Below, in pieces: positions 1 to 64,000 of a DNA stretch of 64,000 nt. The position numbers were made by a program, and so were the translations under genes. A model generated the notes under the pieces. That model saw only the letters and a list, made by a program, of their open reading frames with translations. It had not been told where the DNA came from and made no database searches. This DNA is from Marsupella aquatica (taxonomy: Eukaryota > Plantae > Marchantiophyta), in the NCBI GenBank assembly GCA_973895155.1, contig OZ316895.1, positions 17,625,437-17,689,436 of the forward strand. Direction: 5' to 3'. Position 1 is the stretch's first letter. Every line of letters begins with the position of its first letter.

Positions 1-84
1 ATCATCTTACCAAACCACCAATCTCTTCAAGAAATAACAAGAATACAACAACCAAAACGTATTCTGCATGACACAACATCCCTA

Positions 85-723
85 TCATTTGCCTTTCGAG
101 TCTTCGGCGGATTCGATGGTGGACAAGCGAAACTTTGAAATCATTGCTGCAGTCACCTCCAACTGCTGCATAAGGACATCAGCATCCACAAGATTGCTTC
201 TGCTGATCACTTTCTCAACTCTTGTTCTCACAGGGGCACGACTAGGAGGGCATCGCCACATCTCAACAACAAGCTTATTCACAACAGCAGAGTGTCGTCC
301 TGCCTTAATCCACACTAGACAGTATGGGATCTGAGAAATTTGCTGGTGCATTGTTTCAAGTTGGCGAATGGTACCATACTCTGCAAATTCATCAGCAGTC
401 ATGTCCACAAGCTCTCGTGCAGCTTGAAAGATAGTGGCCTTGAATGGCCCAGTGTTCTCATATGCATCCACCATGCAAATATCGAACCTATACAAATGAC
501 AATTGTTACCGTCTACCAGTGGGTCGTGCTTGCATTGCTCCGCTGCCTCAATGGACTTCCCACAAACCAAACCACCGCCAATGCCATGCCTGCAACCTCT
601 GTAAGTGAACTTTCTGGGCCATGGGAAATCAGAGTGAAAATTACAAACATATACCGGGATTGGCCCAATGATGCTGTCTGGCCGCTCCTTCATTGCAATT
701 CGCACATCCTCAAGGGTCGACAT
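85..723 (-). CDS. Stand-alone RPA1/RPA70 C-terminal (DBD-C) OB-fold-like protein, ~212 aa
   Basis: ATG at 723 (MSTLED). Pattern 'FTYRGC...CGK...C...LYRFDICMVD..TG...ATIF.AA.ELV.MTADEF' matches the Zn-ribbon-inserted OB fold of RPA1-C. Intronless, and no other RPA domains are present. Confidence 0.6.
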   Translation of the reverse strand: MSTLEDVRIAMKERPDSIIGPIPVYVCNFHSDFPWPRKFTYRGCRHGIGGGLVCGKSIEAAEQCKHDPLVDGNNCHLYRFDICMVDAYENTGPFKATIFQAARELVDMTADEFAEYGTIRQLETMHQQISQIPYCLVWIKAGRHSAVVNKLVVEMWRCPPSRAPVRTRVEKVISRSNLVDADVLMQQLEVTAAMISKFRLSTIESAEDSKGK

Positions 724-1244
724 AGCAGGAACACGAGCCGGAACTAGCAACACGAGAAAATGCGAGAAAATGTCGAGAAACAAACCAAATGACAACAAAA
801 CAGGTTCCGAAAGGGTTCCATAAAGGGCGGGCACATTTGAATTTTGAAAATTATTCCTTTAAGATTTGTACACATTATGGACAATGTCTTCATAAAAGCA
901 AGGAGGTTCGGGGAGGTACGGCTTGCCGGCTGTTGCAAGCTCCAATAAACTATTTCCTTTGTATCTTGAACACTAAAGTGACAATGTATTTTGAAATCCT
1001 GTGAGGCCGGGCACGAAGGCTCCAATGCCACCGCAAACTCGTTCAATTATTGTTTTGAATACAATAGTCATACTGTATTCACAAAAACTGCCATGGTGCT
1101 GAGCGGAGCTCGATTGCCGCCAGGGCTACGACGCTTGTGGACTGCGACGTTATTGACGGCCGACTACACATGACCAACCACGGTTTCCACAGGGTACGCA
1201 GTGGACTCGAACTGCGTGGTAAGTTGTTTCATAAGAACATGCCT

Positions 1245-1371
1245 GTACGGAGTGGGCCCGGAGGTCCATTGGGAGAGAATCTAAACTTTGGAGTCCATTG
1301 GGAGGGCGTGGGAAACTTTTGGTCCATTAAGAGAGAAAGTTGCATTTGGAGGTCCACTAAGTATATCTCTC
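1245..1371. mobile_element. Possible right terminal inverted repeat of a Mutator-like element
   Basis: Four spaced GTCCA(TT/CT) sub-repeats ending in TATATCTCTC (reverse complement starts GAGAGATATA), resembling MULE TIR architecture. The partner TIR is not in the window. Confidence 0.3.
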
Positions 1372-4300
1372 GGTTTTGGGTTGACTCAAAACTTCACTGA
1401 GTGACAGACGGTCTTTATTTTCTCTTTTGTGGGCTGATTTTATATTTTGTCCTTGAGACTATTTTCACTCGGACTTAGCAAGGACCCTCTTGAGTTACCT
1501 GATGGCCACTACATTCACCGAATACTGCCTCCATCACACCCAGGCAGTCTGGATTTCGGTAACATAATCTACTCCATCACAGGAAGGGGTACAGCAGGGA
1601 AACGACACCAACTGCAAGCTATCCACTTCAGTCTATGTAACTAGCCAATTGAAAAGGGGAAGACATTAGTGAACTCCTCAATATCTTTGAATGAAATTTC
1701 TACGACTGCGCGGAACACATGCGCAGCAACTTTGACAACAACTTTGCCAACTGTTTTATTTCATTCACGGTTTCGTTATTTCTGATTCAATATAACGTCC
1801 ATTTGCGGAATTTAGAACGTACTGTGGCAGTATTCGAAGAGACAAAATGCCGACCCCACTTGTGTATTTCAAGTTTTGTCCGATCTTCATATTGAACTTT
1901 CACAGGCTATAAAGTGGCATTGAAAGGCAAATGTGATCATTACAAGGGCACGCCTTTCTACAAAAAAATTCGTAAGGTCAAAGGTGTATGATATTTATCT
2001 TGAGAACATGTGTTGTTTTCTCTTATGCCTCGAGAATTTGTTCAAAGTTCTCGGTTGTTGTCCTCTGATTAACAGTCTCTGCAAGATTGTCCTTTGATTA
2101 TTAGTACAGCTTCATTTGGTGCACTTCGCTCACATCTTAGGTTTTCTCGAAAAGATCCAATGACGACTGATCGACTTAGTGTTTCACCAAAAGAAAAACT
2201 TACATAGTTTGTTCTTCTAGTAATGGCACTAGATTAGAGTAACACTCTCTTAGGACAATTCATGAATCAAATATGAATCAAACAGGCGCCAAGCCGCCAA
2301 AGGTCTATGAAGTCGGGATGATTACAACACTTCAGAGTTGAAGTTCTGGGTTCAGAACATCTAAGCCTATAAATGGACAACAGAAGAGCCCACATTTTGT
2401 TCAGACAATGACGACTGATGGTGGTGGCATCGATGTTCTCAGTGGAGTCATGTGCGTGCTGGCTACAATCCAATACAACGAGGTACTACAAAAGTAATCT
2501 AAATAAAGATCCCATTCATATGTTCGCTAGCCGAAAACATGAAACCTGAAACTACGGCATTCTATTTTAATTTTTATTTGCAACCTAGCTGTGCTTGTTG
2601 TAGTATGTTCTAGTAGGTGAAGTCGAGGGAGCTTGGAGAAAAGTGGAAAACCTTCTGTTGACTGTACATGATTTGCCTGACACGCACCCTCGTTTTAGAC
2701 AGTCCGTGACTGATAAATAGGGCCAAACCACAAGAAAAATCTAGAGTAGTAGGGTAACTTCGATCCCGAGAAGTGTGTGGAGAACATTTACATATGCATT
2801 CTGTTCACGACGAATGAATCGGAGTGCCCATTGTCGTCGGGCAGGCCTTCTTTATTGGGTTAAATGAACTTCGTATGAACCACTCATATTGTTTCTTATA
2901 TCTGGACAACAGGCCACCTAGCTACGGAAAATTAGGGTGCTTGCAGTAGCGCATTGGACTCTTCACTATATTCCACAACTCAAGCAGGGATCGGGCATGC
3001 CTCATCCTATGTCTGTCCCGGGTCTAGTGATATCTACATTATTTTTTAAGGCTTGTCGGTTGGTTTCTAAGCTGTCTGCACAACAAGCTAGCTAGAGTGA
3101 GATATCAGAACAGGTTTGGCGAAGAATCTGCTCAGCTCTTGACTAGCTTCTCAAAATTCAGTCTGAATCGATGGCTTAAACTCAGCAGGTCCGTCCCAAC
3201 ATTTGCTCGCCCAATCCCGGCAGCATTCACAGGGCAAATCGCGGGAGAAAAAGAAGAAATGAATCTGACTGTTTAATATCGGAAGTCGATTGAGACTTTG
3301 GTGGGACATACTTTATCCAGGTTCTTGTTCATGTAATCTATGCATTTGTTAGAGCCAATTTGAGATATAATTGTATTTCAAATTTATTTAATCATCTATG
3401 CAATGACAACAGATATATTCTTTAACCAAGTTGTCATTGGTCAATACTGGAAAGATTATCAGATTTTCTGCCACAATCATTTCCATAACTACAACTCACC
3501 AAGAATGACAAACCAAAGCGCCCTTGACTCTTGACCAAACAAAGGATTCTCCAGGCGAACTTAATTCAGCCTAAGGAAGGGAGACGAGCTATAATTAGCA
3601 CAACATCATTCACGACATTGTTAAACTGGGGTTGTACTGAATGCTACAACCTTTGATACCTGCTTGTAGAGGCAAGACTGTTTTCGTCTCTCTTATTGGG
3701 TAGATGAACATATTGAGTCAGGCGTTGAGAAACCTTTACACTCACCTAGTACTTTGTCGGAGCCAAGATTTCAGCTTCAGACCTTGAGTTTACTTTGCTT
3801 CGTTTGGGACTATATCACCCGTATATTACGTCTAGGCAAACATAATCATGTGAATAGACTCAATGATAAGGATACAGAAAGAACATGGCTATCGAGCATC
3901 ATTGAGAAGATCGACAGAATTTCAAGCTCTCAGAAACTTCCAGTATCGACAGTCATATATAGTTACAATACCTCAGAATCCTCACTAATAATGCATACGA
4001 ACGATTGCAAGCACCTGAGTACTGCTGCAGATTGAGTCATTTTTTGAGAATTGGTACACATTTTAAAGCCACAGACGAGAAAGGCATAAAGTTTTTTATA
4101 TCATTTAAGCTTGTAACTTGATCTCGACAGGCTTGGTGTCAACTCCACTGGTGGGAGGAGATTAGACAAGATGCAGGTGGTGCTTTGCCTGATTGTAGGA
4201 AATATGGGAGGATGTAGGAGCTACTGCAGCCTGCCAAATTATATGGATTGGGATCAGTGCATTGTAAGTGAACGGAAGTTGTACTGACAATCTAGCACCC

Positions 4301-4694
4301 CACCTGTGCTAGTACGTACTCCCCCTCCTAGGGAGGATGAGACTGCTAGGCCCGTCTCCAGAGTAGTTGTCGGTCTCTTGGCCAGGTTGTGTTTTTTGGT
4401 GGTTCTTGGGTTTTCTTGGGGTCCTTTGGGTGAGCTTGTCGCTGCCACTCCAGGTTGACGTGTGGCCCTTTGTGTTTGTGTTTCTCTATGCGTCACCCCG
4501 TGCCTCACTGGTCTTCGCTTGATTCCGTTCGATACATTTGGGAGCACCTGTCCCTTTTGGAAAAGAAAAAATAAATTATTTAACCTGGTAACTATCTTGC
4601 AAACGTGGACTTTTGGCTGGAAAATCATGTAGATATGACAGTAAGATTGCAGGTAGTTTCTGTGTCCGATAAATAATTTGTGAATTAAATGACC

Positions 4695-4996
4695 ACAATG
4701 GCATGTCGACCGGTTTGATTTATGGCCTGTTTCGTTTGAGCTGCTGAACAAGTCACTAAGAGGGGGAGCGACAGCTATGGTTCACATTGAGATTAGACTC
4801 TGACTTACAATAGTGAATGAAACCCGAATGCACTTAATTTCTGTCTCCGACAAGTAATTTGAGAATGAATTATCAAAATGGCATGCCGATCAACCGGATA
4901 ATTTGTGGCCTGTTTGGTTTGAGCTATTGCCAAGACACTAAGAGGGGGAGCAATAGCTATGGTTCAGATTGAATTTAGAAACTGATGACCTACAAT
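4695..4996. repeat. Diverged direct repeat, ~180-bp period, 2 copies
   Basis: ATGGCATG...TGGCCTGTTT.GTTTGAGCT...CACTAAGAGGGGGAGC.A.AGCTATGGTTCA.ATTGA occurs at ~4698-4810 and ~4878-4996. Confidence 0.8.
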
Positions 4997-6702
4997 GGCG
5001 AGAGCAGTTGGTTGGAACGAGACAAGTATAACACCCAGGACTAGTGTCCTCGAGACCTTGACAATGGATGGGACAACGGCTAGGTTGTACTCTCCACGAC
5101 AATGGCAGCCAAGTCGGGACTGCTCCCCACGATTGATTCAGTCTGAGGGTGCAGACAGGGAGTATAGCCATCCTTGGGATCACAAGTGTAGTTTTGGACC
5201 CCAAAAAATTAATCTCATCATGGTGCTTGGCGCACCTTGTTTTATGATGATGTCCGCACTGCCCGAACGAGCAATTCCTAGAAACTGCAGGCCCACTGGA
5301 TCGGGCACTGGATCTAAGATATGCACTTTTTCACGCCTAGCCTTCAGCTTTTTTGACAGCAAGAAACGTAGATCTCTCGGTAGAGCACTGTAGCAAGGGG
5401 CCCTACATCGGCACCATGTAGCGTCGGGGCAGGACAAGCAAGTGGACTCATATCTTGCGGGGGATGGGGCCTTCTCACGACAAAACATACCTGCGGAAGA
5501 CTGGACGCCGGGCCTCTATGCTGCCCCTAAGGGAATACCCACTTTGTCACAATCATCACTTCTATGGTAGCTTTCCTATCAAAGGATATGTAGACCTATA
5601 TATTTGCATGAGTTACACCGGGAAATGCACTCACATTAGTGCTGCGAAATGCAGTTTCGGGTAAACTATCGTATGTACCGCGTAAACAATCCAAATGCTG
5701 CTAACAAAAGTCATTTGGATATCTGTTTCAAAGTGGGGAAAATAACTTTAATGCATAGCAGGAACGTGCGAGATTGCTAGTTGAGCGTGAGTCACAACAA
5801 GTCAGACCGCGTGAACTTCGTGAAACCTTGACAAGGAACAAATTTAATGAAATAGTGAAATTCATGAAATAATAGACATTCCTTCTGCTGGGGCCCTCTT
5901 CAACCTACGATGTCGGCGATACGGCACTCAACTACTACTGAGATCTAGGAAACATTTCATGATTGTGAGAAAGGCTAGTGCCATTGAAATCGAAATCCAT
6001 CGATCCCGGGTTGGGGCAAGGAACGAAGACTCCTAAACATCTCCGGAACTTAATGATAGAACATTACAAAGAAAGCCTGACAACTTGCTACATTTAACTA
6101 TGCACGGTCTACTCGTAGTAACCTGGGATTAGATTCCGCTCTTTCTCCTCAAGTTTTTCGGTTAAAACAGCGCACTTCTGATCAGCATTGACGGCAGACA
6201 AGAGTCGGCCACCGAAAGCAAGGCTTGAAAGAGAGAAGTGCACGAGGTGGATTTCAATACTTCACAAACCTTTGACGAAAATAGAAATGCAGTTCATTGT
6301 AAGCTTCTACCGAAATGAGATTCTTGACACAAATTGAACTGGATTCTCACACAAACCATTCACACACAGGGCCACAATGTACGTTGACATCAACTCTGAT
6401 CAACGTTGATAAGTACTTAAAGTTGATTTCAGACCAATACATTTAAATATGAGATAAGGTGTCAATTTCATCACGATCCGGAACACAATCCAGATCCCCT
6501 GTACCGTACACCTTCTCTTAGTGTTCTTGCAAGAATCCCCAAAACATCTCTATGCCCAGAGCCACCAAGGGGCTCCCCTTTCTTGCAATGCTGAAAGACT
6601 GCTGCTGGGCTTATCTAACCGGCTGGGAATTGAACCCAGAGATCCTTCTAACCCAGAACCCACACCCACAGACCCTTGCAAACCTACATCAACGCGTTTG
6701 TC

Positions 6703-6778
6703 GAACAGATGTCTTTTAACATCTATGAACTGTAAAACAGAACAGATGTCTTTTAACATCTATGAACCGTAAAACAGA
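6703..6778. repeat. 37-bp tandem duplication
   Basis: AACAGATGTCTTTTAACATCTATGAAC(T/C)GTAAAACAG occurs twice in tandem. Confidence 0.9.
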
Positions 6779-7428
6779 GGAAGCTTCGCAATTTGCTAAA
6801 ACTAAAGGTACTTCCAAGGGCCCTTAATGACAGCCCTAAAAATCATTGTTACGCCACATTATCATGAGTGCTGGTTGCCTGGCTACCACAGCTCACGAAA
6901 TTAGGGCACCATTTGTACCAGTACAGGTCTTATGTATCCTACAATTCTACACAGAAGAAAAGCTAAACGGTTCTGCAATCAATCAAGTGCACCAAGAGAA
7001 CAGAACTTCTGACACCTAAGATTGAATACATGGGGGAACACCAAACCGCCCAAAGCATGGACAAGGAGCTCAGATGGGTAATCTATCACCATTGAAGAGA
7101 AGAGCCAGAGTGGATGGTTCAACTTCGGGAAGCAATTGACTCGGGCTTGACAAGGATCAGCTAGGACAGTGCGTTTGCACCACAGCGGCTCTACATCCAA
7201 TATCTGGACAACCTGGCTTGTGATAGAATCATGGCTAGCTGCCATCTCCACTTCTTGATGCAGGATGAATTTGCTGTCCTAGCTGATAATTGCGGTTGTT
7301 GACACGTTCGCAGTAGATTCATTGCGCTCAGACTATCCAAGTTTGAACAGATACAGGATTCCACGTAAACCCTCATAACCACCCCAGAGCCTGCTTGAGG
7401 GTAATGTGCATACCCACGAGCGGGACAT

Positions 7429-9772
7429 TTAGGCAGCAGCTCCAACCATGTCTTCCACACAAGACAAAAACTCCTGGTTAGCATCTTTTTCAGTCCTTAG
7501 GGTGGACAATTCATTCAAGTCCCTGAGAGTCCCTGCAGTTTCATCCTTTTGACTCTTCTGATAGTCCACTTCAATCCCTATCAGTTCCATTACGTCCAAG
7601 TACGTTTCTTTCGTTGGCTTTATACCCACAATTTTCATGTCGTCCAACAAGGCGTGCACTTGTGCCCGACTCCCTGTTTTCTTATACGCACGAATGACAA
7701 TTGCATATGACGATGATGTGGCTCCAACACGAAATTCTTGAATGGAGTTTTTCAACAGATCCTCAGCCTCTTTTGTCATGTCATGACTGCAGTAGCTGTC
7801 AAGCATTTTGTTGAGCGTAGATGATTGTGGATTATATCCGGCCGCCTCCATTCTTTTCAGGCAATTTCTCATTTTGTCAAACTGTCCGCACTTTCCATAA
7901 GCTCCCAGCAGGGCGTCGTATGTCACAAAAGTTTGGGAGACATTCAATTTCTTCATCTCCATGAAAACAGACTCAACCTTCTCTACTAAACCTGCGTTTC
8001 CATAGTTGGTAATAGTCGAGTTGAAAGTCTTCGCAGAAGGCAGTATCGGGGGAGTCCGCTTCAGTGTCATGCTCCAAAAAGCTTGCTCCATTTTCTCAAA
8101 CTCTCCCGCCTTACCATACGAATCAATGAGCGTGTTGAATGTGACAAGGTCTGGCTTAAGCCTTTCGTCTCGCATTCGTTTGAACATGGCTTCCATCATG
8201 ACGATTTCCCCGGCCTTTCCATAGGCATCCATTATACCATTGAATGTGTAATTGTCAGGAGAGAGGTCACGGTCGAAAACATCCTTCAACAGAGAGTCCA
8301 CCTTGGCCTGGTCGCCCATTTGAGCTGCAGCTCTGGTGAGGATGTTGTAGGTTACAATGTTGGGCTGACATCTGCGGATCAGCTTCATCTCCTCGAGCAA
8401 GGACAACGCCTTAGCGAAGCCATCCTTTTTGTCTTCACTGCGGAGGAAAACTGTCATGACCGAATTGTACAGCGACGTGTCTGGACGACAACCTATCTTT
8501 TTCATCTCCTTGAACATGTTCATGGCCAATCGGTACTGCCGTTCCTTCCCCATGATGGAGATTATTTTGGAATAGTACCCATTGTCTGCCTTGTACCACT
8601 TCTGGACCTGAATCCACCTAAAAACCTGCCATTCCCGGAGCTGAAGTCAGGACAAAACCCACCATAATGCGTTTATTCCACAAACATGAATTGCTTGGTT
8701 CAGACGCAGAGAATGAACGGATGGAGTGAATGAGTGGATGGATAAAATGAGTTGCAAAAATGAACTAATGAATGGAATCCATTTTTGGAATAGAATGAAA
8801 TGAATGAAAGACTGGAACTACAGACAGCATAGAATGGTATGAAAGAATTCATGGAAGGTTCTTCAAGGTCGGGCCCTTTACGGCAGTGCCCTTGTCAGTA
8901 TTTGACAAAAGAATTGTGGGAATCAGGTTATTTCTTTTGCAAGGGATAGGGACACAAAGTGCAATCTCTCTCGACCTAACAGCACGACAAGGGATTCTAA
9001 AGGGGCACCACGCTCTAGGTACACAACCCCTTTGAAAAACAAAAAAGTTAAACCAGTATTCGGTTACCAGGCAGGGATCTCAACTACGACTTTACCCATT
9101 TAGACTAACGACAGAGCAACTGGAAACTTCCTTCTCTTTCTGTACTATAAAAATCAGTACAGCAAATCTGCTGAATCTCAAAATCAGCTGAAGAAATGCC
9201 CCCGTTCACTGACAACACTGGAACTACACTGTGCCAATCAAAGTGAAACTCACTGCATTCCCTCCCACAAACAAACCCACCCCACCTACTTCAAGGGCTA
9301 GAAGCCATCGACGGCGTCGTCCGATCCCATCCAGCACGTTGAACCAGTCGGGAGGCATCATCCAGCTCCCGTGCTTGTCGAGAGTCTCAGCGGCACTCTC
9401 CTTGCTCGTGCACAACGTCTTCACCAACATCTCTATCTTATTCTGCGCCGATCGAGTGTACTTTTTGAAAAACCTGCTCCTCTGAGCTCTCACCACGAAA
9501 CCAACAGACCTCCTCGACCAGCTCCTTCGCGCCATCGTCCCATCCAAGTCCATTTCTACCCCCCAGAAACCACATCCCATGCCCCCCCGATTACTCGGTA
9601 CAGACCTCGAATTCATCAGCGGCTTCTCCACCTTACTCAACCCAACGCGAGACGACGACGACGCCTTGCAGTAGACTGTCCCACCAGAGTCCACCATTCC
9701 TCGAGTCGAGCTCGAATTCATACTAATCCAGGAGCAGGTCGAGAGTGCTGCCACATCTAGAGACATCATCAT
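7429..9772 (-). CDS. PPR5: P-class chloroplast pentatricopeptide repeat protein, PPR5/EMB2453-like; exons 9772-9290 and 8625-7429, 559 aa
   Basis: GT-AG intron 9289-8626 (phase 0) joins WLLALE|VFRWIQVQKWYKADNGYYSKIISIMGK. This and the later motifs (GCRPDTSLYN, RCQPNIVTYNIL, SPDNYTFNGIMDAYGKAG, KPDLVTFNTLIDSYGK) closely follow Arabidopsis At4g39620 / maize PPR5 as recalled. The N-terminus is Ser/Arg-rich and transit-peptide-like. Confidence 0.88.
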
Positions 9773-10080
9773 GTTCTGCTCTCCAGCAGCAGCAATGTTC
9801 ACGGGATTGGGAGGAATTAATTAACGGAGGAGATGCCGACGAGGACGGGAGCTATTCGACGAGGGGAGCTCCAATCCACTGTGGTGCCGAACTTACTGTT
9901 CTTCTCAGCAGCCTTTCAATCGCTCCAGCCTCTACGGTTTACGGTAATTTGAGGATCCCCCGTCACGAGCAGAACACGCTTCCGGGACGACATGGATCTC
10001 ATCTCGCCCGGGATGACAGTGGACGAGGAAACGCCAGAGAGCTAACTCCCAAAAGCAAGGCACCAGTACCATTGTACAGT

Positions 10081-10163
10081 AAAGTTCTAAACCGCCACTA
10101 GCCATATAATTATTAAGGGTAAAGTTCTAAGACGCCACTACGATAGCCATATAATTATAAAGG
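10081..10163. repeat. ~40-bp direct duplication upstream of the PPR gene
   Basis: AAAGTTCTAA..CGCCACTA..GCCATATAATTAT.AAGGG occurs twice. Confidence 0.8.
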
Positions 10164-10242
10164 GAAGAGTCTATTGTAGAATTTCCTTCTTTTACCATAG
10201 AGCTGACATTTACTACATTGCGACTCATTTTTTATGATTGCA

Positions 10243-10270
10243 CTAGCTCAATACCTGTGCGTTGCACAAA
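10243..10270 (-). mobile_element. Helitron-like 3' terminus (hairpin + CTAG)
   Basis: The minus strand reads TGTGCAACGCACA (hairpin) GGTATTGAG CTAG|T. A second hairpin copy (CCCGTGCGTTGCAC) lies at ~10867-10880. Confidence 0.65.
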
Positions 10271-11110
10271 AGTAGTCGTGTCGGCCAAGATGTCATTGAG
10301 AAAAATGATGTAGTGTCAGCCAAGAGGTCGTGGAGAAAAAAGATGTAGTGTTGCCTAGGAGGTCGTGGAGAGAAAAGCTGTCGTGTTGCCCAAGAGGTTG
10401 TGGAGAGAAAAGATGTCGTGTTGCCCAAGAGGTCGTTGAGAGAAACGATGTCATGTCGCCCAAGAGGTCGTTGAGAGTAAAGATGTCGTGTCGCCCAAGA
10501 GGTCATTGAGAGAAAGGAAGTTGTGTTGGTCAAGATGTCATTGAGAAAAAAAGATGTTGTATTGGCCAAGAGGTCGTTGAAAGAAAATATGTAATGTCAA
10601 CCAAGAGGTCGTGGAGAAAAAAGATGTCTTGTCACCCAATAGGTCATTGAGAAAAAAAGATGTCGTGTTGGCCAAGAAGACGTTGAGAAAAAAAGATGTC
10701 GTGTTGACCAAGAGATCATTGAACAAAAAAATGTCATGTCGGCCAAGAAGTCGTTGAGAAAAAAGATGTTGTGTCGGCCAAGATGTCGTTGAGAAAAAAT
10801 TGTCATGTTGGCAAAGATGTTGAGAAAAAAACGTCATGTCGGCCAAGACATCGTTCACGGAAAATACCCGTGCGTTGCACAAAAGATGTTGTTAAGAAAT
10901 AAGATGTCGTGTTGCCCAAGATGTTGTTAAGTGAAAGATGTCACAAAGTAAAAAGATGTCTTAAGAAAAAGTAGTTTTGCCAAACATGCCATTGTGTGAA
11001 AGATGCTATTAAGAAAAATGTGTCATTTTGCCAAAGATATCGTGAAGTAAAAGATGTTAAAAGGAAAAAGGTGTTATTTCACCCAAGCTATGTTCTGTGA
11101 AAGATGTTAT
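10271..11110. repeat. Tandem array of ~31-33-bp units (GATGTCGTGTTGGCCAAGAGGTCGTTGAGAAAAAA)
   Basis: About 18 clear units to ~10860, decaying to ~11110. It sits next to the Helitron-like end. Confidence 0.9.
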
Positions 11111-11892
11111 GAAATAAAAAATCAAGGAAACTAAGAAGGAGTGAGTCTTTTTCTTTGTTTTGTTTTTTTACCCAAAATGCCCATGCATTTGAATGGCGAC
11201 CACTATAAATTGGAGCAATGTTATATTATTGGTTTCAGATTTAGTGTTTTAGGGTTTAGCAAAGATGACTATTCTCTCAATATCCTTTCAATTCCAGTGC
11301 GTTGCATAATAGATGTTGTTTGGTTAAAGATGTTGTTGAGAAATAGATTGTACGTGGTGCAACAGATAATCGTTGAATAAAAATAATAATTGTTAAAATA
11401 CATTATTACACAAAAACTTTTGTTGAGTGAAAGATATCATTGTGCAAAATAGAAATTGGGGTCCATGCAAGACAACTAAAAATTAACTAATTTCCAAAAA
11501 GTTAAATCTCCTTTTTAAGAGCAAAAGCCAAAATAATATAATGTCAACCTACTCTCTTCCCCTTAGTGCTCGCTCCCTACCAAAACCATTATCTCAAGTA
11601 AATCTTTTCACTTTCATGCCCCATAACCCCAATTTAAGGAAAACCAAACTTTGGAAATTCCGAAAATCACTAAATATTATTATTTTAATAAAAAGGGGGC
11701 GACATGACGCGTGGCTGCGCGTGAAACCCTGAAAATGACTGCAACGTCACATTTTAACCAATCCAACTTGACGGGACCAAGAGACATGCTCACGCGAATA
11801 ATAATAATAGAGAAATAAATCTTTGAGATCCTTTATATATGATAACCAGTATATAAGGAGTTTACAAATGGTTTCTAGAACGACAATACAAA

Positions 11893-13410
11893 TTAATCTG
11901 ATCTCATGCCGACTATTATTTTGGAAGCGTCCAAAATTGGGCGTCTGTTAAATTGCTCTACTAGATATCTATCTCCATGTCCCTGAATCACAGTGTCTTC
12001 CCATAGAGTATGATTATAATCATAATCTCTAAAAATAGATTTAACTGAAAGGATAATCTCTTCCATTGGCAATGACAAGCGGCTCATAAGAGTTTGCTAG
12101 CTTGCTAAGATACGGAATCAGCAAGTTAATCAGGAAACTGTCGTCGACCGACCCAAAATATTTGGGCGGAAATAATGATCCAACAACAGGATCTAAACAA
12201 GCATGAAATGCATCGGATTCGATAAGCATTATATTTTGCTGCAGATACGCCTTCGTATAAATTCCAACATTCTCAAAACACTTCAAAAATATCCGCTTAT
12301 TTGATGTCACCCCATCGCATAAGTAACAATGAGACTGATCCCAAATATACTTAAATGAGGCCATTTCCATCGCAATAAAAATAGATGCTAAAATCTGATC
12401 TAAAAGGTTCTTCCCAAGAGAGGACCAGATCCCTACATCAAAATTCTCAAAACAGAATCTCAAGAATTCGTGAAGATGAGGCCTTGGAAAAACGTATATA
12501 TTCCCAATCCGAATTCTAGTTGAGACCGCCATCAGTCGAGAATGCGGTGCATTGTAACAGAGTAGATGCTCCACGTCTAAAACTATGAGCCCATTTTCTC
12601 TGCTGCAATGAATCTCCTGTAGAGAAACACAAGAAGATGCATGAGCCCGTATGGATGTAGTCACGCGAATGGTCATGTCACATATTATAGAGACAACATC
12701 CTCTACACTCTGGCCATTGATAAGTGACGTCTGTTGAAGTGCTTGATAAGAACTTGATCCGCATGTCTCTGCACGTACAGATGCTCCCATATATCCTCGT
12801 TCAGATCCCAATCTCGATGTAGATTTCTAATCGACCAGATGGGATAATCAAACTTGTTAGCAAACGCAAGACAAAGCCCTGAATTTGATAGCTTTTGTAA
12901 ATATGGAATGAGCTCATCCCTCAAAAAGACATCATCCAACGATCCTTGAAACGACTTAGCGAACAATAATCCGCATACAACTGTCTGGCATGTATGGGAA
13001 GGACGGGCATCAATCTGGATTATATTCTCTGGTCGATAATCTTGAAACATATCACGTAGTCTCTCGATAGATTTGAAGACAATAGTCTTATAATTTTTCT
13101 TCACATAACCAAGATTCCAGCAATGATCCCGCGTGAACACATATATCAGCTACGACAGGTCGGTGCTCGACAACACTTCTGAAAGTATCTGATAAACCAG
13201 TTTATCGTCGAGAATAGACCAAACCATCACATCAAAATGATCATAACAGAATTTTATAAGATCATGAAGATGCGGCCTCGGAACGACACATAGAGATCCG
13301 ATACGAATTCCGAGTGTCGACTTGAGCTTAGGAGTATATTTTGAAACAGAGCACAGGAAGTTTTCCAGTCCTAAAACTAGAAGTTGAAGCGACCTGCTCC
13401 ACTTAGACAC
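11893..13410 (-). pseudogene. Two tandem degenerate FCP1/NIF-type HAD phosphatase-like domains
   Basis: Motifs LVLGLENFL..PRPHLHDLIKFCYDHFDVMVWS..NIIQID and IVLDVEHLL..PRPHLHEFLRFCFENFDVGIWS..NIMLIE. There is an in-frame TAG at 13150, frameshifts near 12725 and 12050, and a probable intron ending at the strong acceptor near 12617. Confidence 0.7.
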
Positions 13411-13541
13411 ATGTAAATGAACAATTCAATTCTCATATTATGCGATTGCAAACAACCACGCGACTGGGCGCGTCACTCCCAAAATATAAAGTTCAATTTA
13501 AATCAATTTATAAATAATAATTGATAATAAACAATAAACGT

Positions 13542-16500
13542 TTACTTATTGGACTTATCCCGGGCTTCTATAGCACGGTCTTTTTCGGCAGATAAGTATT
13601 TCATAAATTCGTCAAACTTTTCTAAATGGTCTTTATTCCCCTGATTACGAATGATCACATTTCTCCTCCAAAGATTCGTCTTATCAATATAATCTTTCTC
13701 AAGATTTTCTTGAGAGAACGTTGGAATCCCATATCCACTAAGGAGCTCGCGGAATGTCAACTTGTCAATTGACATATCGCATAGATATGGATATAGTTTC
13801 TTTCTAAAAAATAGGTCATCATCGAGCCCAAAATATGCATCGGGATACAGCGATGAATAGAAGTCATTAAGGCTCGTCTTATATGCAGCGTCATCGATAA
13901 GAATGACATTCTCGATGTTGTAATCTTTAATATCGGCGGCAATGTCGGAGAGGATGTCATTATTATTCTTCCCAATAAGTCGAGTTGATTCTTGTCCCCA
14001 TATAAATTTAATACGTTTCAAAACTTTGAGTCAAAGTATCAGCCTTACACAAGATAGAATATTCTGTTTGAACATGCACGACCAGATCGCAATGTCGTAT
14101 AGATCTGCCACCTTCTCAAGAAATTCCATTAAATCAGGCCTTGGATAGATAACCTTGTGCATCTGTCTCTCACCCCTTGACCGAATGGGCATCCCAGGGC
14201 TGATCTTCTCTGACCAGATAAGTACCCGATTCAGATCAAAAATTACAAGTCTCTTCTGAACCGGTGACTTCTTTGCCGATGGATTAGGCGCCATCTGTAC
14301 CTGTGATTTTTGTGCCGCAGGGTTTGGAGAACGTACTAGAACGGTCTGTTTGTTTCCCGCCTCCGGACGATCACCGGACTTCCGGACTGGTGCCTTCGAT
14401 ACTCGATCAGGGGGTTTCAGGATAGGCTTCTGTAAAACATTAAGAAATGAAAATAAGTTTATAATGCAAACGGTCGCATGACTACAAAGAGAGACATTGA
14501 AATGAAGTGTATTACCTGTACAAGACGGTCGTTCAGTGCTGGAATTTTGCCGGAAATGTCAATCATAGCAGCACGGATCCCGATAACTAGGTTACTTGCG
14601 GACGTCGGCTTGCGGAAGTCCATGTCAAATAACGACAAGACTATCTCCCTACAGAATTTCTCAATTTGATCCGCGGCAAAATTAATTTTGTTTCCTTGAC
14701 ACAAGCACTTGGCGTATCTCAAGATAAACACACCACAACTGTGGCCGTCACTCTGGTGAGGAATATCATTCCGATATATCCGTTCCCAACCTGAGAGATC
14801 CAAGTTGACACCAGTTCTCCAGCCAATTTTGTCGGCGTAGTACTTCCCAACAATATCTAGCACCCCAGGATTTTGTCGATTATGAACTAGAGAATCTAGG
14901 TACTCCAGCCGTTTCTCCTTCGGATACACAACTACCAATGACCAATGTTCTTTCACAGCATTGTGTACTAGAAAGACCAGTTTGTCATATTGACTGATTT
15001 TTAGCGGAAACTCCTTTGTCCAAGCTGCTCTCTCCTCGTCGAAAATGGTAGGATCCATGGAGAGAAGCTCAAAATGGTGTGTTTGGAAGAATTTGACAAG
15101 GTTTGACTTTCCAACTCTATCGAGAATCAGTTCCAGAAAACTCAAATAAGCGTTAATTATATCATCGGTGAGCAACTTGCGCGGTCTCAGACACATCATA
15201 TGTTTCCTCTTGATCGAGTGTTGTAAGAACTTGGTCAATAGCTCTTCCATATCCTTAGAAGGATCAAGGCATTGATCTATTCGACTAGCCAAATTTTCAA
15301 AAAACTGCAAAAAATAGAGATTTTAGTACGCCTTCAAATAACGTACTGAGGTTGTAGCCTAAGGGTTCTACCTTAGAAAACAGAAACAATAACAAATCAA
15401 TAATAAAATAATGACATCTATAATAGAAACTTTAAGCTTATAGTTTGCGAATGACCTTTGGATTGGGTGGATCCAGCCTTTTCGCAGCTGATCTCTTGGG
15501 TGCCTCAATCGCAACAACATCCTTCAGCCCTCCTCGAGACCGTAGTGATCGCTCCACCGGACCAGTTTGCGAAGGTTGGAGCAATGAGGTGGGAAGACCT
15601 TCAAATGGTTGTGGCATTTGATTGAAATATTCCACAATCTGGGAATCCGATTCCAAAATATCCGATGCCACAATTTCTGTGCAAGTGACCTCTGCAATAT
15701 ATCGGGGTTGAGACCACAAACTCGGTCGCGTCAAGTCAGCTGTTAGTCTCTTAACGACTTGAGCCGAGTCTAGTGCCAAAGATGTTCCCAGGTCTTGCAC
15801 TCGATTCTCGGAAAAGTGGACATTATTGATGATTGTCTCCATTCTGGATGCAGTGGCAGTCTTCTCCTCGGTAATCAAAAGACCCTTCCAATATTGCAAA
15901 GCAAGGACTGCCTGGACTCGGAGCTACTCCGGTGAATATTTATTCCAATCATCCAACGAGACCGTACTTAAGGGTGGATCGTTAAATTCAAACTTCGGGC
16001 GAAGAAAATAGTCTAATATTTTCTTCTTAACTGCAACTGAGGGTGAAGAAGGCTTCTTCAAATTCAGCCTTATTTTCGGTAGACGTTGTGCCTCAGGAAT
16101 AAGCAAAAGATCCTTGGCCCTCTCGGCCTCCTTCCTCGCTGCCTCTAGTCTTGCGGCTTCTTCTCTCTCCAGTCTTGCAGAATCGACCTTTTCCGCCTCC
16201 AACTTCTCCGCCTCCACCCTCTCCGGTCTTGCGGTCTTGTCCGCCATCCTCTCGGCCAACAGCCTCTCAGCCGCCACACTCTCTGCCTTGGCCCTATTTG
16301 CCTCTATCACTAAAAGGACTCTCGCAGCCTCCGCGTTCTCAGCTTGGGCTTTCTCAGCCTCTGCGTTCTCAGCCTCCGCTTTCTCCGCCTCCACTTTCTC
16401 CACCTCCGCTTTCTCAGCCTGGGCTTTCTCAGCCTGGGCTTTCTCAGCCTCCGCTTTCTTGGCCTCCGCTTTCTCAGCCTAGGCTTTCTCAGCTTGGGCT

Positions 16501-19500
16501 TTCTCCGCCTCCGCTTTCTCAGCCTGGGCTTTCTCAGCCTGGGCTTTCTCCGCCTGGGCTTTCTCAGCCTAGGCATTCTCAGCCTCGGCTTTCTCCTTCT
16601 TCTTCGCGGCAGTTGCTTTTCTAGCTGTTGCCTTTTTCTTCTTAGCCTCCTTCTTTTGAAGCTCCTCTTGCCAGGCCGCCTCTTGCCGGGCCGCCTCTTG
16701 TCGGGACGCCTCCTCCTGTCGGGCCGCCTCCTTCTTTTGAAGCTCCTCTTGCCGGGCCTCCTCCTGTCAGGCCTCCTCCTGTCGGGCCGCCTCTCTGGCC
16801 TCCTCCTGCCGGGCCGCCTCCTTCTTTTGAAGCTCCTCTTGTCGGGCCGCCTCTAGCCGGGCCTCCTCCTGCCGGGCTGCCTCCTCTTTGGCCTCCTCGT
16901 GCCGGGCCGCCTCCTCTCGGTCCACCTCATGTCGAGGCTCCTGTGTGGCCTCTTCATCGGAGTCCTCAGCGTCCTCAGAACCCTCCATCTCCTCGTCCTC
17001 TTCATCAACGTCCTCAGCGTCCTTCATCTCCTCTCCGTCACTCTCTTCATCTCCTCTATTGTCGGAATCTCCGACGTCGTTCTGCGTATCGATCATCCAC
17101 TCTGGATCTTGGTCATTGACATCCCCATTCGCGTCACCTTCCGCGTCACCTTCCACATCATCTTCCCCCTCACCATCTGCATCACCATTGCTCCCTACAT
17201 CCTCAACATTGAAGCCGCAGTTGACTTGATCTGAATAAAATCAGATCATTTGATAAGAATGACTCACGCGCATATTTGCGTGAAAAGAAATGTTATGAAT
17301 GTCCACGCGCATGTTCGCGTGACGCAATAAAAAGTAAGAGGTTTCAAAAGTAACCTACCTTGGATTGGCCCACTAGGGTACTCCGTTGGTCGAATGTACA
17401 ATCGATCGAAATCTTCAGAGAGTGCATACTCTTGCAATAATTGATTACAAATATTATCAGGGATATGTTGTTCATGGAGGACATCCAAAACATCAGCCCT
17501 GAGAGCAGTTACGGATGGACGGTACTTCATTAATTTATCTATACATTTTTCTATACTAGCCCGTACTGGGTCAATCAATGACAGCGTTGTATCAATTGTC
17601 GCCGTGGTGTGTTGCAAGAAACAAGACAACTCCCTATGCGTTGCCACAGGGCAGTAATATTTTACATTGGATCCAGTATCCTGTAAAAAAACCAAAATTA
17701 GTTCACAATATTAATTGAGAATATAATAATCTAAATAATCTTAAATTGAAATCCCAAAATATAAATCTCAAAACTTACCATTAAGCATTGGATCAAGTTC
17801 GTTCCCTCACCAAAGCATATAGCCCATTCTCCACATTGGACGAATTGACTAACAATACTTTCAAAGAATGGAAGTATCTTTTCTGAGGAAGGTGTCGTGA
17901 ACTCGCCGCTCTCTTCAAAATTGGCTATCTTCTCAATCCGATATTTGGAGACCAATTGGAACTCGAGGGCTTATGGATCGCCCATTGTGCTGAAGGCCAA
18001 GCTGTGAAAAGCGTAGGTTACAATAAGCTTCTTCTCCTTTGGCCACTTCTGAATATAATGGCTATTGACAGCAACGTAGTGTGTGTACTTCCCTAATTCC
18101 CGTTTGATTAAGTACGACTCAACGGGAGAGGCTACAATAATAACCACATGGTGTGGTTTTGCCCCTATCTCGCTAGTAGCACGAAATAACCCCTCATAGA
18201 ATGAGCAATTTGGCGGACGCAAATCTCCCATTGATGAGGGATCAAAATAAATCAAGCTCGCAAGGTTCTTGTCTTCACATATGATACAGTCTGCAAACCC
18301 AACATTTTGTATATCCTGCAGGGATCGCAATTTCAACCTCTCACCGACCGGCCGCACTAGTTGGTTTCCTTGACTATCAACTGATTTCCGTATTCCTTCC
18401 ACCAACCTGTAGAATATCGGGTCGATCTCTTTCAACAAATTATCATTACTAATATTTACATTTAAGCACTTCTTCAGATAACCACTCAACGCATCTCTCA
18501 ACTGCTTCAGCACCATCTTGTCGAGCTTAAAGCGATCAATCATTCCTTTGACCCGCAATTTCCACGCTGAATCTGTCAGAATTTTTAGCTCCGTCCGGGT
18601 GGATGTATCCCCGTTGAGTTTACTCAATAATAAAATCTCAAACTCAACTTTTGTCTTCTTCTTTATACAGAATTGCTCCAAACTCATGCTGGTCGTTGAC
18701 AACACTGGAGCCTTAGAGGACTTCCTTGCCTTCCCAGATTTCACTTTGATGCTTCGGTTTTTGAGTATAGACAGTCTTCCGCTCAACATATATTCCGCTG
18801 CCTTTCGAAGAACCGAGTCTGAGCACCCTTGACAAGAACGGAACGTCTTCTTCAGAAGATGATAAGCACATGGATTATCCGCAATTTTGACGGCGTCCCT
18901 CTGTAAAATTCCGTTGTAAATTACAAGCTCTCCTGTCCTTGATAGTTCGTAGACCTCCATCCACTTCTTGAATGTTTCGTCCTCCATTGTAAAGAGAAAC
19001 GGAGCCAATTCTCCAAATTTCATCATTTCGTTCTTCCCCATTTGAGCCCATGGGCAAACAAAACTCGTAGCTCTCATAAATACCTGAAAAACAATGGAAA
19101 CATGACAATTCTAAGCTTGATGCGACCGTTCGCGTGACAAAAGTTTAAACGATAATGTGATCGAAGAGGGTTATTTATATACCTTCCAATTTGGATGACG
19201 ATAATATGATCCAGGCCGCCCAAATGAGTTCCAGATATTACGACACTGTCGTACAATGGTGAGAAACTGTCCTTCTTCCATTGATGTTTGATGATAGTGG
19301 TTCAGAGCTTTCGATAATCCCATCAAATGAACATTATTGTCGTTGTTGAGCGTTGCCCAAAACATTATAGCTTCTACAGTACCGCAAGCGTCTCGTACAA
19401 CTTGGCTGACTTTGTCGTCCTCTTTCAGCAATTTGTACGCCATTATTGTGTGTTGGCCTCCGAGTATCCAAAAATGACTGGTCATAATATCCTCCTCCTT

Positions 19501-20421
19501 TGGTGCCGAATCGTAGGGCGCCCCATTGTAGTCAGGATCTCTGTCGGCCTCCGACTGAACCCACTTCACAGGGACTAAAAAGCAGCATCGCTTTTCGAAC
19601 TTTATAGCCGAATGAGAAAGGAGTGAATTCTTTAGCCTATCTGTGTAATCCTGATTCCACTCTCGGCACTTGATGTGGTCTGGTGCAAGATGACAACGTG
19701 ATGTCTCAACAAAAAATGACTTGCTATTAAATATATTCATAGCACTATATTCTTTGAGGAAAGAATCGAACAGAGCCCCAACATTTGCTGAGGTAATTAC
19801 TTTCGGAAGATTCTCCGCCGAGTATACTTCAACCTTGCTCATTGGCAGGGCCTTTCCCAAGCGAAATTCCTGGTTGAAAGGAACTCTCTGGAACTCAAGT
19901 ACGTCAATAATGTATTGACAAATCAAACCTCCCGTTGATCCCTCTGGATCGGAAGGATATCCCACACTAGTAACCTTTTCCAAGGCGTGCCTTGCACCTA
20001 GAAGATCATCGATTCTGGGCTGATTGAAGGTTACATATTGCGTTCAATCCAAACAAATGCTTATTTTGTCCTCCTGCTGGTCGTCGCTGACTAGCAGAAC
20101 CAATCTCTCTGTACACTCTTTAACTTTCATGTTCTTCTCAAAGAAACACTTGAGAATTTGTGATCTCTCCAAAACTGTAGCTTTATCATTTTTTGCCACC
20201 ACAAGACGGACAACGCCATTGCGAACGACTGTTCCAAAATCGGATATCTTAGTCGATTCAAAGAGATGGATACTCTTTGTCTCCGTTGTTCTCTCTCTGA
20301 TTGACTTTCCTCGATATGCAAGTATGGATGTCTCCGCGGGAGTCATTTTTGTCTTGGCTTTCTTACGAGAAGCAGCTTTAGACGAGTCTCTTTTCTGCTT
20401 TGAAGTTTCGGTAGGATCCAT
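13542..20421 (-). pseudogene. Six-exon ~2105-codon multidomain gene: ParB/Srx-like, degenerate beta-class DNA MTase-like, acidic tract, EAARQE/AEKAQ coiled repeats, Ulp1 (C48) protease, FCP1-like HAD phosphatase
   Basis: Exons 20421-19183, 19083-17779, 17680-17359, 17230-15456, 15304-14516 and 14429-13542 are joined in frame by GT-AG introns (the 15455 donor is weak). There are seven in-frame stops (20044, 17971, 16767, 16569, 16479, 15924, 14031) and no frameshift. Motifs: FWILGGQHTIMAYKLL; LIYFDPSS...EKILPFFESIVSQFVQCGEWAICFGEG; EHWSL..YLDSL..HQSDGHSCGVF; LVIFDLNRVL..RPDLMEFL..IAIWS..VILIDD. Confidence 0.75.
16100..16930 (-). repeat. Coding tandem repeats: 15-bp AEKA(Q/E) units and 18-bp EAARQE units
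   Basis: (TTCTCAGCCT(G/C)(G/C)GCT)n at ~16330-16600 and (GCCGGGCCGCCTCCTCCT)-like units at ~16660-16930 on the + strand. Confidence 0.9.
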
Positions 20422-20496
20422 TCTAAAATAGACAAATATTGAAAGTTAAACGTTTATTATAAAATACTAACACGCGCATGGTCGTGTCGTGCCAAA

Positions 20497-21027
20497 TTAC
20501 ATTTTAGGAACGTTTATCTTGACCCAATCTTCTCGCTCATCTTCATCTAATCAAAACCAAAGGTTCCTAAACGTGTCAAGTTCAGATCCTTCAAATCCAC
20601 CCAGAATGTCCAGCGGCGGGAGAGTTTTGATGGATTCTGTAAATCTTAATGCTACACTCCGTGAAGTCAAATGCCTTCGAAGCGATTCGTATCCTGGTCT
20701 ATCAATGAAGTCGTAAGCTACTAAGGTGACCGTCACCCAAGTACTACTATAAGTAACTATGTGGCACCACTTCTTACTGACTGTTCGAATGGCGATCAAG
20801 TCCATGACCCGATTTTTAATCGCAGTATCCAACAAATTTCCAAGACAGTGAAAAAACTCTTTGACTAATGGCCAAATATATTTCTCGACAATATCGTCCG
20901 GAAGACCGGGTATCAGGTCTTCAGCTTGACTCCATATCATGTTTCGGTTGATAACCTTTGCACGTGCAATGCGCTCCATCATCATTTGACGATGAGATTT
21001 TCGATTCATGTCAAAGGACTGCAGCAT
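20497..21027 (-). pseudogene. F-box-like cargo ORF 3 (premature TGA at 20551)
   Basis: LIPGLPDDIVEKYIWP...DLIAIRTVSKKWCHIV. The frame continues past the TGA (LDEDEREDW) in homology with the paralogs. Confidence 0.6.
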
Positions 21028-21061
21028 AATATGGAAAAGATTAAGAACAAGAACCTATCCA

Positions 21062-21628
21062 TTAAGAACTGGGACCACCTAGATTCTGAGAAAATCTACC
21101 AAACCTTTCGATTAGAACATCTCGTTCTTCCTCATCTAAATTGTTATATTTGTTCGTAATCAATGCGATGTCGTCAAAAGTAGTAGTCCCAAGAACAGAT
21201 ATTTTTGGAAGCATAGAAATATCCTGTCAAATAACTCGACAGACTGAGTCAAACTCCAACTCGTCAGTTTCGGGTATGTCATAAAGAGCTTTATTTGTGA
21301 CATCGACAATCCGGTTTGCTTGTTTGAGGATAGCCCATAACCTTGTATTTGTAACTAAAAAGTTCCACTTCTTGCTACAAGCTCCAAGCCGAATAAGGTC
21401 TCGGACCCTATTGATAACCAAATCGTTATCGAGGTATCGATATCCACGCAATCTTTCAATTGAAATAAAGTGTTCGTAGAGTATTGGCCAAATGTTTGAA
21501 ATGACCAAAACATTTGGTATTCCTCCAATGAGACTAGAGGAGGTTTCATCCAGGGTATCCCATATTGTTTTTTGTTTCCTTTCATGAGATGAAAGGAAAT
21601 CTCGAGCCTCATTCAAAAGTTGGCTCAT
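21062..21628 (-). pseudogene. F-box-like cargo ORF 2 (premature TGA at 21227)
   Basis: LIGGIPNVLVISNIWP...DLIRLGACSKKWNFLV. The frame continues (QDISMLPKISVLG...LDEEER) in alignment with ORF 3 (SIKTLPPLDILG...LDEDER). Confidence 0.55.
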
Positions 21629-21693
21629 CCTACTTTTATCATATCACAAAACATTGTTAGAAGACATACGACGCGCTTGGTCACGTAAGTTAA

Positions 21694-22245
21694 CTAGAAT
21701 TCCTTAAAAGCGTAGATGTCACCCTCAAGGTATCCAACTTCGTGGCATCTGACTGTAAATTTCCATTTTTCAAGAGGGTGAAGAGCATCGTAAGTCTTCG
21801 TGAAGAGTTCCCTAAGATCTCTGGACATTGACCCCATGAATTTAATTCTTGGGTATTTCTGGAAGAAACTTTGAACTGTCGATGAGAGAGACTCATTTCC
21901 GATTGGTTTAGTAGGATTTCGTGGGAAAGCCAAATCTAATAAACTCAACTTCATTACACCTAGAAGATAGGTATTCCCAACAAGGTGGCGCCATCTGCGA
22001 CACACCGAAGATAGTCCTACAAACTCATCCAATTCCTTTATTGAGAAATTTCCTGCATTAGTCGAGGAATTAAAAGTCTCCTTGATCCGAGGCCATATCA
22101 ATTTCGCGACAATGAAATCTGGAAGTCCAGGTAGTAGTGTTTCAACAAATACAGAATATCCCGCCAGTAGACCATCTTGGCTTCTGTCCAAAACATCAAA
22201 TATTGGGCATAGATATCTAAAGCTCTCCAGACCAGGTTCGCCCAT
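21694..22245 (-). CDS. F-box-like cargo ORF 1, 183 aa
   Basis: LLPGLPDFIVAKLIWP...LSSVCRRWRHLV F-box pattern; paralogous to the next two ORFs. Confidence 0.6.
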   Translation of the reverse strand: MGEPGLESFRYLCPIFDVLDRSQDGLLAGYSVFVETLLPGLPDFIVAKLIWPRIKETFNSSTNAGNFSIKELDEFVGLSSVCRRWRHLVGNTYLLGVMKLSLLDLAFPRNPTKPIGNESLSSTVQSFFQKYPRIKFMGSMSRDLRELFTKTYDALHPLEKWKFTVRCHEVGYLEGDIYAFKEF

Positions 22246-22385
22246 GACTCTTTTCAGCCAAATGATATATCCCAGAGATTATTTTCACGCGACTGGTCGC
22301 GTCTACAAATCAGAATGTATAAACAATTCTTTGAGAGACTGATTTTTTTGGGTCACAACGTGACAAATCATAAATGTTGCTTTGT

Positions 22386-23010
22386 CCTCTAATAGAACCA
22401 GTCAATGAGAGAGCTACCTCAGACGCGACTGGTCGCGTCAACTGAACCTAAACAACTATATCTAGTGAACCTTCCTTGTGGATATTTGGATATGGTACGC
22501 GCTCAGTAAATCTATCCAGTTTCCTTCTCACACACGACTGGTCGCGTCAACTGGTCCTAAAAGGAACCTTACCTCCTCTAACAGAACCAGTCAATGAGAG
22601 ATCTACCTCAGACGCGACTAGTCGCGTCAACTGCTCCTAAAAGGAACCTTACCTCCTCTAACAGAACCAGTCAATGAGAGAGCTACCTCAGACGCGACTG
22701 GTCACGTCAACTGAACCTAAACAACTATATCCAGTGAACCTTCCTTGTGGATATTTGGATATGGTACGCGCTCAGTAAATCTATCTAGTTTCCTTCTCAC
22801 ACGCGATTGGTTGCGTCAACTGGTCCTAAAAGGAATCTTACCTCCGCTAACAGAACCGGTCAATGAGAGAGCTACCTTTGACGCGACTGGTCGCGTCAAC
22901 TGAATCTAAATAACTATATCCACTGAACCTTCCTTATGGAGATTTGGATATGGTATGCGCTCAGTAAATCTATCCTGTTTCCTTCTGACACACGACTGGT
23001 CGTGTCAACA
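22386..23010. repeat. Tandem array (189-bp unit plus an 80-bp subunit) carrying 7 palindrome copies
   Basis: Unit starts at ~22386, 22575, 22655 and 22844. GACGCGACTGGTCGCGTC-type sites at 22422, 22531, 22611, 22691, 22800, 22880 and 22989. Confidence 0.9.
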
Positions 23011-24087
23011 GCTCAAACAACTTTTGGACACTAGGATAATATAGTGATACAACTATGATTACTGACCTGTACGGACAAGGAAATCCAAGTAAGCATGATT
23101 TCATTCATTTGTATTCATTCATGAACTTTACAATAATTCAGATGTTTGAGCTCTGTCATTGTGAAACTATTATATATCAGAAGTTTAGAGAATGATTCAG
23201 CTAAGATGATTCAATTTAGCAGTCTACTGGTTGTATTCATCAATTAAAGGATTCAGTGTAATGAGATTCACATAACATGAGAGTTTATATGATTAAATTC
23301 ACAGCGTGCAAGTTTGTAATGAGTTTGTAATGAGTTTGTATAATTCACACATATTTGAGTTTACAAACAAACCGCATTATAAAAACTCAGCTTAACAATC
23401 AAGAGAAATTTTAGCAAACAACAATCAACACCAGCAGAAAATGTAGAAATTGCACCTGAATTCTGAAAAATTGATGTAATCGTCTGAGAGATTGACGTCC
23501 AAGCACTTGAAGACCTTGCTACGGCATTCCAGAAAGTAAATATAAGATTGAAGATATTAATATGCTAAGCAACAACAACATAGCTTCTATACTTCTATAC
23601 ATAGAGCTTTGCTGCCACCAATTGAATAACATGTGCTTAATGCTAAGGAACTCATTATATCGAGTTAAAAAGACTCTTTCAGAAGTACAATCAAAGCTGT
23701 GGATAGGCAAACTGAGCATGAATAAAAGTGCACTAAACTTGAAGATTCAAAGAGGTGAAACAAACCTGAATGCTGAATGGAAGGAGCTGAAACAAGCTGC
23801 CAAAAAGTAGTTCGAGCTGCTGAAACACGTTGATCGAGCTGATATGAGCTTAAAATTGGCTGACACGAGCTGATACGAGCACTCCCAAAAAACTAGCTGC
23901 AACGAACCCAACGGGCTCCTAAGAATCCCTTCGAGCAAACTAGAAGTGAATACGAGCTGTAAATGCGAGCTGCAACATGCCAACGAGCTCCTGGTCGAAA
24001 CGATCGATAATTACTAAGAGTAGCAACGCGCCGACAAGCACCTGACCACAACGAACGAGCTGCAACGACAAAAATGAAATCCAGGGC

Positions 24088-24157
24088 AGGAGCGAGAGCG
24101 AGAGTGAGAGCAACGAGAGTGAGAGCGACGAGAGCGAGAGCGAGAGCGACGAGAGCA
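24088..24157. repeat. (GAGAGC)n-like simple repeat, CT-rich on the minus strand
   Basis: GAGCGAGAGCGAGAGTGAGAGC... run, preceded by scattered ACGAGCT heptamers (23810-24065). Confidence 0.8.
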
Positions 24158-25000
24158 GGCGTGCAAAAGTCTAGGGAGCGATGTCCGGGTGACCGTGTTT
24201 TCTGGCAAGAGCATGTTGGCTCTTTTGAAGTTAACCTTGCATGCTCATAAGTTCTACACTAAAATTAAAATGATAATTCTAGTAACAAGGGTAGTGGGTA
24301 TTAAGAAAGGTTCAGGTGAAACTAAAATACTGTTAAACCCTACTTCACCATACTTGCGGACCAACACATCACAAAAATTAGTTTTCTTACAACATATGAT
24401 CCTAATACCTCCTAGAGAAAATGAAATAGGAATATCATCCGGACTCCTATTCAGATCCATGACTTCAATAAAGGACAAAGATGATGCACTCCCACTCCTC
24501 TCGGTACGACACCACTGGGTATATTATTGGCTCGTTAGAAACCATAACAGCAGTTGCAAACTGAGCTCCAAAATGATAGGTTAGATTTTGCCTCATAGAT
24601 GGTTTGTCTAAAAGATGGACTCTAATCAAAAACAGATTACGAAGGGGAAGATCAGGGATAACTCTCTCTCCTGGATTCATGATGGCTCTCCTATTCCTTT
24701 GCTATCCGGGCCAAAGGATGCCCCACCCCTATATTCCCAAAGAAACCTTATTCCCTAAGGTCCCATCTATAAGTCTACCACTCATTCCTTTGCTATCCGG
24801 GCCAAAGGACGCCCCACTACTATGTTCAAGGCACAAAAGAGCTTCACAACCTTGAATGATAAACACTGCGGAATGAGGGGAGAGTGCCCCTCACCACTTT
24901 ATTTATAGTGCACACCAAGAGGGCATGGATCAAACCCAAGCACTTGGATGAAGGCCAAGTGTCAAACATCTAATACCAAAGAGTGTGCTAGTACTGTTCA

Positions 25001-25230
25001 TAGTTGGTGAAACTACTTTTAGTAGGTGAAACTACCATGCGTTGGTGGAACTACTATGCGTTGGTGGAACTACTATGCGTTGGTGGACCTACTGTGCGTT
25101 GGTAAAACTACTGTGCGTTAGTAAAACTACTATGCGCTGATGGACCTACTGTGCGTTGGTAGAACTACTATGCGTTGGTGAATATTATTGTAGTTGGTGT
25201 TACTCATATGCATTGGTGGAACTACTATAG
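25001..25230. repeat. 20-bp minisatellite (CTACTATGCGTTGGTGGAA-like), ~11 copies
   Basis: Visible tandem units across 25001-25230. Confidence 0.9.
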
Positions 25231-26799
25231 TCCGTTAATATAGCTAAAGAGTTTTAATAAAATCTAAATTTAATAATCTAACTACTAAATTACTTATATA
25301 ATCTATAACATATTAAAACAAACAATTTTTTATAACTTAAGAGAAAATCACGACAGCGAGAAACAACAATAATGAACAGTGAACTCGAGACCGTGGGCGC
25401 CGACACTAAGGAAGGACTAATTAGAGTATTGTTTTAGCATAACCCTAATAACAGCCTAGCGACAGGAAGATTCCAGATGATCTCTGTACACTCCACCATC
25501 GATTGAACAAACTATGCAATCGTGAAAAAAAGATTACCGGATTCCTTTTGATTTGCCGTACTAAAGGAGATTTCTATTTGATCGCCAATTTGAAATTTAA
25601 ACCGGTAATTATGCAACTGCAAAAGATTGTTAGTGGGGACCCCCGGATCCGTATCTTCACTATATCCGCCAATTCAAATCCAAAATATGAATGAACAATA
25701 ACTTTCTCACGATCGTTCCATCACGTAGTGGAGGCGAACTTTAAAATCATTCCATTTTGGTAGTGGAGACCGTCGGATCCGGATCCGTACTCCACTCTCT
25801 ATCTTGCCAATTCAAACCCATACTCTAAACAACGTAAAACGATTCTCACGGTCGGGGAGAACCGATATTCAAAATCAATCCTGTACAATGATTCTCACGA
25901 CTGGAGACTCAACCAATTTTCAAAATTAAAATTGAGTCCAGATGAACACATCCTTCATGGAGTCAATAGACTGATCTCATTGCTCACGGATCATTCTTCA
26001 TTTTCAGTTTCTCCTGACCGGGATACTAGCTGGGCTCTCAGCGGAGGCTGATCCAAGGCACATTTGAGGTGGAGCAGATTGGATCATTCGACTATTCCAA
26101 TCGGAGGCGGAGCTCATTCAAGCAACGCTGGCGCAATTCTTGTTGTATCACCTTCAATCTTGGGGAGAGCACATCCAATCAAGCGGGAGAGTTGCGACGA
26201 AGCAAGACGACAAACATTTAGAACCTCCATAGTCTGCCTCATTCATCAAAGCATTCTAGCGGACCAACAAAGAGCGGCTATTCTGAAATCATTGTCTGGT
26301 TGAGGATTTTGATCTTGATACGATCAATAAGTTGTCATTCTCTGGTGGTGGGATTCGGTCACGATACTCAAGGAAATTGGAGTTCAAAGGAGGAGGCTTA
26401 ATTGGCTGGGACGAGGAGGCTACGCTGGAAGGAAGAGGCTTGGCTGGGAGGAGGGTTTCCGCCAACATCGGAGGGTTGCCGCCAACATTGCTAAGACCAC
26501 ACGCAACTGAATAACTTGTAAGTATCAATCAGCATTAATTCCGCAATAAATGAGGAGAGTAGTTGTCTTAAATCATGCATTCAATGCATGAATTGAGTCA
26601 ATGAAGTTATGGTCCAATTTCTCACTCCGATTTTGATCAATTCGTGTTTCAAGTCCAATACAGAAGCAATGTATCAGAAGTACTAGTAGAGGATCCGAAT
26701 GAATTCTCTAGTCTAAAATTGTATGGCGTTCAAGTATAGTTGTTCGTACGTTTTGCTATTGTTTATTATAGTCGACGGCCTAGCAAAATGAAACGTAAT

Positions 26800-27980
26800 C
26801 GAGGTCCATTTTTCAGATCAGACTGATCTCAACTTGTTAGTAGGATGACCTGATTTTTTGGTTACACATGTAGTTCATCACACGCACAGTCGCGTGAACC
26901 AATTTATCTCATGTCTTTTGATATTGTTTATTGTAGTCGACAGCCTAGCGAATTGGCCAGCAATCTATTTTAAAACTAACGTCTTCATTTCATCACGCGC
27001 ATGATCGCGTTAATGTTTTAGAGGTCAGCGAAAGCTCTGCACTCTTAGATGTAATCGCCCTTTATTTCTCAGATCTTCCTGATCTCAACTTGTTAGTAGG
27101 ATGACCTATTTTTTGGTTACACATGTAGTTCATCACGCGCACAGTCGCATGAACCAATTTATCTCGTGTCTTTTGATATTGTTTATTGTAGTCGACAGCC
27201 TAGCGAATTGGCCAGAAATCTATTTTTAAACCGAGGTCTGTGTTTCATCACGCGCCCGGTCGCGTTAATGTTTTAGAGGTCAGCAAAAGCTCTACACTCT
27301 TAGACGTAATCGCCCTTTATTTCTCAGATCTTCCTGATCTCAACTTGTTAGTATGATGACCTATTTTTTTGGTTACACATGTAGTTCGTCATGCGCATAG
27401 TCGCGTGAACCAATTTATCTCGTGTCTTTTGATATTGTTTATTGTAGTCGACAGCCTAGCAAATTGGTCAGCAATCTATTTTAAAATTGAGGTCTGTGTT
27501 TCATCACGCGACCGGTCGCGTTAATGTTTTAGAGGTCAGCGAAAGCTCTGCACTCTTAGACGTAATCGCCCTTTATTTCTCAGATCTTCCTGATCTCAAC
27601 TTGTTAGTAGGATGACCTGTTTTTTTGGTTACACATGTAGTTCATCACGCGCACAGTCGCGTGAACCAATTTATCTCAGGTCTTTTTGATATTGTTTATT
27701 GTAGTCGACTGCCTAGCGAATTGGCCAAAAATATATTTTAAAACCGAGGTCTTCGTTTCATCACACGCCCGATCGCGTTAATGTTTTAGAGGTCAGCGAA
27801 AGCTTTGCACTCTTAGACGTAATCACCCTTTATTTCTCAGATCTGCCTGATCTCAATTTATTAGTAGGATGACCTGTTTTTGGTTACACATGTAGTTCAT
27901 CACGCGCACAGTCGCGTGAACCAATTTATCTCAGGTCTTTTTGATATTGTTTATTGTAGTCGACAGCCTAGCGAATTGTC
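26800..27980. repeat. ~255-bp tandem array, ~4.5 copies, two palindromes per unit
   Basis: TGATCTCAA(C/T)TT(G/A)TTAGTA(G/T)GATGACCT at 26825, 27080, 27335, 27591 and 27848. Nine palindromes lie between 26879 and 27918. Confidence 0.92.
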
Positions 27981-28224
27981 AGTCAGAGGAATCTCGATTT
28001 TTCCTTGATTGCAAAAATGGTTACATTGATCCCGAAGGACTTCAGATGTGGAATCCATATCCTCTAGCACTATCCAGGAATTTAACTGACCTGGTCTTTC
28101 GAACACTATTTTCCACGGGACGAAATTAAGCTACACAGTATCTATAACAGGTTCTAACTTGAACTACTCTTGAATCTGTAGTTCTAATCTTCAACTACTC
28201 AAAATATTGTTGACTTTGATCAAG

Positions 28225-28766
28225 TCAGTCATTCCAAGATGAAGGCATCCACTCATCGGTGTCTGGTGTGGATTCCCTTGAATCCATAAATTCTTCCTTT
28301 GCCCAAGTCCTAACGTCCATAGATTTTCTCGGCTTGCTCTTTCTGTAATACAAATCAGAATCTTCGTTCATCTCTAATTGCCTTTTCTTCGGTGCGTCCA
28401 CTTTCTTGGCCTCCTTCTTGACTGTCTTAGCGTCTACTGCTGCTTCCCCGAAATGGATTCGACGCATGCTCTGGCCTTCAACTTCTCCCCCCTCGAAACG
28501 GATTCCACGAGGGCTTTGCCCTTTAACTTCTCCCCTGATGCCATCTTTGTAGTCATCTTTGTCGGATTGGTCTCCATCTGATCTTCCATCGACAAATGTG
28601 GTGAACAATGTCGTCTCTCACAAAACATTTGACCCAATTTAGTCACCGTAAACATTATATTACATCGCTGACACATTCTGTAAGGAGTACCACGAATTCA
28701 ATACGTTGAACCTTCTGAATTGTCCGTTAGAACATCCTCATTCTTTGAGCTCAGCGGAGTAGTCAT
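28225..28766 (-). pseudogene. Small Cys-motif/charged protein remnant
   Basis: ATG 28766 is in frame, through one TGA, with MCQRC...FCERRHC. An apparent frameshift then leads into a D/E/K-rich tail ending at 28225. A TATAAA lies on the minus strand near 28896-28901. Confidence 0.35.
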
Positions 28767-29118
28767 CGCCCTTCAAACAAGAGATGCGGACTGAGACTAA
28801 GAATTGGAAATGAGAGAGCTGATGTGCGAATAGATTATCCAGTAGCCAAAAAGTGGAATGCGTGGGGGAATGAGCAGTAGGGATCATCTCAATGCTTTAT
28901 ACTGTTTAGTCTCCACTAGTCATTGTACATAGTGGTTTCTAGAAGAGAGTGCGCGTTTGACTGGCGCGTATTAGAATTGGCGGGAAGTCCAGTTGTCCTC
29001 TAATTATGGCTTTAATTTCACATTTGGCGACCGCCCCGGGATTACTGATTGCTAGTGAAGTACTGAGATTTCTTATGAGGGTTACTGACTGTCCGGTGTC
29101 CACTCATTGGTAAACTGG

Positions 29119-29700
29119 TACTGTCCACTCATTTTTTCTAAGTGGAGTTGAAATGATTGTTCGTAATCAATTGTAGTCGTTCTCATTCACTTGAAATGAC
29201 TGACGGACCATGCATAATCTGTTACCGGTATGTGTGATGCCTTTAGATCCGTAATTGTATCTTCCTGTCTCACGCGCAATCGTATCTTACTTATGAAGTA
29301 CCAAGTACGAGCTAGAGTTTGGGCCTAGCCTTCTAGCTTCTACGTCGTAGACCCTGTTATCCCTACATCCTCTGACTAAGGTCACGTGACTAGTCGCGTG
29401 CAGGGCAGTGCATTGACTACATTTTGCCTACTTATTGACGGTCGTGACAGGACAATGCAGTTCACGGACGTTTTACTGGCGCTTATTAGCATTATTATCC
29501 TCAGTAGTTACTGACTGTCCACTCATTTGTTCTGAGTGGATGTGAAATGATTGATCATAATCGATTGTGGCCGTTCTCATTCATTTGAAATGACTGACGG
29601 ACCATGCATAGTCTGTTGCGGGTATGTGTGGTACCTCTAGGGTCACGCGACTAGTCGCGTGCAGCGCAGTGTATTGACTACATTCTGCTTATTGACCGAC
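29119..29700. repeat. Dispersed direct repeats upstream of the transposase, with two palindromes
   Basis: ~29119-29245 repeats at ~29515-29635, and 29381-29425 repeats at 29642-29685. Perfect CACGCGACTAGTCGCGTG at 29644-29661. Confidence 0.8.
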
Positions 29701-29766
29701 GTGATAGGACAGTGCAGTGAAATTGACGGATGTGACATGATTGTACGCTTACAGTGATATTCTCTG

Positions 29767-32700
29767 ATGTGCATGATCATAATTATTATGGTGACATCGA
29801 TAGTTTGGATCAGGGAAGGCGGACAAGTTATTATAGGCATACGTGAGAAACAGGTTGGAAAAGGTCGCGTGATAAGTCTTGATCCTTCCAGGGTTTGTCA
29901 CAATGTTCCTCTTGGGGCAAACAGAGCTCTTCTTCTATTGGAGGAAGTTTTTGACGAGACCATTCTATGCGAAGATGGCAAACTTTTGAAGGACATGATT
30001 GGGGGTTACCTTGTATGGGAAAGGAATCAGCTTTTTTGAGCTCCCATAGAATCGGAGGATGTGTTTGGCACTGTTGGTGATGATCAAGATCTAGTCAGTC
30101 AAAATTCTGATGGGAACAACCATAATGAGAGTCGGTCTGGTGTGGAAGTAGTTTTACCAAAGGCCTTGTGGATGGGCATGCCTGTAAAGGTGGTGGATGA
30201 GAACAAGTTGATTTTTGCAGTGGCAACTATATATGTTCTAGATCCTATAGTGAAGCTTGGGGATGTCACCCTTGGGAATACACATGTGGGAATTCTGATC
30301 AATGATTTTGTCGAGGGAGCTACCATAGATCATCTGAAGCATAGAGATTGCTTAAAATCTTGGTCGATGGACCAACTCATTGCCAAGGATGGCAACTTGT
30401 TGTCTTTCCACAACATCAGGCAAGCTGTGGGAGGGAACACATCTCCAACAAGTGGCAAGCGGTCCTACGTCCATAAAAGTAGGAAAAGAAAGAGTCCATC
30501 TTCCCAGACATCTAGAAGAGACACATCTTTGGCACGTCAAGATGTGTTGTTGATAAACACTAAGGATTGTTGTAGTGAACATTGTTGCCAATATTTGGAC
30601 CACAACTTGGCTATGGCAATTAGGCAAAAGTGGTGGTCAAAATCTTTTGCGGAGCGCAAGGAGGAGGAAATCAAGGCTATTAAAAATACAATACACTTGG
30701 ATACTGGAGAAAGGATTCTAGCAGTGGAGGGCAAAGTATTGTGCTTGGAGGCATGGAGAATCATTCATTCAAGAGGAAAGACTCAATTTTATGCCTTGAA
30801 GAAGACTGTGATGGCTGGAATGAACATAGGTACCCATGGTAATGCTGGAAAAAGGCGTATGTCCGAGAAAGTATCTCAAGCGTTCATGTCAATGAAAGAG
30901 ATTATTGAGGAGGCAGTTGATCATCATCCAGCCAAGTTGAGAACCATGGCAAATAATACAAGGATGGTTTTGAGGGAATTGCCAACAAATTTTACTTGGG
31001 AGAATATTAGAAACAGGGTTAATGTTGTCAACCAGGAGGCTGGTCTTCCTCCAATTTCCCAACCCACCTTGAGTCATCTACATCAGATGTATTGAGATCT
31101 TCAGGGAGTTCTCACGTCACAAAAAGGGCAACAACTTTTCAAAGTGTACAACTTGTAGTGAGTTGCTTCAACGGAAAGCAAACCTTACAGGAGCTAAGGA
31201 AGAGTTAGAGGGCCTAAGGCGTGACGAGGAGGAACATCACCAAGACCACACACAGCAAAGAATGTGCTACCATACCTGGAGATATGAGTCCATCCATCGT
31301 CCAAAGGAAGTGTTATGCCTTATTCATGATAATTAAGATGGATCATTCAAAGACAGCTCTCCCAAGAATGCCCTTCAATCCTAAGCATGTGGATGGTGCC
31401 CAAAAGTTCCCAATTACTGTCACTGGTATCCTTACTCATGGTCATGGTCCCAAGGCCATAGCCCAATATCATGTTGGAGTGTGGCCAGGTGATGTCAACA
31501 TCACTATTGGGTCAATTGATTCAATACTAAGGATGTTGGAAAACCCAAATCCAATGATCAAATCACTTGTGGAGGGGCCAGACTCGACAAGTCTTTTTAA
31601 AGACCTCCTTTTTGGGAGAGCAGATATCTTGGAGGCAAGTGTCCTTAGAGCATTTGAGGATGACATTGCCTACATCTCAAGCCTAGGTACTTTACTCACA
31701 ATCCTTTAATTTATTATTATTTAATAATATAAGCTCACACACACTGACACTCTACTTTGTGTAGTTGTTGCTCCTCCTAGCCAAGGTTTCATTAATAGGG
31801 TTTAAACCCTAAACCCTAAATTGGGGTTTAGGGTCTGACTAGGGTTTTATTTAAAAGCATTCTGAGATTGTTACATTGTGATGCAACACCTGAGGCACCA
31901 AAGTTCAGGCCCCTTCCACGAGTATTGAAGCTACAACTGGATAATTATGCCTCAGACAACAAGAACAGATATATGATGGCTTATTTGTCATTGTTGACGG
32001 CAAGGGAGGTGTTTGAAGAGGTTCATCTTGGTTTTATGGTGGTTGGGCATACTCATGAGGACGTTGACTGTATGTTCGGGCATTTTTCAGAGTCTATGAT
32101 GCATAACCCCACATACTCATTGCCTGAGTTAATGTCCTTGTTCATGAGAGCAAGGACACCCAATGCAGTCCCACATTTTCTACAGGAGGTCCCAGATTTC
32201 AAAAACTACTTAGCTCCATTCATGTTGAAGGGCCCTGAGGCATTGGTGGGGCATTTAAAACCCAGGCTGTTTAGGTTCTATGTTCGTCATGATAGTATGT
32301 CATGCTTCCAATACAAAATGAAGTCAACTGATCAGGGATGGTTACCCAAGGAAGGTATTGAAATGTGGTCATGGAAAGATGACAAAAGTCCTCACATCCC
32401 AATTGGGGTGCCCAAACGGCTACCAATGATGGAGTTGAAAATGCTTCCTGAAGTGCTGACAGGGTTGAAGAAGCATGTGTCATTCTTTGAGTTTATTCTA
32501 AAGCGAACAAAAGAGGAAGAACCAAAGCGACGTTGGACAACTCTCATCAATTATTGGAATGACATTGTAGATACTCTACAGGGTGAGCAGGTGCAATATG
32601 AACCTGAAGGTGCACACAACTTGGAATACGGGTTTTGGCCTTTATCAATATGGAGAGAGCACGTTCCACCAGAATATCGAAATGTGGCATGTGAGTTGGA

Positions 32701-33170
32701 GGCAACAGTGATGTGGGACCAGCAAAAGATAAACCTCCTGAGAGTTTTAACCCTAGGGTTGATGTTGTGAAGGGCTGTTATGTGTTGGTACGGCCGGACG
32801 ACTCAGACCTGGATGTTTATCCCGTCCATATGGGGTTAGTTGTTACAGATGTGGTAGAAGGACCAGTGAATGAACAAAACCTTCTTACTCATGTATGTGG
32901 CGTTGAGTGGTTTAGACCATTTATGGCAAAGAAGCAACGTGGTCAATCAGACTGGCAGCCAAGAGAGTGGTGGGCAGATTCTTGGGATAAGAAATGGGAA
33001 CGTGATCCAACTCCAATATACAAGGAAGCTGAGACAATAGATGTTTCCTCTGCCTTGTGGTGTTTCAAAGCATGCAAAGGACCAAGACAGGGCTGGTAGG
33101 AATTCCAAAGAATGTTGCTGTCAAGGCAAGAGACTATCTCTTGACATGCATAGTAAGTGACAAATCCTAG
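29767..33170 (+). pseudogene. Sola1-like (DUF7869-type) DDD transposase with two N-terminal Tnp1/En/Spm-like domains
   Basis: CC..HCC and LCLEAW motifs, FSKCTTC, IHD/KMDHSKT, LQLDNYASDNKN and FMVVGHTHEDVD. In-frame TGA at 30037, frameshifts near 31095, 31330, 32710 and 33090, and an intron at ~31688-31870. Confidence 0.7.
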
Positions 33171-33965
33171 ACAGTAATGAAACATGTAGTTTAGCATACA
33201 ATTTAAAAGGCAACTCATAATAGTAGTAGCCAGAGAACTCAAGTTTAGACAAGTCTTATCGTCTAAGTTAGTTAGTTGGTTAGTTTATTTAAAATATAAT
33301 ATTAGTTAGTGGGGTCTTAGTTTGGTGATATTAAGGCATGATATTATTGACATTCAAATGAATGTCCAGTAGACATTGTAATATACAACAATCCTATTAA
33401 TTGTTGTAAAGGGTGGTCAATCTTTTTTGTATTCAACCCTATAGTAATTAAATAGACAATTGAAACAATGAATGACAATTTAATTAAGAATTTGTGCATG
33501 GATCAAGAGGTACTTGATGTCATTTAGTGATGCATTGTTATAAAGATCTTGCAACAAAACATTTGAAGTTTTTGACTATCCCACCAAATGTTAAAGAGGT
33601 TGATCATTCATTAACTTATAATATTTAAATAAAATTGGAATTAATCTAATAATTCAGTATTCCTTAAATTGGGGTTCCATGCCAAATGTACTCTAAATTA
33701 ATAGACCATAAAATAATATACTTACACTTTAATGCTCCATGCCAAAAAGTATTATACGCAAGCTACAAAATAACTACAATAGCACATGCAAGTACTCTAT
33801 GATATATTATATCTACCTTGTACTATAACTTACAGCCAATTTTAGGTTCCCATCTCACTCAATCCAAGAGCCATAAATAATTCAAGAAAATATCTGATGG
33901 CTTAGCTTTGTTCCCTCCTTTTTCATTTTTGTAACGGGACGAAGGACTAAAACTGGCGGGAATCG

Positions 33966-33981
33966 TTATTATAGTAGAAGA
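33966..33981 (-). mobile_element. Helitron-like 5' terminus
   Basis: The minus strand reads A|TCTTCTACTATAATAACG. Paired with the CTAG|T end at 10243 it would restore an AT target site. Confidence 0.4.
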
Positions 33982-34224
33982 TACTTTGTTGTTGTTTGTA
34001 GTTTAACTACTATTTGACCATCTTTTTCACTCTTGGTAAAGCAAAATAACTTTAGCTAACTTGAGACAATCTAACTTTCATCATCTGACCAGGTTTCGCC
34101 ATTAGATGGTTATCCATGTCCCCTGCATGCTTTCCAACCCTCAACATTGGGTTGGGTCTCTTACTTTGCTCTCGCTCCAACTTGGTCTTTGTTGTCCCTG
34201 TTGCCTGCCCCACTCCCCCATCCC

Positions 34225-37200
34225 TGTTAGATATTGCTATAGTCTTGTGACTCATGAGCTAACCACAGTTTGTCTAACTCGGGTTAGGACTTAGCTAATG
34301 TTAGCGGTAGTGTTGTTGTGCATATATAGCCAGGGCTGATGCCAGACCCTGGTGGAACTTAGGCTCATTGTTACGGAGCTAGTTGAGAAATCGGGAGAGC
34401 TTGTGTTGTGGATGCTTGGTATGGCCGGTCGGCCTAGAGTGAAGTAAAGCTCTTGTGTGTTCCCGTGGACGTAGCCTCATGTGGAGGTGAACCACGTATC
34501 TCTCTGTGTCGACTATTGTGCGTTGTATGGTTCATGGGCTTGCCGTTACGAATGTCGTCTATGCTCAACAAGTGGTATCAGAGCATGCTTGGGAGGTGAC
34601 GAGGTTTTTCGTGACAAGTTTTTCCAGCGTTCATTGTCGATGGTACATTCGGAGTTTCATCGCATGAAACTTGAATGTGTGTGGCTGTGCGGATAGGTTA
34701 GTGAGAGGGCTTTCTAACGGTGGTTAGAACTCGTTGATTGGTATCCGTGGTGCGGAGGAATCGATGTTTGTGTCATTCAGGGTTTATTCGTGTTTGACAG
34801 TATTTTGGGGGAGAGACCAGAGTTCGCATTTTTCAACGGTGTGAGCTGTGCGGTGCGGGAGGGATTGCACATTATAGCTCAAGTTGAAGGTTGAAGCGAG
34901 CTGGTCATTTCGGTAGCTGAGTTGCTACCGAGTTATTATCGAGTGCGTCGTGACGAGTGAAGGAGGCGTTCAGGTTTTTCACAAGCTATGGAGCTTGTTT
35001 ACATCTGAACCGGGTTTCTCTTCATGATGTCCAACTCGGTGGAAGAGACGCAAAGTACCACGGCTCAACAGTTTGATCGCGGTGAGGCGGTCATTTTGAG
35101 CCCGGGATTGGCACTTGACGCGGAGTGAAGGCGACGCGGCAGAAATTGTTTACTCTGCTAGAGCTGCAGACTGTGCCGGTGCAATTCGGCAACTTTTTCC
35201 GTCGGCAGCGTTCACTTTTCTTGTTGGAATCAACGGCTATTGAAGTGAGTTTTTTCCTTGTCACTTTGGGGGGAGTTTTTTGAATTTTAAGGGGGTTTTA
35301 GGGTGTCCTTCTATCGGCCAAGTACTGTATTGCCCCGGCCCCCCTCCCTCCCGTCCCCCGTATTATTAGGCACAAGGCGCCTCATGCAACGCCGACTGGC
35401 ACTATTTGCGTGACCTCGCGCACCTGCACGGCCTCGACCCCGCGTGGTGCCCCAGCGAGCTCCCGAGCGAACCCCCGACGCTCCCCGTCCGTTTACACCC
35501 CGTTCCTTGCCTTAAGCTGTGCGCCGACAGCCCCCCCTTCTCACCGATTCTTGTCGGGGGGCTCCCTCTGGCCGGCCCTCATTTTTTTGCTCCCTCCCCG
35601 ACCCCGCTAGGCGTATACCCCCGGCTCCCCTTGTATTTTCCCGCCTCATACCGTGTATGCCCGCTGGCCCGCCTCGCGTCGCCTATACGCGGATGCGCCT
35701 TTTTTGTTTATACTGGTATTTTTGGGTTGAGGGGCTTAGCACCCCTTTAGGGCCCCTTTTTATGCCTTTTTTTCCTCTCTTTTGGTTGTCCCTTGTGCCG
35801 GGACCTACCGCCCTCCATTTTAACCGCTCCGACAGGGGGAACGGCCCCTTGTGAGACCTATCGGATTGTGTGGGAATATTCCCGAAAAATAGAGAGCTAT
35901 TTTTCGGCCGTCTGACAAAGATTCCGTTCGCCAAACGGTAATTTTTTGGTTCTTTTTCGGTGAGGACGTTGCCATTGGAGTTAGCAACGCGGCGCACTGA
36001 TCACATCGCGATTCCGACGATGGGTTGTACTGGGTATTTTGGTTATTCTCCAAGGTGGTCAAAACAGGGGAGTTTCCCAAGGTTTTACCCACCCCGACCA
36101 AAATTTGAATAACTTTTTTGTCGAATTTTAATTTTGATTTTGGCTTTCAGTATTAGACTCCTAGCTTCGTGGGCTACGCAGCGGTGTTAAGTTTTGAGTT
36201 TTGTAAGAAGTTTCAAAAAAAGGCGTTTTTTTGTGATTGTTTCATATGAGTGACTCGGAGGATACTGGAAGAATTGGCGTTGGTGGAGCTTCAGGATCGT
36301 GACGATCAGACAGAGAGTCTGAGGAGGAGCTGCTACCATTTGAGGAGGAGCTTGTAACACTGGTATGATCACCGGTGCGACGTGTAGTGGAGGAAACTGT
36401 ACTACTACTAGAGCTGTCGGTAGTGGGGAAGAAGAGAGAGATGGCCAGATTTGGAGGAGTGAAGTTTGAGGTGGAGAAGTACGATGGTCGTACTGATTAC
36501 TTGCTGTGAGAGAAGCAAGTGAAAGGTGTTCTTTGGGCCATGGGATTACCTCACCTGCTCTCTTCGCGAGAGCAGTATGATGGAGAAGAGGAGATCTTAG
36601 AGAAGCAATGGAGACAGGAGCAGGTGATTGCTGTCAACGCAGTGATGCTATATCTCAAGCCACACATCATCAAGCAGCTGGATGATTATGCGGATTGCGC
36701 GTCACTGTTCAAGGCTCTAAGAGAGAAGTACTACCAGGAAGATGCGTCAGACCGGTTGTACAAGAAATCTCTCTTGATGAGCCTCAGGCTCAAGGAAGAG
36801 AGCAAGATGCAGGATCACCTGGATGAGTTTGACAATCTAGCGGTGGATCTATCAAACCTGGGAAAATGAGTTGAAGATGAGGATAAGGCCTTACTTTTGC
36901 TAAGCTCCTTACCGCCATCATATCAGGGCTTGAAATAGGTGCTCTTGTACAGAGATCTGAAGTCCATTTTGTATAATGAGGTGGTGAGCTCTTTACTGTC
37001 TGATGATGCTCAGAAGAAGTTGGGTCAATCACAGACAACATCTTCTTCTGGCACTGCACTGAACCTGAACCGTGGGAGAGCAACGCAACGCTCAAATGTG
37101 CAGAACAGATTTAGATCTACATCACGGGGAAGATCTAAATCCAGGGGGAAATTGCAAGAGAGAAAGTCTCTTGCATGTTGGAATTGTGGCAACATGAAAA

Positions 37201-40200
37201 GGAATTGTCGAGTAAAGGTTCCTTTTGCATCTGCTAACGCGGCATCAAGCTCGCATGAGGTAGATTTACTCGATGATGATGACATATTGTGATGTCAAGG
37301 TTATGCTCTCAACGTAGTGTCAAATCCAGGTAGTGATGACTGGATTCTAGATAGTGCATGTACTTTTCACATTTGCTATATGAGAGAATTTTTCAATTCT
37401 TACACGGATTCCAACGGTTCAGTGTTGATGGGAAATGGAATCCCATGTCAAGTGGTTGGACTTGGATCTATTAGATTTCATATGTTTGATGGTGTTGTAA
37501 GAACGTTGAGGAATGTGAGACATATTCCCAGCATGATAAAAAATCTCATTTCACTTGGAGTTTTAGAAGCAAATGGCCATCAGTGGAGTTCTGCTAATGG
37601 TGTCCTTCAGGTTTCAACTGGTACTAAAGTTGTATTGAAGGGAAAGAGACATTGCAATCTATACGTTTTGGAGGGCAGAGTAGTCAGTGATGAAGCCAAT
37701 GTAATCTTATCTCATGAGGAGACGGCCCGGCTGTGGCACTTCCGCTTGGGCCACATGAGTGAAAAAACTCTGGCTATTCTTTAGAAGAAATGATTACTTT
37801 CTAATTTGCAATCTTGTAAGTTGGAATTCTGTGAGCATTGTGTGCTTGGGAAGCAGCACGGAAACCCTTCGGAGTTGGAACTCACACCAGCAAGGAGGTA
37901 CTTGAGTATGTACATAGTGATGTGTGGGGTCCAGCCCCTACTCCCTCACATTCTGGACGGTTATACTATGTCACGTTCATAGACGATTACTCAAGGTATG
38001 TGTGGATATACTTTCTACATAGTAAGTTTGATGTTTTTGCCACTTTTAAGGAGTGGAAAGCCCAAGTTGAGAATCAGACTGGTAATAAGATGAGATATCT
38101 TTGATTGGATAACGGCGGTGAATACAGTTCCAAGGAATTTGGAACGTATTGTAAGGAGCAGGGATAACCCGCCATCTCACAACAAGTTATACTTCTCAAC
38201 AGAATGGTATTTTTGAGAGACTCAACTGAACACTATTGGACCGCTTGAGGAGTATGTTGAGTCAATCATGCTTACCACATGAGTTTTGAACTGAAGTTGT
38301 TAACACTGTAGCTTATTTGATAAATTTTTTTCTATCCAGTTCTATTGGATTCAAGACGCCATTTGAAATGAGGTACGGGCGTCCAACAGATTATTCACAT
38401 CTAAGGATTTTTGGATGTGATGCTTATGTGCTTACACCTTCCCAGCTTCTATCCAAGCTGGAGTCCAAGTCAAAGAAGTGCATTTTCCTTGGCTATCAAA
38501 AAGGTGTAAAGGGTTATAAGTTATGGGATCCAGTCACCTGTAAACTAATTGTCAGTAGAGATATGTCCTTTAATGAGTCCAAATCATCAAAGGAGGGGGA
38601 GAGTTCTCAGGACTCCCATACTGACAAGGGGAAATCTCCCATACCGGACCGGGTTGAGGGGGAGATTAGTCATGATGCTGTTCATGACAAGAGAGATGAA
38701 GAAGCTCCGAGCTTGGAGCTGGTTCCTGTGATAGAACAAGAGGAGCAGGTTGTTGTTGGGGTACCTCAAATTCAGCCAACAGCAGCACCAGATCAGCCTG
38801 AATCATCCACTATAAAAACTTCCAGTCGTTCTACTAGAGCTCTTACCAGGTATGGTCAATGGGCAGACTCATCTAAGCTAGATGATATTGACATTGCATC
38901 TGATGATGATGATATGACTTTGATCTTGGAAGAAGGAGAGCCTTCTTCGTATAGTGAGGCTTGTGCTTCAGAGCAGAAGCATGAGTGAAATGCAACAATG
39001 CAGAGGGAGTTGCAATCTTTGAGTGACAACAAGACATTCGAACTGGTGGAGCTTCCAAGAGGTCAGGAAGTGGTGGACAGCAAGTGGATTTACAAGTTGA
39101 AGGACAGTCCTTCAGAGGGTGGAGATAAGATCTACAAGGCAAGGTTTGTTGCCAAGGGGTTCACTCAGGAGAAAGGAGTGGACTACAATGAGGTCTTTTC
39201 ACCGGTGGCTAAGTATTCCACAATTCGGATCTTGTGTCAGCTTGTTGTGTTTTTTGGTCTGGTGATGGATCAGATGGATGTTGTTACTGCTTTTCTCTAT
39301 GGCAACTTGGAAGAGATGATCTTCATGAGACAACCACTAGGCTTTATGAAGAAGGGCCAAAAGAACTTAGTTTGCAGATTGCTCAAGTCCTTGTATGGAT
39401 TGAAGCAATCTCCTAGACAATGGAACAAGCGGTTTGATGATTGCATGCTTGCTCAAGGTTTTACAAGGATGGTGTATGATCCTTGTGTATATACAAAATC
39501 ATTCAAGAATGATGTGTTTGGTTTCATCATTCTGGTTATCTGTGTGGATGACATGTTGATTGTGGCTAAATATCAATCTGAGGTTGACAGTCTCAAGGCA
39601 AAATTGAGTTCTGAAATCAGGATGAAGGATCTTGGTAAGGCCAAAAGGATCTTAGGGATGGAGATTTTTTTAGGAACTCTGATATTGGACAGTTGTGCTT
39701 GAGTCAAGGCCAGTATGCGAGGAAAGTACTTGCACGATTCAACATGGAAAACTGTAAGCCAGTGAGTATTCCTTTAGCTTCACATTTCAAGTTATCATCG
39801 GCTTTCTCTCCTACGGATGCTGTGGAGAAAGGTCTGATGCCTAAGATTCCTTATGAGAAGGCAGTAGGCAGTCTGATATATTTGATGACTTGTACTAGGC
39901 CTGGCTTGACCCTAGCGATGGGCAAGGTTAGCAGGTTCATGTCAAATCCAGGGAAGGTACATTGGGAAGCTGTGAAGTGGATTCTCAGGTATCTGAAAGG
40001 CACACAAGACTATGAATTACTATTTGATAACAGATTAGATAGAACATTGGTTGGCTATGTAGATTCTGACTATGGAGGTTGTCTGGATACAAGGAGGTCT
40101 ACAATTGGGTTTGTATATACTCTTGGAGGAGGATGTATCAGTTGGAAATCTATCTTGCAGAAGTGTATATCTCAGTCTACTACAGAAGCAGAGTATGTTG

Positions 40201-41051
40201 TAGCAGTAGAAGCAGCAAAGGAAGCAATTTGGTTGGATAAGTTGATCGCAAAGATGGGTCTAGAGCATGGCAAAATATCTCTAAACTATGATAGTCATAG
40301 TGCTCTTCACTTGGCTGCTAACCAGGTGATGGATAGCAGGGTGAAGCACATTGATATCAGGTACCATTTTATCAGGCAAGCAGTGTCTGATAAAACTTTT
40401 GAGCTAGTCAAGATTGATAGAAAGCTCAATCCTGCTGATGCCTTTACCAAAGTGATTCCTTTGGAGAGTTTTTCAAGACATCGTGCTACTTTGCAGGTTT
40501 TGCAATTGTAGTACAAGTAGAGTTATTTAGCAATGTGTGACTATTTGTATATGGATTATTCATTCCTGTTTGGCTACGGCTTAGTTCTAGTTAACCCTTG
40601 TGGTTTTTAGGGGGAGACCTCATTTGGTGATTGTCTAGAACTTCCCGCTGATGATTCCATATGGTAGCATTTAGTCCAGTCCCCAAGACAAGACTCAAGG
40701 GGGAGTTTGTTAGATATTGCTCTAGTCTTGTGACTCATGAGCTAACCATAGTTTGTCTAACTTGGGTTAGGACTTAGCTAATGTTAGCGGTAGTGCTGTT
40801 GTGCATATAGCCAGGGCTGATGCCAGACCCTGGTGGAACTTAGGCTCATTGTTACGGAGCTAGTTGAAAGATAGGGAGAGCTTGTGCTGTGGATGCTTGG
40901 TATGACCAGTCGGCCTAGAGTGCAGTAAAGCTCTTGTGTGTTCCCGTGGACGTAGCCTCATGTGGAGGTGAACCACGTATCTCTCTGTGTCGACTATTGT
41001 GCGTTGGATGGTTCATGGGCTTGCCGTTACGAATGTCGTCTATGCTCAACA
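34225..41051 (+). mobile_element. Full-length decayed Ty1/copia LTR retrotransposon
   Basis: LTRs 34225-34570 and 40708-41051 (TG..CA; ~12 substitutions plus a 2-bp indel by eye). TSD ATCCC on both sides, PBS TGGTATCAGAGC (tRNA-iMet) at 34573-34584, PPT AAGGGGGAG at ~40697-40705. Confidence 0.97.
36441..40511 (+). pseudogene. Copia gag-pol (gag, protease, integrase, RT, RNase H), disrupted
   Basis: KFEVEKYDG, WILDSAC, LWHFRLGH, VHSDVWGP, KARFVAKG, YGLKQSPRQW, CVDDML, YVDSD and KHIDIRYHFIR, with many stops and frameshifts. Confidence 0.95.
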
Positions 41052-43751
41052 ATCCCCCCTGGTCAAGGGCAGGGTGTTGAGGTTCAGTTGAGATGACAAC
41101 CAGCTGCATATGAAAATTAACATGATGTTGACCATTGGATCATTCCAAAACTAACTACATAATTTGCTTAACCAACAATGGAAAAAGGTGGCAACCTTGT
41201 AATTAAACTAAAAGATGTGGAAAAAAATGCTATTTAACAGAATGATGTCCATCTTAGAACAGTAGAAAGAGAGGTGCATCCATAGACATGGAGGTGATGA
41301 TGTCAATAGTGGTAGTCCACAACTCCGCTTAAAAGCCTCCATTCTCCAAGCCATGCATTGTGCCTTCAAATGTACTATACAAATGGATCTGGACGTGTCT
41401 TTTCTGCAGCTGATGAGAATTGAGGCCCTGACTAGCTGGCTGGTTGAGCAACCACCTTTCTTCTCAAAACTGGCAGTCGAGAGTTGGGATTTGGAAGTTA
41501 AAGATTTAGAGATAAAAGTTACCAGTGGGGAGGGGAATCACCAGGATTTCTCTCCATCTGGCTCATTTGGTGGTTTAATTAGTGGGTGAAAACGGAGCAC
41601 CCAGTGGAGAAGTTCTAACTAGTGGAGATGTGAGTAGACTTATACATAAACTGGCTAAAAGCAAACTGGCTAAAAGCAAATGAGTCGTTGGCATCTCAAT
41701 TCAAGTTCAGGGTGAGTTACCTTTTGACATTGACATCAAGTAGTAGGTGTTTAATACCTGGGTGAAACTGTGCTACGGCTTCCCGGACAACGGTGCTTTC
41801 GCCTAAGTCACCCAGAGTTCACACAAACCACATTTATCAAAAATCAGTTTAAGCATGTGAGTCTTATGATGGGAAGTGTGTGAGAGCCCTTAGGTTGGTC
41901 ATGTTCACCTAGGGAAATGAACACTAGCAGGTTAGAGACAGAGCCAGGGTTTTTCGTAGTGGCGTCAACTCTCAAAACTCTTTGCCACTATTGGCACAAA
42001 TTTTCTAGGGTTGTGGGCTTCCCTAAGCCAATATTCCACCTACCGGTAGCCACAAACCCCATTAGCCCAAATCCAACGGTTATCCTTTAAATCCAAGGAA
42101 ATCTAATGGTCAGAAATTGATCTAGGAAAATCATATAACAAATATCCCTAGCTTCTTCTGCTTTGACATTCGCCACGGTGGCTGAAAGTAAAAAAAAACC
42201 TCTTTAAAACGAAGCTGGGCAGATTCTTTCGGTGTTGCAGTTGTGGTTTAAAGATCACATCTGAGAAAAAGGTTTGGGATGGAGCTCCCATCCGAGTTTG
42301 TAGCCGTAGCAGAAAAAGATATAAAAAGATTTCAAAAAGGATCCCTCCCGCGCAGAGCGGAACGTGAGAGCACACTCGTTAATACTATGTAAAGACGGCA
42401 CTCTTAACGTAACGCAACTTAACGGAACAAAACAATAAACGTGTCTTTCCTCAGCTCAATCGATTGCAAATCGATTGCGAATTGATGAGAGTCACGTCAC
42501 ACTCCTCTCCACACTCCTCTCCTCTCCTCTCCTCGTCTCGATGTCGATGAGGAAGTGGTCGCACTGCATGGCATAGCAGTCCCGACCACCCCACTGTCTC
42601 CGCCCCATTCTGATCTTTGCCATCATCCTGTGCTCCATGAAATCCCTGTCGTCCATGCTCCAATCCATCGCCTCACCCACTATTGCTAGCAACATCAGTG
42701 TGCTAGAGCAGAGCGCCCCAGTCGATGTCAATGTGATGATCCGTTCACAAGGAATGCAGTTGCCGGTAAATGTGTGAGCTAGGTAGGTACTGTAGCCTGG
42801 TCAGCAAGTCCAATCAGGGGCTTTCTCATCGCCGGCTGGCTTCGTTTCATCCGTCTTCGGGTGCGTGCCACACTGACCAACTTGGGGACAGTACCGAACT
42901 CGTGGTATGGTGAGGTATTTGTAGAGATTTGCTATGAGTGTTGGGGTTGTCAAGGACTGTGCGGGCGCTGGATGAGCCTTGTTGCATATTGCTTTGCTTC
43001 CGTGTGGTTCGTTGTGGTTGCCGAAACTGTTTGTTGCCGACGAAGACGTTGCTGTGGACCCGCATGCCGTACGCTGCTTGCTGCAAGTAATTTCTTCAAA
43101 GCGCTTTGAGCTCCTCTCGGTTGTTTTCGTTGCTTTGATATCTTCTCGTTGGAATTGTCCGGCCTCCGGTGCCGTACAATTCCGGTGGCTCGATGTTGTC
43201 GATTTTTCCTTGAAACACTCTTTGCTCCTGCTTATGAAATTCCCTTGTTGCTTACTCGCTCGCAATTTTCGAAGAATCCTTGGTCTTCAATTGTTTCGAC
43301 CTACCAAGCAATTCAGTTGGCCTCACTAATTGGAGGAGGCAGCAGCGGTTGAAAGGAAATTGTATGGTAGAGCATGTTGGTCTGCATTGCATCTTTGAGT
43401 GAAGTCAGGAAATTCAAGACGGCGATTGAGGTAGAGGGCCTTTTTATCCTCTATTCCCCTGGAACTCCGAAAGCAGCCTTGACAACAGTAGAGAGTACTT
43501 GAATCTCTACTGACATAGTCGAAACTTGAGAGGGAGGAAAATTTCTTGGAGAAGGGGCTAGCGACGACATGATGAATGTCACAGAAGACCAAACGTGGTG
43601 AGGCAGAGGACCGAAGCAGGGGCAATTCCCCGTCATCTCGCCAAACTGCATACATGCAATTCAATTGGCTAAGCGCTGCTCAATACCCGAGCGTGCTAAA
43701 CTCCGCCGCAGACATTTGAGGAGTGAACATTTGGCACCGATTTTCGGTATA

Positions 43752-44288
43752 ATGGAGTCATTTGTCATTGGAGGAATTACAACGGTGCTTGGATATTTGT
43801 ATCCTGCATATGAATGCTACAAGTGTGTGGAAAAGAAACGGCCTGATGGACAGCATCTCCGCTTTTGGTGTCAATACTGGATGATCATCGCGTTAATCAC
43901 TGTGTTAGAAAGACTGGGAGGTGCTTTCATTCCATTTATCCCAATGTACGTGGAGGCGAAGGTCGCATTCTTCTTGTATCTATGGTACTCGAAAACCAGA
44001 GGAACAACTTACATTTACCACACGTTCGTGAGACCATTTTTGGCTGATCATGAAGAAGAAATAGATCAGGCCCTTAGTGAGATCCAAACTCGCGGTGGAC
44101 ATTTCGCATTAGTCTACTGGCAGAGGATCTCCGCCTACTTACAGTCTCATTTTCTTGAGCTACTTCAACACCTTGCATCCCAACCACCCAAGCCCCCTAC
44201 TGCTCCTCAGGGGGTCTTACATCCTGGCTTTCAGGTCCAGAATAATTTGAGAGACCGCAGTCAATCCTATGCTACTTACAACAGGTAG
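43752..44288 (+). CDS. HVA22-like (TB2/DP1/REEP family) protein, intronless over the domain
   Basis: LGYLYPAYECYK..EKKRPD..LRFWCQYWMI.A..TVLER..FIPMY.EAKVAFFLYLWY.KTRGTTYIY.TF.RPFL..HE.EID. The stop overlaps a possible donor (CAG|GTAGGT at ~44285), so a further exon is possible. Confidence 0.9.
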   Translation: MESFVIGGITTVLGYLYPAYECYKCVEKKRPDGQHLRFWCQYWMIIALITVLERLGGAFIPFIPMYVEAKVAFFLYLWYSKTRGTTYIYHTFVRPFLADHEEEIDQALSEIQTRGGHFALVYWQRISAYLQSHFLELLQHLASQPPKPPTAPQGVLHPGFQVQNNLRDRSQSYATYNR

Positions 44289-46092
44289 GTCCTTGTTTAT
44301 AGTCAAACGAAAGCGCTCTTCATTATGGAAGACGGGCGGATTACTTGTCCATAGCGCGACAGGCCCACATTTAAATTCTATACCCATGTTTCCATTTAAG
44401 TCCTTGATTTTGAAGGTCCCCTTTCGAGCTGCGCAGGAAGTAGTTACAAAAAGTATACGGCATGTCATGTCATAGAGTACATATCAGGTTAGGGTAAGAT
44501 GCTGGATTCGTCCTGAAAAACTGTTACTGGGGATTGAATCAGTCTGATTGAGAGAAAAAGCCAAATTTTGCCGCTCTCGCAGACAAGGAGGTCATATGTT
44601 GTCGAAGAATTCGTCTGACTCCTTTGATGCGGGTAGAACTGTGGCACTGACTGTAGACAGCTCTATTGCGAACCCGTATGTGCCCTGTTGCTTGGACTCC
44701 AGGAACACCCTTTGGAAGGAAGAGCGTCCAATTGCAGCAGGTACTACTGTTATGTGAAACTTACAGGATTTCTATTTCAACTTTGACTCATGAAGCACTT
44801 GTCTCTGGTGCTGAATTGTGTAGGCTATAATAACCCACTTCACTGAATGTGGTTCTTTGGCTCTGTTGAAGGTTGTTGCCTTGAATGTTGAAAGATGGGC
44901 CGGTCTGACGTGTAAATCGTAGTGTTCAGGATTCGCATTTCCATGATGTCAATGGCTCTGTAAAGAGTCCATGCAATAAGCTTTTTAGAAAAATGCTTTC
45001 ATTCTTGATTTGCTATCGCTGCCAAATTATCACGAGAGGAGAAGTGTGACAATTATGTTTTCTTCCCCCTTATGTGGTCCTTTAAGCTGAAGATTTCTTG
45101 CTGAAAGCACTCGATGATAGGGAATCTGTACTTATTGGCCTCTCGATTCATTGACGTGAGTAAATTGCTCTGGAATTTTAGTCGTGTGTTCTAATTATCT
45201 GAATCATATTTCTGTGGTACGGAAAGTATTTCGTTTGTGCACTGAATGATCTGAATGTACCTATGGCTGTTCATCCATGCTAGCAGGGGTACCTGCAAGT
45301 CCAGTTTCTTAGATTGTGCATGTTGAGGTATTTGGCAACAAGGTCAACTTCTCCTTTGGAAACTTATGTTTTCTGAAGTCCATTTCTAATTCTTGACGAT
45401 CAGGCTATTAGGTGTCGATGGAGGACTGGCAAGCGCAAAACTAACATGTGCGTACTAATTGCTCATTGTTAGTATGTCGCTATTTCACCTCTTCTCGGAG
45501 TGTGACGAAATAGGGATTGCCAACTAGACCATTTCTCAGCACAGATCTAAAATCCTACTTTGTCCATCTCAGGAAACTGAACAGAAAACATCTCATGCCT
45601 GAGTGAACTGTAAATATAACTGACATGTCCAACGAGAGTGTAACTTAGAGCATGAGTCAATTCAAAATTTCCATACAAAAGGCCCAAAATGATGTGTAAC
45701 AGGGGCACAATTTTGCATTCAGAGAAGTGAGATACTGGATAAACATGCTGTGAAAGTATAAGAGATTGGAGCCATGCTCCATTACAATTACTTGCGTTTT
45801 AAAATGACACCTGGGAAGAACAAATATGTACCTAGAACCTTCAAATTCTGAACATTTCTTTGTCCAGGCTACGCTGGCGATGGATAGCTGTGGCATCCTT
45901 TCAACTAGAAGAACAAGGCCATAGAAGAACATGGCCACAATGCACAGTGCAGTATATCTGGCCCTGGTCAAATTGAAGTGCAATAGATTCTCCAAAAAAA
46001 GTTGTATGACTACCTTCTTCCCCCCAACACAGCACCTGGGCTTTTTTAGGTCTTCATGAGAAAAAGTATTTCAACCATAAGTCATTTTAACA

Positions 46093-46333
46093 TAGTGCTC
46101 GGGCATTGTGTTCTAATATTGGTGTTGTGTTCGAGTTGGACACTCTGTTCGAGATTTGACTCTAAACTGTTGTACATGGAGCACAAATAGTAAAAATTTT
46201 AAGAATCATATGATAATGTCAATATTCAAACACAATGTCAATATTTGAACACTATATTTTCAAACACAATATCCTGCAAACACAAAAAAATGAAAACACA
46301 ATCAAAATTCAAATACAATGTCCTGGGTGTACT
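46093..46333. mobile_element. Degenerate MITE-like element with TA-flanked inverted ends
   Basis: Left end TAGTGCTCGGGCATTGTGTTCTAATATTG versus the reverse complement of the right end TAGTACACCCAGGACATTGTATTTGAATTTTG. Internal TTCAAACACAAT sub-repeats. Confidence 0.4.
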
Positions 46334-46398
46334 ATTCAAATAGAGCACCCCATGGCCCACTATTTGAATACAAGGCCATGATGTTCGTTATTGGGGGA

Positions 46399-46516
46399 AA
46401 ATGTAGGTCAAGTCTACAGTTGTGCCAACATTCCCGTACATGGGGCATCTTTTCTGGGAAATGTAGGTCAAGTCTACAGTTGTGCCAACATTCCCGTACA
46501 TGGGGCATCTTTTCTG
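46399..46516. repeat. Near-exact 60-bp tandem duplication
   Basis: AAATGTAGGTCAAGTCTACAGTTGTGCCAACATTCCCGTACATGGGGCATCTTTTCTG occurs twice. Confidence 0.95.
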
Positions 46517-47079
46517 TTTCAGGCAACTGATGCCATAATGCATCTGAAAACCTGGCTTCAGCTCAAGTTTTGAGGGGTTATTATTGACCATAATGCACTG
46601 GTAACATGGAGTCAATAATTAAAAGCTTAAGATTTTATTTTTACTATTTCTAGTAAAAGGAGACGAGAAGTTTCATAATTCTACATCCAAATCTGCACTG
46701 TGCATTCACATATATAAGCACTTTGAACTACAATCGTGAAAAAAATCATACAAGGCATGAAGAATATAGTAACATCCCGTTTTGCAGGGCATTGTGAGCT
46801 GTGATGCCCAACAAAATGAGGGCATTTGCCCCAAGTTTGGAGGGGCTAATAATTGTCCATACTGGTCTGGTAACAAAACATACATCGAAAGTTTTATAAT
46901 GTGCCTATCCAAATCTGTGCATTCTTCTCTATAAATGCACTAAAAATTTCAAAGCAAAAAACCCCAAAGGGCAGTAAGTACTGACAACTCATTACGCTTA
47001 TGACAGTTTCAAGGGTGCCCTCCAATAATCAACGCCCTTACTAAAGTCCTTACAAGGAAAATCTCATTGCTGGTTTGTT

Positions 47080-50000
47080 GAAAAAGGCACAAAGAACTAG
47101 CTTTCATAACTAGAGGAAACCTCAAGAGGTATAAATTGAAGAAAGAAAATTGCTTGGTTATTGCCTGGCAGTACTACTGTATGTGTGTGAGAATAGAATG
47201 AATCATGTATAGTCTGTGGCGTTTGGTACATGTAGTGGTGCCGGTCCGGTGACTGGTTGGTCCGGTCGTCCGGTCACCAGGTAGAGTCTAACACTCCCCT
47301 TTGGATATATAGTGACAACTATATGGACAACATAGACTATACCTATTATATCATGTTCATAGGAAATACATGATATAAGTACAATCGAGGTAGACTGCCT
47401 CGTTAAAAAACCTTTATCAACTCTAGCTTAGTAAAAACTCTACCAGTGTAGCAGAGAAAATATGAGTGCTAAAGGAAAAAGAGTGCAGCCTAACAGTCCT
47501 CGTCGTAATAAATGTCAATAGTGTATAAAGTTAGATGCTATAGTAAATCTAGCTTTAACATCTGTTTCATCAGTTGGTCGTCAGCAGCATATCATAAGCA
47601 TCATGTCGTCAGCATCATCAAGTATCATGTGGAGCAGTAGTCTCCGCGGTCATCATGCGTCGCACGCTCCGCAGTCCAATCGCCTAGCAGTGTCGGTGAT
47701 GAACTGATGGCGATAGTGATTTGGTGAAGAGATCCGCACAGTTGTCTGCACTTGAAATCTGCAAAATGTTGATCTCTTTTCCATGTAATTCGTGGGTGTA
47801 GAAAACTTTGGAGCTATATGCTTCACGCGATCGCCTTTGATGAATCCTTTCGTGATCTGCTGTATACATGCTGCGTTATCCTCAAAAATGTTAGTAGGCT
47901 TCGTTAGTGGTGGTAGGCCGCATTTGGTGTTGATGTGGTTTATAAAGGATCGTAACCAAACGGCTTCACGACTAGCCTCATGTAGAGCTAAGATTTCTGA
48001 GTGATTCGATGAGGTTGCTGTTAGGGTCTGTTTCACGCTTTTCCAAGAAAAAACGGTACCCCCTATGGTAAAAACGTATCCAGTTTGGGATTTTGCGGTA
48101 TCAATGTCGGAGAGATATCCGGCATCCGCGTATCCTATGGGCTCGTGGTTTGCACCGAATGGGTAAAATAACCCGGTATCGGTGGTTCCACGTAGATATC
48201 TAAATATGTGCTTAACTCCATTCCAGTGTTTGGCTGTGGGAGTTGTACTATGTCTGGCTAGTAAGCTAACTGCAAATGCAATGTCTGGTCTGGTCTGATT
48301 TGCTAGGTACATTAATGCTCCTATCGCAGAAAGATAAGGAGTTTCTGGTCCTAATATTGGTTCATGTTCCTCGCGCTTGCAAAAAACGTCAGTATTGTTT
48401 TCTAATGAACGTACTACCATTGGTGACGTCAATGGGTGTGCTAGGTTCATATTGAACTGTTTTAGGATCTTTTCAGTTTGTGTTGTTTGATGGAGTATCA
48501 TGCCAGTAGGTAAGATCTCCAGTTGTAATCCTAAGCAAAAGTTTGTATGTCCAAGGTCTTTCATCTCAAATGTTGATTTAAGACTAGTAATAGTATCTTC
48601 GGTAATTTGGGGTGTCCCAAATATGTTTAAGTCATCAACATAGATAGAAACGATGACATATTCGTCATCCACATGTTTAATAAATAAACATGGTGTAATG
48701 GCATCATGGGAAAAACCCATGGCAATCATTTCATCGGTAAATCTTTGATACCATACTCTGCCACTTTGTTTCAGGCCATATAATGCCTTCAACACGCGGA
48801 TAGCTAGTCCGCGGCGAGTATTCCGTATGGTTGACACAGCGGTGTCCTTATTATGAGTTACATGTGTAGATGACACATGAGGTATAACTTGAGATAATTG
48901 TGTTATAATCTTATGTAAATATGGGATATGCGATTTAGCGCCTTGAGCTAAAGCTTGGCGTCGTTGCTCCAACTCAGGAGGTGATCGCATGTATAGACAA
49001 GTGTCTAAAGTGCCATATAAATATGCAATTGCAACATCCAGTTGTCGCATCTGTAGTTGATGGAAAATGGCAAATCCGATAAGATATCGGAATGTTGTGC
49101 TATCCATAACCGATGAATAGGTTTCATCGTAATGAATTCCCGGTTGTTGTGTAAATCCTTTCCCTACCAGACGTGCTTTATAGCGTACAACTTGGCCTTT
49201 ATCATTTCTTTTGCGGACAAATATCCACTTGTAGCCAATTAGGTGTACGTCTTGCGGTGTTGGCTCGACTGGGCCAAAAGTGTGTCTGCTTAGTAGGGAA
49301 TCTAATTCTCCATTTATAGCTTTTTGCCATTCAGGCCAATCTGGTCTGTTTTGGCATTCTAAGATAGATATTGGTTCGGGTGTATCGTCAGTGATATGTG
49401 TTGCCACCATTAATGCAAAAGCATCATCTATTGAAGTAGTATTTCTATCCCACATCGCACCTGTGTGTGCGTAGTGGATAGAGGTCTCTTCATGAGTTGT
49501 GGATTTGGTATGATTGACATCAGGTGAAGGTGGTATAGATGAACCACGCCTTCTTGGTTGTTTATCCTTTGATCCCAAGGGTCTGCCACGTTTGGCACGA
49601 GGCTGGGATGTATTTGCTGGCTCACTTGATAATTCGATGCGAGCAGATGCTCTCGCAGCTGGAATATGTGAGCGGCTAACTTGTGATGTATCAACGAAAG
49701 CGTCAGGAAGTTCTTCCACAATCTTGTGGAGTTGTAAAATTCGTTGAACTTCTTTCTCCCCTTGATTGGTTCGAAGGTCTTGCCAAAATGACGAATGTCT
49801 TTCCCACTCCAAAGGTGGTTGTGGGTGTTCAGGGGTTATTAATGGTGGGTAAATGTGTTCATCAAAATGGCAATCTAGAAATCTGGATTTAAAAACGTCA
49901 CCAGTTGTTGGCTCCATATATCGGATTATGGACGGAGAGTCGAATCCGATGTATATCCCCAACTATCGTTGGGGTCCCATCTTGGTTCGTTTGGGTGGAG

Positions 50001-51673
50001 TAATGGGGACCATTACTTGACATCCAAATGAACGAAGATGTGATAGGTCAGGTTTAATACCGTTAGCAATTTGGTATGGGCTATAGGTATTAAAAGCCGA
50101 TGGGCAGTATTGGATTAATGCATTAGCCTGTAATATGGCGTGTCCCCATGCTGAGACGGGGAGTTTTGACTGCATTAGTAATGGGCGTGCGATTAACTGA
50201 AGGCGTTTAATAACCGCTTTGGCTAATCCGTTCTGAAAATGCACGTGAGGTACAGGATATTGTACGTCGATGCCAAGTGATGTACAAAAGTCATCAAATG
50301 TTTCGGATGTGAATTCCCCTGCATTGTCCACCCTGAGTGTCTTAATGGGGTGATCTGGGAATTGTGCTTTCACGCGCAAGATTTGCGCCAAAATGCGAGG
50401 CATAACCATGTTCCTCGTTGAAAGCAGGGTCACATTTGACCATTTAGTGGATGCGTCGATTAATACCATAAAGTAGCGGAAAGGTCCGCTTGGTGGGTTA
50501 ATTGGCCCGCAAACATCTGCATGGATTATTTCCAAGAATTGGGGTATTTTAGTTGGCAATTTTGATGTCGTGGGCCTTGTTATTAGTTTGCCACGTGAGC
50601 ATGCAGTGCATGGGGTGCTCGCTGGAATGTGGCGTGTATTGATTGGAATGCCTCTTGAATTCTTAATGATTTTGGTTAGCATTGATTGGCCAGGGTGGCC
50701 GAGGCGTGCATGCCAAAGCGCATGCAATTCGCTTGTGTTGGCATTGTTATGCAGGCATTCAATATGAGTTACATAAAACCCGCAGGGATATGAGAAAAAT
50801 GTTTCTTTAATGATTTTCCCCGTAGGGGTATTTTCAACCAAGTGGATGACCTCTTGGTCTCTTGTATCCCCTGTTTGGACGTGTAGTCCATTTGCTCGTA
50901 TATCTCTAAAACTAAGGAGATTACGAGTTGCGTTCGGGGCGAAAATGGCAGATTCTATGTGTATTTTGGTACCTTGTGGGAGTCTAATAGAAGCTGGGCC
51001 GAAGCCCTCTTCTATTTGGCTAGGACCATTAATAGTGGTCAGGGACCTACATGAGGGTGTAATCTTGTGGAAAAGGTGCCTATCCCTGAGGATAGTATGC
51101 GTGGTCGCACTGTCGATAATACATGTGCTTGGACTATTTAAATCTGGTGTAGTGGAGCTACTTGCCACTAAGTGTGCCTCGGGTTGGACAGGTAGGTCTG
51201 AAAAGTCTTGGAATGGGTCACTAGACTCCATGAACGCCCCGTGGGTTTCACGGGGTGGTGGCCTAGAGGTTTGTCCATCCTGGATGGACCGTTGGTATAG
51301 ATCTCTAAGGTGTTGCGGGATTCTATAGTTTCTCGCTAGGTGGTTTGTCATGCCACATTCATGGCATTTCGGTCGTTCCCGTTGTTGTCAGGATTGTGAC
51401 CAATCGTTTCTATGGTTATTGTTATATGTTCTACCACCGCCGCGTCCGCCACGTCCTCCTCGTCCTCCACGTCCTTCTCGTCCACCACGTCCTCCACGTC
51501 CTCTAAAGGTCCGTTGGGAGTTATATTGTGGACGTTGGTTATAGAAACTCCCCCTGTTGTGGGTGTTTCTCCGGTTGCTATTCTTAGCGCGTTTAATGCC
51601 TTGCCTCGATGTGGAGGGTTCATCATTTTCTATGTTATGGGTTTCATTTTGTTGTCCTGATGGCATTGTGCCC
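47080..51673 (-). mobile_element. Bianca-like Ty1/copia element, 3' part, interrupted in gag by the gypsy insertion
   Basis: PPT AAAGGGGAG is followed by the 3' LTR start TGTTAG at 47293 (minus strand). The distal LTR end is uncertain (~47080-47130). Confidence 0.85.
47653..51673 (-). pseudogene. Copia (Bianca-like) gag-pol, partial
   Basis: CHECGMTNH knuckle, IIDSATTHTIL, HADVCGPI, HVHFQNGLA, IGFDSPSIIRY, YVDDL and IKGDRVKHIAPKF. In-frame stops at 51388 and 49963, and a frameshift near 47800. Confidence 0.9.
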
Positions 51674-54600
51674 TGTAGATAGGCAGTAATTCCAAAGTCA
51701 TGAAGAAAACCGGAAAATTTTTAAATTTTTGAAGTAGTTAAACTATATTTGCTGATAACTCGAGTAAACTAAACTCTGCCGAAGATTAAGAGTTTAAGAG
51801 TTGAAGAGTTGAAGTGTTTAAGAGTTTACGGGTTTACGAGTAAACCCTACTTTAATAGTTTAAGAGTTTAAGAGTTTAAGAGTTGAAGTGTTTAATAGTT
51901 TAAGAGTTTAAGGGTTTACGAGTAAACCCTACTTTAAGACTTTACGACTTTAAGAGTTGCGACTTGCGAACTGGCGAGCCCCGCGATTGTGACAGGCTAC
52001 GGCTAACTCCAACGGGACTTTGCAACAAAACGAGGAGCAGGCCTTGAAGGGGGAGGAATCCAGAACATAGGCGCTCACTCCTGACTTCTCTTCCGCTGCA
52101 TCTTTCATCGCTCTCGACTCCAAACAATTCTTCGCGTAGCTCAGTGAGCAGAATTTGAGCTATGGCTGACTTGAACGCTGATGCACAGTATCGTGTTCAA
52201 ACTCTGGCAATTCCTAAGAGTGTGGTCGCTCGAATTCCTTTGGCGCCCGACAGTTGTGAAAATTTGAGAACATCGTTACAGCAGCTCGGATTGGAACATC
52301 TACTCGCAATCCCTTGGAATGTGGAGCTCGACTCTTATTTACAGGATTTTGTGAGAGGATCACTGATTGCCCCTGAATTTCGACAAACCATTCGAGCTCG
52401 GCCAAGTTTATGGACAGTTGAGCAAGTAGCTCATGCCTTCCGCTGCCCCTTAGATGGAGAAGGATTATATTCAAAGAAAAAAGATTTGTCCACTCCTTAC
52501 TTTTCAGGGATTTGCCATCCTACCAATGGCTGGAATGTGACACAATGTACCTATCCGGATTTGAGGATTCTTTTAGAATTTCTAGTGCCCATTCTCCATC
52601 CGAAGAGACCAACTATCTGCCCTGTGGCATTGGCGAATACTATCGTAGCTTCTCACAGTGGAGCTATTCAAGTAAATTGGGCGTTGTTACTTTTCAATGT
52701 GATGCACGATCAGGTGAGAAGTATGAAGGCAGGCAGACCTACTTGTCTACAAGTCTATCTATCTCAGCTGTATCAAGCACATGACTGTTTACATCCGGAG
52801 GAGAAAACAGAAAGGGGATTACTTCTGATCGAGTTGGACATTGAGGAAGAAATTAGTGTAGCAGAATCAGAACAGGACATTCTGCTGAATTCCACTGATC
52901 AGGATGTTAATATGGAGGATGTCTCGATAGATGGTTCGGAATTTCCCCCTGAACACAACATGGAGGTCATTTTATACTCTCCAAGAGAAATCAGTGGAGC
53001 AGATCAACTTGAAGCTGAAGGAGACGAGATTTTTCCTGAGCAACAAGAAGTCGTTGTTGAACCAACTATTACTGCCATACGAGGAGTCACCATGCCCCCT
53101 TTTTCGAAAGCAGAGTCAAATCAGCAGCTTATTGATAAGTTAATCTCTCTCTTCGGTTGCAGTGATGTTGAACTCTACGATGTTGTCTGTGATTTGAGAT
53201 CCGAGGCAGTTAGCTTATCCTCTCCATTTCCAGATCAGCTAACCCCTGTCAGGACCGCTTCTCCCATTGAGAGGTCAGCACCAGAAGAATTTGTTGCTCT
53301 CACTCCTACTGTCCCACAGAATCTACCTCCAGAGCCAAGTGAACCTGTCTCAAGGATAGGAAACACAAGTTGTGTTGCAATTGTAACTGACCTACTGGAA
53401 TTGCTTCAGTGTGAACCTGAGGAGATAATCTCTGTGGTTAGTGACTTAATTCCGAAGTACACAGAATTCAAAGGCCCTTCCAACCCGGGTGACTGCATTT
53501 ATAGTCCAGATTCCAATTATGAGCCAACCGAGGGACCTATTTATACCCAACCACAGTATGAACATCCTTCTGTTAGACAGGATCTTCCTGAGGATTCTGA
53601 TCCACCCTCTGATTTTGATTCCATCCGATCTTATGACAACTCTGTCGAGTCGTCACCAAGGCAAGGATTTGAGGATGTTGACACTACCTTAAGATCTGAT
53701 CCAAATTTAGTGGCAGTTGTCACCTCCTCTACTCAAACACCCCGGTATTCTGTCATTGAGAAAAGATATACACGACATCCAGAGTCTCAAGTGCAGAGGT
53801 ACGTGGAGACTTGTAAGATAATGCAGGCCAACAGACCCCCAATTGGAGAGTTTTGGAGATACTACTACCTTAAGAAGACTGAGGCCAGTTACATATTTGA
53901 CCTCAGAAGTTTCGGAACTTCAAGAGTGGAGATGGCTCAATTTGATGAGTTCTGGGCTGACTCAATCTACTTCCGACCCATCCTTGCTATGATGCTACTT
54001 CAAGGGGATGTAGAAGTAGAAGATCCAGATTTGGTTTTGGCCTATTTCGGGAATTTTGCAGCTTACGCTCTGGACTTTGTGATTTCTTTTCTCATGCAGA
54101 GTAAGAAATCCACTTCTCACCAGAACTCTTACATCCCACGAGAGCCGAAGGTTGTCCTTGTTTCCACCAGTTCCCTAGCTGAGAAACAGAGGATCTGGAA
54201 TAATGTCACTACTCAGACCCTGGCTCATTTCAACCGATATTTTAAGGATGTCAGATGGAGACTTCGACCCTTCTATTCCAGGATGATGAATAGTGATGAG
54301 TTTCTGCATCACTATCCCCAAGTATATGCTGCCACCTGCAACAACTATGATGTACTAGGGATATACAGAGAAGCTCTTCGTATAAATTCCTGTTATTTGA
54401 TGAAGCGAATGCCTTTGATGTATCCTGAGAGACAACTAAGGTGCCTACCCTACTCTCGAGGATCACCACGTCAGACTGAGCTGATGGAGGTAACACAGAA
54501 TCGGACTGTCACCTACGTGGAGCTGCTCGAACCCGATGATATTCGACAACAAGCTTGAAGGAGACTATCTTTTTAGCTAGTATTGAAAAGTATAGTACTT

Positions 54601-55740
54601 TTACCAATTTTTCTAAATGTGTTGTAGAGCTTTAAAAGCTATGAGACTTCTTTAGGCTGTAGTCTGTACCTAGGAAACCCTGCTGGAAAAATTTCAGAGT
54701 TTTCCGAACCAGGAGTAGAAAGTTAAAAATAGTTGAATCTACTCAATTTTTAGTATACCGAAATTAAGAGTTTAAGAGTTTAAGTTTTTACGTTTTTAAG
54801 AGTTTAAGTTTTTAAGAGTTTAAGAGTTCATACTTAGCCATTTTTTCCGGCTTTCCACTTATTGAATCGTCGTTTTGACTTTTTGAGGGTTATGAAGAGG
54901 CATGTCTCTTCGACCCTGTGACCTCTTATTCTGTAGTTCATCACTATTTATACCTCTTCCCCTAGTGTAGAGAGATGGTTAAGTTTTGCAGTTTTGCCTC
55001 TCCCTTGTGTTAAACTAGTTGATCATGAATCTATGAGTTCGAGATCAGGTTTAACATTTGGAGAGACTTACCTCCTTCTTGTATTTTGGAACCCAAATAC
55101 TTGAAGTAAAACCTCAGTTATGAATCTCGTGAATTATAATGTCAGATTCCGCTTTGGTGACACATTGTAATCTCACAAGTTCTTAGAGTTAACTCATTGA
55201 GTTTAAGTTGCATTGGAAATGATGTTTTCACCTTCATGTTGTTTAGTACCATCTAAATGCTGAAGTATTTATCCTTTTAGATCTTGACTAAGTATCACTT
55301 AGGAAGAAAGGTCAAGACATGTTGCCGGCATTTTAAAAGGATACTCTAGTATGCAGTTTAGATCTGAAAAGCCGTGTGGATTTGGATTCCCTTTAAAGTC
55401 ATTCCATTATTACTTATGTCTAAGGAGTAACCTTGGTCTATTCCAGACTCCCTTAAGCATACTCTGAGAGATTTTTCCTTGTGTTTTGTTAATTGCAATC
55501 TTTTGCTTAATTGAAGGTTATCTGATGTTGAGTTATCATCAAAAACTACTCACCGCTGTGGAGCGATCTTCAAAGTACCTGATTAAAGTAGTCAAGATTG
55601 ATTACTATGTGTGACACAAGAGCTTAAAGCTTTGTTTTTAGTTTATTACATCAAACCAACCCCATCTTGTTCTTAAAGGGAACGAATACCGAGTTTAGAG
55701 ACTTTAAAATGTGATTTTTGGTTCTCTATGGCAAACTACA
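51674..55740 (+). repeat. Inferred 5' LTR, 4067 bp
   Basis: Starts TGTAG and ends CTACA (inverted termini), 9 nt before the PBS. TATA-like TATTTATA at 54945-54952. Confidence 0.7.
52162..54558 (+). CDS. 798-aa accessory protein in the gypsy LTR (N-terminal helical plant-transposon-protein-like domain, acidic/Pro-rich middle, helical C-terminus)
   Basis: Uninterrupted ATG-TGA ORF. N-terminal pattern 'LGL..LL..PW..FV..TIRARP..WT...A.AF..LLEFLVPILHP.RPT....ANTI....VNW...YL.QLY' recalls liverwort TE-associated proteins. Confidence 0.75.
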   Translation: MADLNADAQYRVQTLAIPKSVVARIPLAPDSCENLRTSLQQLGLEHLLAIPWNVELDSYLQDFVRGSLIAPEFRQTIRARPSLWTVEQVAHAFRCPLDGEGLYSKKKDLSTPYFSGICHPTNGWNVTQCTYPDLRILLEFLVPILHPKRPTICPVALANTIVASHSGAIQVNWALLLFNVMHDQVRSMKAGRPTCLQVYLSQLYQAHDCLHPEEKTERGLLLIELDIEEEISVAESEQDILLNSTDQDVNMEDVSIDGSEFPPEHNMEVILYSPREISGADQLEAEGDEIFPEQQEVVVEPTITAIRGVTMPPFSKAESNQQLIDKLISLFGCSDVELYDVVCDLRSEAVSLSSPFPDQLTPVRTASPIERSAPEEFVALTPTVPQNLPPEPSEPVSRIGNTSCVAIVTDLLELLQCEPEEIISVVSDLIPKYTEFKGPSNPGDCIYSPDSNYEPTEGPIYTQPQYEHPSVRQDLPEDSDPPSDFDSIRSYDNSVESSPRQGFEDVDTTLRSDPNLVAVVTSSTQTPRYSVIEKRYTRHPESQVQRYVETCKIMQANRPPIGEFWRYYYLKKTEASYIFDLRSFGTSRVEMAQFDEFWADSIYFRPILAMMLLQGDVEVEDPDLVLAYFGNFAAYALDFVISFLMQSKKSTSHQNSYIPREPKVVLVSTSSLAEKQRIWNNVTTQTLAHFNRYFKDVRWRLRPFYSRMMNSDEFLHHYPQVYAATCNNYDVLGIYREALRINSCYLMKRMPLMYPERQLRCLPYSRGSPRQTELMEVTQNRTVTYVELLEPDDIRQQA

Positions 55741-55862
55741 TGAGAATTTTGGCGTCGCTGCCGGGGAACAAATCAAGGATGGTTTGAAGTACAGGCAGTG
55801 AATGCCAAAAGGAGGTTAATTCAGTGAATCTGGAATAAACAAAAGAAAGGTGGAAGTTGACC

Positions 55863-56918
55863 ATGGAACCCCAAGGAGAATGGGAGTTCCCTCCATTACA
55901 AATTCGATCTTTCACAATGGAAAATGCACCAGAGGCATTTAGGGAGAGATTTGGAGGTGAAACTCCTCCCTCAATTTTGGAAAGAAAGAGAAAAGCTAAA
56001 GCCAAGAAGGAAAGACGAAATGGGGCTTAGTGGGGGAATATCCTTCCCAAGAAAGAGATGGTGAGGAAAAGCAGACCTCAGAAAAGAGAAAGAGCCTTGA
56101 TTAGGTCAAGGGATAATCAAACACACACGATTATCAGTGCCACTGCAAGAGAGAGAACAACTATTTTGAGAAGGCAGGTGTCCAACATCAGAGGAGGAAG
56201 CTACTTTTGGGGTGGCGAATTGGTGAAGGTTGACTCCTGGGACACCAATATTTTGTATGATTGTGTATTTGTTTTCAGAAGAGCCCTAGATGGAAGACTG
56301 GAATTGATTGAAGCCACTCAAGATGAGGAATTTGATGCCAATTTTATTCCCCCCTTACTAAAAGAACATGACATTAAGGAGGAAGTATTGGAGGAGGAAC
56401 TTGAACATCAATTAAGGGAAACGTTGGATAAGTTAAAAGGGAATCCATTGTGGAGAAACCAACTTGATTATGTTTTAACAGAGTTTTACCAGAATAATCC
56501 CAATTTAATACTTAGGGAGGAAAGACCAGTTATGACCTCCAATAGAAGAGAGTTGGTTGACACTTGTAAATGGCATGCCGGAAGTGGATGGGTTCCATTG
56601 AAATGGAAGGAGGCAACTACCCAAAGGACATCCTTTAAGTGGACCATCCCACTCCCTCACTGCTCTGAATTAACTGATGTAATGGTTTTTAAGAGAGTTT
56701 GGATTGATGATGAGGAATACAAGTTGCAGCCCATTAAGGAAGAACATGATTTAGAATTTTTAATAAGCAAGAAGGGGCAAATTAGTAACAGGGTTACTGA
56801 AGAAGAAGAACTAAGAATTAAGGAGGTGTTGGAAAAATTACACCTTGTTGAACACCCTTGGGTTGATACCCTGGACACTCTAGAAAATTTGTTAAACAAC
56901 TACCGGACCTCAGCATAA
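55863..56918 (+). CDS. Extra ORF between the PBS and gag (one in-frame TAG at 56028; intact part 56058-56918)
   Basis: ATG 55863 is in frame with ATG 56058. Basic N-terminus and two internally similar blocks (VFVFRR..EE.D..F..EEE....E.L.KL). Confidence 0.55.
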
Positions 56919-57690
56919 AAGAGGACAACAGAGGAGCGGATTTCCCCAAATTACAATCTTGATTTCAACTTTGAATAAGCAATTTGGTGAAATAATTGAA
57001 ATGCCTCCAATCAGGTCTTTAGGCACTTTGAGAGTAAGAAATTTGCATAATCGGTATGTTCAAACATGGGTACTGTCCCTAAGAGGACGAAGGGGTGTTC
57101 ATTGGTTATCTATTACCTGGTGGGAAGGAGGCATTTTGCATCTGGTTATTTTAAAGTTAAATGGTAGAATTACAGGAGAGGAGTATGTTATCATTTCTAT
57201 ACAAGAATTAGCTAGATCCTTGCTTCAAAGGCAAACTAGGAGACACAGATAACATTAGTTAGGTCAAGAAATTTGTTAAGTACACCTACTCTCCTAAAAA
57301 TGGGCGCTGCCGAGAACTGAAGGGACGGCATTACGAGTAAGCCTTTACGTTTTTTTTAGAGTTGAAGTTTTATGAGTAAACATACTCGAGTAAGGGTATA
57401 ATAGTTGACGACTTACGAGTTGCGAGTTGACGACTTACGAGTTGAAGGGCCGCGATGAACAGGCGCGCCACTTCAACACTTGACCACTCGCTGCGACTGT
57501 TGGGGCGTACACCCCCTGAGGGTTACGAGAAGAGGCGCCATCAAGGGCCACGACGGTGCGAAAGGGTGCCAGCGGGAGGAACAATGGAAGAACGCGACCC
57601 CTCCATGCAAACTTAGACTCCCAAAGGAAACCAGAGTCAGTCCCAAACCATTAACTCGCTCCTGAAGATTGCCGACTTTCAGGATGAGGA

Positions 57691-60600
57691 ATGTCTGATA
57701 AAGGGAAGCGAAGTTGGAGATTAAGACAAGAAGAAAAAGCAAGATCAGAAGCACCACCAACTCCCCTTAATCCTAGGGGACTATTGCCCGAATTCCAATC
57801 CCCAGATTACCCAACACCGGGAAATGTAGTAGAGCGAGTTACCCTCATCCAACGAAATGAAATAGAAGGAACAGTAGACAAGCCTGCAACAAGTCGACCA
57901 ACAATTTATAAATTACGCTCTAGGGATGTCCAATACATCTCACCTAAGCCTAAGAAGAAAGAAATTGACATAGCCAAACCACTGAGACGAACACAAAGCT
58001 TGGATGAATATGAGGGAACACCTGCGTTTCAGATAATTGGAACAGGAAAAACTACCAATACAAGGCATGAAAGCATAATTGAAGGAGGAATTCAGCAAAT
58101 TGAATCTTTAAAATTTAATTCTGACTCACCTTTACTTCAAAGAACGCCTATTGATGAATCTGTCAGATTAGCAGAGGCACTACCCTCGCTTGGTTATGGA
58201 AGTGCCAGCAGTAGCTTAAGTGCGATAAGCACTCCAAATTCCGTAAATTCAATTTCACCATTAACATCTCAAGGATCAGTCACCAGCACTAGCTCACAAT
58301 CTCTGAGAGCCTATCCTCCAATTAACCCAATTCCGGTTCCTATAAGACGACCTCAAATGGCTCGAAATAATATTCGATACGATACCTTTAAGGGAACATC
58401 TAAGGAGGATGCTGAGACTTTCCTCAAGGAATTTGAAGCTGCAGCCACCTCAAATGGGCAAACCCAGGACGCTGAAAAAGCCATGATTTTTGGAGGGTTA
58501 TTAAAAAAGAATGCTCAAAAATGGTATGATCGATTTCCAGATAAGAATGACTGGGGAAAAACCAAGACCGGTTTCTTGGACAAATATAAGGAGGATGGTG
58601 TTGAGGCAAGGGCTTTTGCTAGAATCTCTCAACTAACCATGAAGAAACATGGCTCAGTGAGAAAGTACGCAGATAAATTACTAGATCTAGTGGATAAATA
58701 TAATCCCAATACAGCCAAGTCCACCACGAGAGATTGGTTTATTAACGGGCTGCCCTCCCGAATTGCAAGGTATGTAAGACGAGAAGGTGGTACAACCTTT
58801 GAGGAAGCTCAGGAAGCAGCACAAAAATACGTGGACTCAGAAGTTTCTGAGAAGAAAAGAGTAAAAAAAGATTTGAAGAAGGGTAAGAGGAAGGATAAAA
58901 AGAAAAAGAAAAAGAAAAAGTCCTCTTCAAGCTCGGAGTCTGGTGATAGCGACACTACCACTACTGAAGGAACTAGTTCCGACTCGGGCTCCAGCAGTAG
59001 CTCAAGCTCCAGTCCAAGTTCTGACGATGCGGACACCAAGACCAAAAGGATGCATAAAAGCACAGTACCCCAGAAGGCCAAGACCCTGGATAAAATGATG
59101 GATTTCTTGACTAGTAAGTTGAATAAACTCTCTGTGAATGCCGCTATATTTAAACCAACTAGGAAACTCCCACCCACCATACGAAATAATGTGTGGTGTA
59201 CACGCTGTAATAACCAAGGACACTATCACCATGAGTGCCCCTCATTGCAACGAGCTGTCAATTATGGAGAAGAGGAAGAGTTATTAGACTATGGAGATAT
59301 CTATGCTGTCCAAGCACCGTTTGCAGGGCAATACTTTCCCCCTGCTGCGGGACCGACTTCATGGGCCCAACAAAAATCAGCAGGACCTTCCTCATTTAAT
59401 CGGCCTATACCAAGACCACCGATGGGACCTCCTGGAGGCTATCCACCCAGAGGAGCACCAAGAGTGCAAGGGACCTGCTATAATTGTGGTCAACCAGGGC
59501 ATTACTCACCAGAATGTCCGTACCCAAAACGAGAAGTAGGGTACACACCAATTTGTGGCAACTGTGGAAAGGAAGGTCATCTCCCTGTTGAATGCCCAAA
59601 CCCTCCGAAACCCAAGATGATGGTAAGATTTGCTAAAGAGCCTGTGAAGGAAGCACCCAGACCTGAAGAAGTAAGGATGGTATATAGCCAGGAGAATCTG
59701 GAGCAATGCAGTCATGTGACCATAGAAGCAGAAGCTGAGGAGGAGGTGCATAATATTTATACTCAAAGTCTATCAGGCACTATTCCGGATGTTGATTTGG
59801 AGCACTTAGTACAAGACCATGTTGTGGGAATGCCCAACCTACGGGTCCAAGAACGGGACCGTGTTTTGGAAACTTACGCCACTACCAGATCCAAGTCTCA
59901 TCATGAGAAGAAGCACGGTGAGGATGGTTCTAAGCGGAAGAAATCATCCAAACAGAAGAGCAAAACAAGGATACCGGCAAAGGAAGGTATCCCAAAAGAG
60001 GATGACCCAGCCTATGACAGGTATGACCCCAAGTACTTCCAGCCCGACATATCTACAGAGGTTAAAACTCAAATACATGAGTTAACCAAGGATGCACCCC
60101 TGCTAGTGGAACGGAAGGAAGTCCCTCCAGAGCTAAAAAAGCCTGAACCCAAGATGACCTTGGTACCAACACTCAAACCAAAGGGGTATGATATCGTGGA
60201 CGTTGTCAAGAGCCAACCTGCCAACATTACGATTGGGGAGCTATTAGAAGACAATCCCACTTATAAAAAGCAGTTAAGAACCTTGCTGACAGGAAGGAGG
60301 AAAAGAAGGAAACTACCTTCTGTGGAGGCCTTGAGACTAGAATGGGAAGATAAAGGACCTCCGGAAATTGAAGTTCAGATCATGGGGTGTGTAATACCCG
60401 AAGTACCAGTAGACGGAGGATCGAGTGTGAACATCATGACCGAGGAAACAGCATCCAACATTGGCATCCATAAGTTTGAAAAGACCTTACAAGTACTACG
60501 CATGGCCGATCAATCCAGAGTAGTGCCAGTAGGAAAACTTATTGGGATCGACACAATTATTGGGGGCCTGACTTTCCCCTTAGATTTTGTAGTTCTCCGA

Positions 60601-60900
60601 CCTGAAGTTCCCTCCTCCTATCCTTTGCTATTAGGGAGACCCTGGTTATATAAGGCCAAGGTCAAGGTTGATTGGCACCAACGACAGATGTCCTTTGGGA
60701 CACCCCGAGTCACTATCAGTTGGATGGATGAACCACATATGGGCGAAACCCAATCAGATGATGGGTACACTTCTGACTTCTCAGATTCTACTCTCCTTAT
60801 CAAAGCTCCCAAGTTTGAATCTCTAGAAGTCGGATATCTTGATATCATGGAGGTCGAGGGTGACACACCAAGTAAAGGGACTCTCCCACCAGTCTCCTGA
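57691..60900 (+). CDS. Gypsy gag-protease, 1069 aa, three CCHC knuckles
   Basis: Retrotransposon gag core, CTRCNNQGHYHHEC, CYNCGQPGHYSPEC, CGNCGKEGHLPVEC, and protease VDGGSSVN..LLGRPWL. Confidence 0.93.
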   Translation: MSDKGKRSWRLRQEEKARSEAPPTPLNPRGLLPEFQSPDYPTPGNVVERVTLIQRNEIEGTVDKPATSRPTIYKLRSRDVQYISPKPKKKEIDIAKPLRRTQSLDEYEGTPAFQIIGTGKTTNTRHESIIEGGIQQIESLKFNSDSPLLQRTPIDESVRLAEALPSLGYGSASSSLSAISTPNSVNSISPLTSQGSVTSTSSQSLRAYPPINPIPVPIRRPQMARNNIRYDTFKGTSKEDAETFLKEFEAAATSNGQTQDAEKAMIFGGLLKKNAQKWYDRFPDKNDWGKTKTGFLDKYKEDGVEARAFARISQLTMKKHGSVRKYADKLLDLVDKYNPNTAKSTTRDWFINGLPSRIARYVRREGGTTFEEAQEAAQKYVDSEVSEKKRVKKDLKKGKRKDKKKKKKKKSSSSSESGDSDTTTTEGTSSDSGSSSSSSSSPSSDDADTKTKRMHKSTVPQKAKTLDKMMDFLTSKLNKLSVNAAIFKPTRKLPPTIRNNVWCTRCNNQGHYHHECPSLQRAVNYGEEEELLDYGDIYAVQAPFAGQYFPPAAGPTSWAQQKSAGPSSFNRPIPRPPMGPPGGYPPRGAPRVQGTCYNCGQPGHYSPECPYPKREVGYTPICGNCGKEGHLPVECPNPPKPKMMVRFAKEPVKEAPRPEEVRMVYSQENLEQCSHVTIEAEAEEEVHNIYTQSLSGTIPDVDLEHLVQDHVVGMPNLRVQERDRVLETYATTRSKSHHEKKHGEDGSKRKKSSKQKSKTRIPAKEGIPKEDDPAYDRYDPKYFQPDISTEVKTQIHELTKDAPLLVERKEVPPELKKPEPKMTLVPTLKPKGYDIVDVVKSQPANITIGELLEDNPTYKKQLRTLLTGRRKRRKLPSVEALRLEWEDKGPPEIEVQIMGCVIPEVPVDGGSSVNIMTEETASNIGIHKFEKTLQVLRMADQSRVVPVGKLIGIDTIIGGLTFPLDFVVLRPEVPSSYPLLLGRPWLYKAKVKVDWHQRQMSFGTPRVTISWMDEPHMGETQSDDGYTSDFSDSTLLIKAPKFESLEVGYLDIMEVEGDTPSKGTLPPVS

Positions 60901-60930
60901 CATGAGGAGAGGGCAGAGGAAGACACCCGG

Positions 60931-63819
60931 ATGGGCGGAAATCAAGATATAAGGAAGGCGCTCACCTGGGATGACATTTCACCAAACGAAACAGATGGAA
61001 TTGTCGATCTCCAAAAATGTCAGAAGATTGAGATCGAACCCGGAAAATTTTTAAATATCAGTAATCATATTGAAGGAGAGTTAAGGGAAAAATATATTGA
61101 TTTGCTTACTCAGTATAAGGATGTATTTGCCTGGAGCCATAAAGACTTAAAAGGGATACCACCTCACTTGGGAGAGCACAGGATTGACTTAATTGAAGGA
61201 GCAGTTCCAGTAAGGCAAAGACAATATCGTTTGAACCCCAAATATTCTATGCTTGTCAAAGAGGAACTTGATAAGTTGACCGCTGCTGGTTTTATTTACC
61301 CAGTCCTTAGCAGTGAGTGGGTTTCACCCATTGTAATTGTTCCAAAGAAACCCGGACCAGATGGGAAGCCAAAAATCCGAGTATGTCAAGATTTCAGGAA
61401 GCTGAATGCTGCTACTAGAAAAGATCACTATCCCTTACCATTCATAGACCTTGTGTTGGATATGGTTGCTCTTCATGAACTTTATAGTTTCCTAGATGGA
61501 TACTCCGGCTACAACCAGGTGTCAATCCGTGAGGAGGACAGAGACAAAACCACCTTCACTACGGATTGGGGAACGTATGCTTTTCGAGTTATGCCCTTTG
61601 GCCTGTGTAATGCACCTGGAACTTTCCAAAGGATTATGATGATTATTTTTCAGGATTTTCTCAGAAAATTCCTGGAAATCTTTATAGATGATTTTTGTGT
61701 TTATGGATCAGCCACCCAACACCTGGATCACTTAAGACAAACGTTCCAACGCTGTAGGGAATCACAGTTGTGTCTACATCCTGAGAAATGTTTCATTGGT
61801 ATGAAGGAAGGTATTCTGTTAGGACATGTTATCTCCCAAAGAGGAATCGAAGTGGATGCAGAGAAAGTTCGAATTATTCTGGCATTACAACCCCCTGGAA
61901 ATTTGAAGGCGTTGCGAGGCTTCCTAGGCTATGTGGGGTATTATAGAAGATTTATACGGAAGTATGCTGACCTTGCCATGCCTTTAACCCAGCTCCTTAA
62001 GAAGGACGTAGCATATGTATGGACTGCAGCAAGGCAAACAGCCTTTGAAGTTTTAAAAACCAAACTAACTGTTGCGCCCATTCTACAACCACCGGATTGG
62101 CAGAAACCTTTTCATGTGTATATTGATGCCTCAGCTTTTTGTGTGGGCGCTGCCTTAAGTCAACTGGATGATGAGAAGAAAGACCACCCTATATATTATG
62201 CCAGTAGGCAAATGAATAGTGCTGAAAAGAATTATACGGTCACAGAGAGGGAGGCCTTAGCAGTCATTTTCTCTTGTAAAAAGTTCCGGCACTATCTTCT
62301 GGGTTATAAAACTATTTTCCACACGGATCATTCTTCTTTAAAATACCTAGTGAATCAGGCAGATTTAAGTGGGCGCATTGCTAGGTGGGTACTTCTTTTA
62401 CAAGAATATGATTATGAGGTACAAGTTCGAGCCGGGAAACACCATGAGAATGCAGATTTCCTATCACGATTGCCTGGAGATCCTAGTGCCGAACCTTTGT
62501 CTGATCAATTTCCGGACGAACAGCTATGGCATTTGCAAGGAGAAGAATCAAGGTACTTTGACATTGTTCAGATGCTTACTCACGGAATTTATCCACCAGG
62601 GTTGAATGCAGAAGAAAAAGCTGTTTTCCTCTACAAAGTAGGACCATATACTATTGTGAGGGGTGTTCTATTTAAATTATTGCCAAATCAGAGACTTCAC
62701 CGTTGCTTGGAAGCTCAAGAAGTTCCAAAGGTTATTTCAGCCTTACACACTGAAGCCTCCGGTGGACACTATGCCGTAAATACAACTGTTAAGAAAATTA
62801 AGGACGCTGGATTTTGGTGGCCTACCATGCATAAGGACACTTATAACTACATTCAAAGCTGTGACCCTTGTCAGCGAATAGGGAAGCCTACTGCAACATC
62901 AAAATGGCCTCTAACACCCATTTTGCCTCTAGCTCCATTTGAGAAATGGGGGATAGACTTTATTGGCCCCATTTCCCCTGCTGCTAGACGAAGTAGAAGC
63001 AGATATATCATTCTTGCTACGGACTACCTCACCAAATGGGTGGAGGCTAAGCATACTAGGAAGAATGACGCTGCCACAGCCGCCAATTTCTTATTTGAAA
63101 ACATTATTACCCGGTATGGCTGTCCCTTGGAATTGGTAAGTGATCGAGGCCTGCACTTCCTTAATGAGACAATTGAGCTCATCACTGAGAAATATCTGAT
63201 TAAGCATCGAAAGACCACCCCTTATAATCCCCGAGCTAACGGATTGACTGAAAGAGCTAATGGGTTAATGGGAAAAATATTGAATAAAATGGTGGAAGCA
63301 CATAAAACGGATTGGGACATCAAACTCCACTCTGCTTTATGGGCTTACAGAACTGCAGAAAAGATTACTACCTTGAGAACGCCCTTCTACTTAACTTTTG
63401 GTATGCATAGTGTTACCCCCATTGAATTTGAACTACCTACTGAACGGCTTCTGATCTCTGAGAGGTTACCTGAACTTGATAGTTTCCACACTAGGTTGGA
63501 AGTTCTGGATGAATTAGAAGAACATAGACTTCTAGCGTTACAGCATACCATACAACAACAGGATAAACGGAAGATGGCCTATGATAAGAGGTTAAAAATA
63601 CCGACACTACAGCCAGGAGATTTGGCGCTTGTGTATGACTCTAGGTATATGTTCTTCCCTGGGAAGCTTCACACTCACTGGATCGGCCCTTACAGAGTTG
63701 TTACCGTATGGCCTAATGGGTCTTTAACTTTGGAAACCTTGAATGGAGAACCTCTTGATACCAGAATCAATGGATCCAGAGTGAAGAAATATTATATACC
63801 CCACTCCAATGGCTTGTGA
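60931..63819 (+). CDS. Gypsy pol (RT, RNase H, integrase), in frame with gag-PR across one TGA
   Basis: DFRKLN, LDGYSGY, MPFGL, FIDD, DAS..ERE..TDH..ADFLSR, GGH..CDPC, GIDF, SDRG, NGLTER and WIGPY. No chromodomain. Confidence 0.95.
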   Translation: MGGNQDIRKALTWDDISPNETDGIVDLQKCQKIEIEPGKFLNISNHIEGELREKYIDLLTQYKDVFAWSHKDLKGIPPHLGEHRIDLIEGAVPVRQRQYRLNPKYSMLVKEELDKLTAAGFIYPVLSSEWVSPIVIVPKKPGPDGKPKIRVCQDFRKLNAATRKDHYPLPFIDLVLDMVALHELYSFLDGYSGYNQVSIREEDRDKTTFTTDWGTYAFRVMPFGLCNAPGTFQRIMMIIFQDFLRKFLEIFIDDFCVYGSATQHLDHLRQTFQRCRESQLCLHPEKCFIGMKEGILLGHVISQRGIEVDAEKVRIILALQPPGNLKALRGFLGYVGYYRRFIRKYADLAMPLTQLLKKDVAYVWTAARQTAFEVLKTKLTVAPILQPPDWQKPFHVYIDASAFCVGAALSQLDDEKKDHPIYYASRQMNSAEKNYTVTEREALAVIFSCKKFRHYLLGYKTIFHTDHSSLKYLVNQADLSGRIARWVLLLQEYDYEVQVRAGKHHENADFLSRLPGDPSAEPLSDQFPDEQLWHLQGEESRYFDIVQMLTHGIYPPGLNAEEKAVFLYKVGPYTIVRGVLFKLLPNQRLHRCLEAQEVPKVISALHTEASGGHYAVNTTVKKIKDAGFWWPTMHKDTYNYIQSCDPCQRIGKPTATSKWPLTPILPLAPFEKWGIDFIGPISPAARRSRSRYIILATDYLTKWVEAKHTRKNDAATAANFLFENIITRYGCPLELVSDRGLHFLNETIELITEKYLIKHRKTTPYNPRANGLTERANGLMGKILNKMVEAHKTDWDIKLHSALWAYRTAEKITTLRTPFYLTFGMHSVTPIEFELPTERLLISERLPELDSFHTRLEVLDELEEHRLLALQHTIQQQDKRKMAYDKRLKIPTLQPGDLALVYDSRYMFFPGKLHTHWIGPYRVVTVWPNGSLTLETLNGEPLDTRINGSRVKKYYIPHSNGL

Positions 63820-63848
63820 GGGCACGGCGCCGTTTGAGGAGAGGGCTA

Positions 63849-64000
63849 TGTAGATAGGCAGTAATTCCAAAGTCATGAAGAAAACCGGAAAATTTTTAAA
63901 TTTTTGAAGTAGTTAAACTATATTTGCTGATAACTCGAGTAAACTAAACTCTGCCGAAGATTAAGAGTTTAAGAGTTGAAGAGTTGAAGTGTTTAAGAGT
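63849..64000 (+). repeat. Start of the gypsy 3' LTR
   Basis: 152 bp identical to 51674-51825. Confidence 0.97.

What the first reader, a model, noticed from the sequence alone, without database searches (positions are those of the whole stretch)
11706..29661. 18-bp CpG-rich palindrome SACGCG-N6-CGCGTN at ~28 non-coding sites of the element
Copies seen at 11706, 12662, 13457, 14463 (decayed), 17265, 17304, 19119, 20471, 21670, 22286, seven in 22422-22989, nine in 26879-27901, 29383 and 29644. The 6-bp spacer varies in sequence but not in length. Most deviations are CpG-to-TpG/CpA changes. Copies lie in short predicted introns, 40-50 bp ahead of ORF starts, and in two unrelated tandem arrays that each carry two per unit. 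None was found outside the element. Conserved half-sites with a fixed spacer in unrelated flanks point to a dimeric protein-binding site kept by selection despite four mutable CpGs (inference).
Basis: partly seen in the sequence, partly recalled or inferred. Interest (0 to 1): 0.88.

Follow-up and report, generated by a model that had tools for sequence, protein, structure and literature searches.

The report
Plant transposon's own palindromic protein-binding sites
A 22-kb plant jumping gene carries 28 copies of one short palindrome in its non-coding DNA, and related jumping genes carry palindromes of their own, so these are likely docking sites for a protein the element encodes, probably its transposase, which would help keep the element free of silencing methylation.

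Summary
ACGCG-N6-CGCGT occurs 28 times (13 exact; all 19 half-site deviations are CpG transitions), only inside a 22,052-bp DNA transposon (11625-33676; inverted ends AACCCC, 4-bp CCAT duplication, empty site seen in contigs). Sister copies restore the most decayed site perfectly. Sites lie in predicted introns, ahead of genes and in two arrays, none in the transposase gene or right end. CpG is retained where sites lie (o/e ~0.8) and lost where they stop (~0.25), though a site-free copia nearby also retains CpG. New here: relatives of this DUF7869 transposase in metagenome contigs lack this motif (0 of 80 loci) but carry other lineage-specific repeated palindromes in non-coding DNA (TGGTGGCCACCA, CACGGGTGAACACCCGTG, TTGGCCATATGGCCAA, GGGAYG-N3-CATCC), without detectable ParB-like cargo. 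So the palindrome is a family-wide, fast-changing cis element. The most parsimonious binder is the transposase gene's product, likely acting like TnpA/VANC to activate the element (about 45%). The element also encodes a predicted 2,100-residue ParB-fold/Ulp1/pseudo-phosphatase protein, the rival binder (about 25%). No binding, methylation or RNA data could be obtained. Not a VANC; new variant of transposon self-activation.

The parts
11625..33676 (.). 22,052-bp cut-and-paste DNA transposon (DUF7869 transposase at right end, cargo genes on the minus strand)
   Evidence: Inverted ends and CCAT on both sides; 5 contigs leave the element at 11625 into unlike flanks and 2 run from left flank straight into right-flank sequence
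11621..11624 (.). left copy of 4-bp target duplication CCAT (right copy 33677-33680)
   Evidence: empty site
11625..11680 (+). left terminal inverted repeat, AACCCCAATTTAAGGAA..., imperfect over about 55 bp
33620..33676 (-). right terminal inverted repeat; no dyad within 4 kb of it
11707..11722 (.). dyad, 82 bp inside the left end
   Evidence: exact match
12663..12678 (.). dyad with two CpG changes, 46 nt before a likely acceptor of the third NIF-like frame; deviations not restored in the sister majority
13458..13473 (.). dyad between NIF-like coding stretches (intron or spacer)
14464..14479 (.). decayed dyad in predicted intron 14430-14515; all three changes are restored in the sister majority of two runs
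17266..17320 (.). two dyads (17266, 17305) in predicted intron 17231-17358
19120..19135 (.). dyad in predicted intron 19084-19182; some sister contigs carry a 35-bp tandem duplication (19107-19141) that holds it
   Evidence: homologs P0001/P0002 lose similarity at the same donor
20472..20487 (.). dyad 50 bp ahead of the ATG of the long cargo gene
21671..21686 (.). dyad about 43 bp ahead of the second F-box-like ORF
22287..22302 (.). dyad about 42 bp ahead of the first F-box-like ORF
22385..23014 (.). compound tandem array (80/109-bp sub-units) with 7 dyads
26808..27978 (.). 255-bp tandem array with 9 dyads; spacer of the second site differs between units
29384..29660 (.). two dyads (29384, 29645) in the region between a small minus-strand ORF and the transposase; CpG depletion begins about 250 bp to the right
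13542..20421 (-). predicted six-exon, ~2,106-codon accessory gene: ParB-N-like fold, unknown helical region, acidic and coiled-coil repeats, Ulp1/C48 protease with His-Asp-Cys motifs present, NIF-like domain lacking DxDxT; 7 internal stops in this copy
   Evidence: all five introns GT-AG and in frame; Pfam C48 E=8e-18, NIF E=3e-6; no RNA support
19282..19749 (-). ParB-N/sulfiredoxin-like fold (GGQHT in place of the GxxRxxA patch)
   Evidence: model pLDDT 51 overall, 53-85 in most 10-residue blocks of the core; Foldseek best 8 rows ParB/Noc, E 0.01-0.09; VIA top 3 ParB-N-like, Z 5.7-6.3, rmsd 3.4-4.3, 94-103 aligned; Atlas ParB_N cluster 0.91 at rank 27
12044..13401 (-). two further NIF-like (CTD-phosphatase-like) coding stretches without the catalytic DxDxT
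   Evidence: Pfam NIF E=1e-14 and 7e-5
20554..22245 (-). three small ORFs with weak F-box-like matches
   Evidence: Pfam F-box E 0.001-0.016, below cut-off
29758..33099 (+). transposase gene: two N-terminal repeats, Cys cluster, DUF7869 catalytic core; several stops in this copy; CpG-depleted; no dyad
   Evidence: DUF7869 E=1e-35; N-terminal repeats match a profile from relatives, E 7e-5 and 3e-4; the same domain in L005 matches Transposase_23 weakly, E=0.002, below cut-off

Best explanation
The 28 palindromes are non-coding sites confined to one 22-kb plant DNA transposon and are likely bound by a dimer of a protein the element encodes, most likely a product of its transposase gene, which would keep the surrounding promoters and cargo genes unmethylated and active in the way TnpA and VANC proteins do. 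Shown: the sites, their confinement, their intact state in the family majority at the site tested best, and that related transposases sit among different repeated dyads. Inferred: (1) that a protein binds them as a dimer (dyad symmetry, fixed sequence in unrelated flanks, no compensatory changes); (2) that the binder is the transposase product, because it is the only protein found in common to all five dyad-bearing lineages; (3) that binding protects against methylation, because the site-bearing 18 kb keeps its CpGs while the site-free 4 kb does not, although this silenced copy loses C at CG and CHG about 30 times faster than at CHH; (4) that site number grows by local tandem duplication.
For: Confinement and spacing. 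10 of 10 isolated sites in 11625-22384 fall outside my predicted coding exons, which cover 84% of that stretch; one of the ten (12663) only because I placed the exon start after it. Sister majority in runs X1 and X4 restores 3 of 3 deviations at 14464. Joint 19141->19107 duplicating a site in X1, X2, X4. Relatives: 0 of 80 loci have this motif; TGGTGGCCACCA has 191 matches within one mismatch against 0, 3, 1 in three crude shuffles, 6.75 per 10 kb in the 2 kb after the transposase, 2.2-2.9 in the 5 kb before, 0.28 inside it; 36 of 56 rows of one transposase clade (SH-aLRT 99, quick tree) carry it twice or more, 0 of 17 loci outside. L011 has CACGGGTG-N2-CACCCGTG 11 times in an upstream array and predicted introns; L005, an intact 1,070-codon transposase with no other ORF of 90 aa in the contig, has 8 copies of a GGCCATATGGCC-type dyad upstream; L003 has 5 copies of GGAYG-N3-CATCC downstream. 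L031 (11.3 kb, ends AACAC, 4-bp ATAT duplication, NIF cargo) repeats the window's layout with 26 copies of its own dyad. No ParB-like, exon-2 or Ulp1 match in the 80 loci. CpG o/e 0.74-0.84 left of the last site, 0.22-0.37 beyond 250 bp to its right; at codon positions 3-1, 0.65-1.07 in cargo versus 0.18-0.42 in the transposase. Window-specific losses CG 10 of 230, CHG 9 of 190, CHH 1 of 718. Precedent: motif clusters bound by TnpA and by the AtMu1 transposase with hypomethylation (10.64898/2026.08.24.746577, sections 4, 6, 7 read); VANC motifs in introns, upstream regions and tandem repeats (PMC5735166, passages).
Against: No binding, methylation or RNA data. The window has no dyad in the 4 kb at the right end, unlike L030/L031 where both ends carry them, which is odd for a transposase site. 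High CpG is not unique to the sites: a site-free copia pol ORF in the same window has o/e 0.98 at codon positions 3-1, and CpG does not fall with distance from sites within the left 18 kb. L031 is CpG-poor throughout despite 26 dyads. Compact relatives may be deletion derivatives served in trans by larger copies: L030 shares remnant frames with L031, L031 carries NIF cargo like the window, and L005 and L011 are short contigs whose element ends were not found. The two deviations at 12663 are not restored at 70% share. 20 of 56 rows of the TGGTGG clade have fewer than two copies (several are short contigs), and many loci are near-duplicates. The window's transposase is a long branch with unsure placement.
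Confidence: 0.45

Rival explanations
1. The binder is the long accessory protein: its ParB-like domain would load at the 16-18-bp dyads as ParB does at parS, spread, and bring a SUMO protease and phosphatase-like decoys to the element's chromatin (VANC-like accessory anti-silencer).
For: ParB-N-like fold in an element with 16-bp palindromes; sites cluster in the introns and upstream region of this very gene and avoid the transposase gene and right end; NIF cargo also occurs in the distant L031 element, so the accessory gene may be old; homologs at 43-55% identity exist in Logan contigs.
Against: No ParB-like match in 80 loci that include at least four other dyad types; intact-transposase contig L005 has dyads and no other ORF; fold matches are weak (E >= 0.01, Z < 7) and the ParB arginine patch (recalled GxxRxxA) is replaced by GGQHT; no HTH could be shown downstream (model pLDDT 30).
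Confidence: 0.25
2. The dyads are ordinary subterminal transposase sites used only to assemble the transposition complex; internal copies are by-products of end duplication and cargo capture.
For: In L030 and L031 dyads lie about 90 bp inside both ends; the window has one 82 bp inside its left end.
Against: None at the window's right end although the family inserted at several sites; at least 9 isolated internal sites in unrelated intron or spacer sequence, up to 10 kb from an end, kept intact in sisters at 14464.
Confidence: 0.13
3. A host transcription factor (CAMTA, VOZ or an unknown CGCG reader) binds the sites and the element exploits it as an enhancer.
For: Each half holds CGCG; sites lie before genes.
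Against: Only 15 of 56 half-sites fit VCGCGB and GCGT-N7-ACGC (VOZ) occurs 0 times (consensus from PMC6321167 passages); relatives use four unrelated dyads, which would need four host factors; 0 copies in 42 kb of flanking DNA.
Confidence: 0.08
4. The motif works as an RNA hairpin that helps splice the short introns.
For: Eight sites lie 34-56 nt before an AG on the transcribed strand; asymmetric sites face the same way in 6 of 7 independent cases, p=0.125; L011 dyads also lie in predicted introns.
Against: No compensatory change among 28 sites; 4 of 5 introns tested fold no better than shuffles, z -0.8 to +1.5, one z -2.1; relatives' dyads have loops of 0-2 nt; 18 sites lie in arrays or spacers; two predicted introns of the long gene lack a site.
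Confidence: 0.05
5. Neutral relic of repeated local duplication or of a tiny mobile palindrome.
For: 16 of 28 copies come from two arrays; sisters show a fresh 35-bp duplication.
Against: Flanks of the isolated sites are unrelated; four CpGs per site persist in a family whose methylated copies lose about 4% of CG cytosines per 1% divergence; the same layout recurs in other lineages.
Confidence: 0.04

Closest known systems
En/Spm (CACTA) TnpA and its clustered motifs; AtMu1 transposase as activator (10.64898/2026.08.24.746577, sections 4, 6, 7, 21 read)
   Same: [quoted passage not shown]
   Different: TnpA/AtMu1 sites and hypomethylation are terminal; here most sites are internal and none is near the right end. 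Ends are AACCC with a 4-bp duplication, not CACTA with 3 bp (CACTA features recalled). The catalytic core is DUF7869.
VANC / VANDAL anti-silencing (PMC5735166 passages; PMC10398659 abstract; PMC13547354 passages)
   Same: Motifs in introns and upstream regions, multiplied by tandem repeats, differing between families; Ulp1-type cargo (recalled for VANDAL/Kaonashi MULEs).
   Different: VANC motifs reported are 8-9-bp non-palindromic words; VANC is MAIN-derived and dicot-specific; VANDALs are Mutator elements. No VANC/PMD-type Pfam match among the window's ORFs.
Bacterial ParB-parS
   Same: ParB-N-like fold in the same element as 16-bp palindromes.
   Different: CTP-binding arginine patch not evident, no HTH or ParA shown, and related elements have dyads without a detectable ParB-like gene.
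Sola transposons (Physcomitrella Sola1 named in PMC9033089; Sola2 4-bp duplications in PMC3627910)
   Same: DDE-type transposase, short inverted ends, 4-bp duplication, occurrence in non-seed plants.
   Different: Sola2 sequences in the PMC3627910 supplement lack the LDN/GHTH motifs of DUF7869; Sola1/Sola3 could not be compared (defining paper not held). Superfamily left open between Sola-like and CMC-like.

Membership tests
Cut-and-paste (TIR) DNA transposon | terminal inverted repeats | tested here: met
Cut-and-paste (TIR) DNA transposon | target site duplication and empty site | tested here: met
   CCAT both sides; contigs joining the two flanks and five other insertion flanks
Cut-and-paste (TIR) DNA transposon | DDE-type transposase | tested here: inconclusive
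   DUF7869 E=1e-35 with invariant D/D/D-E residues in alignment; that DUF7869 is a transposase core rests on context and recalled motif likeness; 0 papers name it
VANC/VANDAL system | VANC (MAIN/PMD-derived) protein | tested here: not met
   no such Pfam family among 24 element ORFs scanned at E<=0.1 or 7 more
VANC/VANDAL system | Mutator transposase | tested here: not met
   DUF7869, no MULE domain; 4-bp duplication
VANC/VANDAL system | family-specific motif in non-coding DNA, multiplied by tandem repeats | tested here: met
VANC/VANDAL system | protein binding and induced demethylation | not testable with these tools
   only indirect CpG retention
CACTA/En-Spm TnpA system | CACTA/G ends with 3-bp duplication (recalled) | tested here: not met
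   AACCCC ends, 4-bp duplication
CACTA/En-Spm TnpA system | TnpA-type domain | tested here: inconclusive
   Transposase_23 E=0.002, below cut-off, in L005; window repeats match the relatives' profile but not Pfam directly
CACTA/En-Spm TnpA system | motif clusters at both termini | tested here: not met
   none within 4 kb of the right end in the window; met in L030/L031
ParB-parS | ParB N-terminal fold | tested here: inconclusive
   consistent but weak structural matches; no sequence-level match
ParB-parS | GxxRxxA CTP-binding patch (recalled) | tested here: not met
   GGQHTIMA invariant in three homologs
ParB-parS | HTH that reads the palindrome | tested here: inconclusive
   exon-2 model unusable, pLDDT 30; no Atlas or PDB hit
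Sola2 | Sola2 transposase motifs | tested here: not met
   GHTH absent from the Sola2 alignment file of PMC3627910 (two supplement files not searched)
Sola1/Sola3 | transposase motifs and termini | not testable with these tools
   defining paper not held
CAMTA CGCG box | VCGCGB | tested here: not met
   15 of 56 half-sites fit

The most novel reading that the evidence does not exclude
A plant transposon has built a parS/ParB-like system: a ParB-fold protein fused to a SUMO protease and a dead CTD-phosphatase loads as a clamp at CpG-rich palindromes planted in the introns and promoters of its own cargo, spreads along the element and strips silencing marks, with methylation of the four CpGs in each site acting as the host's off switch.
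Probability: 0.17. Interest if true: 0.92.

Novelty: new variant of a known kind. Interest (0 to 1): 0.66.

Why it matters
Sequence-specific self-activation by transposons has been shown for Mutator and CACTA elements of flowering plants. This would extend it to an uncharacterised transposase family (DUF7869, named in 0 papers of the library) with at least five different dyads, giving a ready natural series for asking how a transposon protein and its site co-evolve. Because each site here holds four CpGs, it also offers a simple test of whether methylation of the site itself is the switch between active and silent copies.

Tried and rejected
No host genome held, so no genome-wide enrichment test. 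No RNA holder listed: not evidence on expression; introns stay predictions. A ParB-plus-methyltransferase reading of exon 2, suggested by eye, found no support: no Pfam, PHROG, PDB or Atlas match and an unusable model. ParB-like query found no relative in metagenome or viral contigs, nor the transposase in viral contigs. The deep profile search of cluster representatives never ran, so the reach of the ParB-like family is unknown. Automatic TIR searches in the AT-rich loci were mostly noise; only L030-L033 (and partly L022, L064) gave convincing ends. Spacer-length constancy in sisters: none of 9 and 3 listed indels falls in a site, but so few indels make this a weak test. The excess of decay at motif CpGs over other CpGs (3 of 32 versus 7 of 201) is not significant, p=0.14. 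Palindromes in the right subterminal 590 bp are each different and about what AT-rich DNA gives. The careful tree did not finish; the quick tree was used, with 7 of 80 loci left out for short matches. Literature searches for DUF7869, ParB with eukaryotic transposon cargo, DUF3723, Sola in moss and palindromic subterminal sites in moss returned nothing describing this element; most subscription papers and Repbase are not covered, and two supplement files of PMC3627910 were not searched. Complex prediction was not used because it cannot include DNA.
Full report
Observation. The motif is real. ACGCG-N6-CGCGT occurs 13 times exactly and 12 times with one mismatch in the window; no other spacer from 0 to 15 gives an exact match. 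None lies in the 41,948 bases outside 11625-33676, and with both arrays removed the element keeps 10 sites within one mismatch against 0.03 in 200 dinucleotide shuffles. The spacer is loose but not free: T ends it in 26 of 28 and A or C begins it in 27 of 28, so the site is best written as an imperfect 18-bp dyad.

The element. Inverted ends beginning AACCCCAATTTAAGGAA bound 11625-33676 and CCAT flanks both. Contigs of public runs confirm this: five leave the element at 11625 into unlike flanks and two pass from the left flank directly into right-flank sequence (both runs are one study and may include the window's source). The right end holds a DUF7869 gene (E=1e-35) with two N-terminal repeats shared with relatives; the left 11 kb holds minus-strand cargo: three NIF-like stretches without the catalytic motif, a Ulp1/C48 protease domain and three weak F-box-like ORFs. 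Six exons from 20421 to 13542 join in frame through five GT-AG introns into about 2,106 codons with seven stops in this copy; the first stop is a sense codon in sisters and homolog P0001 reads through it, but the stop at 14033 is not listed as changed in sisters. No RNA run was found, so this gene model is a prediction; homologs at 43-55% identity lose similarity at two of the predicted donors. The host is a land plant (PPR and HVA22 genes, copia and gypsy neighbours); I did not identify it further.

Where the sites are. Four lie in three of the in-frame introns, three lie 42-50 bp ahead of an ATG, two lie between NIF-like stretches, one is 82 bp inside the left end, sixteen are in two arrays and two precede the transposase. 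None is in the transposase gene or the last 4 kb.

Selection and methylation. In 11540-14520 the window differs from the sister majority of run X1 at 28 places; 20 are window A/T against sister G/C and 2 the reverse, and the 20 fall at CG (10 of 230), CHG (9 of 190) and CHH (1 of 718). So this copy has been methylated since it inserted. All three changes in the 'decayed' site at 14464 are among them: sisters read a perfect site in both runs. The two changes at 12663 are not restored at the 70% threshold. Despite that decay rate, the family keeps CpG o/e of 0.74-0.84 across the site-bearing 18 kb, falling to 0.22-0.37 from 250 bp beyond the last site; at codon positions 3-1 the cargo gives 0.65-1.07 and the transposase 0.18-0.42. 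This is what protection of active copies around the sites would leave, but it is not specific: a site-free copia ORF nearby has 0.98, and CpG does not decline with distance from sites inside the left part. Some sister contigs in three runs carry a 35-bp tandem duplication containing the 19120 site, the mode of growth described for VANC targets (PMC5735166, passages).

Relatives. Eighty metagenome loci with related transposases (33-50% identity; the best 80 of 422 confirmed in a scan that stopped early) have 0 copies of this motif but other repeated dyads. TGGTGGCCACCA has 191 matches within one mismatch against 0, 3 and 1 in three crude shuffles, concentrated just after and before the transposase and rare inside it; 36 of 56 rows of one clade carry it at least twice and 0 of 17 loci outside do (quick tree; many rows are near-duplicates). 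L011 carries CACGGGTG-N2-CACCCGTG 11 times in a 47-bp array and predicted introns; L005, with an intact 1,070-codon transposase and no other long ORF on its contig, has eight GGCCATATGGCC-type dyads upstream; L003 has five GGAYG-N3-CATCC dyads downstream. Centred on the dyad axis, the window and L011 motifs share CACG-x-G and L011 and the large clade share GGTG (by eye). L031 is an 11.3-kb element with AACAC ends, a 4-bp ATAT duplication, minus-strand NIF cargo and 26 copies of its dyad at both ends, internally and in arrays before the transposase, the same plan as the window. Neither tblastn nor profile searches found the ParB-like region, exon 2 or Ulp1 in these loci.

The ParB-like domain. 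The ORF at 19183-20043 gave a model of mean pLDDT 51. Its best Foldseek rows are ParB/Noc (E 0.01-0.09), its top three VIA matches are ParB-N-like (Z 5.7-6.3 over 94-103 residues, below the level the tool calls reliable) and the Atlas lists a ParB_N cluster at 0.91 behind DUF3723 and unnamed clusters. The fold is probable; the CTP-binding patch (recalled) is not evident and no DNA-reading domain could be shown in exon 2.

How it most likely works. Fixed sequence in unrelated flanks, dyad symmetry, loops of 0-2 nt in relatives and no compensatory changes point to a double-stranded site for a dimer rather than an RNA hairpin (one search gives little folding support). Lineage-specific sequences argue against a host factor; CAMTA fits 15 of 56 half-sites and the VOZ arrangement none. 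The one protein found in all five dyad-bearing lineages is the transposase, whose N-terminal repeat weakly resembles the TNP1/En-Spm domain; transposases and TnpA can bind motif clusters and cause local hypomethylation (10.64898/2026.08.24.746577, sections read). I therefore favour a transposase-gene product binding the dyads to keep promoters and cargo active (0.45). The absence of sites at the right end and their crowding in the accessory gene keep the ParB-fold protein as a serious rival (0.25), the more so as compact relatives may be deletion derivatives. Pure end-assembly sites, a host factor, an RNA signal and neutral relics share the rest.

Comparison and novelty. It works like VANC and TnpA systems but is a member of neither: no VANC domain, no Mutator transposase, no CACTA ends. 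The superfamily is open (Sola-like or CMC-like; Sola2 motifs do not match). Library searches found no paper on DUF7869 or on this layout, within the limits of an open-access library. Verdict: real, a new variant of a known kind, interest 0.66; the ParB-clamp reading has about 17% and would be much more surprising.

Noticed in passing
window 28225-28760 (-): Small broken ORF with a C-x2-C ... C-x3-HC cluster followed by acidic and basic stretches, transcribed away from the transposase; no Pfam match; a third candidate reader of the dyad.
   Followed up: partly
window 10243-11470: 35-bp tandem array (about 17 copies) just left of the element, ending near AAATTGGGGTCCATGC, which resembles the element's right end plus its target; may be another related element or a preferred target repeat.
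   Followed up: no
window 31805-31835: Telomere-like AAACCCT repeats around an AAATTGGGGTT word inside the predicted transposase intron, resembling the element's own end.
   Followed up: no
window 24200-25000: CpG-poor stretch inside the element with LTR-like features, perhaps a nested fragment; no clear duplication found.
   Followed up: partly
window 47653-51387: Copia pol ORFs with undepleted CpG (o/e 0.82; 0.98 at codon positions 3-1), unlike the other retroelements in the window.
   Followed up: no
window 51775-51960, 54764-54828, 63849-64000: TTAAGAGT octamer arrays in the LTR/leader of a gypsy element with a very long gag-region ORF and two unassigned ORFs (52159-54558, 56031-56918).
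   Followed up: no
window 13443 (loose end): A divergent sister contig in both runs reads ACGCC-ACCCGA-CACGA at the place of site 13458: same spacing, three half-site changes, possibly a shifted specificity.
   Followed up: no
L052:147-890; L014:2516-2600: Other spaced dyads near related transposases: TGCGA-N11-TCGCA (7 within one mismatch) and TTGTC-N7-GACAA (3, in a 34-bp array); may belong to neighbouring elements.
   Followed up: no
L064:203-3802: More distant DUF7869 element with GAGGCCC ends, showing that end sequence differs across the family.
   Followed up: no

Follow-up and report, generated by a model that had tools for sequence, protein, structure and literature searches.

A decayed ParB-like fusion gene with Ulp1 and phosphatase-like domains in a many-copy, likely DUF7869 transposon of the liverwort Marsupella aquatica

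Proposed self-recognition systems of giant transposons

ParB-like self-recognition combined with epigenetic protection was proposed for eukaryotic transposons in 2025, in red and brown algae, in the available text of two reports (PMC12477816, 10.1101/2025.02.11.637652). The Ectocarpus element Sola1-1_Ec32 is a DNA transposon of ~21.5 kb whose accessory protein joins a ParB-like domain to an N4C/N6A methyltransferase and is suggested to bind the element that encodes it and to modify it (PMC12477816). Here we describe a comparable arrangement in a window of 64,000 nucleotides from Marsupella aquatica (contig OZ316895.1, positions 17,625,437 to 17,689,436; all coordinates below are those of the window). 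As in Sola1-1_Ec32, the accessory gene lies on the strand opposite to the transposase, but the brown-algal protein has 1104 aa and a methylase predicted to be active (PMC12477816), whereas the land-plant protein has 2105 aa, has lost the methylase motif and carries additional Ulp1 and NIF domains. The text available on Sola1-1_Ec32 mentions neither Ulp1 nor a phosphatase, and the two proteins are set side by side by description only (PMC12477816). Red-algal Plavaka (EnSpm) transposons of 17-19 kb encode the ParB-like PAG3, which adjoins tandem arrays of inverted repeats, together with a PF01555 methylase, in a cassette that moves between transposon types (10.1101/2025.02.11.637652). They differ from the window in their transposase and, as far as the available text goes, in that PAG2/PAG3 comprise ParB-2OG oxygenase and methylase-SET as separate genes (10.1101/2025.02.11.637652). 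Because these algal Sola1 and Plavaka genes for ParB plus N4C/N6A methylase are published, we regard our locus as a land-plant variant of a known design, with Ulp1 and phosphatase domains added.

VANC and KIU of the VANDAL Mutator-like elements are likewise element-encoded proteins paired with a short motif that occurs in introns, between genes and in tandem arrays (PMC5735166, PMC13317346), and some VANC genes carry a Ulp1 domain (PMC13317346). In contrast to the present case, their demethylating effect has been shown experimentally, their motifs are non-palindromic and of 8-9 nt, and their transposase is of the Mutator type; a ParB or methylase fold is not reported in the text available from either source (PMC5735166, PMC13317346). 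Among bacterial proteins, ParB, Noc, KorB and VirB resemble what is predicted for ours in having this fold followed by a helical DNA-binding region, and in using palindromic sites; ParB-N6_N4_Mtase fusions are described as frequent in phages (10.1101/2025.10.10.680097), and VirB is an anti-silencer in Shigella (PMC10770331). Unlike the bacterial CTP clamps, the window gene is a spliced eukaryotic gene without the Box II GxxR arginine and without a parA partner. We found relatives of it in moss (Ceratodon KC19_9G122500), liverwort, lycophyte and fern, with loci in Calypogeia, Diphasiastrum and Adiantum among them, and none in phage records, in viral, metagenome and prokaryote contigs, or by a word search among longer proteins. 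A literature search, itself incomplete and thus a weak guide to absence from print, returned no description of the land-plant family.

The repeat unit and its palindromic sites

The fusion gene, on the minus strand from 20421 to 13542, sits in a high-copy repeat of ~22 kb. Over 17000-22300 the contig depth sums to 434-1515 (X2) and 1077-3015 (X1), over 28000-34023 to 453-1863 (X2) and 1217-3658 (X1), and over 35279-35500 to 21 (X2) and 53 (X1). A decayed, CpG-depleted DUF7869 gene at 29791-33099 on the plus strand (Pfam E 1e-35) lies in divergent orientation to the fusion gene; we take it to encode a Sola-type transposase, and a PDB sequence search with it gave nothing credible. The two arms of a candidate subterminal inverted repeat, at 11625-11693 (with a 17-nt exact core) and 33606-33676, score 45 against a maximum of 35 in 200 shuffles and enclose the transposase and all the palindromes described below; depth halves in the bin 33773-34023, near the right arm. 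Neither true termini nor a target-site duplication was found in the window, no contig spans both the fusion gene and the transposase, and depth in near-identical contigs is ~1.5 times greater over the transposase (598-1454) than over the fusion gene (402-827). It is nevertheless highly probable that the two genes belong to one element, and the repeat is likely a ~22-kb DUF7869-transposase DNA transposon with many copies. Also present are a second decayed gene with one or more NIF/FCP1-like domains at 12041-13440 on the minus strand (NIF E 1e-14), with a degenerate palindrome at 12662, and, in the high-copy unit of the fusion gene, three short minus-strand ORFs at 20551-22278 with weak F-box-like matches (E 0.001-0.015, below cut-off). 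We rejected an endogenous virus, as 11600-34000 holds no viral hallmark gene. A 35-nt array at 10268-10943 showed no tie to the element. The preliminary description had overlooked the transposase and the palindromes around the gene, and had pictured a gene that came from bacteria and now reads DNA; by its depth, the window gene is instead one of many copies of a transposon accessory gene, and a decayed one.

The palindrome CACGCG-N6-CGCGTG, of 18 bp, is present in 23 copies between 11706 and 29661 (counted with up to two mismatches), against 0.1 expected in 11500-30000, and in none in the other three window segments scanned. Single copies are at 11706, 13457, 17265, 17304, 19119, 20471, 22286, 29383 and 29644; five more lie within a tandem array with periods of 80, 189 and 269 nt (22385-23014) and nine within a 255-nt tandem array of 4.6 copies (26793-27978). 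None of the 23 is in coding DNA, though this makes up about half of the span, and the three within the fusion gene are all in introns, which account for 8% of it. This confinement to non-coding DNA, tandem arrays included, matches the distribution of VANC-type motifs. With the sites masked, CpG o/e is 0.76-0.95 in all seven segments of 11600-29700 and 0.11-0.44 in all five segments of 29790-33900, on the transposase side. Recent capture could account for this contrast, since a palindrome-free copia element in the window is also CpG-high (0.82).

The predicted site reader and its possible role

That the N-terminus resembles the ParB/Srx fold, as had been suggested from its motifs, is supported by a confident AlphaFold2 model of aa ~231-379 (19285-19731, minus strand; pLDDT mostly 87-98), whose best structural matches are ParB, Noc, KorB and PadC. 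The top five matches among 48,161 PDB chains were all ParB-fold proteins (PadC, Z 8.4; KorB, 8.2; SerK, 7.7; pNOB8 ParB, 7.6; Atu1540, 6.7), as were, with Srx-fold proteins included, 28 of the 28 top rows of a second comparison, in which C. crescentus ParB superposed over 97 residues (Z 9.6, rmsd 2.4 A). Across the comparisons, Z to PadC, KorB, ParB and Noc was 8.2-10.1. Foldseek gave probabilities of 0.95-0.99 for ParB, Noc, PadC, Srx and SbnI, with E above 0.001, and single-sequence fold prediction of the region a pLDDT of 33. Searches by sequence gave nothing credible in the PDB for either N-terminal domain or the long relatives, no NCBIfam matches, weak ParB-like matches in PHROGs (phrog_1033 in 5 of 54 family members, best E 0.031) and a weak DUF6551 match in Pfam (3 of 54). 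The helical domain that follows, at aa ~432-557 (18652-19029, minus strand; pLDDT mostly 70-94), can be laid over the part of ParB, Noc and KorB that binds DNA and is the predicted site reader. Alignments to these chains reach model residue 387-392 and, through the DNA-binding region, cover 155 residues of KorB (rmsd 5.7) and 168 of Noc (rmsd 6.0); beyond the ParB domain the superpositions, with a high rmsd of 5.6-12.9 A, pair mostly helical structure.

Within the ParB-like domain R253, G322-Q-H324, S370 and N374 are invariant across the family. The Box II arginine, required for NTP binding in the ParB folds tested (10.1101/2025.10.10.680097), is absent from 40 of the 40 members showing the motif (54 examined), GQH being followed by T in 20, S in 18, F in one and N in one. 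Because this arginine is missing, a canonical CTP-gated sliding clamp is doubtful, and a site binder that is nucleotide-independent, or altered in its use of nucleotide, is more likely.

We propose that the predicted ParB fold and helical region would let an intact product dock on the 18-bp palindromes of its element, and that it would thereby likely carry its SUMO-protease and phosphatase-like domains to element DNA, where they would keep it from being silenced. An intact fusion protein would probably bind CACGCG-N6-CGCGTG. That it counters silencing, much as VANC/KIU and Shigella VirB do, is a serious possibility that falls somewhat short of an even chance; the reading as a whole, a transposon accessory gene that docks at palindromes and protects from silencing, we rate slightly above one. 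More tentatively, the giant DUF7869 transposons of land plants, from mosses to ferns, may have turned a phage-type ParB-methylase fusion with rewired catalytic motifs into a protein that loads on dispersed palindromes and delivers a SUMO protease and a phosphatase, keeping ~18 kb free of CG methylation, with the CpG boundary as its footprint and independently of VANC. If this is true, the sharp CpG boundary where the palindromes end would be the evolutionary footprint of a ParB/parS-like self-recognition system, and plants would possess a second, independently evolved anti-silencing machine beside VANC, common from mosses to ferns; an anti-silencer made of one protein and an 18-bp site would also be a tool to keep transgenes active. 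For land plants, the locus supplies a defined candidate site together with a CpG footprint, candidate effector domains and a relative in a laboratory moss, and opens the idea of ParB self-protection to binding assays and methylomes.

The same element and the same binding could instead serve transposition: the protein would compact or bridge the 22 kb and draw the element's ends towards the transposase, much as TnpA of En/Spm does, while silencing would be unaffected. The palindromes are indeed spread from 11706 to 29644 in an unusually long element, and loading and spreading on DNA are known for ParB-family proteins (10.1101/2025.10.10.680097). However, the palindromes are not clustered at both ends, with none beyond 29661, on the side of the right end; the Ulp1, phosphatase-like and methylase-like domains suggest a link to chromatin, and the CpG contrast tracks the palindromes. 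We consider a transposition role unlikely. A little less likely again is a passenger role for the fusion gene, whose ParB-like domain would then act as a Srx/DndB-type enzyme and not read specific sites, with the transposase or a host factor occupying the palindromes. The missing Box II arginine, the fit of SerK, SbnI and Srx to the fold and the position of the last two palindromes directly upstream of the transposase are compatible with a passenger, but the structural match continues beyond the fold into the DNA-binding region, which is lacking in SerK, SbnI and Srx, and palindromes occur in the introns and at both ends of the fusion gene.

Gene model and C-terminal domains

In our splice-model reconstruction the docking protein proposed above is encoded by six exons: exon 1 (20421-19183, aa 1-413), with the N-terminal region, the ParB-like domain and a premature TGA at 20044-20046; exon 2 (19083-17779, aa 414-848), with the helical region, most of the methyltransferase-like domain and a premature TAA at 17971-17973; exon 3 (17680-17359, aa 849-955); exon 4 (17230-15456, aa 956-1547), with an acidic tract, an EAARQ/AEKAQ repeat linker and four premature stops; exon 5 (15304-14516), with the Ulp1/C48 protease domain (Pfam match 14654-15175); and exon 6 (14429-13542), with a NIF/FCP1-type HAD domain at ~13785-14252 and a premature TGA at 14031-14033. 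Each of the five introns (99, 98, 128, 151 and 86 nt) has GT-AG ends and is rich in T (T 0.37-0.51, GC 0.19-0.38), and the spliced exons keep a single frame, free of frameshifts, over 2105 codons and the terminal stop. The seven internal stops (aa 126, 784, 1110, 1176, 1206, 1391 and 1943) make the window copy a pseudogene; at the first of them, position 20046 of the plus strand is G in most aligned contigs, which gives a sense codon. The window copy is dead and without a likely host function, and we rejected a single-copy host gene on account of repeat depth and the premature stops.

One hidden gene of ~2105 codons, joined through five GT-AG introns, had been claimed in the preliminary description, and the frame, the intron ends and relatives that cross junction 1 agree with it; the motifs it quoted are all found in the spliced translation. 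Junction 1 is crossed by the annotated liverwort proteins P0086 (aa 30-516, E 1.6e-83) and P0027 (aa 334-764, E 5e-65), and at donors 1 and 2 the window sequence parts from three unspliced relatives, P0001, P0002 and P0003. Junctions 3-5 as drawn are predicted from sequence, and the gene models of moss P0031 and fern P0044, in which one protein holds a ParB-like domain and, at its C-terminus, a NIF domain, also count for them. These same models make it improbable that the ParB-like, Ulp1 and phosphatase parts are two or more neighbouring genes, as might be argued from the low-complexity linker and from junctions 3-5 being unmatched in any relative; every gap, moreover, is a GT-AG intron of 86-151 nt that keeps the frame.

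The Ulp1 catalytic residues had been called intact, and all four, H1667, D1684, Q1731 and C1737, are present in a Peptidase_C48 domain well above the Pfam cut-off (E 6.7e-18, 65.8 bits against 20.7). We take them to fill the His-Asp-Gln-Cys roles. Three long relatives, P0031, P0033 and P0044, lack the domain. The HAD phosphatase domain, also named earlier, is recognised by the NIF profile above cut-off (E 1.7e-6, 28.2 bits against 21.8). Motif I of NIF/FCP1-type HAD phosphatases is DxDx(T/V); in the fusion protein it reads DLNRV, which leaves phosphatase activity uncertain.

The beta-class amino-methyltransferase-like domain, at aa ~660-860 (17645-18345, minus strand, spanning intron 2), was placed by motif-block scans. 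The order of motifs proposed for it earlier held up in part: DPSS occupies the place of motif IV and FGEG that of motif I, and in four proteins the X-I-II block ranks 1/1661, 1/960, 1/905 and 12/830 at the expected sites (none of 150 permuted profiles equally good) and the IV block 6/1664, 39/963, 40/905 and 2/830 (two of 150). Its membership of the class was not confirmed by PF01555, with no match in window pieces or relatives, by a 34-sequence beta-class HMMER profile, with no match to the region, or by HHalign against 34 beta-class methylases (probability <=3.4%; 0.7% for the window family against P0031/P0033 over this region). Nor did the fold confirm it, the AlphaFold model (exon 3 left out) having a pLDDT of 26-66 and generic alpha/beta matches only (e.g. 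STAS, SGNH; Z <=6.7), and the ESM Atlas yielding nothing usable for this part. Motif IV reads DPSS in the window, DCSV in P0003, DFRF in P0031, DLRA in P0033 and DTTH in P0044 and is unrecognisable in P0027, so that none of the six sequences covering the site has the catalytic (D/N/S)PP(Y/F/W) motif and no homolog retaining DPPY was found. From the motifs, a degenerate beta-class ancestry with catalysis lost is plausible and, we think, probable. That the domain is active in intact copies, writing 4mC or 6mA on the element as suggested for the algal proteins but with an altered motif, is very improbable, for although IV precedes X-I-II at the expected sites in four proteins, the palindrome is CGCG-rich and 4mC writers are known in the eukaryote Marchantia, no DPPY/SPPY-type motif IV exists in the window, P0003, P0031, P0033, P0044 or P0027, and motif I is without the usual DPFxGxG.

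Although PF12520 (DUF3723) matched none of the 54 family members scanned in Pfam, the top ESM Atlas look-alike of P0001 was DUF3723 of the fungal Starships (score 0.93, 155 of 256 features shared; with an Atlas recognition value below the reliable range, a lead at most), likewise an accessory gene of giant transposons, of unknown function.

Structure and domains of the fusion gene

That the window is DNA of a land plant is seen from its PPR and HVA22 genes and its copia and gypsy elements. On the minus strand, at 13542-20421, it carries a fusion gene of 2105 codons whose six exons are joined at five short T-rich GT-AG introns, with seven internal stops and no frameshifts. The gene model of the preliminary description, a single frame running over these introns, is right because the exons join without a frameshift, unspliced relatives drop out of the alignment at the same points as donors 1 and 2, and annotated Calypogeia proteins span junction 1; junctions 3-5 are predicted. 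Separate genes instead of one fusion are an improbable rival. Many unspliced exon-1 relatives stop where intron 1 lies, a few residues past a W/Y-x-V pattern, which suggests that this intron is old and conserved. The relative P0033 (2264 aa) occupies a single open frame within a 7.4-kb contig, and its gene is therefore apparently intronless.

The Ulp1 and HAD-type domains proposed earlier were recovered, Peptidase_C48 and NIF both lying above the Pfam cut-off, and the first 950 residues of the protein gave no Pfam match. A three-sequence profile retrieved 56 relatives from among 1.84 billion representatives; species could be named for six of the 30 looked up (Ceratodon purpureus, Adiantum nelumboides, Diphasiastrum complanatum and, three times, Calypogeia fissa). 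Across the family R253 is conserved in 38/38 sequences, G322 and H324 in 40/40 and S370 and N374 in 48/48. An AlphaFold2 model built from 48 sequences is confident for the N-terminal domain. When it was compared with 48,161 chains, the five best structural matches all had the ParB fold, which bears out the suggested ParB-like N-terminus. The top 28 rows of a second structural comparison are all ParB, Noc, KorB, PadC, SerK, SbnI, Srx and like folds, and the named viral matches are mostly ParB-like; no Foldseek match in the PDB got as far as E 0.001. The alignments with ParB, Noc and KorB run on, at high rmsd, through their DNA-binding region, equivalent to residues 432-557 here. As modelled, the N-terminal region is thus ParB-like in architecture. 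The Box II arginine, which tested ParB folds are described as needing to bind nucleotide (10.1101/2025.10.10.680097), is substituted in 40/40 members, and judged by its sequence the region is not a canonical CTP clamp.

The degenerate methylase proposed to follow it stands in part. In a block scan, at sites picked by eye before scanning, the X-I-II block ranked 1/2036 in the fusion model, 1/1350 in the moss relative P0031, 4/2195 in P0033 and 14/921 in the fern relative P0044, or 1, 1, 1 and 12, respectively, once low-complexity parts were dropped from the background. None of 150 column-permuted profiles equalled this block, and two of 150 equalled the motif IV block. Pfam, a 34-sequence HMM, HHalign and a low-confidence structural model, on the other hand, did not confirm the domain. 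We consider a methylase ancestry probable. The rival view of an active methylase is very improbable, and the homologs with DPPY that were to be looked for did not appear, a DPPY-type motif being kept in none of six sequences. P0031 and P0044 have the C-terminal NIF domain and no Ulp1, so Ulp1 looks like a later addition by the family to an older core of ParB, methylase-like and NIF domains.

A repeated element with palindromes and a CpG contrast

The palindrome CACGCG-N6-CGCGTG occurs 23 times between 11706 and 29661, against 0.1 expected, and is absent from the other segments scanned. All 23 copies are non-coding: introns 1 and 3 hold three, two tandem arrays hold 14, and others flank the start and stop of the fusion gene. 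Degenerate versions occur in intron 5 and between adjacent ORFs. An inverted segment pair (11625-11693 and 33606-33676), scoring above all 200 of 200 shuffles, brackets the fusion gene, all palindromes and, on the opposite strand, a DUF7869 gene (29791-33099; Pfam and open frames). This bracketing suggests an element of about 22 kb, the true ends of which were not found. Also inside it are a 19-nt tandem array that lacks the palindrome (25002-25228; about 12 copies) and, within the high-copy unit, a 130-aa ORF with no Pfam match (28225-28617, minus strand). The N-terminus of the transposase (29791-30260), likewise unmatched in Pfam, has two similar beta-rich segments, which may resemble the DUF8039-type domains of plant transposons.

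With the sites masked, CpG observed/expected is 0.76-0.95 over the site-bearing part versus 0.11-0.44 over the transposase end. Deep contigs nearly match the window in both parts, and the contrast is therefore a property of the family. Recent capture is an alternative explanation, because a second, palindrome-free copia pol (47653-51387, minus strand; one stop between two ORFs) also has a ratio of 0.82.

Summed contig depth in four public runs is 1077-3015 (X1) and 434-1515 (X2) over 17000-22300; it is similar over 28000-34023 and drops to 53 (X1) and 21 (X2) at 35279-35500. Such depths are not a copy number, and we take them to mean no more than that the copies run to tens. All seven stops (TGA, TAA or TAG) are one transition away from a sense codon, and most contigs have a sense codon at the first. 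Among the best-supported 40 differences listed on the gene side, the window has T/A where most copies have C/G in 30, of which 24 are in CG or CHG context; the corresponding figures for 28000-34023 are 21 of the 28 rows used, out of 40 listed. The window copy has probably decayed under methylation. The fusion gene is a real feature, but this copy is dead.

A possible anti-silencing role

Our best reading, which we infer, is that the fusion protein is a self-recognition module that would bind the palindromes and may counter silencing. Its ParB-like and helical domains would dock on the palindrome, a long charged linker would reach the Ulp1 and phosphatase-like domains out over nearby chromatin, and silencing of the surrounding DNA would be held off. 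Two less probable rivals take the same features differently: the protein may have an end-pairing role, or the transposase, rather than the fusion protein, may bind the palindromes. With the palindromic site, the CpG footprint and the effector domains to work from, the hypothetical anti-silencing role could be tested in a moss.

The palindrome layout resembles the motif layout described for VANC (PMC5735166), and Ulp1 is reported in some VANC genes (PMC13317346) and in grapevine CACTA and Mutator elements (PMC2528002), as in the fusion gene; Shigella VirB is described as a ParB-type anti-silencer (PMC10770331). ParB-linked methylases are on record in algae (PMC4738411). The 21.5-kb Ectocarpus element Sola1-1_Ec32 is reported to have, opposite the transposase, a gene that encodes ParB plus an N4C/N6A methylase (PMC12477816), and red-algal Plavaka elements are reported to have a PF01555 gene and a ParB-like PAG3 that adjoins arrays of inverted repeats (10.1101/2025.02.11.637652). 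The fusion gene belongs, as a variant, to this recently described kind, the ParB and methylase genes of algal transposons. The resemblance to DUF3723 of Starships is weak, and the Marchantia 4mC writer, reported to retain a TSPPY motif, is a different thing from the methylase-like domain here (10.1101/2021.02.12.428880). Neither the land-plant family nor the four-domain fusion turned up in our literature search, which is a weak test.

Other features of the window

A copia LTR element (34225-41052), with 347-nt LTRs that agree at 96%, shows a target duplication of 5 nt (ATCCC), and its LTR reaches contig depths in the hundreds of thousands. A gypsy-type element (51674-64000) has 152-nt ends that are identical as far as the window shows. 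Its gag-pol frame breaks at 60900, and it has two additional ORFs with no Pfam match, one of 799 aa (52159-54558) and one of 295 aa (56031-56918). A 35-nt tandem array of about 17 copies (10268-10943) decays towards 11450. On the minus strand at 85-858, a 257-aa ORF with cysteine clusters, which matches neither Pfam nor PHROG, may resemble an OB-fold/RPA-type fragment.
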